DNA of 62,474 nt, the filler included, from Kipferlia bialata (Eukaryota): assembly GCA_003568945.1 (NCBI GenBank). It is 4 parts of 4 records of this genome, joined end to end, with 100 filler letters (N's around TTAATTAATTAA, not from the genome) between each part and the next. Parts side by side here need not be neighbours in the genome. Positions count along the whole stretch, not along the records: positions 31,317 to 46,849 come from BDIP01000690.1; 3 more parts are not named here. One strand, 5' to 3'. How positions within the stretch are numbered: position 1 is the stretch's first letter; the number at the start of each line of letters is the position of its first letter. The position numbers and the translations under genes are program-made. Below the pieces are notes generated by a model, which worked only from the letters and a program-made list of their open reading frames with translations, was not told where the DNA came from and made no database searches. Shown here piece after piece: positions 1 through 62,474 of this stretch.

Positions 1-21
1 GGGGGGGGGGGGGGGGGGGGG

Positions 22-56
<35 letters not shown>

Positions 57-182
57 GAGGACCAGCACCATATAGAGACAGGATACGTGTATCTACCATA
101 CATAATTCGTAAGCGACTCATTTTCCATTGCATATGGAAGCGTGTATATATGTAGATGACATCGGAGAGTGCCTATCACGTA

Positions 183-632
183 CCCGAATGGCCCGTCGTC
201 ACTGTCTATGGCAAAGCATCTGGTGTCAGTCTGAATACATGGAAGGGACTTCAGCATACTAATGATATCATAACGGGTGAATGATATTGCAAGCTACACA
301 GTATATAGTAGTATCAACCCCACGCACCTGGCAATGGGTGGTATCTCATAGGTCGGGGACGCAGACATGTCAATGTCGCCCACTGCACCCTTGCGCAGGG
401 GACGTGTCTGCAGGTATACAGCCACCAGCAGCGGGAACACTACTCTGAAGAGCAGCAGGCTCTTGTTGGCAAGAAGCTCAATCCGGTGCTTGCTCACTAA
501 GCCATAGAACTGTTCTGCATACAGGTGCTGCTTCTTGGATCTATTGGGCGTAGTCATGGGCCTCCACCATACAGCAGGAGTGGCTAGAAGAGGAGAGAGT
601 GGCTTGACAAGGTCAGTGACCACAGTGTTTGC
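183..632 (-). CDS. Internal exons of an unidentified minus-strand gene (partial, runs off the scaffold edge)
   Basis: Open frame 294-632 behind a TAG acceptor, plus a small CAG...GT-bounded exon at about 183-230. No recognisable motif. Confidence 0.3.
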
Positions 633-1113
633 CTAGTCTGAGAGTGTAGAAAGGGTCTAGAAAGACAGATCTGTCAGATGTGAGCCAATATTGGCGGCTC
701 ATGTGGCCATAGCGACAAACAGAGGCCGGGTCAGATCGGCAGAGACAAGTTAGAGCTTATGCAACAGAGAGTGCCCTGGAAAGGACGGTCAAATATAGGA
801 AAACAAAGCCAAAAAAAATGAACAATACTCACAATCCAAAATACTCATAATACTGGAAGACAATAACACTCAGTAGTATTGAGCAGTCTTGTGATTAGAT
901 GTATACTGCAGTACCGTGACGTCCTGAACCCTTGTCTGGGCACCGTAGACTCAGGTCCGGGGTGTCCTTACAGGCGAAATTAATGCAAACACACATTTCA
1001 CTGTAGATAAATCAGGGTTTGACAAGCTCAAAGGGGATACACGGAACGAACAACAACCTCTTCTTCACTCCACAACAGGGTGACACCTGGAGACTTGGGG
1101 CAGCTATCAGCTA

Positions 1114-4100
1114 ATGTTAGCTCCTTTGGTCCTAGTGGTCGCGCTTGTAGCGTTTTCGCTTCAAAGCAGCGTTGCTAGGCTTGTGTACCCTTCTGAGGTC
1201 ACCCCTTCCTCTGATTGGCCTGTCAAGTGCCTATTCTCGGATGGGATAGAGCCTGCCTTGACCGATGGCGTGTCTGTGTCCCTTCTGGACGCCCAGACAG
1301 AGTCGACAGTCCAGGTGGCGATGGCCACATCGGCCAACCTGTACACCGTCTCCTTCTCCGCTCCGTCTGCTGGCACCTACTTCCTTGAGGCCTCCCTAGA
1401 CGGCGAGGTATGGCCTAAATTATAGTATTAAGACACACTCTTGTCCTTACTCTGGTGTTATCTGCCTTTGCTTCATGACATATGTCTACACTGACCAAAG
1501 ACCCAAAAACACGTATTAGGGGTTTGGTGCTGAGTATCTAAATATCTAAATATAGACCACACATCTATTCTTATACTCAGACACTCCGCTCTGCCACCAC
1601 GATCACCTGCGATGCGGATTCTGCCACCCTAGCCCCTTACTCGGAGCAGCACGTGTCTGCCTCTGCCTCGGTGAAGATATCTGAGGTATGGTATATAAAT
1701 CTCCAATACTCATCCAATGAGTGGATTGTATTTAGGACCTATCTTCTCACTCTTTCTGTCTTTCTATAGATATATGTAGATGTGTCCTACCTTGTCTCTC
1801 ATCCCAGGACAAGGAGTGGCTAGCCCGCATTGCTGACGACGAGAGCCTCGAGATCTTTGCCCACGTCGGTGCCTTCTGGCTCCCCTTCACCTCCTTCACC
1901 ACCGAGCCCGACTACACCGACCTGTCTGGCAGCGCTGTCTCCCTCTCTGCATTCAGCCTGGCCATTGGAGATGTGGCTGGCACTCCCCGCATTGCTGTCG
2001 GCGTCCCCACCCACACCCAGGGCCTCTCTGCCCTGTCCGGTGCATGCATTGTGTGGTACTACACAGGCTGTGGGTGGGTGCATGAGAGGACGTTCCTGGG
2101 CACTGAGGTCGATGCCATGCTCCGCTCTGGGACGGGTCTCTACGTGCAGCTCGGCTACCAGGTCTTCATCGACCAGGGTCTGCTCTATGCCAGGGCATAC
2201 ACACTGTCCGACTTCTACGATGTGCCAGGCATTCTCTCCGCCTCCTTCAACTCCGACCTCGGTGTCTGGAACGACCTGGCTCAGATAGAGGGGTGTGAGG
2301 ATATCTTCACCAGCCCTTACATGCGCCTGGCGTCTCAGACTAACTACGACGTGGCTGATGGAGTAGTGGTTGCACTCGAGACTGGTGGTTTGTCGTACGC
2401 AGATATGGAGGTGTGTGCCGGTGGTGAACAGACCAGAAAGACCATCGACCTGCCGAAATATGACTACAGCTCCTTCACCTACTTTGGGATCAGAGATGAG
2501 ATCTGGGATTCCTTGGCAACCTCCATCTCTCTCGGTGTAGTAGATGGCCAGACTCTCCTGGCCGTGTCCTCCCCCTATGCCGCTGGACCCGACCACACCA
2601 TCCTCAGGGGGAGAGTGCGCATCTATGACTTGTCGCGCGGAGGTTGGTCTCCCATTGAGGTCCTGCCCAACACCCAGCCCGACGATGTCATTCTGTTTGG
2701 CTCTTATATCCACCTCGAGGCTGACACCCTTGTCGCTGGGTACGGTGCCATTCCCTCCTCTGTGGGTGAGACTCTGCTAGGGCAGCTGGGTGTTGTGGAT
2801 GGCGGAGTGGGCACAGCGTCTGTCTTCTTCATGGACGCCTATGAGTACCCTGACGTTGTGTATGGTGACGGTTGGGCCCAATACTGGATCCCCTACTCCT
2901 TCTCCTCCTATGGTGATGGGCTGGCGGTGGTGTCCGTTCCGGAGGAGACCCCCACTCTCCCCGCCGAGCTCAGTGTCAATGTGCTCTCCACTGAGCCATT
3001 CTATGAGTGTGAGTATCCCCTTGTGACCTTCGAGCTCCTCCAGGATGGTGTGGTATACACAGACTACGACCTCAGCAACGCCATGGTGGTTGGTGACATT
3101 AGTTACTATAACTGGGACAGCAACCAGGAGTACAACCCCCCCGTGACCTATGACACAGCCTCTGGTGTCTACACCCTGGAAGTGACGCACTACTCCTGTA
3201 GTGACACCTCCTGCCACGCATTCCTTTTCCCTTTCCAGTTCAAGATTGACATTGGGCCCAGGCTTGATGCCCGTGCCAACCCTGACTCGTCCCACCTCCT
3301 GGCCCCTCTCTACAAGGAGCCCGGCACCCACGTACTAGTCAAGGCTCTCTGGGAGAATATGTGTGGTAATGAAGTGACCACTGGTACCACCTCCTTCGAG
3401 CTCAGATCCACCACCTCTGACTACGCACTGAGTGCCTCTGTCACTGAGGCCCCCTACTACACCCAGTTTGATGGGTCTGACCTCCCCGCCGATACCTACA
3501 CGATCACAGCCACCTTCGACAGTGATGGATACGACTTTGACCCCCTCACATCCACTGTCACCGTCTCAGACGACCTCGACAACATCCAGCTGCTGAGGGG
3601 GAAGCTGACGTCGGCTCTCATTGTGGGCATGAACTCAGGCCTCATCGACATATCCTTCGCGCAAATGCAGGACATGCCTAGTATCCTGACTGAGATCTGG
3701 GACTTCATCGTCAGTGCCGAGGACAGTGGGGCAGGTGCTCTATTCCTGGAGGATCTCCTGACTCAGTTTGCCGCCCTCCACGGCCTTGACCTCGACGACC
3801 TGGTGTCCAGCCTTGAGAACCTCGAGGACGCCGATGTGAGCATGCGTCTAGGCGGCGCCCTTGGCCTTCTCAATGGGGTGGAGTACATGGACTACATGGG
3901 TGTGTTCAACACCTCTGGCAACGACCTCCTGGACTCTGCCTTCGACAGTGACTACTACCTGCCCTACCAGGTGGAGGTGTCCTTCGACGACATGGGCCGC
4001 AAGAGCTACAGCCTAGTCGCTGTTGTCGATGGGGAGGGAGAGCCTCTGTCCGACTACTACACCTGGTACTCCCAGGGTGGCCTCTCTGCCATGCTGGAGT

Positions 4101-7100
4101 ACCTCGACACCGACGTGTCCTTCTGGGACGGCCTCCTAGGCATCCTGACATATGTGGATGATATGGCAGGGGCTGAGGGGGTCATTGTCGACACCTATGC
4201 TGCCTACCTAGACCAGTTCCGGTCCATGCCTGAGGACTACACGGTGGGGTCTGCCTTCAACCAGCTGGTGGATAGACTGGATGAGGACGGAGAGGAGGGG
4301 CAGATGTCTGTTGGCGACATTGTGGACGGGGTGTCTGACCTCATTGGACACCTTGCCCAGGACACCGACCTGTTTGATGGTATCAACCACATTCTGGCCT
4401 TCATCGACACCCTGGCCGACACCCACATGTCTCAGGACTACACCGACTTCATGGCGGACACTGACACCTCTCTCAGGGACTTCCTGGCAGAGCTGGTGGG
4501 TGCACAGGACATGGACAATCTCGACTCCTTCCTCGCCTGGCTCAGTGGCATTGCCTCTGCAGACGGGACTGTTCTCGAGGGTATCCAGAGCACTCTGGAG
4601 CTGGTAAGAGACCTTGCCGGTATTACCAGGACCTCATCTCTCGAGGAAGCCCTCGACTATGTGAACACCCTCTTCGCAGACCTGGACGGAGACAGGGAAT
4701 ACCTTGTACGGTCCTACCTGGGGGACCTAGTCGATGAGTATGACACTGAGAATGCATCTCACTATGGTGATGATCTGGCCACCGTCGAGAGCTTCATCAA
4801 CGCCCTTGCAGCTAATGAGGAGCTGGAGCAGGACCTTGTCGCTCTGCTCTCCTTCATAGACGAGATGGCTGGCACCTCTCTCTCTGGGTACTATGCCAAT
4901 ATGCAGACATGGCTGGATGACCTGGAGCCTACCTACACCCTTGCCGATGCACTGCAGGACCTGCTGACTCAGGTGGACGAGGTTGAGGGCACAGACATCC
5001 TGGCCGCATATAACGAGGCCAGGGGGGTGTTGGATGATGTGGCTGATGCTGATACACTCCTCAACGGCCTCGTGGTGATTGTCAATGCATATGACCTCAC
5101 TGCCTCATTCCCGGAGGTGGCGTACCTCCAGACCGTGACTGACTTCATCAACGGTCTTGATGATACCTACACGGTGGAGACCGGCCTTGATGCTCTGCTT
5201 GACTACATCGATAAGGACGAGGAGATGGGCCTGGTCTCCATCAAGGAGTCTGTCCTCGCCTTCATCTCCGACATGACGGACCCCTCCTTCCAGAATAGGG
5301 TGGACACAGTCCTCACCATAGTCGACACATACACAGGCCTCGATCTCACAGGGCAGTTTGACTCCCTTGTGACCTACCTCGACACCTTGCCCGAGGATGC
5401 CACCGTAGCAGACTGCGTGCACGACCTGCTCGACTGGGTGGAGACCACCTCCGGCATGCCCCTTGCTGACGTGTGGGACCAGGTGGTTGCACTGGTGGAT
5501 GGTATGCCTGCCGACACCACCCTGGCAGACGGCATAGGACAGGTGCTGGACTATGTCGACGAGACATTCGAGACCAGCCTCGGAGAGTACTTTGGCGTGG
5601 TGGCTGACTGGCTGGCAGACCTGTCCCCCGAGTACACGATCCACGACGCCGTGTATGATGTGGCTCAGTATGTACAGGATAACTACAGTGTGATGCTTGT
5701 CACCTACTTCACCTCCGTCTCCACCTTCGTCGACAACATGACCTCCGCCCAGACTGTGTTTGACACCATCGAGAACCTCATGTATGCCATGGGCCCCTAC
5801 CTCTCGGAGGATATGGCGGCCCAGGTAGAGGCTGTGGCTGATGACCTCAGCGCCTTCCTCTCTGGCCTGACCAGCGAGTACACGCTCTCTGAGGCCCTCG
5901 ACGACCTCCTTGTCTATATTGACGACCTCCAGTTCGGGACGGACCTGGCGGCTTCCTACCAGAGTGTCAAGGACGTGGCCAATGAGTTCCTGGCAGACGC
6001 TTCCCTTCTCGAGGGCCTCCAGACCCTCCTCTCTGTCCTCTCCGATGAGGGAGTAGACGTCTCAGATGTCTCTGACTACCTCAACGCATGGGTTGACTTT
6101 GTTGAGGGACTCGATGAGGCATACACTGTCGGAGTGTACATCTCTGACTCTCTGGAGGCTCTCGATGAGGCATACGACATGACTGTCTCCCTCAGTGAGT
6201 CCTACGATGCCATGCTCACCTTCCTAGAGGCAATGTCCGTACAGGACATCTCGCTAGTGGGGGAGGCCGAGGCCGTGCTCAGTCTGATGGATGGCTCCCT
6301 TGGTTCCCTCATCCTCTACTACACAGACAACGGTGACGACGACTATGTGCCCTTCACCATGTCGGACCTCGTGGCTGACATCGACTCTGCCCTGGCCGTC
6401 ATCACAGACATCTACACAGTGCAGGATGCCGTCAACGACGTCTTTGACCTCATCGGTGAGGATCTTGGTGCCTCTGAGGAGATCGATGCTGTGCGCACTG
6501 ATCTGCAGACCCTCCTGGCCGGTCTAGCTACCGACGAGGACTTCATGGCCGGCCTCACCGATCTTGCCATCTTCTTTGACGAGATTGCAGGTGACACCAC
6601 TGTGGAGGACCTTCTCCAGAGCTTCGAGGACCTTGGGGCTGATTACACGGTGCTGGATGCCGTGGAGGCTCTCCTTGCAGACGTTGACAACGAGTACGAT
6701 ACCATGGCCGGCGATGTGTTCGATGACCTTCTGGCCCTGATCAAGTCCTTGGCTGAGGCCTCCACCTTCATGGATGGTATCGACGTCATCTGTGAGTGCA
6801 TCGACAAGTACACAGAGGTGGACTCTACCAGCTACCTCACCGAGATTGAGGACTGGATCAACGGCTTTGCCGCTGACTACACCCTAGGCGATGCCCTCGA
6901 GGATCTGGCAGCCGAGCTAGACCTCGACGAGGGCACGTCCCTGGTGGAGTACCTCGACGACACCATCGCCTACCTGCAGGCACTCAACGAGGACTACTAC
7001 CTCCCCGACGAGCTCATGTCTCTGCTCACCAACCTCAGCGACTGGAGCAGCGTGCTTGTCAACGACGTCATCGCCCAGGCCATGCAGTGGATACAGGACG

Positions 7101-10100
7101 AGGTGCTGCAGGGATTCACCTTCGCTGACCTCCTTGCCCCTGTCAACGACTGGGTGCAGGAGACAGGCGCCATCACCGTCTTCTCCATCCGTGACGATGT
7201 CGTTGACTACATCACCACCGACCTCGGGTTCACATTCTCTGCGGTCTTCGGAGATATCCAGCAGCGCCTCGATAGCTTCAATGCCATGCTGGTAGAGGAC
7301 ATCCTAGACGAGGCCCAGCAGTCTATCCGCGAGGCCACCGGCGTCAACCTCCCAGAGGCCTTCTCTGGCCTCGACGCCTCTCTCTCCACTGTGCTTGATA
7401 CCCCTGTCGAGGACTACCTCAGCCAGTTCCAGGACTCTGTCACAGAGGCCCTTGGATGGGACTATGCCAGTGTGATGTCTGCGGTCAGTGACTACTTCAC
7501 TGACGTGGGCGGGCTCTCTCTCCTGGACATCATGCAGCAGGTGGACGCCGAGTTCACTGACCTGGCTGGTGCCACCATCTCTGAGGTCTTCAACAACCTC
7601 CAGACCACCCTGTCTGAGTATGGGGCAGAGACTGTGCAGGGCGTCATTGACAGGGTGGTGGAGTCGATAGAGGACAACACAGGCATCACGCTGCCAGCCA
7701 CCATGGACGACCTAGTCACCATCGTCACCTCCTACACAGACGACCTGGCCTCTGACGTCATAGCCGATGTGCAACAGATAGTGGACGACGCCTTCAACGG
7801 GGTGGACCCTGTGCAGCAGCTGTTCTCTGCAATCGATGGATGGCTGGAGCCCGTGCTGGAGACACCTGTGCTGGACTACGTGAACACACTCCGCTCAGCT
7901 GTGACAGATGAGACGGGTACCTACGCGGATATCATGGCAACTGTCATGGAGAGTGTTGAGGGTATTGAGGAGTACTCCGTCCAGGACCTCGTCGACTCTG
8001 TGCGTGGCAGCATCTCCCAGGTCATTGACGACCTGGACATGGATCCCACGCTCCTGGAGGTCATCACCCAGGTGGCAGAGGGTATCAACGCGTACCTCGA
8101 CACCCCCCTCCTCGACATATCCGACGGCATATCCCAGGCATTCAAGGACGCGGTCGGGTATGACTTTGTAGACGGGGCCTCTCAGCTCTGGACGTACCTC
8201 GACGACACCCTCGCCTCCCCTGCCAGTTCCATAGCACAGGACATCGAGGACAGGATCACTCAGGCAGTCGGGGACAGCTTCTCATTCGCAGACATCTTCT
8301 CTACAGTGGATACCACACTTGGCGAGTGGGGGGCAATCAACCTCTACGACACCATGGTCCGGTACACAGAGAGCATCAACAGTGCCACCACAGACACCGA
8401 CCTCGTTGCTGTGTCCACTCTGCTGAGAGGGGGTAAGGTGTATGCCCAGATGCAGGGAGACGACGCATCCACAGCTGTCTCAGTCGGTGTTGCCCTGGGT
8501 GGCACTGACTGGCACACATCGGTCCTACTCTCCATCGACGAAGGGACAACCTACCTCTACTTCCCTACCACCGCCCCCCATGACGATTTCAGCACCGTAA
8601 CCTGTGCCTCTCCCAACCTGCTTGTGGGCGACACCCTCGAGGTTGAGGTTGTGCCCCTGACCTATGCCGGAACACCCCAGACAGGGGACGTTGAGGTGCT
8701 GGTCTCAGTGATGAGGGACAGCACCATGATAGAGTCCAACGTGCAACTGACAGGCCAGGACGGGGTGTACACCCAGAGTCTGGTGGTGGACACTGAGGGA
8801 GTGTACACCGTCACTGCCCGTGTTGCTGGCTCAGTCCTCTCCAACACAGCCACCGTGTACGTGGGCAAGGTCATGGTGGAGTATGGTGGCCGTGAGTTCT
8901 ACCTGTCCGAGAGTCTGTCTGTCGTCGAGGGTCTCCTCGACCACTATGCCGGAGGCGACACCCTCACTGGCGACATCACTCTGGTCACTGCCTCTGGCTC
9001 TACAGTGACAGCAGCCCTCCCAGTCACTGCTGCCTGGGACATGGGTCAGCAGCAGGAATCTGTCTTCCAGAACCCCAAGCACGCAGTGTCTGTCACCGTG
9101 CCATCCGCTGCTGGGTACCACTCACTCGACTTCTATGTGGATGGCCAGCTCCTGACATCCTCCACCACCACTCTGACTGTGGCTGTAGATGCCTATGGGG
9201 TAGCCTTTGTCTCTGACTACGCCATGCCCGAGGGTCTGGGTCAGACATGCGGCAGTTCCGACGTCTCCTTCACCCTCGAGGACTATGATATGTCCACCCT
9301 ATCGGCTGACCTCTCTGCGTCACTCTCCGCAGGATGGGACGGCGCCTCAGACCTCTCCCCCGTCTACTCTGACGTCGGCACCTACACCCTGACGGTCCAG
9401 TCCCCCACCGCTGCTGGTACCCACTACCTGGGAGTACAGGTGGATGGGGTGGTGGTCGACACCCGTTCAGTCACCACCAGCCAGGTCACATCTGCAGGGC
9501 AGAGCAGTGTCTCTGTCCCAGCAGATGTTGTCATCGGCAGGACCGCCTCTGTCTCTGTCACGGTGGCAGATGCATGTGGCAGTGTCATGCCTGCTGGCAG
9601 TGTGGTCACTGTCAGTGTGGGGTATGGAGAGTCCCTCCCCTCCCCCGTGTCTGGTGTGACTGAGACCTCCCCAGGTGTATTCACAGCTGTCACGGACACC
9701 CTGGATATGGAAGGCGACTACACCGTGTCAGCGACCGCAGACGGCCTGGCCCTGCCCTCCCAGACCATCACAGTGCACCCCCTCCCTGTCTCTGCCCCCA
9801 CCTCCTCTCTCTTCCTATGGGACGAGGATCACGACGGCCTGTTCCTGTCCTTCCCCAGCATCACTCTGTCAGGTGACCTCACCTCCCCCCTCGCATGCTC
9901 AGCCCTTCTCGACATTGTGACAGCTGACCGTACCTTCGGCGATGCTCTCTGCTCTGTCGAGAGTGACGGTGTCACAGTGCTGGTGGAGGACAGCTCTGAC
10001 TTCAAGCTCCACTCCGGCGACTCCATCCAGTTCGTCAGTGAAGCACCTCTGCTACCCTATGAGGTGATTGCTGGCGAGACTGTACTTGGACTGCCCATGG

Positions 10101-12508
10101 TCCTGGACGGCACCTTCACTGTAGACTACTCTGCCAGGGATATGCCGACTGCCAGGGTCGATCCCAACGATAGCAACATCAAGCTGCCCCTCCTGCCTTG
10201 TGGGTCTCTGTCCCTCGACGTCCATGTCAACAAGGAGGCCAAGTGTGACCCTCTGGTACAGTGGAGCACAGACGGCACCGTCTACACACCCATCGACACC
10301 CTTGTGATTGAACTAGGCGACAGCATGGGCACGACCAGCACTGTCTACTACACGGTCGAGACCTGCTTCAGCCTTGTCTCTGGCCAGACCACATTCACCG
10401 TCCGTGACCCCGTGGCCCCCATGTACACCCTCCCCAGCAGTGCTCTCGTCAGCCTCGGGGACTCTATCACCTTCGACCCCTCCGTCTCTCTGGGCTGCTA
10501 CTGGGCTGCCCGGGAGGAGGACCTGACCATGGAGTGGACCGTCCCCCCCATGCTGCAGGACTACACCCTTGAGACAGACACGGTGCTCGAGGTGGACGCT
10601 GACAGTACCATCACTCAGGGCTCCTACGACCTTGTCTTCTCTCTCTCTGGCGAGGGCATCAGCGACGAGACCACGGTGACTCTTGTTGTTGACGGAGATG
10701 TGTCTCTGTCTGTCCTCACCGACTGGCCCGATGTGGACAGCCCAGGCTACCTGGGAGCCAACACCGACCTCCTTGTATCCCTAGTCTCTAGCGATGAGAC
10801 CGCTGTCGACATGTCTGCCGCCCTGTGGGAGCTGGACTCCTCTGACACCCACACCACTGCCACAGGGGCAAGTGCCTCCTTCGCAGACGTTGCCCCAGGC
10901 ACATACGAGCTGACTGTGACGGTCAAGAAGGTGTCTACCCAGGCGGACCTGTCCCTGGCCTCTGTGGTCACTGTGCTCGAGGCCCCTACCATTAGCACAT
11001 ACACCCTGACTGGCAGTGAGTTTGATCAGTCGGAGGAGGTGGCACTCACCACCACCGGTGCCCTCAACGCCTTTGGGGTCTCCATCGACCTCAACCTGTG
11101 GGCATATGACACAGAGACAGGCGAGAACACCGTGCCCTCTAGGGTTGTTGACTCCTCCGCAGAGCTCTACATACCCCAGAGCGGAGAGTTTGACCTGTAC
11201 CTTGGGGCCTGTGACCGTTTCCGTGGCTGCACCGAGGAGAGTGTGGGCGTTGTGACCATCAAGCTGTTGCCCCCCCCTGCGGCAGACGAGGACGTGACCG
11301 AGGCCCCCATTGAGGAGCAGATGGCCATGGTGGCTAGTCTGGGTGCCGGAGAGCAGGACGGGGCATGGGCTGCCCTGGACGAGGAGACGCGTGTCGACCT
11401 TGCAGCCACGCTCACCGCCTCTATCCTGGGCACTGAGGACGACGACGAGGAGGAGGAGGAGGAGGAGCCCGACTTCACAGATGTGATGCTGGTGGTTGGT
11501 ATGGGCAACGAGCTGACGCTTGATGAGGACACCTACGACGACATAGCCAACGTGGTGGCTGACGTCATCCAGCCTCTGAACCAGGACCAGGCCTCGTCTC
11601 TCGTGGCACTAGCAGACAATGTACAGGACCCAGAGACCAGCAAGGACCTGGGCCTCGTGATCGGGCAGCAGCTCGCAGCTGGTCTGGAGAGAGACAGCGG
11701 GATGTCTGGCCCCAACGACAGTGCCACGTCTATTATGACAGTGCTGAAGACTAGTGACCCTGTGGAGATTGAGAGCCGGGAGTTCTCAATCATATCTGAC
11801 AGCGGTGCCGTCGACATGACCAGCGGCCTGGGAGGCCTGTCCATGCCAAAGTGCTCTCTCAGGGATGGCCTTGTTGGCTGCAACTCTGGGTACAAGACCC
11901 TTGTGGCAGAGACTGACACTGCAATGGACACTGAGGACCCTGCCGAGACCATCGTGTCCAGGCGTGTCTCTGTGAAGGGCAGCGTGTTCCTAGGAGTCAC
12001 CGAGGACACCTCTGCTGTGCTTGACGACGCCTACACCCTGACCCTCGGCCTGCTGACAGGTGCCGCAGACGTGTTGGCAGACCTCTTCTGTGTCTTTGAC
12101 GGAGAGGACACTGCCGCTAGTGGGTGCTCAGCTGCCCTGTCTTCCGACGGCACCGCCATTGAGTGTACCTGCACCACCCTGGGAACCATTGCAGCCTACT
12201 CCTCTATCCCTGAGGCCCCTGCTGACACCTTCAACTGGGTGCCTGTTGCCCTGGGAGGCGCTGGAGTGCTGTCCCTCCTTGGAGTCGGGACATGCTGCTG
12301 TGTGCGCCGCAAGAGTAACAAGAAGGCTAAGGCTAAGGCCCAGATGAAGAAGCAGGATGACGCCCTCAACCCCCTAGCAGGTGTTCCCGTACCTGTCGCT
12401 GTGGTACCCGTAGGAGTGGTGGAGAGAGTGCCCCTTCCCATGGCTGTGCCTGCCGGTGGGGAGCAGGTCAATGTAGTCGTGCCAGTGGCTCCTGTCGGGA
12501 GATTCTGA
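1114..12508 (+). CDS. Giant (~3700 aa) single-pass type I membrane protein: signal peptide, FG-GAP-like repeats, long acidic alpha-helical repeat region, Ig/filamin-like and PKD/REJ-like beta domains, GPS-like motif, TM, short tail
   Basis: Exons 1114-1407, 1581-1685 and 1808-12508 splice in frame through GT-AG introns. Hydrophobic N-terminus MLAPLVLVVALVAFSLQSSVA. Motifs IAVGVP..SGACIVWY and LAVSSPY..RGRVRIYDL. C-terminal CVFD..SGC..ECTCTTLGTIAAY, then TM WVPVALGGAGVLSLLGVGTCCCV and basic RRKSNKKAKAK. Domain names are motif-level inference. Confidence 0.85.
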
Positions 12509-13953
12509 GTTTTAGTGTAAATTGTGTGAAATATCTGTTGTGTTGTCAATAAGACCGTGTTGGTTGTCATTTTCTGTCATATTACCCATAAACAATGAAA
12601 GGCCTTGCTCTATGCCATGCCACGGGGTTATATGCTTACTAATTCTAATTGATATTATCAACTCAATACATGACTGAGAATCGCGGAATCATCCATTGCC
12701 GCCGTCATTACTGTCTCAGGGATTGAGCTCTCCTTCCACCCATTGGCCACACTGTATTTGTAATGAGACAGAGAAAATCTGTGGGAGACACGTGCAACAT
12801 TCCGTCTGCCAGGAATTATTTATCGAGGTAGTACACTCTTTCCCCTTAACCCCGAAGTTGCACATAGTTCATCAGTGTGATAGAGAGAAGAGAGTAGTCA
12901 AATAGGGACACCAAACGCCCAAGGAGGTCCTCCGACCCACATGATATTGATGATATCGTATAGATACGCAGGAGAGAAGTTGTAGGGGTTTAACCTCCAT
13001 ACTCTTGTTACGCGTAGTCGATACACATATCTTCCTGATCTATAAGGCGACTTGTGGTGGCGGTGGAATTACACACCTCAGTGCAAGTCTCCATTTAGAG
13101 AATCCTAATCCAATTCTTCAGTATAACGTGAATGGCCTAGTGTTCACCAAGCCTCTCCTGAACTTCTGCTTTTCTTTTGATCACACTTGCCCCCTTGGTC
13201 CGACACCGTGTAGGAACCTCGCATCTGCGGTGGCTTCTAGCCTAGTAACTAGGACACGATCATCCAGGCACCGCACAACCAACATCGGTACGTTGCTCGG
13301 GATATGACAGAGACAAAGACACCAAGAGAGTGATCAATGTTGGAGGGAAGGAGCATTTGGTCGGTGACTGATAGGTGTCTTCATGCATTTGAGGCCAACT
13401 ATTCTTCTGTTGCCTTCTTTCAACAAGTGAACATGGTTTAGTTATGACAATGTATACTGCAGCCTGTGGTATTCTCTGTCAGGACTGCCGCCCTTTGCGT
13501 GATAGATATACAGGTATATGTGCTCTATAGTGCAGATGAAGCAGCATATATATGGCTTCGAGGGACCAAGTGCCCCTAACAATGGAATAGATTCATTGAC
13601 TCTACGCGGATCCCGAACCCAGCTATGGGACTGATGGGTATGGGTCCTTCTTTTGACCAGTGGCCATTGGGCCTTGAACGGCAGGTCTGTAGTATAGACA
13701 CTCTGCGCATGGTAGCATTACAATTACACGAGGCAGATGCAAACGGAGTCAGAATATATATATATATATATACTAGTTCAGTGGGGATATTGAGTCTCAT
13801 CATTCTATAATCACAGTAGGTATTTAGTAGTCAGAGTATATCTGTCATGGGGAATGACCATTCAGTGCCATGGTGGCAGAGCATAACTAACATACTTGTA
13901 TATAATTCATAATATGGGGAAAGGAGTCAACAGCTGTTAATTTGGGGGGGGGG

Positions 13954-13998
<45 letters not shown>

Positions 13999-14309
13999 GT
14001 GGAAGAAGGCGGCCCGTCATACATCATCCTAAGGGGAGGGGAGTGGAGAGAGGGGGGATGGGGGTATAAAAGCCCCTATTACCCCTAAAGAGATTGTCTA
14101 GGTATGCCTCACCTTGTTGTATGCCGCCCTGCCCTTCTGCACAGATAGTCCATACATATACTAGATAAACACTAGAGATATATACTAGAGAGAGTGCCTA
14201 GTAGTATCCTACCTTGTTATATGCCGCCCTGCCCTTCTGCATGGCCAGGTCCATATATATATAATAAGGTCGTAAGTATATAGATATATTACTAGAGGGT
14301 ATACTATAC

Positions 14310-14820
14310 CTTGTTATATGCCGCCCTGCCCTTCTGCATGGCCAGGTCCCTCTTCTCCCGTCTCCCAGTGTTGGTATCTGCCTGAGAGTCAGATATATAG
14401 CTGCATTATAAGAATTATTAGAACCAAACCACATATACATACCTTCATTGGGAGCTCCCCTCCGTCAAACACAATCACAGGGCGCACCCCGGCTGCCTGT
14501 ATCTTGAGGACAGTGTCCACCACATAGGTGGTGTACTTGTTGGTCCTCTTCCCCATGCACAGGTCAACACAGCACCCGTACGTCCCCTTGTGCAGGAAGC
14601 AGAAGCCATCCACAGCGCAACTCTGGCCCCTGAAGTTGGCTAGAGGCACATCCTGGGGTGAGGCAAGGTGAAGCAGGACAACGGAAGACTAACAGATAGA
14701 GACAGTCCAGTCTCGGTTGGTATAAAGTATGGTGCTCAAATTAGTATAGCACATGCACTCAGAGACCCTTACCTTCCGTATCTGCTTGCCAAACTCCTTG
14801 AGGAGCCCAGTGATACCCAT
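14310..14820 (-). CDS. EXO1: Exonuclease 1 (XPG/RAD2 family), 5' part only
   Basis: Exons 14820-14773, 14652-14443 and 14381-14310 give MGITGLLKEFGK..GQSCAVDGFCFLHKGTYGCC..GVRPVIVFDGGELPMKADTNTGRREKR, the Exo1 XPG-N signature. Downstream exons not found. Confidence 0.88.
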
Positions 14821-15006
14821 CTAGGCACACCCGTCTAAGGAGTAGGCGCACAACACATATGGATCTCCAATCCACAAAAGGGTTCACAACTTTTTGGCAC
14901 GACTTGCTCCACACTGAAATGGATACCTCCTGTCTATAGCGCCAGCGACCGGTGTGTTCACTGTAACCGGCTCGTGCAAGTAGGACCAGAAGGTCATACA
15001 GCTCAC

Positions 15007-15352
15007 ATGCGTTTCCTGTGCGGCCGTTTGGCTGCCGTGTGTGTGTGCGTGGCGTTGGTCGCGACAGTGATATGTACCGATGAGGTGGTGCCTGTGTATA
15101 ACATCCAGAAGGCCAGCACAGCGTCCTCAGCCATACCCCTGGTGGCCGAGGTTGGCGCCCTGTTCTCTAGTACTGCCCTTGGGTGTGTCGCATACGCAGA
15201 CAGGGGCGCTAACGGGATTGCCTTCCAGCTCATATCTGGGTATGAGAGTGTGGAGACTGCTGTGTCCACTGTGCACCCTGCTACAGCCCTGGGGACATTC
15301 CCACAGTCTCTGGCAGCCTCAGTGGGAGACGGAAGTATTCTATACGCAGCAG
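15007..15352 (+). CDS. First exon of a secreted or surface protein (truncated by scaffold end), divergent from EXO1
   Basis: ATG at 15007, signal-peptide-like MRFLCGRLAAVCVCVALVATVIC, GT donor at 15353. Only 186 nt separate it from the EXO1 ATG. Confidence 0.6.
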
Positions 15353-15515
15353 GTGTGACCTCTACCGACCCTAATCTGATCTTGTTACATATTTAGATCA
15401 TATTCACACCGTCGTATGTCAGACGTATTATGACTCTTTTACAAGCTAGAGATGAGTTCTTCCTCCATCTACAGATATCTCTGTTCTCTCTCTCTCCTTC
15501 AATCCCTGTCCACCA

Positions 15516-15565
<50 letters not shown>

Positions 15566-15665
15566 NNNNNNNNNNNNNNNNNNNNNNNNNNNNNNNNNNN
15601 NNNNNNNNNTTAATTAATTAANNNNNNNNNNNNNNNNNNNNNNNNNNNNNNNNNNNNNNNNNNNN
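15566..15665. other. Artificial scaffold linker (N44-TTAATTAATTAA-N44)
   Basis: Exactly 100 nt with a six-frame stop 12-mer. Identical structure at three places, and the flanking scaffolds decrease in length (15565, 15551, 15533, 15525). Confidence 0.97.
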
Positions 15666-15677
15666 ACTCACTCCCAG

Positions 15678-16194
15678 GACCACCTACACTACGGCTGACG
15701 ATGCCTTGTCTGCAGTGAGGACATACTACACGGGTGTCACAATGTGGGAGACAGTCGAGAAGGACATAGCCAGTGTCAAGTTCTCCAGCGTGTATAGCCC
15801 ATCCCATTACTATCTCGACTGTGGTAATGGCTACACCCTGAGGGACAATGGCTTCTCCGGTGTTGGATCTTGGTTGTCCGCTAGTGACGTTGTGGGTCAG
15901 TATGCCGTGGTGGTGTATGATACCCCTACACTTGTGGGTGCCATAGCCACAGCAGGCAGACCATTTGACTTTGATCAGTATGTGACAAGCTACGCGATTG
16001 AGTACTTCGACCCAGCCGTGGACGAGTGGGTATCCGTGGTTGAGAGCAAGGAGTCGTTTGTGGGCAACACAGATATGAACACCATTGTGCTACATACCCT
16101 GTCAGAGCCTGTCGTTGCCGATAGGGTGCGCATCCGTGTGTTGAGTTGGTATGGGCGCATAGCTATGAGGTTGGAGGTATATGGATGGCAGTGA
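15678..16194 (+). CDS. Last exon encoding an F5/8 type C (discoidin) domain
   Basis: Acceptor CTCCCAG at 15677. Sequence GSW...QY...VGAIATAGR...QYVTSYAIEY...W...FVGNTDMNTIV...PVVADRVRIRVLSWYGRIAMRLEVYG is the classic F5/8C pattern. Confidence 0.9.
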
Positions 16195-16682
16195 GTGAAC
16201 AATGTGTCTGTCTCACATGTCAAGCATACATACGTGAATAGAAACTTGAAAGAGGCAGCTGGTATAGAGGGTGTGCGCCGGTCTCAGCCTAGCACCATCA
16301 CGAGGGCTGGTTTACCTACCAAAGTGCCGTCCCCTAGTGTCCAGGTACAGCCCTGGTGGTCAGAAGTCCACTATAGATGGAGGGTCCTCTAAGCGTGTAG
16401 GATGTTGAAGGATTAGTACACACCGTCTTTTCCCTGGTCCCGATGTTGGAGAGAAAGAGAAATGTCAGTGCGATGCGCAGAACTGACACAGAACCCTGTG
16501 TAGAAGTATTGCTGCTAGTATCACGGCTAGCCTATCTTTCTGCTTCTTCACTCAGTTGAAGTGTTACTCAAGTAGAAAGGGTCTAGTGTGTTTTTGATCC
16601 TCCTCCTCAGACACCGTCCTTGACCTCCATATCCAACGGTATAGGGGAACACAGGCCAGTGGGCAGTAGATCTCAGCGAGAT

Positions 16683-17190
16683 ATGGAGGCTGGCCTCAAT
16701 GTGCTGATCATCAAGTGGTCATATGTGTGTGTGACTGTGTTGTGCACCCTGGTACTGGCTGTGCATGGCATTAGTGCATGCCGCAAGAGGCACACCAGGG
16801 AGGGCAAGGGGGGCATCACAGAGGTCACGGCAGCTCTGTTCGAGGTGGGTGAGGGACAGATCCGTTGCTCTACGTGGTGTGTGGGTGACAGTCGTATCTG
16901 ACCTTTTGTATACTATATATATATTTGTCTGCTTACTCTTACTTACCCTCTAGGTGTATGCTCTGTTTGTATTGAGGACCATCCTGTTCACTGTTCCCGG
17001 GGCATCCTGGCTGGCCCTGTTCACAAAGTACCCAGGTGATACTCAGGCGTATCTCTCTCTCTCTCTCTCCTCTGTCATTATCATGCCATATCCAACTACC
17101 CCTTCCTCTCTCTCTCTCTCATGTAATGCTATGTGAAATCCCTTTCTCTTACCCTTGCCCCAGCCATCCAGGGTGGTATTCCCCATCCTG

Positions 17191-17222
<32 letters not shown>

Positions 17223-17405
17223 CAATACCTATCTGTAACCCCTCTCTAATTCTATACTTAAACCTCTCTAACCCCATCAGTCCCCATCCAGGGCATCCTC
17301 CTGTCCCCCCATCACCCCCCCCCATCACCCCTCTCTCTCAGTATAGTCACAGATATCCGCTCTCATTTACCCTTTGACCCCAGCCGTCCAGGGCATCATC
17401 GACAT

Positions 17406-17462
<57 letters not shown>

Positions 17463-18855
17463 GACCTCTTATATATACTTTTGACCTCTTTGACCCCAGC
17501 CGTCCAGGGCATCATCGACCTCTCCCCCGAGGTCATGTTCTTCTCTCTCTTCTGGACCCTGCTGGTCAGGTCGGCCTTTCTGTCCAGGATGGACTTCTCC
17601 CCAGAGGCCGTGAATAAGGTATTGGATTGAAAGTCGTTGTATATAGGTAGTATATATATATATGTGTATATGATATATAGTATATATATATAGTATATTG
17701 ATATTACGATAATCTCAAATCTCTACTCCTACCAGGTCAAGAGGGATGCCCGCCTTGGTGTGGCCGTTGAGACTGTTGGTGCCCTACTCTTTGTTGCTGC
17801 TGCCTCCACCGCACACTACATAGACCCAGAGAGGTTCCCATTCACATACGCAACTGTATTCGACTTCGAAGGTGGGTCAAACAGTGCATATATCCCTCTC
17901 ACTTCCCCTCTTCCCTCGTTACCTCTCTTACATCAGGCATATTCAACATGGTGTCCCTGCTCTGCGTCATTGCAGTCTCGGCAAAGGTATATGTGCTCTA
18001 TACCGTCGATATATACCATCAGTACCGTGTGTAAGTAGTACTGGACAGATATCCTCAATCGTTATGTTTCTCCCTCACCCCCCCCCCTTCCCCTCCCTTA
18101 CCCCTCAGGTCCTCTCCAATACCTCCCCGGCAAAGCTCAGAATACACCCCAGAATGACTAGTCAGATCATATCGGCCCAGTTCTTTAGGTACAACTGTCT
18201 CTCTCTCTCTCTCTCTCTCTCTCCCTTACCCTGTAGGTCCCTTGTCATGGTTCTCTTCAGTCTCTCTCTCTCTCTCTCTCTCTCTCCCCCTCACTCCCTA
18301 GGTCCCTTGTCATGGTTCTCTTCAGTCTCTCTCTCTCTCTCTCCCTCACTCCCTAGATCCCTTGTCATGGTTCTCTTCATTGTCTTCTGCCTCAAGGCCT
18401 GTGTGGTGCTGCTACTCAACGTCCTTCTATACCCAGACCATGTCTCGACAGACGTGTACAGGTGGGTGGGGTGGTTTGCATACTCTTATGCTATGTTAAC
18501 TCAATAGTCTGTTCCACCCTATATATCTGCCGTCTGGGGTCAGTGGTTTACATGTCAAGAGTAACGTGTGTAGTGTCCTAGTCAACTCTCTAACACCCAG
18601 ATACAGCACCCTGGTCTACTTCCTTGTCCTAGAGATAGTCCCATGCTGCTGGGCCATATACAGACTGCTCACGGCTGACAGGTGGGGTCATTCTCATTAT
18701 ACACTTGATGAATGAACGTATGATAGTAATAACAGTGTCTGTGTAGTCAGTGGTGACATAGTATTTGTCTCTTTCTATCCCCCTCACCCAGGTTCTTCAA
18801 GCGTAAGCTGAGGGAGTTCAACTCTGACAGAAGGGGCCTCACTGCATTCGCATAG
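16683..18855 (+). CDS. Multi-exon 7TM-type membrane protein, THH1/TOM1/TOM3 or GPR137-like
   Basis: About nine GT-AG exons join in frame to give roughly seven hydrophobic segments, including FVLRTILF, LSPEVMFFSLFWTLLV and a last helix YFLVLEIVP. Family assignment is from remembered motif similarity. Confidence 0.6.
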
Positions 18856-18857
18856 GA

Positions 18858-18889
<32 letters not shown>

Positions 18890-19159
18890 GATGGAAAGAC
18901 TCACACCGCGGCAGGTGTGCGAGACACTTAGATTTGACTGCTTCATAGCAGAGGTGCTGGTTTGCACAAAGTATTGTATAATAATAGATATGTAGTCACA
19001 GTCCAAGAAGCCCAAACCCAATAATTGGTTAAGTATTTATGCATACGCTATTAGGACAAGGGAACAGGACATGGCTCCACCACTCAGTCCCCCTCGGAAC
19101 AGGAGGGAAGACACCGGGAGACCACTGGAGATTGACTAGAACAAAGGGGGAGAGGGTGA

Positions 19160-20194
19160 TTACTCGCTCTTCTTGCTCTTCTTGGACTTCTTCTTCTCCT
19201 TCTTCTCCTTCTTCTCCTTCTTCTCCTTCTTGACTGGGGGTTAGAGAGAGTGAAACAGAGTATTAGAGAGAGAGTATGCGTACCGCGCTTGGCCTCCTTC
19301 TCTGGGGCCTCGGCTCCCTCCTCAGTCTCAACCTCTCTGGAGCGCTTCTTCTTCTTCTTCTTCTTCTCTCCGTCCTGGGGTTAGATCCAAAAGAGACAAG
19401 TGTGGCACGTAGAGTGTATGTAAAAGTAGGCGTGTTGTGATGCATACCTCGGACTTGTCCTTCTTGCTCTTCTTGGACTTCTTCTTGGACTTCTTCTCTG
19501 GGGGTGAGGGGGTATACACGAAATACATAGACTATATGTAGAGAGAGACATGGACGTACCCTCGCCCTCCTCGATCACGGTCTCCTCAACCACAGTCTCC
19601 TCAACCACAGTCTCCTCAGCCTCCATGGCAACGTCCTCACCGGCAAAGTACTTGCCCTCGCGGGTCACCTGGTTCTGCTCGTTGTAGGCCTGGGGGTGAG
19701 GAATGGAAATATGGTACCATACTCGAAAGAGAGAGAGAGAGAGAGAGTGATGTGCGTACCGTGATGTTGTGGTCGATGGAAGACCTGATCTCCCTGGCCA
19801 CAGTGTTGCCCTCGAGCTCCCTCACCCTCTTCTCGAGCTTGGTGGCAACGTCCTCGGCCACAGTGATGCCCTAGCGGGTTAGAGATACATGTACATAGGG
19901 TGTGCATGCATATATGTGTATGTATATATATATGTAGGTACCTTGTCCACGCTGAATGCATCGACACGGGCACAGATGGCAGCACAGGCACCAAGGGCAC
20001 GGGCAAGCTTACCCTGAAGGTCAGAGACAACACACTTCGAGAGGGACATAAAGAGACAGAGGTACGACCCTGACTTTACATATGTACCTTGTTGTTGGGT
20101 GCGCACTGTCCGAGCATCTTGGCGTGGAAGATGATTCCATACTTCGGGGTGGGGGCCTTCTCCTGCAGGGCACGGAACAGAGCCTGGGGGTAAG

Positions 20195-20230
<36 letters not shown>

Positions 20231-20695
20231 GAGAGAGAATGAAGACACGCACCTTCTCGGCTCCGATGATCTGGATGGTGGATCCGGCGTACTTGGCAAG
20301 GGTGAGGAGGGAGCCGGCGTGGCCGATGAGACGGGCGGTCACGACCTAGGGGTGAGTATATATGTATATATATAGTATATACATATGTACATACATACAC
20401 ACACCTCTCCGATGATGGCTGCCAGGTTGGGTGACACAGCCCTGACCCTGTTGAGGAGGTACTCGTGGAGGTCAGCGTGTGCAGAGCCAAGGGCCAGCAC
20501 CTGCTCGGCAACCTCACCGATACTGGGGGGTCAGACGGGTGTAATAGATAGAGACATAGATAGATAGATACCAGGGTCAGAGGGGTGTAATAGATATATA
20601 TAGAAGTATATTGTGTGTGTGTGTGAAGGTACATACCGGGCCATATCCTCCTCAGTGATAGCGGCACCGATGGAGGCGTTTCCAGACTCGCAGAC
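19160..20695 (-). CDS. NOP58: Nucleolar box C/D snoRNP protein Nop58 (Nop56/58 family), 3' half; 5' part lies in the gap
   Basis: [62 protein letters not shown] (Nop domain) and a KKE-repeat tail ending at TAA 19160-19162. The GQ and LL residues favour Nop58 over Nop56. Confidence 0.88.
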
Positions 20696-21687
20696 CTATG
20701 CGTGAGAGAATGAACCATGAAGGAGTAGAGAGAGAGAGGGTAGTGTCGGAGAGAGGGTAGTGTCGGAGAGTGGAGGGTGTGTGTGTGTGGGGGGGGGGGG
20801 GGGGGGGGGGTTTTTGGATGTGGGGTNNNNNNNNNNNNNNNNNNNNNNNNNNNNNNNNNNNNNNNNNNNNNNNNNNNNNNNNNNNNNNNNNNNNNNNNNN
20901 NNNNNNNNNNNNNNNNNNNNNNNNNNNNNNNNNNNNNNNNNNNNNNNNNNNNNNNNNNNNNNNNNNNNNNNNNNNNNNNNNNNNNNNNNNNNNNNNNNNN
21001 NNNNNNNNNNNNNNNNNNNNNNNNNNNNNNNNNNNNNNNNNNNNNNNNNNNNNNNNNNNNNNNNNNNNNNNNNNNNNNNNNNNNNNNNNNNNNNNNNNNN
21101 NNNNNNNNNNNNNNNNNNNNNNNNNNNNNNNNNNNNNNNNNNNNNNNNNNNNNNNNNNNNNNNNNNNNNNNNNNNNNNNNNNNNNNNNNNNNNNNNNNNN
21201 NNNNNNNNNNNNNNNNNNNNNNNNNNNNNNNNNNNNNNNNNNNNNNNNNNNNNNNNNNNNNNNNNNNNNNNNNNNNNNNNNNNNNNNNNNNNNNNNNNNN
21301 NNNNNNNNNNNNNNNNNNNNNNNNNNNNNNNNNNNNNNNNNNNNNNNNNNNNNNNNNNNNNNNNNNNNNNNNNNNNNNNNNNNNNNNNNNNNNNNNNNNN
21401 NNNNNNNNNNNNNNNNNNNNNNNNNNNNNNNNNNNNNNNNNNNNNNNNNNNNNNNNNNNNNNNNNNNNNNNNNNNNNNNNNNNNNNNNNNNNNNNNNNNN
21501 NNNNNNNNNNNNNNNNNNNNNNNNNNNNNNNNNNNNNNNNNNNNNNNNNNNNNNNNNNNNNNNNNNNNNNNNNNNNNNNNNNNNNNNNNTTTGTTTTGCC
21601 CCTTTTCCCCCCCCCCCCCCCCCCCCCCCCCCAACCTATTTGGTGGTATATCCGTATCCTTTTGTTTCTGCTGTCACTCACGCCCAG

Positions 21688-24600
21688 ACAAGGTCCAGAA
21701 GACACTCTCCCTCAGCGACACCCAGTTTGTTTCCACTCTCTTTGGCAAGGAGTGGCAGCTTGCCCTCAAGGCCCCGCCCCTCCCTCCCAAGCCCACCATC
21801 CACGCCGTGTCCAAGAACCACCCGCTCTACACCAACACCCTCCAGTGCCTGCCCGACGACATGAAGAGCCGGGTCTTTGCTGTACGCACTGGCACTGTCC
21901 CCTCCCGCAAGGGTCTCTACCTCAAGGCCAAGCAGAACCTGGGTGTGGGTGAGCGTGTCCCCATCTACCATGGTACTGCAGAGCCCTGGCGTGCCACCCA
22001 GATCGCACTCAACGGCTTCGACCTCAACCTCAAGCTCAACGGCAGGGCACTCGGGGACGGTGTCTACACGACCTCCGACCCCAACACCGCCAACGGGTAT
22101 GCCAGGGGGAGCGGCTCCATCGTTGTGATGCGGGGCCTCCTCTCCACCGACATCACCCCGGCAAGCAGCGACGTCATCTTCGTCTACACCAAGCCCGAGC
22201 AGCTGTTGTGTGAGGCCATTGTGGACTTCTCAGCCGATACCTCTGGCAGAGAGGCTGCCGCTGATGCCGCCGCTGACGAGGAGGAGGCTGAGGCCCGGGA
22301 GCTTGCTGCGCTGAAGCGTGACATGAAGCAGAGAGAGGCCAGTCACAGGGTCACGATGACTAGGGACTGGAGGCAGATGCTGCAGGGGTATCTCGACAGA
22401 CTGCAGGGGTGGCAGAGGCAGATACCAAAGGGTAACAAGGGGGCAGCGGAGAGGGAGATGCTGGCCCACAAGGTGGAGCTGGAGCAGAAGCAGTTCGAGA
22501 GCCGCCTCCCCATCTACCTCCACAAGGGTGAGGTCGTGCAGCAGCTGAGGGCGAGAGATGTCCTCTTTGTGAGTGCACCCACTGGTACTGGCAAGAGTAC
22601 CCAGCTGCCTCAGTACATAGTGGACGAGGTGTTCCCCAACGACACTCGCCGTGTTGCTGTGCTGCAGCCAAAGCGCGTCAACTGCACCTCTCTCGCTGCC
22701 AGGGTGGCCTCTGAGCGTGGCGGTGTTGTGGGTGAGGAGGTGGGGTACAGCATGGGAGGCGGTGCCGTCTGTACGAGTGAGCAGACCCGCATTGAGTTCA
22801 TCACCCACGGTCTCTTTGCCTGCATGTCCCTCAACGGAGACCTCAGGGCCAAGTACTGTGCTGTCGTGCTGGACGAGGCCCACGAGCGGACCATTGAGGT
22901 CGACATGTCTCTTGCCCTGATCAGACGTGCCCTCAGGGGCGAGGGTCCACGGAAGGACACTTCCAAGGAGCTGTCCTTCAAGGTAGTTGTCTGCAGTGCC
23001 ACTCTGAGTGAGGACACAGTCGACACCCTCAAGGAGTACGTCGACCCCGACTGCACCAGGTCTGCTGTTGTGGAGCTGCCCAGCCACTCCTTCCCTGTCC
23101 ACGTCATGTACAGAGACCAGGCTCTGCTGCAGCAGGACGACAGCACCACCACCCAGGGCAACGTCATGACGTCTGCCGCAGTGGACACCGCCCTCCAGCT
23201 CTTCAAGCAGACAGACCGAGGCAACATCCTGGTGTTCCTGCCAGGTATATAGTATTGGTGTCTTCCACAGTCTCTCTCTCATGTTGTACTAATATTGTTA
23301 AAGAGCGGTGTTCAAATTGTCTCTAACGTCAGGCCACCACCACCTGTCCCTGGCCTTCGACTGCTTCCATCGCTACCTAGAGGGCGAGGCCGGTCACAGT
23401 ATCAACACTCTAGAGCACTCCCTCAGGTTCAACACTGAGAAGAAGGAGACGGTGGGAGTCTTCAAGTTCCACGGACGGCTCTCTGCTACGCAGCGCAACA
23501 TTGTCCTCAACTACGCGGACCACGGCTACGACCGCATCATCGTGTTTGCCACCATCGTTGCCGAGACTGGTATCACCATCCCTGACTGCCGCTACGTTGT
23601 GGACTCTGGACTCGAGCGGACTGTGCGGTGGAACGCAGAGCTGGGCTGCAACGAGATGCGCACGGCCCTAGCCTCCCGCTCCTCCCTCGAGCAGCGCAAG
23701 GGCCGCGCAGGCCGTACTGCATCCGGTGTATGTGTCCGCCTCTACTCCAAGGAGATGTTCGAGGAGGCGCAGCAGGCCCACCCCCCTGGCGTCACTGAGA
23801 AGAACGTCCAGACGGTTCTGCTGCGCCTACTGCACGAGCAGGAGAAGGGCAACGATATCAGGATGCCGGAGGAGATCCCCCAGAGCGCCAGGGAGGAGGC
23901 GACTGGTGTACTGCAGGAGCTAGGTGCTGTGTCGGAGACAGGGGAGGTTACGAGAGAGGGCAAGTTCATGCTCGACCTCGGCGTCGACTTCCGCCTTGCC
24001 TCCTTCCTCCTAGCCTGTGACAACCTAGGGTGTCTGACCAGTGGCAGCATCATCGTTGCCATGGCTACCACCACCGGCACTCTCACCATGCTACCCCTGA
24101 AGCCTGACTCCCGAAACAAGTCCCCGCTCAAGCCACCCCTGGAGGAGTACTTTGACTGCAGTGGCGACCACGTGACCCTGCTCAACATCTTCAAGGGATA
24201 CAAGGCGGCCAAGAGCAAGACCTCCTGGTGCATCGATCACGATGTGCCCCATGACACCATGAAGACAGTCCAGGCCAACCTCGATTCCATTCTGGAGCGA
24301 CTTTCTTCAAGGTATGCATATGTACTATACTCATGTACATATGTCTGCTACTGCTACGTGACAGTGTATGTTCTTGTTGGTCGCACTCCTAACATCCAGG
24401 GGCTGCAGTCTAAAGGATGATCCCGAGAAGACCGCTGAGCACGGTGGCACCCACAGCTGCATCCTGCGCTCCCTCTGCGTTGGGTTCTTCGACCACATTG
24501 GTGTTCTCAAGATCCCCTTCCAGCCTGAGAGTGGCGTCACCCGCCTGCTACCTGCTGCCCAGGTCGGGTCCAAGTGCGAGGCCCTCAACCAGTTCGTGCA

Positions 24601-26171
24601 GGACGTTGGCCCCCGCTGTGCCCAGGCCTCAGCGGTACCCGAGGCCGACGAGGTGCTGGTCCTCGTGGACAGACGCTCCGCCCTGCACAACGCACAGGAG
24701 GCCGCCGACAGGGATGACGCTGACCCTGGCGATGGTAGCATGGTTGTCTTCCACTCCCAGATGATGGTCGACAGTGCCAGGTACCCCAAGGTCCAGCTGG
24801 TCTCCTACATCTCGAGCGAGGACCTCTCTGACATATCACCCGGTATGCGCAAGGAGATTGAGAGGAGCAAGCGCAAGTTCTCTTGTGTTGTGCGGAAGGT
24901 TCCTCTCTCCAAGAAGCAGTGGGATGTGATTCGCAGCCACATGAGTGTGTTCATGTCCCAGCTGAGACGGATGCACCCCAACGCTGGTATCAGCGTCGAT
25001 ACCTCCGACCACCCTAGACGCACTCTAGTGGTGTCAGCCCCAGAGAGTTCCATCGACCACATCATGGATAAGGTAATTCCATTGTGCATTGCATGCATCC
25101 TTACTGTGTGTGTAAGACATCATATCATGTCACTAATGTCAGGTGGAACGCAAGCTAGAGACTGCGGAGACTGAGGATGTGCTGGTAGAGCTGCCTGAGG
25201 GCATGCTGTGCAAGCACATCTCCTCCAAGATGAAGAAGCTCAAGGCAGATCTGGAGGCCCTACTCCAGGAGTCTGACTGCTTGGGTCCCTTCAACGTCTG
25301 CCTGGACTTCAACGCCAACGCCATCAAGATCACTGCCGGAGGAGACGCCAAGTGCCAGCTGGCTCTGCTGATTGGCCGTGTCCACAGCTTCCTTGCCACG
25401 CACTCCAACAGCCACGTCACTCTATCCATGACGGCCGAGGGCAGTGAGGGCCGGGCTATCGTGACAAACCCTCGGTACCGCCAGCTTGCAACCTCAGCCA
25501 CCCCCCAGATAGTGCGAGGGGGCCGCAACAACATGATGCTGTTACTCTCGCACCACCTGATCTGGCAGTGCAAGTGCACAGTGTATGGCGGCATGGTGAG
25601 GGACTGGGTGATCAGGAACGAGGCCGCCAACGACATTGACTGTCTCCTCCCCAACATGAGCATGATGGTCTCAGTCAAGGGCACTATTGAGAGATTTGCA
25701 TCAAGGCTGGGCCTGCACAAGGTGGAGGAGAGGCAGCAGCCAAACAGCTACATGATCAGGTTCGGCGGCACCAGCGGCAAGGATATCCGGGTGGAGCTGG
25801 TCGACCCCCTGCTCCCCACTGCCGCCCCCCACTGCGACTGCTCTGCTGGCAATGTCTGTGTCAACGCCAAGGGCGTCATGGCCAAGAAAGCCCATGCCGG
25901 TGGGAACACAGTCACCCTCGCCGAGTGCATCACGCACATCAAGAAGAAGCAGTTTGTGTGCTTCCTCGACTGGAACGCCCCTCAGAACGCAGGGTCTCTG
26001 CTGGGTAGGGTCAAGGACAAGTACCTCGACCGTGGCTGGTCCCTGTTGAACCAGCTGCCCACTGCTCAGATGCGGCAGCTGCAGAGCCAGGCTGAGTACT
26101 CAAACTGGCATAGAAGGGGGCAGCTGCAGTTTGATCCCAAGTACACAGGCCTCGACTGGTCCAAGATCTAG
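21688..26171 (+). CDS. Fusion protein (>1400 aa, 5' end in gap): PARP-like ADP-ribosyltransferase + DEAH/RHA RNA helicase + possible KH-like region + C-terminal Pol-beta-fold nucleotidyltransferase
   Basis: Exons 21688-23244, 23333-24311, 24400-25072 and 25143-26171 splice in frame. ART motifs: YHGT, LGDGVY, A.GY, IFVY..EQLLCEAIVDF. Helicase motifs: PTGTGKSTQLPQY, QPKRV, LDEAHER, SAT, LVFLPG, AETGITIP, QRKGRAGR, DHVTLLNIF. NTase motifs: VYGGMVRDW..NDIDC..VELVD..CDCSAGN. Confidence 0.9.
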
Positions 26172-26520
26172 TCCCAGTGCCAATTGATACATTAGTCAAT
26201 AGAGTATTACTATACACAATTTGGATGAGTTTTATATCTCAATCACATAACTGATATATATCATTATTGTGTGCTACTCCATTTACTGTTTGATGTGTCT
26301 ATGACACTTGTCTATGACGTGATTGAAGACTGGTTCAGGTGCAGACATCATCAGTGCTCTATATCATTATTCAAAGTCAGCACGCATACCTGCCACTAGT
26401 GTTAATGCACTTTGGATCTGGGGGCCCACATCTCTGGCCAGTCAAGACAGAGCATGCTAATGGTCCTGAATCTCCAGGCGTTGTCATTCTCAGGTTCGGA
26501 CGAAACAGCACAATTAATAA

Positions 26521-26705
26521 TCAGAATGTCCAGGTGCCCGTTGGCAGCACTATTAGCACTACAGAGCCGAGGGTGTTGCCAGGTAATGCTGAGGCTGCAA
26601 ACTTAGTGCAGGCACTGACGATGAGGGAGCAGGCCTTGTCGACGGGGAATCCGAATATACCGGTGGATATGCAGGGTATGGCGATGGAGGCTATGCACCA
26701 CAAAC
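26521..26705 (-). CDS. Terminal exon of a Macro-domain (ADP-ribose binding/hydrolase) protein; remainder lies in the gap
   Basis: After a CCCCAG acceptor the frame reads ..SIAIPCISTGIFGFPVDKACSLIVSACTKF..LGSVVLIVL..stop, matching the Macro C-terminal signature SIAFPxISTG(I/V)(Y/F)G(Y/F)P, helix, last strand. Confidence 0.82.
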
Positions 26706-26719
26706 CTGGGGTCAGTGCA

Positions 26720-26757
<38 letters not shown>

Positions 26758-26908
26758 AAAAAATTTATTTTNNNNNNNNNNNNNNNNNNNNNNNNNNNNN
26801 NNNNNNNNNNNNNNNNNNNNNNNNNNNNNNNNNNNNNNNNNNNNNNNNNNNNNNNNNNTTTCTTTCTCTCTTTCTCTCTCCCTCCCCCCCCCCCCCCCCG
26901 ACCCCCAG

Positions 26909-29900
26909 GCTGAGGGCACAGTCCTAAGGGTCACCACACATAGAGCTGGGGCACTGCTGAAGCTGTTTGAGGGACAGGTCCCAGGTGGCCATGGGGTCCT
27001 TGCACCTGTGCTCCCTCTCCTGCGGTCAGCCTTTGCCCTTGCCACCCCATCTCAGCTGAGGTAGGCCTCATAGGGTGTATATATACATGTCCATATATTT
27101 ATGGGTGTGGGTAGTGTTGGTATATATATGTCCCCACAGCCTGTGATGTACTCTGCCCCACCCTCAGACGAGTGCTGGAGTCCCTCTCCACCACAGAGGG
27201 TATAGAGGGTGTGGCCAGTGGGGCAGGGTCCGTGTCAGGGCAGGGCATGGCAGCAGCTGTCGATGCCGCAGTGGTGTCTGTTGTGCAGCACAGCGTGTCC
27301 GCCATGGCTGCCGTCCTACCCGGCATTGGCGTCTGTCTGGGCCAGGGGGTGCCCCTCCCTCGGAGTGTGTGTCTGGTGAGGGACATGGTCACGTCAGCAG
27401 GGGAGAGGGGGTCCCCGGCCTCTGACCCACTTGCTGTGCACTACTTCCCAGGAGTAGTGCCACAGAAGCACATACACACCCAGGCCAAGGGGGCTGGGGT
27501 AGAGGCAGAGGCAGAGGCAGAGGCAGAGAGGGGGGAGGCAAATGATGTGAAGCCCACGCCTAGTGGGTCTGAGGGGCTAGACTGGCCTGACAACTCCGAT
27601 GCTTCTCTCCTTCCTCTCCTCTCTGCCATCCTGGCACTCCCTGTCCCTCCCGCACCCACCGTGTGCGCCAGACTCTTTGTCACAGTGACTAGGTACCATG
27701 CTCTCTGAGAATGTGTCGACTACTTACATACACTGACCTCTTACTCCCAGGTGTGCGGTCCATACCCAAGGCCCCCTCGATACCAGGGCTACACTCATAG
27801 CCACTGCTGCGGAGACCCTCGTGCACCCCTTGGGGGGTATCCCCATTGCCGTGTCTGCATCTGTTCGGCCTGTCCTGGTGGCAGAGACCCTCTCTCTGCT
27901 GGCCATGTGCCACACACACATGGAGACAGCGGGGGATGTCGCCGGAGGGGTGAGGGCGGTGTGCGTTCTGAACGCTCTCCTCCCCCCTCAGGACTCTCTG
28001 TCCCTTGTCTTCACGCCCCTCCTCTCATTCATCGGGACCCTTGCTAAGACTGCTGCCGCTCCAGCTCTTGAGCCCATAGTAGCCTCTGCCCTTGGCTCCT
28101 TCTGTCATGCCCTGGGTCCCACTGTGCTGCCCTCTCTGCTGGGGCTGATGGCTGCCCACCCTGCCATCCCTGCCCTCTCTGCTATCCTTCCCCTCCCGAT
28201 GCCCCTCATCAGAGGCCTCGAAGGGGGGGAGGGGGACAGGGAGATGGGCGTTACCACAGGCCTGGCCCTGCTGGGGGCCGTGGCACAGTGTGTGGAGGAC
28301 ATGGTGGATACCACCCCCTGCCCATGGGCCCTGGCTCTCTCTCTCTCTGCCGCCTTGCATGTGTCTGTCCCCCTTCCCCCTCCCGGTGCTGACAGGTAAC
28401 AGGCTGGTGTCAATAGTGTTAAGCCCCAGTGGATTTAGACAACCCATTGGCAATCTATGCAATCTCACCATGGATACCCTATGCACTCACCCTCAGGCTG
28501 GCCGACGGGGCTGCCCGAGCCGAGTCCCTCTCGAGACACTGCGCCTGTCTGTGCAGACTGGTGTCCGGGGTGGCCCGTGTCCTGCAGGCTAATAGAGACA
28601 CCCTCGCCCCCTCTGTGTTGCAGCACTCCCTCTCCTGTGCCCAGGGCATGGTCAGGCACGGCACAGTCTCAGGCTCTATTCATCTCTGCATCAGCCCCTC
28701 CCTCTAACCCCCCCCCCTCTTACCCTAGGTGCGTGCAGCTGGTGGGCGCAGGGGGAGAGGCCGAGGCCAAGGAACTCCTGGCACTTGAGGCCTCTGCCGC
28801 CTGTCCTTCTTCCCCCTCCCCTTCTGCTCCCCTCCCCGCCCCCGTCAACTGGGCCCATGCCGCCTCTGGTCTCTTCAGCCCTATCAGGGAGGCCCTCTCC
28901 GCACAGCCTGCCCAGCCCCTGCCTGAGTGTGTATCTAGGTTCGGGGCCGACGTGGCCCTATTCGCCGTGTGCCGCACTGTCCTGACCCAGCCCTCCTCCC
29001 GGTCTCCCTGTGTCAGGAACGCTGGCCCCACCATTCTCTCCATGGCCGTCGAGGGTGAGGCTCTGCCTGCCCTGCCCGCCTCTGCCCCTGCGGTGCTAGC
29101 CCTCTCTCTCTCCCCCCACTGCTGCCTGGCCCTACTCTCCCTCTGCGCCCTCGACAGGGCCCGGTCCCCCCTCCCCCCCTCCCTCCTGGCATACTGCCAC
29201 GCTCATGCAGTGCCGGTGCCACTGGGTGCCCCTGGGTCTCTGTACTCAACGTACAAGAGCGCCCTCGCCTCCTCAGACCTTGGTCCCTCCGGCAAGGAGG
29301 GTCCTCTCTCTCTGTGTGTCGACCTCCGGCAGGTATTTACATTACTTAGAGCCCTTGGCGTTGCGTTGATAATACGCTTTGCCACCACCTTTCTGCATGT
29401 CCATCTTTCTCCCCTTCCTTCCCCTTCGTCTGACCCCCAGGCCCTGTACCGTCAGGCCAAGGCGGACACTGCCGCTGCCGTACTGACTGCGGCCTCAGGG
29501 CTTGTCTCGATGGTGCAGGCTGGGGTGGGAGGGGAGGCGCTGGATGAGAGCCTCATGGCATTCACCATATCCCTCAGACAATGCCCCAGACGCCACCTCA
29601 AGAGCGTGTTCCACCCCCCCTCCGCCGTGACCGGTGAGGGTGAGGGTGACGTTGCCATGACACCTGGTCAGGAGGGGACACCTGCCCAGGGTCTGCTGGA
29701 GGTTGTTGCCCACATCCTGGCCCTGCCCCCCTGCAGTCCCGTGCGTCTGTCGGTGCTGCTCTCCGTGACTGTGGCGCTGTGTGACGGGTGTCTGGACAGA
29801 CATGCCCACGGGGCAGGGGCCCTACCCACGGCACTCAGGTGGGGCATACTATCCAATAGCATTGGCAATGCATACAATGTCAGTGTGGGTGTATTGTCCA

Positions 29901-30396
29901 TACTACATCCTGCCCTCACCCCAGACACGTAGCCCTGCTTCTGGCCGGGGCAGACAAGAGGGGGGCGGCGGGGTGCACACTCAGACACACCTGTCTGGAG
30001 GCACTGCTCCCCGTGCTCTCCGGCGTCGACACCCACAACGACTCGGGCCTTGTGGTGGCTGTGCTGTGTGCTGGTGTGTCGTCCGGCACCAGGGTCGGGT
30101 GCAGACAGTGCCTGGCCGCCACCCAGCGGTGCGTGTCAGCCGTGTGCAGGGCCACTGGCCCCCACCAGCACTACGCGTCTCTGACCTGGGTGGCCGTGGC
30201 CTGCGTCAATGCGGTGTGCATGAACAGTGGCATGGACGCGTCTGCCAAGGCGTGTCTGGACGGGTGTGTGTATGCCGTGCTGGAGAGGGTGGACGCCCTG
30301 CACACCAGGATATCGGACTGTCTGTCCAGAGACGGCAAGGCTGTGTTTGGCCACATGAGGAGCGCGTTCTTTAAGAGGCACAGGTACAACGGCTAG
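26909..30396 (+). CDS. Large Ala/Leu/Pro-rich, probably alpha-solenoid hypothetical protein (5' end in gap)
   Basis: Series of GC-rich exons starting at 26909, 27140, 27751, about 28496, 28729, 29441 and about 29925, separated by short GT-AG introns. Stop at 30394-30396. No diagnostic motif. Confidence 0.65.
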
Positions 30397-30861
30397 GCAG
30401 TTACATTCAGGTGGAAGTGCCTGTGGCGTGAAGGTGTAGACAGGCACTCATTATTCAATAGACTAGTTCGTTAGTGAACATGTCCAGTCCTAGTCATGCA
30501 CCTCCCCATACACAATCACATTCAACACTGTATCAATACATACTCATGTTCCCATATACTCGAAATGCAGTCTATGGTCACTATCAACACAAAACACACA
30601 AACGATACACAAAACAGATGGAGTCAACCATCGCAGGATAGGTGCACTGATACAACATCTGCCGGAAGCAGAGGACTCACAAGGCCACGGTATCAAGACA
30701 ACGGAACTGGGATGGTGGCTCAGACACGTATCGGTACCACACCAATGGACTCCGATAGACTTCGGTCTGACAGAGCACAGCCAATCACAAGTGCGAGAGA
30801 CAATAGCTCTCCCTCTCCTACCACCATCTTGCGGCCCCTGTGCCACTAAGCCCACCCCTGT

Positions 30862-31155
30862 CTACAGGCCGATGAATCGGAGGGCGTTGGCCCCAGTGAG
30901 CAGCACCAGCACACACGGAATGGCATACTCGGCCATAATGCCTGACTTGCTGCCCTTACCCCCCTGCAGAGACTTGGCAAGGCTGGTGCGGGTGTGCAGC
31001 AGAAGCACCCACACCACTACGCTGGTCATCACACTGCCGAGCACAGCCTCCACAGCCCTTCTGGACACGGCAAACACAACCACGTTGACAGCCACCAGGA
31101 ATAGCAGGGCAATGCCCAGGACATCCAGTAACAGACAGGCACGGGGGGATGATGC
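30862..31155 (-). CDS. Last exon of a multi-pass membrane protein (partial)
   Basis: CAG acceptor near 31156, then three hydrophobic segments (LLLDVLGIALLFLVAVNVVVFAV, VLGSVMTSVVVWVLLL, YAIPCVLVLLTGA) and a stop. Confidence 0.55.
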   Translation of the reverse strand, partial: ASSPRACLLLDVLGIALLFLVAVNVVVFAVSRRAVEAVLGSVMTSVVVWVLLLHTRTSLAKSLQGGKGSKSGIMAEYAIPCVLVLLTGANALRFIGL

Positions 31156-31216
31156 CTGAGTGGTGAGCATATATACAGGTTGGGGGGGGGGGGGGGGGGA
31201 CCCCGGGGGGGGTTCA

Positions 31217-31316
31217 NNNNNNNNNNNNNNNNNNNNNNNNNNNNNNNNNNNNNNNNNNNNTTAATTAATTAANNNNNNNNNNNNNNNNNNNNNNNNNNNN
31301 NNNNNNNNNNNNNNNN
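31217..31316. other. Artificial scaffold linker
   Basis: N44-TTAATTAATTAA-N44. Confidence 0.97.
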
Positions 31317-31343
31317 CCCCCCCCAAAGGGGGGGGGTTCCCCC

Positions 31344-31374
<31 letters not shown>

Positions 31375-31394
31375 CCTTCACCATATATATAGAG

Positions 31395-31493
31395 ATGGAT
31401 ATTAATACAGCAAACATAGATGGCAAGGTATGTCTAAGTGTGTGTATCTATTACCCCTATCAGCCGCCATAGTATACCCATGTGAGTCTAGTA

Positions 31494-31527
<34 letters not shown>

Positions 31528-33348
31528 CCTTAGGTCATGATTGCCTTCACCCTCACTCTCTCTCTCTCTCTCTCTCGAGTCTTCTTTCCCCTAGGTCATG
31601 ATTACCTACACCCTCACCACGGGTGGAAGCTTCGAGCCCAGTCTGGTCAGCGATGACAGGTGGGTATACATGCATGGTAATGTTTATACATTAATATATG
31701 TACCACATTTCTATATTTACATGTATATTCAACAAACCTTCGAGCCCGACCTGGTCAGTGAGATAGGCACATTACATATGTGTGTGTATATATGTAAATA
31801 TATATATGTATATATGATGATGTTTATACAATCATATACATTTCTCTGTACCTCTATATCCACATTTACAAGTATATTCAACATAACTCAGAGCCAAACC
31901 TGGTGAGTGAAGACAAGTAACGTATAGACGTTTTTGATTTGTGTTCTCACATATATATATATGGCCTGATGAGAGGTATAGAAGAGACACTTCTTTCATT
32001 GTCATTGTTATGTTGTCCTTATGCCAGGTCCACCCTGTTCGACAGCCTCCAGGACGAGTATTACACGCCAGGTATGTCTGGAATATACTCCTATTTCATT
32101 CTCTCTGCTTTTGAGTGATGGTCATTAATTATACTTGTTCATTCTCTACATATGGGATCTGATCATATATCGAGTTTCAAATCTCATGTCTTTCGATAGC
32201 CTTACTCTTAAGTCGTGTTCCCAGAGATTAATACATATCCCGCTTGGACATTCACATTAAGTCACAATACAACTTTTTACCTTTGTTTGAGTGCAATAGT
32301 AGACTTGTCAGTTTGTGTTTGTCTTTCCCTCAAGTAGTGTTCCCAGAGATTGGTGCTACTGCATATCCCACATGGACATATACATTAATGTTTANNNNNN
32401 NNNNNNNNNNNNNNNNNNNNNNNCACATGGACATATACATTAATGTTTACATCAATTATTTGTATATTGCTGAAGCATATCATCTTACCCTCTAGTTGTC
32501 TTCCCAGAGATTGGTGCCACTGCCTATCCTACATGGACAGTACCCAACAGACTGTACCTGGGGTGTGCACCTGTCAATGCCACAGCTAGGTATACTCTAT
32601 TGAGATATATATTGACTAAATTCCTCTTTGGGTATTAGTACTATTATGTACATGTGTATTTGAATATACTCACTCCAGGGTCTTTGCCGTCTCCAGTGCC
32701 TGGGAGGAGGTCGAGGAACACGCAGAAGGTATGTCTATAGACCATATGTCTCTCTCTCTCTCCCTCTACCTCTATTAAGATCCGCTATATCGACATGTAG
32801 AGTGTCTGTACACCCCTATTGTCCAGTTCTAAGTTTCTCTCTCTCTCTACACTCTTAATGTCCAGTTGAAGTCTACAGCGGCACTGGAAGCATCGCTGAG
32901 CTGCTGAGTCTAGAGGTATGTGCATTGTACATATGTTTGTAATACATGCTCAATGGCATTAGAATAGAGTTTCCAGATGCAACTCATATATGTGTCTCAC
33001 CCCAGGTCCCATTCCTGTCAGCCATCCCCAGCAGCATACACATATGCACAGGTACTCGCTCTATCTCGCTCTCTCGCTCTCTCTCTCTATATATACCCCC
33101 TAATTCAAGGCATCACACTGATACTCATCAGAAGTTCTTTTGAAACTCTTACTCTCAGGCACTGACACTGACGCTTCCAATGACAGTGGCATGTACCTCT
33201 ACGATGGAACATCTGCAAATGGTATGAATGCATTTATGTATATATTGACATATAGTGTGTACTCAGTGTATATGTGTGTACAACCTTGATCTACCTCTCT
33301 CTCTCTCTGTACACCCTTATTCCCAGGCGCCCTTGTCTTCTCAGACTA

Positions 33349-33382
<34 letters not shown>

Positions 33383-35685
33383 CCCTTATCTCAGGCGCCC
33401 TTGTCTTCTCAGACTATGACTCTGCGTCTACTGTCAGTGGCACAGACTATGCCCTGTTCAACAACGGGGGTAAGTGCTAAAAATACACTTTTATGACTAA
33501 ATTACCTTGGATATTATCGTTTTTAGGATATATAAAGGTGTATCTACTGTCTGTTGCACAGAATATGCCCTGTTCAACAACGGAGGTAAGTGCTAAAATT
33601 ACACTTGTATATGACTAAAGAACTTAGGTATTATCGTTTTTAGGATATATGTGGGTGTACATACTGTCAGTGGCACAGACTATGCCCAGTTCAACAACGG
33701 AGGTAAATACATGCTATGAATTCACATGTATAACATAGCGCTAGTCAGCAGTCTCTCTCTCTCTATGTCCCTTTCTCCGTGTGTTTTACCCCAGCGTATT
33801 TCTCCACCACCTCCAGCACCAGCCTTGACCTCGACCACCCCAACTGGTCAGTATCGGTCAACAGGCACACAGAGGGTATGAGTAAATGGTATATTTAGTA
33901 TATAGTATATAGATTATGCGTGATATATAGTATAGTATATGATATATAGTAAATGAGAATGGTATATAGAATACCCCAACTGGTCAGTAGCAGTCAACAG
34001 ACACACAGAGGGTATGGGTATATTTTATACTCTAGTAAATATGTGTATAGTATACTGAGACACTAATATGTATACCAACTGGTCAGTATCAGTCAACAGG
34101 CACACAGAGGGTATGTGAGTATAATGGTATACCTTGACACCCTCTCTCTCTCCCCTTACACCCTTAATACCAGCCACTCTGTCCTCCATTGCCGCCTCTG
34201 GTTATAGTGCCGCATATTGGGTCACACCCTCTGAGGCCACAGTCATCGAGGAGGAGTTCTTCAGCTACCAGGTACTTCTCTCTCTCTCTCTGTCTCCTGA
34301 CCCTTCTTTAAGTGAGAGGGCCATTCTTTAGCTACCAGGTATAGATAGTATGTATAAATGGTATATATATAGTATATATAGTATATATTAGTGTATATCC
34401 CTCTGAGGCCACAGTCATCGAGGAGGAGTTCTTTAGCTACCAGGTATATATACACACATATATATATAGATATAGATAGACGGATAGATATACTGATATA
34501 TAGATATATATATATATATCCCTCTGAGGCCACGGTCATCGAGGAGGAGTTCTTTAGCTACCAGGTAAGTATATATATCTCTCTCTCCCTCTACGCCTTT
34601 TTTCAATGGTGGTTCTCTCTCTACCCCCTTAATCCCTAGGTTGCCATGCTAGGAGGTGCTGCCTCTACCACTCTCTCTCTCTCTCTCNNNNNNNNNNNNN
34701 NNNNNNNNNNNNNNNNNNNNNNNNNNNNNNNNNNNNNNNNNNNNNNNNNNNNNNNNNNNNNNNNNNNNNNNNNNNNNNNNNNNNNNNNNNNNNNNNNNNN
34801 NNNNNNNNNNNNNNNNNNNNNNNNNNNNNNNNNNNNNNNNNNNNNNNNNNNNNNNNNNNNNNNNNNNNNNNNNNNNNNNNNNNNNNNNNNNNNNNNNNNN
34901 NNNNNNNNNNNNNNNNNNNNNNNNNNNNNNNNNNNNNNNNNNNNNNNNNNNNNNNNNNNNNNNNNNNNNNNNNNNNNNNNNNNNNNNNNNNNNNNNNNNN
35001 NNNNNNNNNNNNNNNNNNNNNNNNNNNNNNNNNNNNNNNNNNNNNNNNNNNNNNNNNNNNNNNNNNNNNNNNNNNNNNNNNNNNNNNNNNNNNNNNNNNN
35101 NNNNNNNNNNNNNNNNNNNNNNNNNNNNNNNNNNNNNNNNNNNNNNNNNNNNNNNNNNNNNNNNNNNNNNNNNNNNNNNNNNNNNNNNNNNNNNNNNNNN
35201 NNNNNNNNNNNNNNNNNNNNNNNNNNNNNNNNNNNNNNNNNNNNNNNNNNNNNNNNNNNNNNNNNNNNNNNNNNNNNNNNNNNNNNNNNNNNNNNNNNNN
35301 NNNNNNNNNNNNNNNNNNNNNNNNNNNNNNNNNNNNNNNNNNNNNNNNNNNNNNNNNNNNNNNNNNNNNNNNNNNNNNNNNNNNNNNNNNNNNNNNNNNN
35401 NNNNNNNNNNNNNNNNNNNNNNNNNNNNNNNNNNNNNNNNNNNNNNNNNNNNNNNNNNNNNNNNNNNNNNNNNNNNNNNNNNNNNNNNNNNNNNNNNNNN
35501 NNNNNNNNNNNNNNNNNNNNNNNNNNNNNNNNNNNNNNNNNNNNNNNNNNNNNNNNNNNNNNNNNNNNNNNNNNNNNNNNNNNNNNNNNNNNNNNNNNNN
35601 NNNNNNNNNNNNNNNNNNNNNNNNNNNNNTCTCTCTCTCTCTCTCTCTTATCCCCAGACTCCTCTCAGACCTACATGCGTCTCTC

Positions 35686-35718
<33 letters not shown>

Positions 35719-35996
35719 TATCTCCAGACTCCTCTCAGACCTACATGCGTGTGGTTGACACCAAGCCATACAACATGGATGGGTGCTATGATCTGACACC
35801 CACCTCATACACTGTAGGGACAGGTAAGTGGATACTTGTGTAAACTTATACATCTATTAATATATATATATATATGTATTATGTATCTATTTATATATAT
35901 TGCATCATTAGTATATATATATAATATGGATGGGTGCTATGACCTCACTCCAACATCATACACAGTGGGGACAGGTCAGTAGATTAGACTAGTAGG

Positions 35997-36040
<44 letters not shown>

Positions 36041-36751
36041 TGTATTAATAGTATATATATACAACATGGATGGGTGCTATGACTTAACACCCACTTCCTA
36101 CACTGTTGGGACAGGAATGGACATACACATATTCAAGTATATATATGTGCAGTTCCCACACTATTTTCCGTCATGTGTTCAATATATATTATATATTATA
36201 TTATATATATTATTATTTATATATAATATTATTTATATATATTATTATTTATATATATTATATTATATATTATATTATATATTATATTCAATATAGTTGG
36301 TTCATACTCACCCCCCAGACTATGTCATCATCACTGGCTCTGTGGATAGAACACTGCTTTTGTATACAATTTTAGAGTGTTTAGTTGAAGGATCATCTCT
36401 TTCTTAATTTTTGTATAATCTTACCCCAGACTCTGTCATCATCACTGGCTCTGTCGATGGAGACGCCCTGGACCTACGTGAGTGCATCAATCTCTCTCTC
36501 TCTCTCTCTGTCGCTTATGGTCATCATATTCCTTTCTCATTTGTTTCCCTACTCTCTCTCTCTCTCTCCCTCTAAACCCTTATGTCAGCCACCTTCCTCT
36601 TGGCCCGTATCTGTTTGTTTGATGGAGACACCCTCAAGTACTGCAGGTATGCTCGACATCTTCAACCAGATATATTTTTCTCTCTCCCTCTAGCCCCTTA
36701 TTCCAGCTCCTCCATCGAGTATGACCCCAACACCTTCCCCCTGACCATCAT

Positions 36752-36783
<32 letters not shown>

Positions 36784-37709
36784 GCTACACCCTTATTCCA
36801 GCTCCTCCATTGAGTATGACCCCAACACCTTCCCCCTGACCATCATCCTGTTGGTCGCACTCATGGTTGTCACAACAGCAGTCTCAGTGATGGTTGGTAT
36901 CGCAGTCTATAGGTACATACAGTATATAGTAGAAACACATATCATAGGTATATATTCTCTGAATTTGTTATGATTCTATATTTGATGAATTGTGCTCTTT
37001 CTAGACTGACTCTAGATGCTGTGCCAGGCGTAAGCAGTCCAGACTCGTCATGATGAGTGCCCAGCAGCAACACTTAGGTAATGTATGTATATATATATAT
37101 ATGTATCCAATTACTATATATAGTATGTGTGGGTTAACATGGTATTTCTCTTTGGTAGAGTGGTCATGATGAGTGCCCAGCAGCAGCACCTAGGTATCAA
37201 GCCACATATAGTTCAACGGTGCATATAGTAAATAGTATTTATGTTTCTCTCTCTCTCTCTACACACTTATTACAGGCCCCCAGCCAGTACAGGGCTCTCT
37301 CACCCTCAACAGGCGGAATACAGCCAAGCTGGCACAAGGGGTGACAGCTAGAGATAGCGCAGCACTCCAGGTACTGTATATATGTGTGTGCATAAATTCA
37401 TGCAAGGGATAGTGTCCAACAACCAGAGACTCAGCGTCTATGGAATATACATTATTCTGGTATATGCCATGTAGCCTTGCAATTGTATATATGTACATAT
37501 TCTTACTAATGGCTCTGGATATCATAGGTAAATATAGGTATATATGTCCTTTGTCTTATGCCCCAGGCCATACAGAGTGACATGTCCATGCAGTATATAG
37601 TATATATATATAGTATATATATATATTTATTTATACTATATCATCCTTTATTATAACCCCTCTTTGTCCCTGTTCTTATGCCCCAGGCCATGCAGAGCGG
37701 CATGTCCAT

Positions 37710-37745
<36 letters not shown>

Positions 37746-38249
37746 CGTATGCACAGGATTACACATCATATTCTTATTACACTGTCCCTGTTCTTATGCC
37801 CCAGGCCATGCAGAGTGGCATGTCCATGCAGCAGCAGAGGGAACTGGCAAAGAGTCAGGTACTGTACTACTATTGTATATATGAGAATAATACTGTAGTT
37901 ATACATTGTTCCTATATGCTCACCCCAGGCCGGTAACCCCGCTGCCCCCACCCCCCCAGGGGGCACACCCACCATGCCCAGGCCCAGGTACTCTCTCTCT
38001 CTCTCTCTCTCTCTCTGTATATATACATAGGCCCAGGTACTCTCTCTCTCTCTCTCTCCGTAATACTATATATACTTAGTATAGACATTTTCAACATGTA
38101 CCACTTGTATCACATGTATTTGTTTACATGTATGCCCAGGTACTCTCTCTCTCGCTATCTCTCGCTCTCTTCTCATCCTAACTCTATTGTATGTATATAT
38201 ATATATATGTATATATTGTATCTCTCACACCCACCATGCCCAGGCCCAG

Positions 38250-38288
<39 letters not shown>

Positions 38289-38567
38289 ACATCAAGCTAA
38301 GTTGATCCTTGGAGTTGCTATATGGAAGTAATACTATGATGTCAATAGTATAAAGTAGTGATCTACTCTTATCCCCAGGCTGCTCCAGAGGCGTGGCACC
38401 CATTTTTTTGAATTAGATTTAAAATTAAAGAATATAGTAATGTATTCGTATATACCATATGTCTTATCCCCAGGCTTTTGCAGAGGCGTGGCACCTATGC
38501 AGGCACACCCACAGTACCAGTAGCTACACTCGCACCAACTACTTCTACTGCAGAGTCCCCAATTTAG
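31395..38567 (+). CDS. Type I membrane protein encoded by more than 20 micro-exons (partial at 5' end and across gaps)
   Basis: Exons of about 30-130 nt join in frame (for example 31595, 32496, 32679, 33395, 33795, 34173, 35728, 36430, 36801, 37016, 37277, 37805, 37929, 38474). They give an S/T/D-rich ectodomain, TM LTIILLVALMVVTTAVSVMVGIAVY, RCCARRK and a Q/P-rich tail ending at TAG 38565-38567. Confidence 0.7.
33430..33710 (+). repeat. Three tandem ~117-nt units spanning an exon 3' end, donor and intron start
   Basis: ACTGTCAGTGGCACAGACTATGCCCTGTTCAACAACGG(G/A)GGTAA recurs with donors at about 33470, 33586 and 33703, and the intronic part is also similar between units. Confidence 0.9.
35769..36114 (+). 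repeat. Exon 3' end plus two synonymously diverged intronic copies
   Basis: The 18-codon block YNMDGCYDLTPTSYTVGT occurs at 35769, 35920 and 36060, separated by (TA)n-rich DNA. Confidence 0.92.
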
Positions 38568-38889
38568 GGGTGTAGCCAGAGAGAGAGAGAAAGAGAGAGA
38601 GAGGCACCACCAGTTTATGGGTGTGGCCAGAAAGACATATCCCTGAGTGACAGAGGGAGAGAAGGTTTTCCGATATGCAGCTTCTGAAGCAGAGCTGTAT
38701 ATATCATGTATCTTGTGTATATGATACTGATATTGTTGTATGTATGAAGAGTGACAGAGGTTTAATAGACGTTTCAAATATAGTAATTATTGCTGATGTC
38801 TCTATTGATATGGGGATTGATATGGGGAGCCATTGGCCTCTCTCTCTCTCTCTGACCTCTCTATCCTCTCCTCTCTCTCACGCTCTCTG

Positions 38890-41800
38890 ACACTGAGCCC
38901 ATGCTCAAGGTGATCCAGTAGCTGGTGTCAAACAATTCAATTCAACATAAACAGATATACACAGGATAGAGTACACAAAGTGATGTACCTGTTCAAGCGC
39001 AGTAGCTGCAGAATGTTGCCCATTCTCCTCTACATATGGGTAAAAATGTACATTGCTCTCCTATTACACACATATATACTTCTATATTGTATTGCTTTTA
39101 CCTGCACTAAAGCTGGCAGCTGCAGTATGTTGGCCAGTCTCCTCATTGCAATAAGGAGAGGCATCCCATAGGCACACATGTACCAGTCCCTGTCCCTTCT
39201 ATTAGAATAGGAAAGAACATACTATATACCTACAGTTGTATAGTATGACAACGTGTATAAAGCACATGCTATTAGGAGACGCATCCCATAGGCACACATG
39301 TAACAGTCTCTATCCCTGTGGTCAACTGTTATCCATACAGTTTGAGAGTCACAGTACATAACAGTATAGATGTGAGTAGGTAGGGGCATCACATAGTCAC
39401 ACATGTACCAGTCCCTGTCCCTATCATTAGTCTCCTTCAAACTCACCAGCGCACCCTAGACTTATGCACATTTGTTAACATCATCAATATCGCCATAATG
39501 AGTAAGAGTGCTCACCTTGGCCCCTGCTGCTGCATCGATGTGTGACTCAGCCCATGGGCAGCCTCATCAGTGGACATCAGCAGACGCTGCCTCTCGTTCC
39601 ACCTGAATAGTTAGCATTGATACACGGTTACAGTAGACGCTGTCTCTCGTTCCATCTGAATGATTAAGAGAGTAGACACCACACGGTTTAGTGACAAGTC
39701 AGACGAAAGAGGTTAACATCAGCAGACGCTGTCTCTCGTTCCATCTAAACAATCAGGAGAGTAGACACCACACTACTAAGTTACAAGTCAATTGAAAGAT
39801 AGTTGTTCCATCTGGAAACTAAGGAGAGTAGGCACCACACAATTCACCGACAAGTCAATCGAAAGAGGATACCTGTGACAGGGCCTCTGGAAACGGTACC
39901 CGATACATCCAAGAGCCAGTGTGCCACGGAGTAGAAGAGACTGTACCGTGCCTGCGGGGGAGAGAGAATAAGGTCTATACATATTGATGAAGAGAGAGAG
40001 AGGGAGGACAATATACACTAATAGAGAGATAGAGAGTCAAGGTATGTCTCGACATACCTATCACACAGTTGGTCATACTAAGACAGCTTGGGAGCACCTC
40101 TTCCACCTGTTATCAGACCATTAACAACCTCAACACTCTGTGACAAGGTATGTGACAAGCACGTACCTCAGGCCTGCTGCAGTAGAGCACCGTCTCCCTC
40201 TGGTCATCTGGGAAGGCTTCTAGCCACACAGAGAAGGTCTGGGTTAAGATAGTCAGAGAGTATTCCAGACAGATAGTAATGAAAAATATCAACGGTAATG
40301 CATAAGAAGATAGTATCCTCAACCTGCATCTCCCTGACCAAGGGTAGGGTTGCTGATATGGCTGTGGCACAGACAAGACTCTGGAACAGTTCTGGGCTGT
40401 CAGGACTCTATGTAGCTAACAGACAGTGACTCAAACCCAATAAGTATGATTTGTGGACATAGTGTATTGGGTCTATACAACATACCTCCCGACCCAATTG
40501 GGAATGAGTTGAGCAGGCCAGTGGCCTTGGCCAGCACCATGGCCAGGCTGGGGTTAAATATTGCTTATGATATAGAATATTATATATGGCAAGGTTTATT
40601 CTCCATGTATAGTGTAATCCATAATAATTAGGTATTACTTGGCCAGAACCATGGCCAGGCTGGAGTTAGAGTATATATACATTAATACGCTATATATATT
40701 GTTATCTAGTTCTGGCAGAACCATAGCCAGGCTGTAGTTAACAATGCTTATGAAGTGGTATACTCTATATGTATAGTATATTCCAGAATAGGTTCATCTT
40801 GGCCAGCACTACGCTAATGTACCACAGAATATCAGGACTTCGGATTCCGAAGACTGCTGTGAAGGATATATGTATATATAAACACTGCTTACCCTGCTGC
40901 GTGTCTCTGCTTGCACTTGTCCCTGTGCATACATGCTGACATAAGGGTGTAGAGAGAGAGAGAGAGCGAGAGAGAGATATATATAGATAACTTGTCCCTT
41001 TACATGCATAAATACTGGGCGTTAATAGATAAGACTAACTCAAAGTCTTTACGATCCAAGTTGTGTTTGCGGGAGTAGAGAGAAGGAAACACAATCAGAG
41101 AGCGTACACCATACCTCATATATGTATGTCTACTATCTCTTGACATATGTGATTGTGTATATATATGCTATGTATAGGACCATGTATATATATGTGGGTG
41201 TACTATACCTGACACATGCGTCCTGTTGTCCCCAGTCACATCTTCAGAGACACTCCACCTTCAGGGTTAGTCACTAGTACAACCACGAGTTCGTGTGGGA
41301 ACTATGTGCTCACTAATGCATATGTACTTGCACATTGAGCCTCTATACAATGGCATATATATATATATGTATGTATGTATGGTATGCTACTTAATTATAC
41401 CCCACCTCCCCAGGTCCTGCGATATGGCTGCCAGGTAGAGGAAGAGAATCTAGGGTTAGAGAGTTCGATGGGAAAGAGCGTTATCATTATGGACTATCTA
41501 CTGTGACTAGTGGTTGAACATGCAAGTGACAACGTCACCTGTTTCGATGGCATGTACATTCCCCTCCCCACACTTGCCCTGATGCTGTGCACAATGTGAT
41601 GGGTCATGTGCAGGGCAGAGGTGGCAGTCATGTCTGATAATGAGTGATATAGTATACGTGGAGTGTATTGAATACACTCTGTATTTACAGATACTGATGT
41701 TATGTGTATACTGTATAGATTCATATTGTATGTGCACAACGTGATATGTCATGTGCAGGGCAGATGTGGCAGTCCTGTCTGAGGTTGAGGTCTTATTAGA

Positions 41801-43382
41801 AGATACATATATGGATATATTACATGTATGTATATATATATATGCACAATAGAGATCGCAGTCATGTCTTGAGGAGAGATTCAACACTGTACATAGTTAT
41901 ACATATTACAGTACATACGCCGGGTTGTGTGTGTTATGTGCACAGTGTGGGGTAGGCGGAAACTGACCTGGGTTCAAGTTACCGTGCTTCCTGTATGTGT
42001 TGGCAACTGCCATTACATAGGCAAGGAAGTTGCTCAGGGGGACACCTATAGGTCAGTCAGTAGTAACACATACAACACATAGATATTGTGTTTGCTACAA
42101 GCACTACGACTCAAGCTTTGAGTCAAAGGCACCCCTATAAGTGTAAGTCGTCCGACGATACTAACATATACGAGGACACCTGTAATCTCTAGCCCCATTG
42201 TCTGGAAGAGGTGCACACTGGCTGCCTCCAGTCCAAAGCCACCTGGAGATTAGAGACTCTAAAGTAGAGCTATAATGGAATGTCCGAAATAAACTTCATC
42301 CATAGGTGATTACGCAGTGAAAATCTAAATAATCTTACGGTGGTATATAGATATTGGTACTACAGGTACCTGTCACGTGTGGGAGTCTGTTGCAGTCATA
42401 CTTGATGTCACCACTGAAGTTGTTCAGGGCCTTGCTTGTGTTAGCACAACATTATACATTATATCGTAACATAACTGTTGACTCCGGGAAGTAGTATGAA
42501 GTGTCAGTGATTCTGGTTGATGCATACCTACTCCTTCTGTCCGTGATGATGTTCCTGTACGTATATACAAAGTCTCTGATGCAGGATGGAACCAGCTTGG
42601 CAACAGGGTCTACAAACAGAGACAGAGGGAGGTGGGGTGACACGTAGCCCAACGTAGGAATCCTGTGAGGAGGATACGTCTTAGGTGGTTATGTTAAGAG
42701 AATTATAGGTTGAAGATATAACCTTTGCATACCTTGGTAACAGCATGCTGTTCTCTGGAGTGGGTCCTTCCGTCTCCTCTTGGGTTCCAAGTGCATTGAA
42801 TGAGCCAGTCTTGGGGTGAAAACACATTAACACAGGTATTTTGTGCACTAAAGAATATATTGAACATGTAATGGCATTGAATTAGATGAAGAGGCTTTAC
42901 GGGTATATATATGCAGACACTCACGTTGAATGTACTGGCTGGTACCCTGGGTGCACTTGATCCCTTAGGTAGGACAGGCACGACGCTGCTTTGGCGTCTG
43001 TCTCGTAGGGACACCGCATCTAGATGTCTGGATATGAGACAAAGAGAGCCTGACACGTGATGTAAGAATCTATCTCTTTGAAAACAATTATGTCAGCTGC
43101 CTAGGTATGAGCCGAAAGACCCGAGTATGTATATATACTAATTGAAGAAAGTGATGTCGTATACTTCATAAACTAATTGAAGAAACAATGCTATACCTAC
43201 GTGTATGTATAGCTATGATAGTAAGTCACATATATACCTACACATCGTGTATTACCTTAGTGTCTGCTTGGCTGAGTTATCCTGCAGAGCCTCAAAGCTC
43301 TCTGAGGGAGACCGCTGAGACGTCTGAGACGATTGAGACGTCTCTTCGTCCATTAGTCTGAGACTACCCTTGAATCAGTATA

Positions 43383-43430
<48 letters not shown>

Positions 43431-46400
43431 TATGAGAGTAAGTAAAGGGGTATGCATGATACATGCCGGGCATGTAACATGCCCTGACTATGTTACATAA
43501 TGATATCGCTAAATTTTCTATTGAAGTATGTATCAGTGTCAGATTAAGGGTATTTTAAACCTTGTGATTGTGGGTGTGCGCACGACTCCTACGTGTCTGG
43601 TTGGCATACCCCCTCATGCATCTGATTGTTAGCCACAAAACCTAGACACAGACACAATGAAGCAAACTTGATCGTGGACAATATACTAAGCGATTTGACA
43701 ATTACGGTAGCAGTGGCAATAAGAAATTCTTATTATAAGAATGCACCTCAGATGCTCTCTGAAGTAGTACACGCAGGTTGCTCCTCTGATGAAGATTGGA
43801 CACCCGTTCTCATCTCTACTGTCCACATAGTGGGCAAACGTGAAAGGGGCTTGGAACTGGTATGAGTCATGAATCGTTTTAGTATTCTTAATAAGAATGT
43901 CATATATAACCCTGACTCAGGACTCCTGAGTGTGTACATTGGGCTAGTCACACCTGTTTCTTCCTCGCATCTCTGAAACTCACTCCACCTGCGGCATACC
44001 TGGGTCAGTGTCATAACGGGAATACAAAGTGTTGAGTAACTATGATAACACATATATAATGTAAGTAGTGCACTGTGCCTGTATGGTGGCTCTGTGGCCA
44101 GGTGGTTCCACATCACATCGGAGGTGACATTTAACTCGCAGTGCACGGACTGGGAGATTAGATCTAGCAATGTACTGGAATCTATTCTAAGAATAGACTA
44201 TTCTTACTACAAGCGGTAACACCAGTACCTCAATAATGGCCAGACTTATAGAGTAGACAGAGGCGGCGATTGCAATACTTTCATAGTATAACACAATATC
44301 ATACAACTGTTACTGCTATGTATATGCATCAATATTGCCATACCATAGTGTCGAGGTGCTGCAGCCATGCTGCTTCTGGCTGAGACTCCTTGAGCATGAA
44401 CCACCTGTATATTAGAGAGTAGCACAATATATTATAATATGGTGCATGTCAGGTAATCTACTCTATCTATGGACTCTACCAAGAATATGGATCGATTTGG
44501 ACCAGAGTATTGGTAATATACTTGTTAGTCAGGTTATGACAACGTATCTGTCAACAAACACTGATGACTCACGTGTCTGCAGTCACTTACATACTACTAA
44601 TATTGATAGGGATACTGATACCTGAACCACTGCCTTGTCACGTAGATGTACTTCTGGGAGAAGCCTCTAGGCCCCTGGGTGACCAGCACATAGGGGGACT
44701 GTGGGTTAAGGTATGTTCTTTTGTAGTGCTCGAATCAATGTGTTGTGGTATATTCAAATTAATAATTAGAGAATAATTGAAATAATTGAAATAATTGAAA
44801 TAATTGAAATAATTAATCACATTGAATAGAGCAGCACGTACAATAGTAATATACATAAGAGATATATACATATGAACTATGCATGTATATAGTATAACAG
44901 TAACCTCGAAGCATCTCGCCAGTGCCCCTTGAGGAGGTCTAGGTACAGGGGGCCACATCACAGAGGGGGTCCTAAGGGGTAAGATGTACTACAACATATA
45001 CGACTACAACTTGAAGTCAACATGAATCATACGACTATATCTGAAGGGAGTCATAAGTTGTGAGTTGCATTCGACATCATCCATATGAATCATATGACTA
45101 TGTCTGAAGGTTGATATGGTGGCAGTAATTGTGTAGAACAGATAGGTGGTCCCATTACAGAGGACTTCTCTGAGAAGAAATCCTAGTAGGTCAGTAATAC
45201 TCACACGTGAAGATGTCCGAATACACCTCTATGTGGATATACCCTGATATAGAGAGAGCTTTATATATACATATATATATATATATATATCTGAACTATG
45301 TCGTTTGAGTTAACCACACTTACTTAACCGGAGGCGGTGGGAACGGTGCTGGGGGCATGGGCACATGGTTGAGTCTGGGGTTAGATACAGCAGTTACAAA
45401 GGAGAGAGAGGGAGACATAAGCGTGGACTACTGACAAGGCAATCTGGGTGACATATACTATATATACTGTGTGATACAGATGTATTTAGTATATAGTAGT
45501 CCTTATACCTAGTTGACTGGGGCACTATGATCCATCCCTCTTCCTCCACGTCCAAGGGACCTGGGATCTTATACGGGTACTTGCGCAGTATCTGACCGGA
45601 TACCAAGTGGAACTGAAGTGAAAGATGTAGTATGAATATCTAATGAATATCTAATGAATATCTAATGAATATCTAATGAATGTCCAATGATTATCTAATG
45701 AATATCTAACGAATACTAATGAAGCTACTGTCATACTGCTCTACATTATCTAATGAATATCTAACGAATATCTAATGAAGCTACTGTCATACTACTCCAC
45801 ATTTACATACCTGACTCAGTCTAGCTGCATCGTGAAGTTTCGCAAACTCAGTTGCCAGTCTATCGAGTAAGGAGAGCAGTGTACCAACACCATCATGCAC
45901 TGCTAGACCTAGGGTGAGAATACGACCAGTACTAATATTGGAAGTCTGTGGACAGAGTAGCGATGGTTCTTAGATTCTACAACTAGACTATTGGTTCGCA
46001 ATGCTAACTTTGCACTAGTGCGATGAGACAGTGGTGAATAGTTACTGAAAGGAATCTCTTCCTGGAACCAGACTTGAAGGAGGATAATATACCATACCTC
46101 TGCTTAGTTCAGTGCAGTGTGGTGGACTCAGTGTCTGTGCTCGAAGAGGAACGGCGAGCGACGTTGTGTGTATCCATAACCTGACGTAAGACCACCAGTC
46201 CCAGCAATCAGACAAGAAGGGGTGTATATGTGTAAGATATACTTGTATTGCAATGACATAAACAAATATTGTACCTCATTTCCATGCATCTCTTCGGAGA
46301 TATCACCACTCGACTCACTGCTCTGCCTAGTCTTCTCGGCAGCAGGGGGTGGAGGCCTGAGTCATCAATACATTGACTCAATATATATCATAGTGATTGG

Positions 46401-46530
46401 AATATTGCTGTCTCTCTCTCTCTCAACAGTATCAACGATATATATATTATATCTACACAATTCACCTGCCAGTACCCAGACCCACAGGGGTATACTCGGA
46501 GCAACTCGGCTACAGCCTAGGGGGAACATG
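38890..46530 (-). CDS. Long micro-exon gene (possibly more than one) containing a degenerate class I cyclic-nucleotide phosphodiesterase-like domain at about 41400-42440
   Basis: Spliced exons read YDCNRLPHVTGGFGLEAASVHLFQTMGL..VPLSNFLAYVMAVANTYRKHDMTATSALHMTHHIV..ILFLYLAAISQDLG, which follows the PDEase_I N-terminal catalytic pattern. Gene ends are approximate. Confidence 0.5.
44760..44815. repeat. Intronic 9-mer tandem repeat (AATAATTGA)n
   Basis: About five to six adjacent copies read directly. Confidence 0.9.
45634..45780. repeat. Intronic 11-mer tandem repeat (GAATATCTAAT)n
   Basis: Multiple perfect and degenerate copies, with a higher-order duplication including GAAGCTACTGTCATACT. Confidence 0.9.
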
Positions 46531-46849
46531 CCTGGTGTGATTAACTAATCAGTAGAAGGTTATACGATACGGGACCATTAGAAGGCACACCAACATGGAA
46601 CTGAAACAAGACTGAGTATACTGGACACATGAAGTTCTTAGGAACTAGAGTAGTTATTTAGTGCCGTACCTCTAGTCTTGTTCTTATTCCGAGTGGTGCG
46701 CAACACCAGTGAGAGAAGCTGTTTGTTAGACGTATAGAACACATATAGTAACACACACGTCTAAATAGTACTGGGACATATGTATGCTTCAGATTAGGGT
46801 TTCAAAAATATAGATATAGAAATAAGATAGTAAAAATATTTTACTATAT

Positions 46850-46949
46850 NNNNNNNNNNNNNNNNNNNNNNNNNNNNNNNNNNNNNNNNNNNNTTAATTA
46901 ATTAANNNNNNNNNNNNNNNNNNNNNNNNNNNNNNNNNNNNNNNNNNNN
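46850..46949. other. Artificial scaffold linker
   Basis: N44-TTAATTAATTAA-N44. Confidence 0.97.
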
Positions 46950-46995
<46 letters not shown>

Positions 46996-47035
46996 CATAT
47001 ATATTTATGTGTGTGTGTGTGTGATATCCACCCAG

Positions 47036-48097
47036 CCACTCTGACAGTATTGAGGCCAGACATAAAGGTATATGCATGTATATATACATGTACGTCCCCT
47101 CTCTCTCTCTCCCTCTCACTCCTAGGTCATCCTGCCCTGGTGTGGAGGCAGGGTTGACTGGTCCATCATCAAGGTATATATGTATACATGTACACTATAT
47201 ACACTCATTCCATATATATATTGTTGAATGATAGTAGTACATATGCAACGGTTGGGCTGTTCCATCATCAAGGTGGGGATGTATATGCATGGATACATAT
47301 ACACAGTATATATACATATATATAAGGATGTGGATGTGGGTGTGTCATCATCCTCATCCAAATTCTCTCTCACCGTATGTATAGCTCATCCATGATGACC
47401 CTTGCTGACCCTTAGGACATCTTGTGCATCATCACCCTGCTCTATAATACATCTCGCAGTATGTCATATTCCATATTCTCTCCTTCTTACCCCCAGGACA
47501 TCCTATCAACCTAATCAACCTCCTAGACAATATACTTTTCCATCATCATCCTGCTCATAGCTTTCTCATTATGTCTATTTAGTCCCCCGCATGTTCGTTG
47601 CTAAGCCTCAGGACATCCTGTCCATTGGTAGAGTCAGTATGCTCATACAATCTGAGATAGTCTATCTCACCGTTACTCATTCATCGATCCATGCCTCTTG
47701 TGAAATGAACCTTTCCAACCCATCAGGACATCCTGTCCATCGGAGTCGGCATGCTCATATACTGTTTCATCTATATATATAATATATTCTGTATATTCAA
47801 TATTAATATATACTTATATATAATGTTAACACATCAGGACATCCTGTCCATCGGAGTGGGCATGCTCATATCCAGACTGCCCCCTACACTTGGCACCATC
47901 ATCAGTACGTCTCTCCTTCTAGACCCTTCTGAAATGTCTCTCCTTCTAGACCCTTACTATATCTCTCTCTGCCTCATCTCCAGGCTGTGCAGAGATCAGA
48001 TACCTACTCCCACACTAGCGCATTTATATGTATCCCTCATCCTCAGGCAATGCTGAGATCCGATACATTGTGGACCATGACTCCTCTGTCACAGACG

Positions 48098-48138
<41 letters not shown>

Positions 48139-49914
48139 CATCTATAGGCAATGCCGAGATCCGATACATTGTGGACCATGACTCCTCTGTTATAGACACA
48201 GAGACACTCGGCAATGCACTCGTGGCCAGTTTCGGCATATTCAGCAGGTTCTCTCATTATCTCTACTCAACTCAATGTTAATCAGGGCTCTCTCTCTTTG
48301 CTGCTGGTGTTGTTTCCGTATCACAAGAGTCAGTCGGTGTCTCTCTCGCTATAGTATGTGGACCATGTATATAGATACACTGTACTAACCACCAGGGTGT
48401 CCACTCTAGTCTACCCTTACATACACTTGCTGCTTCATCTCTCTCTACTGTAACTGTACTAACCACCAGGGTGTCCACGCTAGTCTTCATGCCAACCACA
48501 GGCCTAACACAAGGTGAGGAATCTACTAATGACTATATATTGAATATATATATAGTGCATATGTGTATTGTATATAGTGTATTGTAGTGTGGACCAACCA
48601 CCGGCGTAACACAAGGTAATGTATCACTTCTGTGTACTATGTGGACATAGTGTATTATGTCTCTCTATATTCCCTTGATATATTCTATTCAGTACATATC
48701 CGCTACCCCTTACCTTAGGCCTCATGCCCATTGTTGGCTTCAACCTGGGATGTAGACAGTGGGACAGGATCAGAAGGGCAACATATTATGGTGAGGTCTC
48801 GCTTAATATAGCCATGGTATATATATAATACAACATAGTATTATATATGTATATAGATACGATATTAATGTATCCTTGTGTAGGCAGTGGGACAGGATCG
48901 GAAAGGCAACATACTTAGGTAGGGAGACCCTTACTCCAGCTACACTCCATCCATATTTCGCACTACTATGGAAGAATCCAGTCTCTATTAGTATATATGC
49001 AAGTCTACACTCCATGCTCTTCTCTCACCTTAGTCATGTGGACTGCCCTCCTAGTCTCTACCCTCACTGTCATCATGTATACTATATATAGTACATAGTA
49101 TATAATATGTATATATATATACATCTCATACCAGTCATGTGGACGGCTCTAGTGGTATCTGCCCTCACCGTCATCCTGTGCGAGGTGTTTGCAGAAGGCC
49201 TCATCCATTTCTTCTCCCACGACGCAGTTGTGCTTGATAAGGTACTATATCTCCCCCTCTCTCTATTCTCATTCTGAAGGAGTGTCAAACTGATATTCTC
49301 TCATAACACTATCCCTTGTCACTTCTCCTACGACGCAGATGTGCTTGAGAAGGTATTCTCTCATCTCACTCTCATATGTTTTCTCAGGTTGTAGATCTAT
49401 TCCATGTTGGTTTTCCCCTCTTGTCACTCATACCTATGCCCCCTTTGTCCTCCTGCTCTATCTCCCTCTCATTTCTCATTCTATGTAATTCTCTCACCCC
49501 TCTCCCACCATGTACCCTCTTGTCTCTCATACCCAGGCTCCCTTTGTCCTCCGTATCTCCCTCTGCCTCTCCTGGCTACAGTTCCTCCCGGCCATGGCAG
49601 CAGTGCTCGCACAGGTATTCACTCTAGCGTGCTTATGATATTATATATGTGTATATATGACCGGGTATGTTTCTCTGAATATATATATGCCATGGCCGCA
49701 GTGCTCGCACAGGTATTAATAGCTCTAGTGCATATGTGATAGTGTTTATAACACTCTGTGAATGTGATATTGACCCTAGGTCCACCGGGATGTAGGTGTC
49801 AACATCCGTGTGCAGCTCTTCAAGCCCCTGCTGGAGATTGCTCTCCTGTTTGCACTGCCTAGGTTCATGGGTCTTACAGGTGTAAATATGTATATTCATA
49901 CAGAGAGTGGTATG

Positions 49915-49946
<32 letters not shown>

Positions 49947-50433
49947 GCCCCTGCTGGAGATTGCTCTCCTGTTTGCACTGCCTAGGTTCCTAGGACTCAC
50001 AGGTAAACAGAAATGTTAGTGAATTATTCATAGAATAGTAATCAGGTTTCTTATGTATGATCATCTCATATTGAATACGTTCATAGATTGGCCCTTCACC
50101 CCCAGGTGTCTACCTTACCAAGCCTGTCTCCGAGTTCTGTGCCGCAGTGTACGGTGTAGTGCAGCTCAGACGCTACCTTAAGGTGAGATAGTGCTCTTTC
50201 AGTACATACTATTCAACGCTAGAGCAGAGTGAGGCAGTGATACATTGGATACACACGTATCCATATAGTCTTCCACACTCACTAACCTCCAGAGCTTCGA
50301 CACCAAGCAGAGTCTAGATGAGTCTGAGGGTGGTGCATCAAACAACCAGGGAGAGAGAGAGGAGTCCCACCCAGCTGTGGAGGGGTCCCAGCCAGACTGG
50401 GATCCCACTACAGAGAGCGAGACATCCGGTTAA
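47036..50433 (+). CDS. MATE family (multidrug and toxic compound extrusion) transporter, C-terminal half
   Basis: Spliced exons give IKDILSIGVGMLI, NALVASFGIFSRVSTLVFMPTTGLTQGLMPIVGFNLGCRQWDRIRRA, LIHFFSHDAVVL and LPRFMGLTGVYLTKPVSEF, which are typical MATE segments. Stop at 50431-50433. Confidence 0.85.
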
Positions 50434-50963
50434 CGGTATTATAGTCTTCACTCAGCCTATGGTAGGCTCCCAATAATCTCACTCGCTCACTGACCGTACT
50501 TCAGTGCTCTAGTTGAGAACAAGAGGCGGTGTCTGCTACTTCGGGTGCCTATCTTCACCTCTGTTTATGTAATATTACAAATACCCTATAATCTACCCAT
50601 ATACTTATACCCCTATACAATGTAAGCTGTTACCCTAGGGCCTAGGGTGGTTCTAAACCTGACCTCAATACCTCATATATGTTCTCAAATCAATAACTCG
50701 TCGCAATAGATTACATTTTCGACACGTTGTGTACGATGGATATCCTACGCTCAACCAGTGTTACACTGTCCAGTGTATGGAGTACCACAATTCAGGGCTG
50801 ATAGTATAAGCCCGATACAATTCCTCTTATATACTATTAGTTGTATTATGCGATCTGCAGGCAAAACGATCATATCTATTGCACAACAACATATATATGA
50901 AATTGTATCTGGGGTGAGTCATTCTGAGTATGTTTCTAATTATCACTCTCCTCTCCTCTCCAG

Positions 50964-53900
50964 TTACGCTCCATGTGTAGTCACCACCTCTTGAAGCTCG
51001 AGAGCGGCCTCCTTGTGTGAAATATAATGTAACAGGGATATGAACATCATACTACTACTAGGACTAGTAGGATAGTAAACTAGAAGAGAGTGTCAGTAGA
51101 GGTATTCAAAGAGACGGCGTGCAATCCAACCCTGTGGAGCTCAATGATGAACTCTTATGATACAGGATACTATACCAAACAACCGAATGAGAGTAGATTA
51201 GTATCGTCTTCCATAGTGATCGTAGATCAGCACGTTAATGGTCGGTAGAATAGTGCGACACATGACATAGTATACATATATACACTGACCTGAATCTCCT
51301 CATCCTCATCATACAAGCCCAGAACAACGCAGAGGCATGAGTCAACTCTAGCCCCATGAGCAGAGGCGAAACCACTCCAGTCAGTAACTGCGTTAGAAAC
51401 AACATTGATACCTGAAACAGAGCTTGGCAGAGGGAACTACTAATTGTCTACTCATCCATTCATACTATATCGTAATAGAAACACATACTTGCTGTACACA
51501 GGAGTGACAGTATCCGGATCGCGTTCAGAATTGTATCTCCCTCCTCCTCTACGTGTGTCTCAACGATAGTGAGAATCGCTGAGATTGTGTCCAGAGCCAA
51601 CAGAGACGCTGTTGCGCTCTCGCCTAGATCGGTTAGTTGATACATATCAACACGCCTCCTATATATGGTTCTGAAGACACTTTTGTACTCGTACCTTCAT
51701 TGATGCAGACCTCCAAAACCTCTAGGACTGAGTCAACCACCTCCAGATTCTCAGGAAACCTCTTCAACGCGATCACAGCCAGGGAGTGACCCTCTGTTGT
51801 AACAAGGGCCGATGCACCTGGAATATGAGTATGAATAGTTATATATCCACATCCAAGACTGCTAGGGAACAAGTCTCTCTCGCTATCCCCTACGAAACAT
51901 CCTTACGAAGTTATCTCAATGAAGAGAGTGATATACCGACACGACTTATATACTCTAGGGTACATATGATACAATGAGATAATTACCATCACGAGTGTTG
52001 TTGACTAGACTCTCGAGAGTTGCCCACACATATATGGTAACGTGCTCATCCTCGTGGTACAGGAGCCCGGTCGCGAGAAGAGAACCAACTGCGCCCAGGT
52101 TGAGCATCAGGGTGCAGCAAGGGCGGTCTACCGTCAGTCCTCATTAGCACATATACACAATACAGTGTCAAAGGTGTATATATGAGTCTTGGAGAGAGAG
52201 AGATCAAGAGAGGGAACAATTTGAGTGAAGGTGTCAGAACTATACAAGAGAAGACTGGATACGTACTGTCATCTGCCATTTTTGTCAGAATATAGGAAAC
52301 TGGCTTGGCGACAGCCCGTCTCCGGTACTCCTTACGGAGGGCGAACAACAGAAACCGTAGGTATCGGGCTTCATTCCAATGGGGGATCCTCCTATATCTA
52401 TCTTCTCGTTCTGTGTAAGACATGGATTGAAGGATATGATTTATAGAAAGAAACACTATCTGAGTTCTGCACGGCTGGTGAAACAGAATCCAGTTCTATG
52501 TTCATTCCACATACGTACCTGGGCATAGGTTGGCTAATGTGTCCAGAGAAGTGTCTAGAATCTGGAAGTAAGACATACTATTGAGATACATCATTAATCC
52601 ACATAACACTGGGTAGGTTGAAGTCCAGTTGGATACTCAAAATTTAGAAGCAAGAATAGATATTGTATTATTTAGAAGTGGCATTCTTACCATCTCATGC
52701 ATTGCCACGTCTTCGGGGCGCTCTTGCGAGTGGAAGATATGTACACACGTCATGGAAATTGAACACACAATACCCATGTCAATAGGTTTGAGCTGTACCT
52801 TGCCTAAGAGAGTCAGGGAATGTCAGACAAGAGAACAACACGACAAAGAACAATGACACAAGCGCACTGCAACTTCACCTCTGTTCTAGTAAAATTACAT
52901 ACTTCTGTACGTCCATATATGCATGACACTTACTCTTCACAATCCTGTTGAGGAACCTGGACATTCCCTCCATCACATCTCCGCATGCATTGAAGTGTGG
53001 AGTGATTGCACTGAGCAACGCTCTCATGCAGCCTAGGTCGACAAGCAACTGGGACGCAGAGGGTACTGAGATCAAAACATTGACATGAAGGGAAGAGAAT
53101 ATTGGAGAAAACAAACCATAGACAATGAACAATTACCAAAGACACTGACGGAAAGAGAACACTAGAGTAGGATCCAGTCTATACGACACACATACCTGCG
53201 GAACTCAACAACCCAAAGACCCTCATTATGTTATTCAAGGCGAGATGGTTTCTCTTGTGGTGCGCCAAACAAGTCAGCAGCACAGAGACTCCGCCACCAA
53301 ACAACACTTGAGTGCTGATGCTAGGATCTAGGGTTAGAGCAATGCCTACTATATATGAGTTGGAACTGAGAGAGATGAAGACTCATGCTAATGTAGTAAG
53401 CTGAGACACTTTATCCCCAATATATCTACATCATACCCTCATCACAAAGGGAGCCGAGTGCATATGCCCCCTCTACCGCTGTGTCAATTTCATCTGAATG
53501 CCGACGCATGCACTCAATGATCCTCAGTGCACAGCCCTGTGTCTTCATTCCAGTTCGGACTGTGTCTTGGAAGAGTGAGATTCGAGTGAACCCATATAGT
53601 CTACAATAAGAACTATATATATATCTAGAGTCTATCGGTACCTGTGCCATCTTGTGCTAGCACCCGCATCAAGTACATTGCTATCCTGCCGACCTTCCAG
53701 TGGGTGTCAGGGTCCTCCGTAGATGCTAGAAACGGGGCCAGAACCCCACTCTCATACACACCTACACATCGATCTTGGTCTGGTGGTAAGTGTCTCATCG
53801 GGCACGTTGGTTGAACGATAACGAGATAGTATCACAAATACAAACTGTTTAGTGTGACTACACCGTATCTTATATATCCAAGAACACAAAGTCACACATG

Positions 53901-55340
53901 AACACCCATACCTCCCTCAGCTATCCGTGTGAGGGTGGTAAGAGCCTCGCTAGCAGTTGGGGCGTTCGTCGGGAATTCACCAAGGGCGGCAACAGCCAAT
54001 CTGGGATCAGCAGAAGTTGAAAATGCAAGAAGAAACAACGTTGTATTCATATAGTATATACAGAGCGAGGGATACCTATGGACTCCTCTCTCGAACAGTC
54101 TCTCGACAGGCTGGCCTGGAGGTAAGTATGGTGTTACTTAACACCAGTCTATGTGTACATGCAAGTACATACATATTGATATATATATCACTCCTATATT
54201 ATACTATAATAACAATATTATGTATTCATACTTCACTCGACTAAATCTATACTATAACACAATGTATATAAGAATACATACCTGCCCGTGACCACACAGA
54301 CATCATCCGCATGACACCTGATACCACTCTGGCGTCCCTATGTCTATCGGAACAGGCTAAGAGAACCTCAAGACCAACAGAGTCAAAGTCTGGGATTATT
54401 AATAGAATATACTAACAGTATTATTACTATTAACTATTAGAATTGTAATAATTGTACTTACTATATTGGTAGTAATACTACTACTCTGCCTAGATACTGC
54501 CACAGCAACAAAGATATAGTAATATTCAACCAACTGCACAACTATATCCCTGATTAAGTATATACAATTTTTAATGATGAATTAGTATACATAATAGATT
54601 GTATATTTGTATGTGTCAGTGGTATAGATACAATCACAGACTATTAGTGACTTTTACCTTGGTCTCTAAGGAACGAGCATAGGTTACTCGCCCATATACA
54701 GAGCTGACGTCAGGCACAGTCAATCATAGTTATCAATTCGTAGACTAATTGAGTACTGTTAACCAAAGGAACAGAGATGTAGTACATATGGTGTTTCTGT
54801 ATCACACATCGGCCTAGACTCTAGGTGTTTGTTCGAATATTTACTATACATTTGCTACCTGAGAGTGATGCATATCCATATGTAAGAGAGAGAGATACAC
54901 ACACATAAATATATATTTATCCAAGATTCATTGAATAGCGTCATAATCTTAGAGAATGATAGTCCCTAGTGAAATAGAGTTTTTGTCGTACCTGAAAGTG
55001 GTCCATGTGTTCTGTCAATGCTCTAATGCCCAGAGGGTACAGACCCATTCTGTGCAGGTGTTGGTGTGTGTCTGTATCTGGCTGTAAGTGGAGAGAAGAG
55101 ACAGGGTAGTGACTCCAACTCTTGACGTTGTCGCCGACAAGTTATCGCAAAAACGACAAGGAGACGGACCATACTAAGATGTCTCAACTATGAAGCATTG
55201 TTCCTACCTTCATCGCCTGCTGGTTCGTAGAGATGACTCAGTGCATCTGCGATCACGGATGCGCCATACCCCTCACTCAGCAGTTGCTCTAGTCTCTCAT
55301 GCTGCGACCTCATATGAGGAGGATAGTCTTTACACAGGAG
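50964..55340 (-). CDS. Armadillo-repeat protein (multi-exon)
   Basis: Repeated ARM-type units such as GCALRIIECMRRHSDEIDTAVEGAYALGSL, LVDLGCMRALLSAITPHFNACGDVMEGMSRFLNRI and LVTTEGHSLAVIALKRFPENLEVVDSVLEVL. Stop at 50964-50966. Confidence 0.72.
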
Positions 55341-55519
55341 CTTAATTCATTCATGGTAGTGGTCTATAATATGGTGCCCTACAACTCTTCTGACACACAA
55401 CACAATAGATATTCCTGGTTGTGGAGACATATATCCCTTGGTATACTATGCAGATGTTTAAATGTGTAGATGTGTAGTAGTATAGTAGCAACCAGTATGC
55501 CATAATTGATACCCAGTAC

Positions 55520-56371
55520 CTCAGTTGAACCGCATGTGAGCTTAGTTCAGAACTGAGTGCTTGACTAGCCCTTGGAGGGGCAGAGTCATTATGCTATGGT
55601 GAGAGAGTCTTAGTAACTGTATTCGTAATTGAGTGCCAATTGCTTCAACTACATCATGTTAACTGTACATGTATATATGTAGTATATAGTATGTATTTAC
55701 ATGCATATTCATACCTATCCTATTATACCTGCCCCAATAGAGCCCTACAATCATGTACTGTACCACACTCAATACTGAGTGATGTACACACTATATACAC
55801 AAATATCATGTCTACATATCCTATCTACCTGCCCCAGTATAGCCCTGCACTCCTGCACTGTACACCTAGTCTGACAGGTGGGGCACAGGTTGTGGTAGTG
55901 GGGGTCTGAGGTAATTCATTCACTGATATTATGGACTATTCCACATACGATAATGTGTTGAAACCAACGTCTATGAATTGTGTGTGTATATATTCATGTG
56001 TGTGTGTGTGTTGAGGGGGGGGGGGGTGAGACGGATCCTTGCTGCCGCATCCACGATTATAAGTTGAAGCAATCATATTGATTCTAATACTTCATACTGT
56101 ACATATCTCCCAACTAGCTCTCTGTGCAGACATGCCCCACGAAACAGAGGGCATTTACATATCCTCTACAAATATATACGGCACACATACATATTTGTGG
56201 CATATTTATCTACATGTATATCTGTATACTTCACCCCCTACATATGTATGTGTATATATACCCTACCTAGCTCTCTGTGCAGACATGGCCCATGGAACAC
56301 ATGACCACATGGAAGGATGAGAAAGGGGTCTATTATGAGGGAGGATCATATATATACCAATGAGAGAGAGC

Positions 56372-56405
<34 letters not shown>

Positions 56406-56951
56406 CATGCCCCATTGAACAGATGGCCACAGGGGGTGATGAGGAAAGGGTCTGAGGTCAGTAATACGTATAGATATATACCATATATAGAAGAGAGAGA
56501 GAGAGAGAGAGAGAAGCGGATCTGGATGTGAGGTATATGCATGGAGAGATACAAACAAAAATATGACCGGTGGGTGGTAATGAATGATATATATAGTATG
56601 AGAGAAGAGAAAGAAAATATGGGGAGAGAAGGGAGAGAGGGAGCGGGATGTCCGAGCACCGATTGATTGTGTGTAGGAATGTGTTTAGATGGGGGGAGGG
56701 GGGGGGTACACGTTACCCTGAGAACCAATGTCACGCAATAACTAGTGATAGCACTTTTGTCGATATACGGAAGTAGGGAGTGACCAGATAGAGAGAGAGA
56801 ATAGTATACATATTGAGATATGGGAGGCGGTTATTGTGCACTATTCTACCAGTATTGGTCACTCACATGAAGAATCTGAGAACCACAGAGTGTTATACAG
56901 CATGGGCCTACCTTGTGAATGTAGTGAGCAGATGCTGCAACTCAAGAGCAT
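55520..56951 (-). CDS. N-terminal RING-H2 finger exons (probably the 5' end of the ARM-repeat gene)
   Basis: ATG at 56951. Exons at about 56951-56912, 56329-56268 and 55905-55829 splice to MLLSCSICSLHSQDPFLILPCGHVFHGPCLHRELDPHYHNLCPTCQTRC, a C3H2C3 ligand pattern. Confidence 0.8.
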
Positions 56952-57914
56952 CGCAAAGAGGGAGAGAGAGACGATGCAAAGAGGACAGTGAGTTGTCTGG
57001 TCTTGCTGACCCCTTCATTGTTTTTGGTAAGTTAATGACCTGAGTGACTGAGACAAGGCTCTTCCATCACTACCTGACCTTTGGGTACTGAGGGGCTGAA
57101 ACACGGAGGTAAGAGAGTCTATAGTGTGTAGGACAGTCTGACCGTGTGTGGACATTCTATTATGATACTTGCTGTCACTCCCCTCACTCCCCTCACTCCC
57201 CGCCGCATATGACTATATGTTGGAAGATGAAACACACAGGTCAATATATAGATCTCGATATAGCGTGTTGATCAGTATCACAGTATGTAATCCTGTTGTG
57301 ATTACCTCCGCCTTCCAATATGTATAGCGTTACTGATATATACATATACATATGTGTGTGTAGGTATATGGTTGATACCAATAAATGTCACACTATACGT
57401 ACCAAGGTTGTGTTGCTGTATCAGAGAATACTGTATACTCTATGCACATACCCCCCCCCTCCCTTGCCAACCTTTAGATCCATGTAGATACTATATACTG
57501 TTGTAATTATGAACACACGTGCCTAATTTTGTATTCCTACAGTCTCTCGCTGTGTCTCATATCAGCCCTCTCCCCTATTACTCTATGTGTCTCTCTCAAT
57601 GCACTATATATGTTCTGAGAGTCTCTCTCTGTCTATCATACCAGCCACATCTTCCCACTTACACTCACTCATGGTCTAATACACCTGCCATGTTCTCCGA
57701 GCCTCTATTTACCCTCAATATGTCTTACATACAGGGCCTGACGCTGAGAATAGATCGGCTGGATACTTAACAACGTCATCAGACTTGGTAGGTAATCAAT
57801 CGCTCTCAATAACATCAATCAATAACGTTGTGTGTCTATTCAGGGACTGTAATGACTGTATATATACACACACCTTGTAGGTGTGTCTTCTGTCTTTGGG
57901 GTCTTGCCTCTCTT

Positions 57915-57958
<44 letters not shown>

Positions 57959-58020
57959 TATACATATATTTATATATATATACACCCTGTGGGTGTGTCT
58001 CCTGTCTTTGGGGTCTTGCT

Positions 58021-58051
<31 letters not shown>

Positions 58052-58288
58052 TTATATATATATACAAATATTTTTATATATATACATATATTTATATATA
58101 TATATACACCCTGTAGGTGTGTCTTCTGTCTCTCTCTTGTTCCTCTTCTCTCTCCTATTCCAATGGTCTCTGTATGTATTTCACTAACATTATGCTCGTC
58201 TCTTCTTAGCCTCCCCTCTCTCTGCCTCCAACGCTCAGACGCCCAGACGCCCAGACGCTTGTCCCCGTCCCTATCTGAGTATCTCCCG

Positions 58289-59792
58289 ATGGAACGTCTA
58301 CCCTGGTACACAGATGTCTCCACCCACCCTGCCCAGTCTAAGGGTGAAGTGGTGACCAACATATCCGCTGCTAGCCTGGGAGAGAACAGAGTGATGACCA
58401 CGACTAGTTCTATGCGCCAGGGTATGTTTCATGGCATGGGACAGAGTGTCAAGACTTCTTGGAGTATCCTCACCCTCTCACATTCTGATGGTGAGCCTAG
58501 TATCACTAGCGAGACCATCCCTGGACCCCCAAACCCCAAGGGAGTGTGTGATGTCCAGCTGGTAAGAGTGGCAGATACCGTGGTGGCCTATGGGTCCAAT
58601 CTGCCTTCTACTGCTCATAGTGACCAGAGTGGTCTTTGGTTCATGTGGGTATACTCCATCGCTACAGATAAGTGGACGGAGGTACCCTACATAGACGGAG
58701 ACACTCCTAGTCTTCGCCAGAGACCCCTCTTGTTCGCTGTAGGGGACTCACTTGTGTTCAGGGGAGGAGTTCCATATGCTGTAGTCCGTGTCCCAAAGGT
58801 ATATGTATGTATCAGGTCTATGCAGAAGTATAGCATGTTGTAAAATATATCCTCTATTAAAGGTATATGAATGCATACCCGAAACCATCAAAAGTGGATA
58901 TATTAAGTATGTCTTTGCATATACCGTTTTTAGTCGCTATGTACGTATTCTTGTATATGTGTACATATGTATAGGACCCATACTATCGTTGCATGACATA
59001 TACTGTGTGTTGTTACAACCCAATTCCTGTCTCCCCTTATACTTAGACAGATACGCTATAGTAATGTCGCCACAGATATGTGTATATATATGTGTGTGTA
59101 TGTGTCTGTGTTTGTATGTCCATGTACCTATGTATGTGTATATACATATGAATATATGCACATATATATGTATACTAACTACATACCCTAATACCCAGAC
59201 TGACACCTGGGAGTTGTCGGTGCAGACACACAACTGGACATACAAGGGGGAGTGTGATGCAGTGGTAGACGGTCTACCACTTCTAGTAGACCTCCACAGT
59301 GGACAAGGAAGCACCATTGGGGAGACGTACCATGCGTTCAAGAGAGGTCTCCACCCGGAGAAGTTACTGTTCTATCACCTCCAATACAGCGGGGGAAACT
59401 GGGACGTAGAGCCTGACCTGTGGGGTAGCTCCCTGACTGGGGTTGCGTACTCTCAGCACGCGTGGCAGGGGTCAGCGAGTGCTGTGTCTCTCTCTGACCA
59501 GCACCAGCTAGTCATATATCAGAAGAAGGGAGAGTGGAGCTGGGAGCCAGTCACCACAGAGTGTGTGGTTAGGGACTGTATCTCACTCGATGTAGTGCCC
59601 TTAGAGGTCCTGTCTGTCGATGAGAAGCTTCAGAATGCCACAGTCCTGCTTGTGAACCCCGAGACTCTTCTCATAGTGTGTGCCGAGACGTACATCGTGA
59701 TGACTCTTGACCCTAGAGTGCTGTGTCGGTTCCACTCTAGCATGGTCGGTTTCCATGAGTTCTGTGACAGAGAGAGGGACGACTCTGGATGA
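58289..59792 (+). CDS. Kelch/galactose-oxidase-like beta-propeller protein, two exons
   Basis: Exons 58289-58798 and 59199-59792 are in frame. Kelch-like motifs VVAYG, MWVYSIATDKWTEV, LFAVGDSLVFRGG and DTWELSVQTHNWT. Confidence 0.7.
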
Positions 59793-60530
59793 TAGGGGCC
59801 CTTGCAGTTAGTGATACAGTTGTGGTGGGATAGTACAGTAAGTGCAGCTTTTGTCCTCAAGGAGGTTTTATAGCTGAACCCTTAATGTGAAGGACGCTGA
59901 AATCTCGCGGTATTTGAGGGATGGTACATGAAGACGCATGACGACGTCAGGAGAGTGCTTAATATGATATATTGGAATAGAGAGAGAGAGAGAGAGAGAG
60001 ATCTCTCTCCTTGAGCTAGTATTGGGATAAATTGAGTGCCTTTGATCGTTGAGATTGGATAACAACCACACAGTGACCTAACTGACTCTGACGATTAAGA
60101 CAATACACTTCAACAGTGCATTGTTGTGTGTGCGAGAAAGAGAGATTCTCCAAATGGAAGTACTTTCAGATGATTAGAAGGGGTTTCAGTGATAAAGACA
60201 GAGAGAGAGATAGAATATAGAGATAGAGAAAGATAGGGATGGGGGGAAATATGTGTGACCTCCGCCTACTTACACTTGAGGACGAATACTTGTGTCTTAC
60301 ACTCAAGGTTGAGGCAGAATCTGCAGGAAAGAGGTGTGCCAAGAAGGTTGAGGAGGGAGATAAGGATGAGCCGAAGAGGCCTTTCCAGATGCGACCCACT
60401 CCTGTCTGCCACGTTGGTGAGATATACAGCCGGAATGGTGACACATACGATGCGTACCTCCTGCGGCACAAGGGCCAGACATGATGTGTGTACAGTCCAC
60501 CCTACGGTACATATTGTGTCATTCTCCCCC

Positions 60531-60585
60531 GACGCTCTACAGACGCTCTACAGACGCTCTACAGACGCTCTACAGACGCTCTACA
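60531..60585. repeat. 11-mer tandem repeat (GACGCTCTACA)x5
   Basis: Five consecutive copies read directly. Confidence 0.92.
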
Positions 60586-61971
60586 CGGGCACTGCAGCAG
60601 CACAGAGCACACAACCCATCCACTGAGGAGGACATGGATATCAGGTAAGTTAGTAGTAGTGCCATTATATATATATATATATATATATCTATTCCTTCCG
60701 TATATTTTCTCTCTCTCTCTCAGCTGAAGTCCCAAGATACCAGGTTGGAATCCATAACTGTGACTGTCTCTATATTATATAGAGTCTATATAGACATATG
60801 ACATCCACTCACTCCTCCTTTGATCCTTCCTCTCTCTCTATTCCAGGACAGACCGCCACTATTCTATCTCTCACACCGCGCTCTATAGACATATGAAGAA
60901 TTGTGGCACTATTTCTTCTCGCTATGAGCCTAACTCTTTCATACTTACGTCAAGAAGTGATGTCTGCGAGTATCAATATCTTTCTCTGTTTCTGTCCTAC
61001 TCCCCCTCTCACTATCTTTATCCCTCTCTTTCCCCCTATCTCTAACCCAGCCTGGGTTACCCAGGCATTCCCACTCCACTCTCTCCTTCTCTCTTACTCT
61101 TCGTCTCGCTTTCACGCAGCTATGATCTCTTTGACTGTTTGCTCTCTCTCTCCCTCTCTCTTCCTCTTCACCTCCCCCTTACGCAAACACTAACCCTTTG
61201 TCGCATGGCTGCTTGGGGTGTATTGGCCTGTGTCTATGAAGAAGCAGAAGGAGAGTGAGCGTGATCGATGTGACACTGACCTAGCAGTCGAGTGGCTGAA
61301 TGTGACTGAGCCATGAGCTGTGTGCATTAATTGATTGATTAATTGATTGATTGATTGATTGATTGATAGCTACGACGGGTCTGAGAGTATACACACCGCA
61401 TCTGATAGGGTGACTCTACGCAAGGCACTGGAGACACTCACACCACTCACACCACTCACACCACTCACACTTACGAACACCTCTCGGCAGAGGAGAGAGT
61501 GGCCAGGACAGTGCAGTCTATTCACACACACAAGAAGGAGAAGAGGCCTGGACGGGCACAGATGTTCTATGCTGGCTAGCAGCCAGGGACTGTATGATTA
61601 GAGAGAAGAGGATGTGAATAGTAAATATGATATGCTGACACAGTAATATCATATTACAGTAATATGTAGCTTTGAGGTGTCAGATCAGTCTACGACCTGA
61701 AATGATACACATTATTTCACACATAGTGCAGTCATAGATGTACAATCTAACGCCAAATACATATATTTGGACTAGACCTCGGCAGTTATACAAACGCGTA
61801 GATGATTAACAATGATTCGTTGTCTGTGAATTTCATTAGTAATATGTATGCAATACAATGACAAACAATTAGATTATCAAACATTCCCTCCACACCTATC
61901 TAACAGAGAGTATCTATTGTAATACACCCTGTCCCATAATATATATTGGGTTTACTGACAAGGGGAAGTAC

Positions 61972-62474
61972 TCACACATTCTCTCTCTCTGCCTCACACC
62001 ACTGAGAGACCCCCTCCATACTGGTGTGCGACTCAGGTGACAGCAGAGCAGTGTCAATGTCGAGAAGCAGAGTGGTGTGGGGGTAGAGCACCAGAAGGGT
62101 GTCTCTGTTGAGCATCTCGCACTTGGCAGTGATCAGTGTCGACATGGTGCCAAACTCAACCCTCAAGGGGAGTGGGTACAGGGGAACTACATCCTGAGAC
62201 ACATTGTCCAGCAGCAAGCACTTGGGTAGGAGGTAGTCGGTAGAGACAGGGACGCCCTGCAGCTGAGTGAAGAGGATCTCGTGTGTACCAGAGAGAGGTA
62301 CACCAAGAGTGGCGTATGTTGTCTTGATCTCCCTCGGATACAGCTTCCACACTGTGGGTTCCTTCTGCCACTCGCCCTCTCGGTACTGCATGGTGTGAGG
62401 TGGGTACCCTCCAAGGTGTACGTGGTGTGTACCGTTCCGGTTGTACCCCTGCATGAAACTGAACAAGGGGATTG
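61972..62474 (-). CDS. C-terminal part of a paralogue of the 58289-59792 Kelch-like gene
   Basis: Aligns by eye with the first copy: MQYREGEWQKEPTVW / LQYSGGNWDVEPDLW, CLLLDNVSQDVVPL / CVVRDCISLDVVPL, LNRDTLLVL / VNPETLLIV, HTSMEGVSQWCEAER / HSSMVGFHEFCDRER. Confidence 0.75.
   Translation of the reverse strand, partial: IPLFSFMQGYNRNGTHHVHLGGYPPHTMQYREGEWQKEPTVWKLYPREIKTTYATLGVPLSGTHEILFTQLQGVPVSTDYLLPKCLLLDNVSQDVVPLYPLPLRVEFGTMSTLITAKCEMLNRDTLLVLYPHTTLLLDIDTALLSPESHTSMEGVSQWCEAERENV

Follow-up and report, generated by a model that had tools for sequence, protein, structure and literature searches.

Given that a stretch of the Kipferlia bialata genome appeared to encode an ADP-ribosyltransferase (ART), a DEAH RNA helicase and a nucleotidyltransferase (NTase) in a single polypeptide, we asked whether this locus is one real gene and, if so, what such an enzyme might do. 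The window, i.e., the whole stretch of DNA analysed, is 62,474 nt long and joins four parts of assembly GCA_003568945.1; the locus lies on its plus strand, in the part taken from BDIP01000689.1, and corresponds to database entry KIPB_005499.

One spliced gene, seen here without its 5′ part

The initial annotation had four exons splicing in frame, and this was borne out. Exon A (21688..23244), the first visible exon, carries the ART, a helical linker, RecA1 and the start of RecA2; exon B (23333..24311) carries RecA2 motifs V and VI and HA2; exon C (24400..25072) the likely OB-fold region and the first KH-like domain; and exon D (25143..26171) the second KH-like domain, the NTase and the stop codon (26169-26171). 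All four are supported by the reading frame and by RNA contigs, A and B also by Pfam. Introns 1 (23245..23332, 88 nt), 2 (24312..24399, 88 nt) and 3 (25073..25142, 70 nt) are all GT..AG, and the joined exons form a single stop-free frame of 1,411 codons, with 42-43 stops in each of the remaining two frames. The contigs stem from run X1, which may be the source sample; their RNA nature is guessed, not on record, but they skip the introns exactly. Runs X2 and X3 contributed no contigs, which speaks neither for nor against the gene. All three introns are skipped, intron 1 by a single contig whose short side is just 26 letters, and an unspliced 144-nt contig is also present. One 2,768-nt contig (genome span 23330-26255) covers exons 2-3-4, its 3′ end lying past the stop, and therefore the NTase exon is part of the helicase transcript and not a separate gene.

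Position 21688, where the locus had been taken to start, is not the gene start. It follows the 3′ end of an upstream intron (21590..21687; poly-C tract and CAG acceptor, seen in the sequence and with RNA contig 1), and a 763-N assembly gap (20827-21589) removes the gene's 5′ part. RNA contig 1 departs from the genomic sequence at 21686 and runs ~1,086 nt further, in sequence mostly absent from the examined stretch. Since 21688 follows a splice acceptor and RNA continues upstream, earlier exons should lie in or beyond the gap. The upstream transcript holds an in-frame macrodomain motif, Kipferlia showing no more of this domain than its C-terminal motif region, and a Nudix domain likely sits between Macro and ART, judging solely from the spacing. 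The three-enzyme architecture first proposed stands as regards ART, DEAH and NTase; it had missed the N-terminal macrodomain (seen in RNA), the likely Nudix domain and two KH-like domains.

The database start ('MH', ATG 20698) was rejected, being the complement of the splice acceptor of a Nop-domain gene on the minus strand. Downstream, the last exon of a convergent neighbour (26521..26706, minus strand) encodes the C-terminal piece of a macrodomain (Pfam Macro, E 8.5e-6), 101 nt of which match the macrodomain stretch of the ART-DEAH-NTase transcript at 95%. We considered this exon as the missing macro exon and rejected it, given its 5 differences in 101 nt, other flanks and own exact contig; it is a partial paralogous copy, outside the gene.

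Domains and catalytic residues

The PARP-type mono-ART domain (21789..22241) is recognised by model fold and residue conservation. Its motifs are YHGT (21966), GDGVY (22053) and IFVY (22176), and its triad comprises His (21969), Tyr (22065) and Val/Ile in place of Glu (near 22173-22176). PDB sequence searches with the ART, as with the NTase, returned nothing useful. The predicted ART model (pLDDT 89.7) has the PARP catalytic fold (Z 18.0, rmsd 2.3, 146 aligned), the best folds being PARP10/12/13/14/15, with Z values of 18.0, 17.4 and 17.2 for PARP13, PARP10 and PARP15, respectively (rmsd 2.1-2.3, 143-147 aligned), and a Foldseek match to PARP10 at E 6e-8. The NAD+-binding residues H96, Y128 and Y139, and also G97, are invariant in 22/22 rows, and the catalytic Glu of poly-ADP-ribosylating (H-Y-E) PARPs is found in 0/22 rows at positions 164 or 165, a register read from the rows rather than from a residue-level structural alignment. 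With the PARP10/13/15 fold present, His and Tyr kept and Glu absent, the annotated ART holds up as one with intact motifs and mono-ART character: the domain is a mono-ART-type PARP fold with predicted activity.

The helicase had been described as complete, and all its motifs are indeed intact. The DEAH/RHA core with HA2 (22503..24511, across introns 1 and 2; Pfam and PDB matches) contains GTGKST (22584), DEAH (22872), SAT (22995) and QRKGRAGR (23692), such that motifs I, II (DEAH), III (SAT), V and VI (QRxGRAGR) are all present. Pfam DEAD and Helicase_C score above cut-off and HA2_N below it; that RecA2 is followed by HA2, with its winged helix and ratchet, is supported by an alignment to a solved DEAH helicase (PDB, E 1e-62) running continuously over residues 274-884. 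The closest PDB proteins are DEAH helicases of the Prp2/16/22/43 type. Because OB_NTP_bind matches just 2/23 alignment members at E<=0.1, and not the Kipferlia protein, we infer rather than assign the OB-fold region. Two KH-like domains (24887..25409, across intron 3) were placed through the alignment and KH_1 matches in relatives (4/23 members at E<=0.1). In the second, 8/10 aligned rows have a GxxG loop; both exceptions are Kipferlia, which has HISSKMK where relatives have GxxG and has thus lost the loop.

The chain ends in a truncated class II-type NTase, head and neck only (25467..26168; model fold and motifs). It displays YGGMVRD (25584; GGxxRD 25587), DID (25632; DxD), ELVD (25794; third carboxylate, Glu), a conserved Asn and R..K..RGW. 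Among solved structures, its predicted model (pLDDT 94.7) matched tRNA nucleotidyltransferases best (Z 9.9, rmsd 3.9, 173 aligned), ahead of TENT5 (Z 7.7) and, for the cGAS-type two-lobe fold of cGAS/OAS/CD-NTases, of CdnE (Z 5.9) and cGLR1 (Z 5.5), the latter two over just 93-97 residues as against 173 for the class II enzymes. The best structural matches overall were giant-virus proteins (E 1e-7, TMq 0.59), and language-model features pointed to Gad2-type clusters (score 0.95, 174-177 shared features; one cluster 97% Gad2). None of the Pfam models searched covers the NTase family above cut-off: across 61 members, the commonest match was PolyA_pol, sub-threshold (23/61 at E<=1), no Gad2 model (PF26128) was returned, and PHROG nucleotidyltransferase 1614 matched 18/61 at E<=0.01.

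Assignment of this domain to the class II CCA/poly(A) type was right in part. The head/neck fold, GGxxRD, DxD and the carboxylate agree with it, but the ribose-selecting RRD motif (PHCDCSAGN in Kipferlia; RRD in 1/111 rows), the EDxxR amino-acid template (missing in Kipferlia, with one conserved Arg remaining; [ED]DxxR in 4/111 rows) and the body and tail domains are absent, the protein ending 234 residues past the NTase domain start and structural matches ending at chain residue ~216-239. The NTase is thus no CCA/poly(A) polymerase proper, and its nearest look-alikes are viral. As no substrate is known for Gad2, resemblance to it does not imply that the NTase works on RNA.

The same fusion occurs in other protists

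A full HMMER search recovered the family, where word-based homolog searches had given the protein itself or nothing; domains were counted with HMMs for chosen domains only. The ART-DEAH-NTase order (type A) is present in 25/140 NTase relatives, that is, in 24 proteins besides that of Kipferlia, and the NTase catalytic set is complete in all 25. Nudix accompanies it in 20/25 and Macro in 7/25 (some rows are fragments), and therefore neither is obligatory; the N-terminus varies, with 0-2 Macro and an optional Nudix, and the fullest order is Macro-Nudix-ART-DEAH-KH-NTase. Another seven of the 140 have a reshuffled order, DEAH-ART-WWE-WWE-NTase (type B), in which a tandem WWE directly precedes the NTase. 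ART, WWE, Macro or Nudix occurs in 54/58 relatives bearing another family domain. Some relatives have Pfam partners such as RRM, LRR, RING, kinase or DDE, one WWE-type relative (P0117) has an IBR match, and combinations without a helicase (kinase-PARP-NTase, PARP-NTase-UIM, PARG-WWE-NTase) also occur, some of which may be fragments. In an independent organism, the fusion lies on a spliced contig, L004 being identical to L007 minus a 159-nt insert.

Catalytic residues are conserved although the relatives are <=36% identical to the Kipferlia protein. The Nudix box RE[FL]xEE is found in 18/20 Nudix-bearing relatives (in Kipferlia this segment falls within the gap), and all seven macro-bearing relatives have HxVGP and the Gly-rich loop (MacroD-type motifs: NAAN, HxVGP, S(T/S/C)GxF/YGFP). 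Named carriers are metamonads, one choanoflagellate, oomycetes, chrysophytes and Paulinella; of 13 named relatives (30 looked up), none is an animal, plant or fungus. Kipferlia itself has additional NTase paralogs. A tree built quickly from 23 type-A rows branches deep and with poor resolution. A single metamonad origin would fit it, and transfer is neither shown nor excluded; the Atlas taxa hold few members each, with no transfer seen. This tree, together with the motif conservation, would fit an old housekeeping role too.

Exact-pattern scans of limited reach gave 59 matches in prokaryote genomes, none of them an NTase relative, and in viral contigs 0/148 for ART and, for one Nudix pattern, 0/16. 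Only stand-alone NTase-like ORFs were found in viral contigs, one of which, on a giant-virus contig (L001), matches the NTase family HMM. The Nudix of the Aphanomyces relative falls nearest to Nucleocytoviricota clusters (score 0.96; 160-169 shared features, below the guide value of 170). Searches of paper texts found no description of this architecture, in keeping with the initial annotation, although surveys of ARTs and RNA repair could list it in figures or tables; ART-DEAH-NTase with Macro and Nudix is likely an enzyme so far undescribed.

Comparison with known systems

Interferon-induced mono-ART PARPs (PARP14, PARP10, PARP12/13) likewise have the PARP fold and H-Y-(I/V), with Glu absent. 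They belong, with PARP7/10/12/14, to clade 3 of Citarelli et al. (PMC2964712), and none of the words helicase, nucleotidyltransferase and nudix turned up in the passages of that paper searched. PARP14, as described in parts of PMC13224862, has KH, hydrolytic macro and ART domains in one chain, and shares with the Kipferlia family a writer, a macrodomain eraser and KH-type RNA-binding domains in a single polypeptide. In contrast to mono-ART PARPs, whose ART is C-terminal (in PARP14/9/15 after (RRM-)KH-Macro(-WWE), a layout not matched here), the ART of this family is internal and a DEAH helicase, Nudix and NTase are added; type A is without RRM, CCCH and WWE.

The helicase has the same RecA1-RecA2-HA2 core as other DEAH/RHA helicases (Prp2/16/22/43, HrpA), yet in this family four other enzyme domains are attached. 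DEAH11/12-type KH-RBR helicases, which occur in plants and invertebrates, likewise follow the core with KH-like domains, whereas no RBR was detected in Kipferlia. Class II CCA-/A-adding enzymes, bacterial-type poly(A) polymerase and TENT5/FAM46 share GGxxRD, DxD, the carboxylate and the head-plus-neck with the NTase, but at 10-16% identity and rmsd ~4 Å, and the NTase is without RRD, EDxxR and body/tail. Its closest look-alikes are phage Gad2 (PF26128), an anti-Gabija protein of unknown substrate (10.1101/2023.05.01.538930), and giant-virus NTases (megavirus, tupanvirus, a fadolivirus RING fusion). Unlike these, the Kipferlia NTase is cellular, intron-containing and fused to a helicase and an ART; the gene, being eukaryotic, is not a phage-encoded Gabija inhibitor. 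As for the Nudix, NCLDV enzymes of this kind, such as those of Mimivirus (L375) and vaccinia (D9/D10), decap mRNA according to PMC8478210 and PMC9503650; the nearness of the Aphanomyces relative's Nudix to Nucleocytoviricota clusters stops short of a viral subfamily, and the comparison carries to Kipferlia only through a domain inferred from spacing.

A possible role in RNA defence

We put somewhat less than even odds, roughly 45%, on an RNA-directed, likely antiviral single-chain enzyme that would decap, reversibly ADP-ribosylate and tail RNA. The helicase and KH domains would load onto RNA that is foreign or single-stranded, and a 5′ cap or an ADP-ribose would be taken off by the Nudix. The phosphate end thus exposed, or else a protein bound to the RNA, would be mono-ADP-ribosylated by the Glu-less ART, a mark that the macrodomain would reverse. 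Having no RNA-binding body/tail of its own, the NTase may add nucleotides to a 3′-OH held by the helicase/KH part, and the RNA would end up blocked in translation or marked for decay. We favour this reading because the frame and transcript are single and folds and catalytic residues are kept across the family; because ART, DEAH and NTase co-occur in two orders (25 and 7 of 140); because viral proteins are what the NTase, and the Nudix of one relative, resemble most closely; because the named carriers sit in widely separated protist groups and Kipferlia has further NTase paralogs; and because, according to passages of PMC6582358, phosphorylated RNA ends are ADP-ribosylated by PARP10/11/15, a modification that macrodomains undo. 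For the antiviral or RNA-surveillance role suggested in the initial annotation, this support is indirect. Counting against it are the lost KH GxxG loop, the absent RRD, the optional Macro and Nudix and the unknown Gad2 substrate. A bolder version, which we regard as rather doubtful, would have an ancient protist antiviral system in which the ART is coupled to a Gad2/giant-virus-type NTase that extends, or acts with, ADP-ribose on helicase-captured viral RNA, yielding a hybrid mark or messenger; it would be reset by Macro together with a decapping Nudix of giant-virus type, both part of that chain, and two modules of the system would have been exchanged with the very viruses being fought.

The NTase might also act on something other than RNA. 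With the helicase serving as a sensor only, it could nucleotidylate a protein, ADP-ribose/NAD+ or a small nucleotide, perhaps producing a messenger or a hybrid ADP-ribose-nucleotide mark, which Macro and Nudix would switch off. Stand-alone Gad2-type and giant-virus look-alikes, one of the latter bearing a RING, the near absence of RRD (1/111) and EDxxR (4/111), the tandem WWE directly before the type-B NTase and the pairing of NTase with ADP-ribose modules where no helicase was detected all argue for such RNA-gated signalling. We nonetheless consider it unlikely, if worth keeping in play, as the best solved-structure matches are RNA 3′-end enzymes (CCA/A-adding 9.9 and TENT5 7.7, over CdnE 5.9 and cGLR 5.5), KH domains directly precede the type-A NTase, and some helicase-less relatives may be fragments. 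TRAMP is a helicase-plus-tailing unit, and a housekeeping counterpart with end-cleaning hydrolases, repairing or surveying RNA ends and not directed at viruses, would suit the retention of all catalytic motifs in deeply diverged members, the Prp2/16/22/43-type helicase and expression in run X1. Yet a variable N-terminus, a second shuffled order, paralogs in Kipferlia and viral look-alikes are what one would sooner expect of a conflict system, and no animal, plant or fungus is among the 13 named relatives (30 looked up); this role, too, seems to us rather unlikely.

PARP13 has a naturally inactive ART, and its C-terminal domain (a variant structure) ties for the top fold of ours, whose third triad site is without Glu. 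The chain could on this account be only partly active, mainly a helicase scaffold with the ART or NTase as a binding module; the invariance of H96, G97, Y128 and Y139 in 22/22 rows and the full set of NTase carboxylates in 25/25 type-A rows make this improbable. That separate genes were joined by splicing guesswork or misassembly has been largely refuted: the draft assembly is gapped to either side of the locus, the start codon given in the database is spurious and intron 1 is bridged by one short-sided contig, but an RNA-type contig runs across exons 2-4, and the same order recurs in 24 other proteins and on the independent spliced contig.

The antiviral immunity of microbial eukaryotes is poorly known, and parts of PMC6582358 call the biological role of RNA ADP-ribosylation unknown. 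The family provides a cellular setting for a group of NTases whose look-alikes in viruses, Gad2 and many giant-virus proteins among them, have no known substrate, and it unites a writer, an eraser, a pyrophosphatase, an RNA motor and a tailing-type enzyme. As all these predicted activities reside in a single polypeptide, one recombinant protein, with five point mutants of it, would allow their coupling to be tested.

Gene structure and transcript evidence

The initial annotation proposed that four exons splice in frame, and this structure was confirmed for the gene, Kipferlia bialata KIPB_005499 (P0001): all three introns are GT-AG by sequence inspection, and exons A-D join into a single open frame of 1,411 codons with the stop ending at 26171, in which every motif named earlier lay where it had been placed. 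The database protein has 1,413 aa, and the exon D product is letter-identical to it. When contigs of sequencing run X1, which is presumed to be RNA and may be the source sample, were aligned to the window, introns 1 (23245-23332), 2 (24312-24399) and 3 (25073-25142) were all found to be skipped, the intron-1 joint in a single contig with a short side of 26 letters. One contig, covering 23330-26255, links the C-terminal half of the helicase to the nucleotidyltransferase (NTase), placing the NTase exon on the helicase transcript rather than in a separate gene. Another X1 contig matches 65 nt (26056-26120) with unrelated flanks, possibly from a further expressed paralog.

The proposed gene span of 21688-26171 held at its stop end but not at its start: the gene's 5' end is incomplete, as 21688 comes after a poly-C tract and CAG, adjoins a 763-N gap, and RNA contig 1 of X1 (2,646 nt), which covers 21686-23245, extends another 1,086 nt 5'. 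We also rejected the database start, because its ATG at 20698 (the 'MH' at 20698-20701) is the complement of a splice acceptor on the opposite strand; the public N-terminus is therefore mis-annotated. The acceptor belongs to a Nop56/58-type snoRNP gene (about 19380-20700, minus strand), recognised by Pfam Nop at E 3e-15; like KIPB_005499, this gene runs into the gap (20827-21589) with its 5' part.

The KIPB_005499 transcript carries a macrodomain motif. The motif (ASIAIPCISTGIFGFP) comes from the window's minus strand (26591-26691), and RNA contig 1 matches it over 101 nt with 5 differences. In that contig the macro piece is in frame and in the gene's sense, exactly 885 nt (295 codons) upstream of exon A, the continuous frame to exon A being putative. 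Among relatives, the macro motif-to-ART distance is 271-348 residues with an intervening Nudix (6 proteins) and 138 without (1 protein); given the 295-codon spacing, we therefore infer a Nudix domain between Macro and ART. The minus-strand copy, 95% like the KIPB_005499 macro segment, ends a convergent neighbour (26389-26771) that has its own exact X1 contig, which suggests a recent partial duplication.

Although the genome is intron-rich, an open frame elsewhere in the window (1736-12508, plus strand) runs for 3,590 codons without an intron. It carries weak, below-cut-off Ig-like Pfam hints (Invasin_D3, YtkA) and, near its C-terminus, a hydrophobic segment with basic residues after it, and resembles a giant membrane protein of the surface.

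Domain folds and conserved sites

The predicted mono-ART-type PARP domain lacking the catalytic Glu was recovered, its activity being predicted. The ART model (pLDDT 89.7; 23-row alignment) matched PARP13 (Z 18.0), PARP10 (Z 17.4) and PARP15 (Z 17.2), and Foldseek ranked PARP10 and 12 at the top; H96, G97, Y128 and Y139 occur in 22/22 rows, and Glu at either possible third-triad position in 0/22. The DEAH helicase likewise has all motifs intact, with residues 274-884 aligning with solved DEAH proteins (E 1e-62). Two KH-like domains follow it, the second with GxxG in 8/10 aligned rows, missing in both Kipferlia rows.

Assignment of the NTase to the class II CCA/poly(A) type stood in part. The head motifs are present, and the model (pLDDT 94.7; 61-row alignment) matches the head and neck of class II tRNA nucleotidyltransferases (Z 9.9, rmsd 3.9, 173 residues), TENT5 also being among the matches. 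However, RRD occurs in 1/111 proteins and EDxxR in 4/111, and no CCA-enzyme-like body or tail follows the head and neck in KIPB_005499. In the same 111 proteins (those of 141 stored that pass the coverage filter), GG, RD, DxD, a third carboxylate and one Asn are near-invariant.

Overall, the NTase model finds its best structural matches among uncharacterised proteins of giant viruses (E 1e-7), with TMq reaching 0.59, versus 0.45 for the best PDB chain. Two giant-virus ORFs encode related NTases, on contig L001 (6690-9275) and at locus L002 (7591-8724, with a weak RING match). The closest Atlas clusters, which serve as leads only, are phage Gad2-type for the NTase (0.95) and Nucleocytoviricota Nudix for the Nudix of an Aphanomyces relative (0.96). 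A 125-kb viral contig, L011, bears two class II NTase genes (2-5605 and 9902-11134); PolyA_pol and HD domains occur in one of them, a long ORF.

A family linking the NTase to ADP-ribose modules

Used as a query against 1.84 billion representatives, the NTase retrieved 140 proteins (E<=0.001). Family-derived HMMs detected the ART-RecA1-RecA2-NTase order (type A) in 25, KIPB_005499 included, although the ART calls of P0058 and P0112 are partial or weak; Nudix accompanies it in 20, Macro in 7 and both in 6. The proposed three-enzyme single chain is a recurrent architecture, and the Kipferlia chain is larger, with Macro seen in the transcript and Nudix inferred. Seven proteins (P0016, P0031, P0034, P0040, P0053, P0074 and P0091; also locus L005) have the type B order, RecA1-RecA2-ART-WWE-WWE-NTase, whose ART apparently lacks the Glu too; P0117, related to type B, has an IBR match. 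Eighty are NTase-only, many probably fragments, and two have no detected family domain. ART, WWE, Macro or Nudix occurs in 54/58 proteins with another family domain (one call, in the 108-aa P0102, is doubtful), and the remaining four start inside the helicase. Pfam scans (66 NTase matches) agree with this and add a few other partners: kinase-PARP, PARG, RRM, LRR, RING and DDE.

Of 30 relatives looked up among the 140, 13 have an organism name and 17 are environmental. Type A is carried by Carpediemonas, Choanoeca, Aphanomyces stellatus, Chlorochromonas and Eukaryota sp. TZLM1-RC and TZLM3-RCL, the last two presumably of metamonad affinity; type B by the oomycetes A. stellatus and Lagenidium and by Chilomastix, Pedospumella and Paulinella. 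Kipferlia has two further NTase-bearing clusters (three locus tags). Locus L007 differs from L004 solely by an extra 159 nt, as would fit splicing of a Nudix-ART-DEAH-NTase transcript in another eukaryote. The family tree is deep (top identity 36%) and is compatible with descent as well as with transfer.

Possible function

According to the cited work, PARP10/11/15 attach ADP-ribose to phosphorylated ends of RNA, a mark that macrodomains reverse (PMC6582358); in PARP14, ART is joined to KH and a hydrolytic macrodomain (PMC13224862; see also PMC10499325); Nudix enzymes of NCLDV remove mRNA caps and may act on ADP-ribose too (PMC8478210, PMC9503650); and Gad2, a predicted NTase, overcomes Gabija through a mechanism not yet known (10.1101/2023.05.01.538930, PMC13670838, PMC13728456, 10.64898/2026.09.15.751885). 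On tested features, KIPB_005499 falls outside the PARP14-type, CCA/poly(A) NTase and Gad2 families; in predicted function it resembles a cross between an antiviral macro-PARP and a helicase-tailing unit. Full-text searches of openly accessible papers, judged from the listed matches, returned none that points to this domain combination, although an earlier mention may exist; the accessible text of PMC2964712 and PMC9503650 has no passage on it for the searched terms.

What the family displays is its anatomy, folds, conserved sites, viral look-alikes and repeated NTase linkage to ADP-ribose modules, and several purposes could be read into these. The NTase might act on protein, ADP-ribose or a messenger, a possibility we hold at about one chance in four, and housekeeping end repair seems slightly less probable still. 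A pseudo-enzyme scaffold is improbable; 25/25 type-A and 6/7 type-B rows retain the full catalytic set of the NTase. We consider an artefact very improbable for an order recurring across 25 proteins.

We favour, at roughly 45%, an RNA-directed enzyme whose likeliest purpose would be defence against foreign RNA. The helicase and KH domains would hold the RNA, the Nudix would uncap it, the ART would mark its phosphate end or a bound protein, the Macro would erase that mark and the NTase would tail the RNA.

Follow-up and report, generated by a model that had tools for sequence, protein, structure and literature searches.

How does a copy of an exon end, lying inside the adjacent intron, come to differ from the working exon at silent positions? 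The question is raised by an intron of the Kipferlia bialata gene KIPB_003559, in which the working exon at 32496 (tag|TT GTC) is preceded by a copy at 32335 (aag|TA GTG). As the initial annotation had described, 5 of 44 nucleotides differ between the two, and all five differences are silent, including the one in the valine codon split by the intron (GTT/GTA).

We analysed this locus within one 62-kb window (62,474 nucleotides, the whole stretch of joined genome pieces), to which all counts below refer and which holds 9 gene pieces with 67 curated exons and 58 introns. Gene models were assembled manually with the help of a small gene finder, and two of them match deposited proteins. The focal gene, intron-rich and on the plus strand, corresponds to GIQ82423.1, the one protein returned by an exon query, which contains two hand-built exon chains of KIPB_003559 letter for letter. 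Its product is a predicted single-pass membrane protein of 451 amino acids, with no significant Pfam match and with only itself as a relative among 7995 scored candidates. The second matching model equals GIQ82425.1, a MATE transporter; the protein clusters of both genes have one member each. According to excerpts of the genome paper, K. bialata is a free-living fornicate with 124,912 GT-AG introns, its published assembly was built from Illumina reads with SPAdes, and k-mer peaks suggest diploidy (PMC5874029). The lineage has a reduced spliceosome, given as 87 of 174 proteins in an excerpt of a second report (PMC6679479). Over 31840-33890, we compared contigs of two runs, X1 (DNA) and X2 (putative RNA), with 16 of 649 pieces listed. 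As X1 is possibly the source data of the window itself, it represents a second assembly rather than a second sample.

Copies of exon ends within introns

A frame-blind census scan identified 44 partial copies of the 67 exons, 16-57 nt long, 23 of them of exon starts and 21 of exon ends (Table 1), while 0 of 451 control pairs of an exon and an unrelated intron scored. The earlier observation that copies occur at both ends of introns therefore holds far above chance. Their polarity is strict: all acceptor-side copies (23/23) lie upstream and all donor-side copies (21/21) downstream of the working exon, at 60-300 nt from the working junction and in the same intron, and a gapped scan returned zero copies on the wrong side. 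Copy-bearing introns (24 of 58) measure 155-664 nt, compared to 50-281 nt for the other 34, and are longer by about one unit per copy. The far-end joint falls into a dinucleotide repeat in 14 of 44 cases, against a background of 8.8% (P = 1.5e-5), and three of the 44 copies have lost their GT or AG. Sequences below the score threshold (32213, 31891, 34324, 17284, 41867 and 41009) were kept outside the counts, as were the exon start at 34640, the repeats at 39000-39430 and two frame-ambiguous exons of gene D.

Table 1. Positions of the focal exon, of exon-end copies and of scaffold linkers in the window.
Feature	Position	Strand	Remarks
Working exon, 94 nt, KIPB_003559	32496..32589	+	X2 record 7 matches 32494-32587, 0 other letters
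Acceptor-side copy after aag, first 44 nt of exon 32496	32335..32378	+	5 silent, 0 non-silent differences
Older acceptor-side copy after aag	32213..32250	+	Tail in common with 32335 copy
Collapsed repeat at N gap, likely about two hidden 106-nt units	32369..32449	+	X1 cycle, 26-nt overlap
All 20 scored KIPB_003559 copies	31534..38403	+	
Other copies among these 20	31534, 31735, 35658, 36319, 36707, 37157, 37567, 37687, 38226, 38379	+	
Acceptor-side copy of exon 33395	33327..33355	+	29 nt identical, (CT)n end
Two donor-side copies, end of exon 33395-33469	33543..33702	+	GT on each, mostly non-silent
Two donor-side copies, end of exon 33795-33875	33973..34110	+	Spacing identical in X1 record 6
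Three donor-side copies, end of exon 34174-34271	34324..34564	+	1-2 silent differences per 45 nt
Two donor-side copies (56 nt), end of exon 35728-35823	35919..36114	+	Window sequence
12 copies, MATE transporter gene GIQ82425.1	47257..50002	+	
Three copies, one gene	55729..56451	-	
Four acceptor-side copies, gene adjoining KIPB_003559	39631..41778	-	Hand gene model
Two donor-side copies, XPG_N-domain gene	14113-14252	-	
Three acceptor-side copies, membrane-protein gene	17384-18330	+	
Scaffold linkers N44-TTAATTAATTAA-N44	15566-15665, 31217-31316, 46850-46949		Flanking blocks non-contiguous in genome

Polarity and intron length bear on the idea that the copies are remnants of whole-exon duplicates, both of which had long been in use before one end was lost. 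Such a history would explain a long protein-level constraint on each copy, but it should also have left donor-bearing remnants upstream and acceptor-bearing remnants downstream, of which there are none among the 44; nor does it fit introns that are short when free of copies and otherwise lengthened unit by unit. We regard it as highly improbable.

In the focal intron, the 32335 copy is itself preceded by another one at 32213, which had initially been listed as a shorter copy. It is present, but extends further than that listing gave, to 36 nt. A 6-nt deletion that keeps the frame and several replaced amino acids distinguish it, and it reads VFPEINTYPAW where the working exon reads VFPEIGATAYPTW. 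The intron further contains an N gap with the same 26 nt repeated on either side. X1 records 1 and 3 cycle at this gap, at depths of 926 and 769 compared to 414-424 for single-copy pieces. Record 3 carries the acceptor and first codons of the working exon followed by later codons of the copy, record 1 has 3 other letters in the intron tail (32477-32480), and X1 contigs contain the copy-type codons GCT, GCA and CCC running into intron sequence. Behind the gap there are likely about two additional units of 106 nt that carry chimeric copies, their number being estimated from depth, and we read the chimeric units as products of an exchange between copy and working exon within 17 shared nucleotides. 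As to the initial caveat that raw reads might not contain the copies in this arrangement, the N gap matters: copy-type codons are present in the X1 DNA contigs, and the window probably lacks these additional units. The join of the 32335 copy to its upstream intron was not among the X1 and X2 pieces listed.

It seemed conceivable that a short-read assembler had placed alleles or strains in tandem, given an Illumina/SPAdes assembly, as the excerpted genome paper has it (PMC5874029), and an N gap with a duplicated overlap in the very intron under study. The X1 contigs, which were built independently, argue against such an artefact: record 6 (863 nt) spans the copies at 33543-33702 and contains in all four donor-side copies at the spacing of the window, with 0 other letters and at single-copy depth (424), and at the N gap X1 shows more units, not fewer. 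An assembly artefact is thus scarcely credible.

Copies seem to be unevenly distributed among genes. The Nop56/58-like gene at 19164-20447 (-; weak Pfam Nop match) has eight short introns and zero exon-end copies, and the exons at 53196-54389, which we take to be armadillo-like, likewise have none. Elsewhere in the window, an intron-free open frame of ~3590 codons (1736-12508, +) comprises a long acidic helical middle, an Ig-like stalk and a C-terminal membrane segment after a Cys motif that presumably resembles the GAIN/GPS motif of polycystin-1-like proteins. An intron-poor DEAH-type helicase region (21700-26171, +; Helicase_C, HA2) is accompanied by further C-terminal frames, and its N-terminal part has what we take to be a resemblance to a PARP-like catalytic domain. 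Three direct repeats of 49-51 nt lie at 39004-39430, and an intronic 11-nt tandem array at 45630-45790. Within KIPB_003559, X2 record 7 extends ~297 nt beyond the first modelled exon on its upstream side (31317-31595); the 5' end of the gene may be truncated at the scaffold start here, and an exon-like piece at 31395-31427 is possibly a donor-side copy too. An exon start at 34640 continues into a (CT)n tract, followed by a 942-nt gap (34640-35629). In the deposited protein this start is treated as an exon of 16 nt (VAMLG), but it is possibly an acceptor-side copy, with the working exon inside the 942-nt gap.

Silent and amino-acid differences

Divergence between copies and working exons had initially been characterised as synonymous-only. 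Across the window this generalisation fails: 4 of the 44 copies are identical to the working exon and 16 differ only silently, but 24 carry amino-acid changes, as do 10 of the 20 scored copies in KIPB_003559, some with indels. The silent pairs quoted at the outset (37068/37184, 38475/38380, 36809/36714 and 34228-34564) are all present, although the copy at 37157 also changes CTC to GTG (L to V). Over all copies, 77 silent and 55 non-silent differences yield a dN/dS of 0.19. The separate comparison of the two sides that the initial annotation had proposed gave 0.197 for acceptor-side and 0.185 for donor-side copies, with ratios of 4-fold to 0-fold differences of 5.8 and 5.1, so that both sides behave alike.

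Neutrality is the wrong null for such values, because the working exon itself accumulates silent changes; if the copies are dead and only the working exon is under selection, a 4-fold/0-fold ratio of ~2 is expected. We found 33 of 825 0-fold sites (4.0%) and 46 of 212 4-fold sites (21.7%) to differ, a ratio of 5.4 (95% CI 3.6-8.3; family bootstrap 2.8-10.5, P(<=2) = 0.002), which amounts to 4.3 (2.5-7.5) outside KIPB_003559 and to 3.75 (2.4-6.0) without the two strongest families. Simulated dead copies that were passed through the same detection steps (4 x 300) gave mean ratios of 1.9-2.0 and reached 5.4 in 0 of 1200 runs, and with base matching 16.5 4-fold differences were expected against the 46 observed. 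The silent excess is therefore beyond chance, even above the null that allows for silent change in the working exon. A stricter test, conditioned on bases within families, counted 70 of 123 differences as silent against 52.6 expected (P = 3.7e-4); P rises to 0.071 when the two strongest families are left out and to 0.15 outside KIPB_003559. After trimming of 5 nt at the joint, the corresponding values were 1.8e-5, 0.013 and 0.098. A single silent/non-silent ratio for all copies was not rejected (P = 0.077), while an origin from diverged alleles, discussed below, predicts a mixture.

The sharpest case is the pair of donor-side copies at 35919 and 36059. They differ from their working exon by 9 and 6 silent changes, respectively, and from each other by 9, with 0 non-silent differences in all three comparisons (P = 8.7e-6 for this family under the dead-copy null); the copy at 36059 has lost its GT. 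In the MATE gene, one copy (49034) shows 6 silent and 3 conservative changes, another (49322) 3 non-silent and 0 silent ones; like many of the copies taken singly, the latter has the look of ordinary decay. Amino-acid replacements are overall milder than random (mean BLOSUM62 0.14 versus -0.45, P = 0.016), and there are no stops among 36 changed codons (P = 0.26 taken alone). Well-flanked indels were seen at 32213 (-6 nt), 47612 (+3), 17284 (-3) and 49438 (+4), in addition to one of +1; in-frame indels look common in the copies, though the numbers are too small. Codon bias and CpG effects were considered and dismissed as causes, as silent changes have no GC direction (34 versus 28) and, in CpG context, copy and working exon differ at 0 of 32 0-fold sites and 8 of 13 4-fold sites.

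In the flanks of the copies, positions that are constrained in any working junction are kept, whereas free positions have diverged. AG letters differ in 1 of 46 and GT letters in 4 of 42 cases, compared to 40 of 84 (48%) at donor positions +3 to +6 and 61 of 230 (27%) at acceptor positions -3 to -12; dead copies of the same age would give a difference of ~8% in the flanks. Some copies have 0-2 changes over 40-45 exon nucleotides, yet from its third or fourth base onward the intron that follows is unlike that of the working exon, and the intron starts after the GT of the copies at 34324..34564 look unrelated.

These data allow an assessment of the most ordinary explanation, by which same-chromatid tandem duplication produced dead copies that were identical at birth, with repeat-rich flanks mutating faster. 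Polarity, repeat-rich joints, the 4 identical and thus young copies among the 44, and the mostly non-silent cases at 49322, 37567 and 33543 are all accounted for in this way, and most families taken singly are compatible with the null. However, dead sequence whose flank and exon part share one age is capped at a ratio near 2, and we observe 5.4, a value absent from all simulations, together with flank differences of 27-48% against 4% at 0-fold sites. Moreover, nine silent and no non-silent differences could not arise between two dead copies, nor could 48% at donor +3 to +6 beside so few 0-fold changes. We consider plain dead copies unlikely.

An equally protein-like divergence would be expected if the copies had been derived from paralogous genes elsewhere by ectopic exchange, and the MATE gene does belong to a family. 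Against such a source, KIPB_003559 and one-exon queries returned only the gene itself and a MATE exon query its own protein alone, in searches limited by length and word; copies also occur in the XPG_N gene. A homolog search with the XPG_N exon gave no result. A paralogous source appears very improbable to us.

Splicing around the copies

The initial annotation had implied that the copies might be used as decoy acceptors. In the sole spliced contig, X2 record 7, eight exons are joined and only working-exon letters appear. At 32496 and 33395 this contig takes the last of the available acceptors; it runs on through the real exon at 33394-33468 and at 33469 takes the first donor. X2 contigs give no cover of the copies at 32116-32460, which is no evidence on use, because contigs drop rare forms. 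For 10 of 23 acceptors and 12 of 21 donors, the copy's own site equals or exceeds the real site in score, but a frame-compatible partner site at or above the 10th percentile of real sites is found for 0 of 44. For the 32335 copy, the best frame-compatible donor behind it scores -7.4, compared to 3.6 at the 10th percentile of real donors, and read-through from this copy enters the working exon out of frame. The implied use as decoys is thus not borne out.

Use of a more hidden kind, be it as rare alternative or mutually exclusive exons or through a swap of exon ends at the RNA or DNA level, would place the copies under protein-level selection and leave the same signature as diverged alleles, with amino acids and GT/AG kept. 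The real-strength sites of many copies and the weak in-frame upstream AGs of those at 35919 and 37157 could be read in its favour. On the other hand, the partner sites are lacking and the 32335 read-through is out of frame, the spliced contig has working-exon letters only while DNA contigs hold the copies at single-copy depth, GT or AG is lost in three copies, and selection acting via occasional recombination would probably need a rate that homogenises the copies as well. Hidden use is, in our estimate, quite improbable.

That decoys of real strength are bypassed for the last acceptor and the first donor (32072-32495, 33222-33394 and 33470-33794) suggests that exon definition operates in this protist with its short exons (43-210 nt).

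Origin of the copies and comparison with known systems

Duplications of a splice junction leave the mRNA intact if the exon-proximal site wins, which explains the strict polarity. Boundary duplication alone, however, leaves the excess of silent and intronic differences unexplained, making a second, diverged working junction the simplest source. The differences between copies and working exon are those expected of a working allele, at silent and free intron sites and not in amino acids or GT/AG. We thus propose, with confidence evenly poised between acceptance and doubt, that they are spliced-out junction duplicates, many of which were copied from, or later overwritten by, a strongly diverged working allele or homeolog of the gene via unequal exchange between chromosomes.

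In the proposed sequence of events, an exon end with its intron flank would be duplicated into the same intron, always on the side that is neutral for the mRNA, as in all copies found here. The joint, often situated in a (CT)n or (TA)n tract, might be created by slippage, template switching or end-joining; the enrichment of such tracts is observed, and its cause would be one of these. The exon-proximal site would win, as it does at three junctions of one contig, presumably owing to exon definition and NMD, and the copy would remain untranslated. If the duplicated piece had once worked in another haplotype, it would bring along silent and free intron differences while amino acids and GT/AG were kept; alternatively, the copy may have been overwritten later by an allele over the exon part only. 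Slow decay, to judge by changes at ~3-4% of constrained sites, and recombination with the working exon may then have followed, the latter giving rise to chimeric units. Refreshing from a cDNA template was rejected as a cause, as the copies retain GT and the acceptor region even in places where an adjacent exon could not have been their source.

Several further observations favour an allelic source. In the minus-strand gene at 55729..56451, which carries what we take to be a RING-like motif, independent copies upstream and downstream of one exon share GCA (Ala), while the working exon has CCA (Pro); replacements are mild, no paralog was found, and the chimeric units at the N gap in X1 DNA contigs indicate that copy and working exon have exchanged sequence. 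On the other side, X1 contained no second allele, with bins over several exons (31840-33890) at single-contig depth in contigs that drop variants, the protein clusters have one member each, and two metagenome scans for another Kipferlia found no relative. The weaker outcome of the base-conditioned test and the single ratio that was not rejected also count against it, as does the small sample of 62 kb and 9 gene pieces. Two further points speak against it. The silent diversity needed, ~0.15 on average and 0.45-0.66 locally, is very high. In addition, intron bases beside the GT differ more (48%) than 4-fold sites (22%), unlike in Paramecium, where an excerpt of a recent preprint gives introns as less diverse than 4-fold sites (bioRxiv 10.64898/2026.05.26.727746). 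This contrast requires either that introns change fast or that older copies were overwritten in their exon part only. A wider view, which we hold only tentatively and a little below even confidence, is that these introns are a stacked fossil record of haplotypes, that unequal exchange between deeply diverged chromosomes, placing working exon ends of other alleles at both ends of an intron, is their main route of growth, and that a reduced spliceosome manages with strict exon definition.

If the pattern is genome-wide, ~40% of introns in intron-rich genes would carry decoy splice sites of real strength, and splice-site choice by exon definition, scanning or NMD would become testable in a lineage with a reduced spliceosome. 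Through the silent excess, one assembly would suffice to trace former allelic diversity, and recombination among diverged lineages, in a group whose sex and population size are poorly known. Should the haplotype record be real, one genome would provide allele pairs by the tens of thousands, and direct evidence that a fornicate recombined or hybridised in the past. The N gap illustrates how gene finders and short-read assemblers can go wrong on such introns.

We know of no dense, splice-junction-bound record of many haplotypes inside introns, and a literature search, with subscription journals mostly outside its coverage, returned no description of the pattern in Kipferlia or elsewhere. Tandem exon duplication is said, after work of Kondrashov and Koonin in 2001 and Letunic in 2002, to give rise to mutually exclusive exons. 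These resemble the K. bialata copies in being neighbouring exon-like copies with a dN/dS well below 1, but they are whole and have both splice sites, whereas the copies described here are halves with one site and a strong partner in 0 of 44 cases. Unequal exchange or template switching between homologous chromosomes yields tandem duplications in which the second copy comes from the other chromosome together with its differences, as may have happened in K. bialata.

Recombination has been linked to the transfer of introns between paralogs, and tandem genomic duplication of an AGGT-bearing exon segment to intron gain, in the excerpted account of PMC3443670. As described there, intron gain has in common with our case a short tandem duplication, an extra copy that is spliced out and an unchanged mRNA; it differs in that a new intron is formed from exon sequence, while in K. 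bialata an existing intron is lengthened and the exon chain stays the same.

A close parallel was described by Borensztajn et al. (2006, PMC1557585) in human F7, whose intron 7 holds a 37-bp VNTR with a first unit lying across the boundary to exon 7. Judged by the available excerpt of that report, both systems have the end of an exon, together with its splice site, repeated head-to-tail within the neighbouring intron, and the IVS7 pseudo-sites are silent with the most upstream donor in use, just as the exon-proximal site is used in K. bialata at three junctions of one contig. F7, as given in that excerpt, involves one locus, the donor side and near-identical minisatellite units, whereas in K. 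bialata copies occur in 24 of 58 introns and at either intron end, with units of ~70-150 nt, diverged flanks and codon-structured differences. What is known, then, is a boundary repeat of the F7 kind, akin to intron gain; what is new is that the copies do not diverge as dead sequence.

Follow-up and report, generated by a model that had tools for sequence, protein, structure and literature searches.

Introduction

In mutually exclusive arrays of the Dscam type, neighbouring exon-like copies are whole exons with both splice sites, they are translated and their dN lies below dS. Partial or tandem copies reportedly arise by end synthesis and microhomology joining in Pol theta-dependent duplications, and in the Rogers model introns are said to be gained by tandem genomic duplication that includes the splice dinucleotides. 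Amphioxus mirages, described in Adh3, the globins BflGb6 and BflGb9, troponin C and PGBD5, come closest in anatomy (PMC3087553, PMC3902484). In these two papers, mirages are described as minisatellite-like, 81–100% identical, subject to concerted evolution and present at a handful of loci (PMC3087553, PMC3902484). The genome paper of Kipferlia bialata counts 124,912 introns, and the terms 'duplicat', 'heterozyg' and 'ploid' are absent from the part of its text that was available (PMC5874029).

Here we describe intronic copies of exon edges, hereafter echoes, in a window of 62,474 nucleotides of the K. bialata genome. The window consists of four scaffolds of about 15.5 kb each, with edge genes cut, joined by linkers (15566–15665, 31217–31316 and 46850–46949) in which a 12-base stop spacer is flanked by 44 N on either side. 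It also holds an intronless open frame of 3,590 aa (1736–12508, +) in an otherwise intron-rich genome, with an acidic helical middle, weak Ig-like matches below the cut-off and a hydrophobic stretch near the C-terminus; a DEAD/Helicase_C/HA2 helicase gene (21600–26171, +) with long N- and C-terminal parts outside any Pfam family; and, where a scaffold begins, an F5/8 type C domain (15667–16194, +).

Results

An exon end recurs twice in the following intron

The focal locus lies in the gene for P0001, a predicted membrane protein of 451 aa with no Pfam family above the cut-off. Its features are as follows.

35658..35680 (+), acceptor-side echo of exon 35728–35823: AG and the first 22–23 nt, identical, with a CT tract at the end
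35728..35823 (+), working exon, 12th in the P0001 model; exact mapping of the NCBI-named protein, probable-RNA contig matching 35729–35823
35769..35822 (+), copy 1, the last 18 codons of that exon; protein P0001 maps exactly here
35824..36429 (+), intron containing three echoes, two donor-side and one acceptor-side; in the RNA contig 35823 is followed directly by 36430
35888..35919 (+), AT-rich tract ahead of echo 2, homologous to 36028–36059 ahead of echo 3
35920..35976 (+), echo 2: last 18 codons (35920–35973) and an intact GT donor; joined to the exon in one contig
36060..36116 (+), echo 3: last 18 codons (36060–36113), with GA replacing the GT donor; in DNA contig 36047–36177
36319..36350 (+), acceptor-side echo of the next exon, AG intact, skipped by the transcript; the loose end of the RNA fits 36430, not 36319
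36430..36477 (+), next working exon; gene model and RNA contig

The preliminary description of this DNA had reported that the last 18 codons of the exon occur three times, with 9 and 6 exclusively silent differences between the exon and its two copies. This observation is real. The copies begin at 35920 and 36060, and exon end, echo 2 and echo 3 encode the same 18 residues. Exon and echo 2 differ at 9 nt, all third-position and all silent, exon and echo 3 at 6 nt in 5 codons, again all silent, and we find that the two echoes also differ from one another only silently, at 10 nt in 9 codons. At minimum, the three copies require 14 changes, of which 14 are silent. Both echoes begin mid-exon after a TA tract, as described, and the two tracts (35888–35919 and 36028–36059) are identical at 27/32 nt, so that the focal echoes have a common distal breakpoint. 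The statement that the echoes have no evident acceptor also held, since for neither echo does an upstream acceptor reach the 5th percentile of real acceptors; a bare AG does occur 8 nt before each. The reported loss of GT in the third copy corresponds to the GA found there.

Echoes are polar copies of exon edges in six genes

Six genes of the window were modelled. Three models follow, with minor corrections, proteins that NCBI names as K. bialata and that come from two of the four scaffolds; the other three were built by hand from open frames, and Pfam confirmed two of these. Echoes were scored blind to codon position and anchored on splice sites; of 7,434 control tests, 0.013% passed the threshold used. 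Two score-11 echoes (47416 and 45168) were removed before the count, and 13/53 echoes were trimmed at the start of a microsatellite. The resulting 53 echoes, 23 donor-side and 30 acceptor-side, are 15–61 nt long. All but 5, which lie beside terminal modelled exons, are inside modelled introns (48/53, in 27/59 introns), a fraction that overstates the genome rate because the genes were picked partly for carrying echoes. They are distributed among the following regions.

31534..38402 (+), P0001 gene, 19 modelled introns; 23 echoes, 5' flank included (echo scan)
47250..50002 (+), MATE transporter gene P0002, 13 echoes over 9 introns (echo scan)
39267..41867 (-), 3' half of gene P0003, 8 echoes (echo scan)
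14113..14252 (-), XPG-N nuclease gene, two donor-side echoes (echo scan, Pfam)
17284..18324 (+), hand-modelled gene for a hydrophobic protein, four acceptor-side echoes (echo scan)
55729..56451 (-), RING-finger exons, three diverged echoes (echo scan)

Genes differ strongly in echo density, and so do parts of P0003, whose 8 echoes are all in the 3' half. The multi-exon region 50900–55300 (-) has no direct repeat at all, and the Nop-domain gene region 19560–20720 (-) has no junction echo and two short, exonic-looking repeats. Tandem repeats outside exons are found at 45625–45803, 45017–45110 and 57876–58128 (an 11-nt array and duplications of about 63 nt and 112 nt), showing that short tandem duplication happens away from splice sites too. 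Two of the public models likely contain errors: the terminal stop of P0003 (39515–39198, -) overlaps a GT donor and is followed by a further open exon (39198–39102), and a 16-nt exon of P0001 (34640–34655, +) adjoins an N gap. Echoes at 32213–32250 and 47612–47650 resume after in-frame indels of 6 and 3 nt, respectively, and one near 39004–39050 has a 1-nt gap. On the RING exon, the 5' and 3' echoes (56267–56451 and 56114–56146, -) overlap and have an alanine codon in common at a place where the exon encodes proline.

Polarity is strict: copies of exon starts lie upstream of the exon and copies of exon ends downstream. An unanchored search returned 24 exon starts upstream and 16 exon ends downstream, plus 2 more downstream on the diagonals of known echoes, and these 42 exon-intron matches included no inverted or wrong-way copy and no copy of a whole exon. 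No echo covers more than 73% of its exon. These figures largely refute the reading of echoes as remnants of whole-exon duplicates that were formerly mutually exclusive exons, which would account for a coding history with no need of foreign alleles and which we regard as most improbable. In the 5/5 introns with both kinds, donor echoes precede acceptor echoes, so that no AG...GT pseudo-exon is formed. The 5' and 3' echoes were not significantly associated on the same exon (P=0.27), and the idea that a new whole exon had split an old one was abandoned on this ground. The splice signal is usually kept (GT in 20/23 donor-side and AG in 26/30 acceptor-side echoes), and 4/53 echoes are identical to the exon. 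Introns with echoes have a median length of 317 nt, as against 110 nt for those without, and the distance from used splice site to echo site clusters at 95–125 nt, near the latter median.

The focal arrangement is present in read contigs and its echoes are skipped by a probable transcript

In DNA run X1, one contig (35729–35989) contains the exon, the start of the intron and echo 2 with no variant letter and no gap, which links exon and echo 2 in tandem. A second contig (36047–36177) contains echo 3 preceded by the AT tract, not by exon; the TA tract between echoes 2 and 3 is spanned by no contig, and their link comes from the assembly only. No further contig of X1 has at least 80% likeness to the focal region, a full second allele or paralogue being thus not evident there, and 0.96 of sampled words from 35700–45600 are present in the run. 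Depth was 279 for the contig of exon and echo 2 and 171 for that of echo 3, reflecting either AT bias or the presence of echo 3 on only part of the chromosomes.

The preliminary description had listed, among the findings that would overturn it, that the copies are haplotypes mis-tiled by the assembler. Such an artefact, with two haplotypes tiled in tandem, would suit a short-read assembly with many gaps, an echo 2-echo 3 link that crosses an unspanned tract, and unequal contig depths. An independently built contig nevertheless runs from exon through intron to echo 2 with no other letters, an AT tract rather than exon precedes echo 3, no full second exon copy was found, and X1 holds nearly all sampled words of the region; we consider an artefact exceedingly improbable.

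Run X2, which is RNA by guess and not by record, yielded a spliced contig of 1,927 nt comprising the exact exon followed by the first 30 letters of exon 36430. It uses the codons of the exon and skips both donor echoes and the acceptor echo of the focal intron. The read-contig comparison covers 548 bases only, the assembly may itself derive from X1, and rare variants are lost from contigs; the comparison thus establishes the arrangement and the main isoform, and minor isoforms may exist.

Dropped rare isoforms would leave room for minor transcripts in which alternative or unusual splicing includes the echoes, with selection on the protein maintaining them, a use also raised in the preliminary description. 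Copied sites are often as strong as used ones (12/23 donors, 14/30 acceptors), as such use would have it. Yet the single RNA contig passes over all three echoes of the focal intron, and the opposite splice site is no commoner than background, being found for 5/23 donor-side echoes (28% background) and, as a good donor just downstream, for 2/30 acceptor-side echoes (26% background). One stop and several radical changes occur among the echoes, and copy 3 is without GT. We therefore judge minor-transcript use very unlikely. The paucity of donors after acceptor-side echoes possibly reflects selection against pseudo-exons. That the first donor and the last acceptor are used, together with short internal exons (median 75 nt), suggests exon definition, as judged from one intron and the anatomy.

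Silent sites differ in excess of a dead duplicate

The view that the copies were coding until recently had been set against a neutral expectation of equal change at codon positions 1, 2 and 3. That null is wrong. A dead copy changes everywhere and the exon only silently, so the expectation is about 1:1:2, or a ratio of about 2 between 4-fold and 0-fold sites. The corrected null is also rejected. Pooled over the six modelled genes, 62/278 4-fold and 58/1,114 0-fold sites differ between exon and echo, a ratio of 4.3 (2.7–7.0 by bootstrap over 36 exon ends), and without the focal case the ratio is 3.6 (95%, 2.5–5.6); the probability of a ratio of 2 or less is 0.0008 and 0.0018, respectively. The 157 unique changes fall 37/25/95 at codon positions 1/2/3. 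A stricter first pass with 48 echoes gave 80.5 silent against 50.5 non-silent changes (pN/pS 0.19). Amino-acid changes in echoes are more conservative than matched random ones (P=0.006), and silent swaps lead about equally toward commoner and rarer codons (37 vs 39). Avoidance of stop codons was not significant (1 seen vs 2.9 expected).

The coding history beyond that of a dead duplicate thus stands. The purely synonymous pattern does not extend over the window: silent changes make up 86.5/157 of the unique changes and about 45% are non-silent, so 'only synonymous' is true of the focal case alone. Tested singly, only P0001 has a significant silent excess (P 0.0007–0.004); P0002, P0003 and the RING gene give P 0.06–0.59, and a context-matched binomial test without the focal case gives P 0.009–0.10. 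Changes private to one echo of a stack number 24 silent and 27 non-silent, or 18 and 27 without the focal case, where pN/pS is 0.42 and indistinguishable from the exon-only null.

These figures bear on a same-chromosome origin, in which CT or TA slippage duplicates the junction as in mirages, the echo then decays neutrally and only the exon is under selection; fast-mutating introns would wipe out the likeness of flanks. Such duplication accounts for the polarity, the microsatellite ends and the near-identical echoes (4/53 identical), for the private changes without the focal case, and for echo 33543–33585, which has three missense changes and a homologous flank. It allows a ratio of about 2, against the 4.3 and 3.6 observed, and it fits poorly with the focal case, where 14/14 silent changes have P=1.3e-6 under exon-only selection and 7e-5 after correction for 53 echoes. 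The first two silent changes of echo 2 adjoin the TA tract and may belong to it; without them 7 remain (P=0.001).

Flanks diverge at the splice site and stacks share breakpoints

Flanking intron sequence points the same way. Identity at intron positions +3..+6 is 45/92 (49%), against 91% expected of a dead tandem copy and 35% in unrelated introns, and in the XPG-N gene an echo is identical to the exon over 40/40 exonic positions while its intron flank has diverged. Faster mutation of low-complexity introns may weaken this argument. The flank is clearly similar in 13/53 echoes, whose 4-fold/0-fold ratio is 2.6, as mirage-type duplication would predict; the rest have ratios of 5.8 (14 echoes) and 4.3 (26 echoes). 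Gapped indel counts in flanks were not used as evidence, being of similar size in unrelated introns (2.4 vs 1.6–2.0). As a general explanation we consider mirage-type duplication unlikely, though it probably accounts outright for a minority class. The private changes, the ratio of 2.6, the missense echo at 33543 and the single-gene and context-matched tests together indicate that echoes decay after becoming intronic, that ordinary self-duplicates are among them and that the focal case lies at the extreme of a mixture.

Distal ends adjoin a TA, CT or CA microsatellite in 19/53 echoes (11% background), which slippage predicts equally. Breakpoints are shared within 5 nt by 8/16 stack mates (4.3 expected, P=0.03). 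Intronic copies had been pictured as a stack of superseded alleles pushed outward by repeated one-sided events. No clear age gradient was found, the nearer copy being more similar to the exon in 8 of 18 pairs, the farther in 5, with 5 ties. Independent repeated events also fit less well than the restacking of one founding junction: the focal echoes are of equal length and have 27/32 upstream nt in common, and with the 8/16 shared breakpoints this makes a single founding junction per stack more likely. Exon-echo divergence forms a continuum of 0–30%.

A possible origin from diverged alleles

The reading we lean towards, and hold to be somewhat more probable than not, is that echoes are the exon edges of strongly diverged working alleles, captured and restacked by recombination limited to exons. 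A break inside an exon would invade a diverged homologue and be copied past the splice site into the intron of the donor; copying would halt at a TA or CT tract, and rejoining by microhomology would leave a partial second copy. The echo would then be a direct repeat of the exon edge, and out-of-register crossover or conversion with another allele's exon could add or overwrite copies while keeping the old breakpoint, a step for which the focal stack is the best fit. Intronic copies decay, with GT or AG lost in 7/53 and missense changes gained. The spliceosome takes the first donor and the last acceptor in the focal intron and presumably elsewhere, and this use allows intronic copies to be tolerated. 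If the donor was another working version and pairing took place only in exons, introns being too diverged, then one would expect a silent excess as well as a boundary at the splice site; distal ends at TA, CT and CA tracts are likewise expected of a microhomology join. The donor alleles are deduced from sequence; the founding event may have used a homologue or the chromosome itself, and the newcomer may be either the exon or the echo.

In a published repair inventory (PMC8516963, Supplementary Data 2), Ku70 and Rad51A are missing from the K. bialata entries, Dmc1 is listed four times and PolQ once. Dmc1 is reported to stabilise mismatched triplets and heteroduplex (PMC6719624), and completion of aborted SDSA by alternative end joining is documented (PMC8951532). 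A bolder version, which we put forward tentatively and would not ourselves bank on, is that exon edges of highly diverged conspecific or sister-lineage alleles, captured through Dmc1-only, exon-confined and mismatch-tolerant recombination, make Kipferlia introns grow and turn over, so that one apparently homozygous genome would archive tens of thousands of former alleles and reveal cryptic sex and record diversity in a free-living relative of Giardia.

The main weakness of the allelic model is the level of silent divergence that it requires, about 22% on average and 5–9 of 18 codons at the focal site. To our knowledge, this is at or above the highest within-species values. No diverged allele is present in the contigs of X1 over the focal region. 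A metagenome scan with P0001 gave 160 pattern matches and no relative; one with P0002 gave 9 loci of 25–32% identity, too distant to be of use, and neither scan revealed a close relative. An mRNA template was rejected, as GT and AG are kept in echoes, which never run into the next exon, and mutual conversion of exon and echo on one chromosome was rejected by reasoning, since the ratio would stay near 2.

The same exon-limited recombination could have drawn on since-lost paralogues or homeologues from an old hybrid or polyploid state. Donors of this kind would explain near-saturated silent divergence and conservative amino-acid changes with no extreme standing diversity, as well as the two in-frame indels of 3 and 6 nt. 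The divergence continuum, which is not a single age class, three mutually distant versions at the focal site and the lack of any remaining donor copy, in X1 over the focal region or in the database (one match each for P0001, P0002 and P0003, cluster size 1), make this quite improbable in our view. Overall, an origin of the echoes from diverged alleles is likely but unproven.

Discussion

If echoes are former alleles, then allelic divergence, outcrossing and residue-level selection could be read from one genome, even in a lineage without population data. Intron growth would be tied to a repair toolkit without Ku and Rad51A, the echoes would offer a natural test of the mismatch tolerance of Dmc1, and a single genome would document a concealed exchange of genes and extreme diversity. 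Whatever their origin, skipped strong decoy donors and acceptors are a natural assay of exon definition by a reduced spliceosome, for which 87/174 proteins and no snRNA candidates were found (PMC6679479). For K. bialata, gene prediction and read mapping can also be led astray by echoes.

Comparison with known systems

Like amphioxus mirages, echoes are tandem copies that span the boundary on the 5' and 3' sides, often keep AG or GT and are ignored by splicing, the skipping of splice signals being seen here in one intron. Mirage units measure 10–160 bp, and the nearest spacing in Kipferlia is mostly 95–125 nt. In contrast to the handful of mirage loci, echoes occupy 27/59 modelled introns and their likeness falls at the splice site; mirages are alike over exon and intron, whereas the Kipferlia flank is clearly similar in 13/53 echoes and identical at 49% of positions +3..+6. 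Silent sites of echoes differ about 4 times as often as zero-fold ones, and the word 'synonymous' is absent from the accessible text of PMC3087553 and PMC3902484. A search of the open-access literature, with subscription papers mostly uncovered, found no report of the pattern in Kipferlia or of allele-like intronic exon edges. The anatomy is thus known from amphioxus mirages, and the coding-history signal was not found in print within that scope.

Aborted SDSA in the Drosophila gap-repair assay resembles the proposed process in one-end invasion and synthesis, a microhomology join and partial or tandem copies (PMC8951532). The template there is a sister or identical sequence, whereas in Kipferlia it would be about 20% diverged at silent sites, with confinement to splice junctions presumed genome-wide. 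With the Rogers model the echoes share intragenic tandem duplication that includes splice dinucleotides. That model produces a new working intron, whereas echoes lengthen existing ones (317 vs 110 nt) and their copied sites are skipped: no new spliced intron from duplicated sites was seen, the RNA contig joining 35823 to 36430. Finally, where Dscam-type arrays are made of whole exons, the echoes of Kipferlia are half-exons with one splice site.
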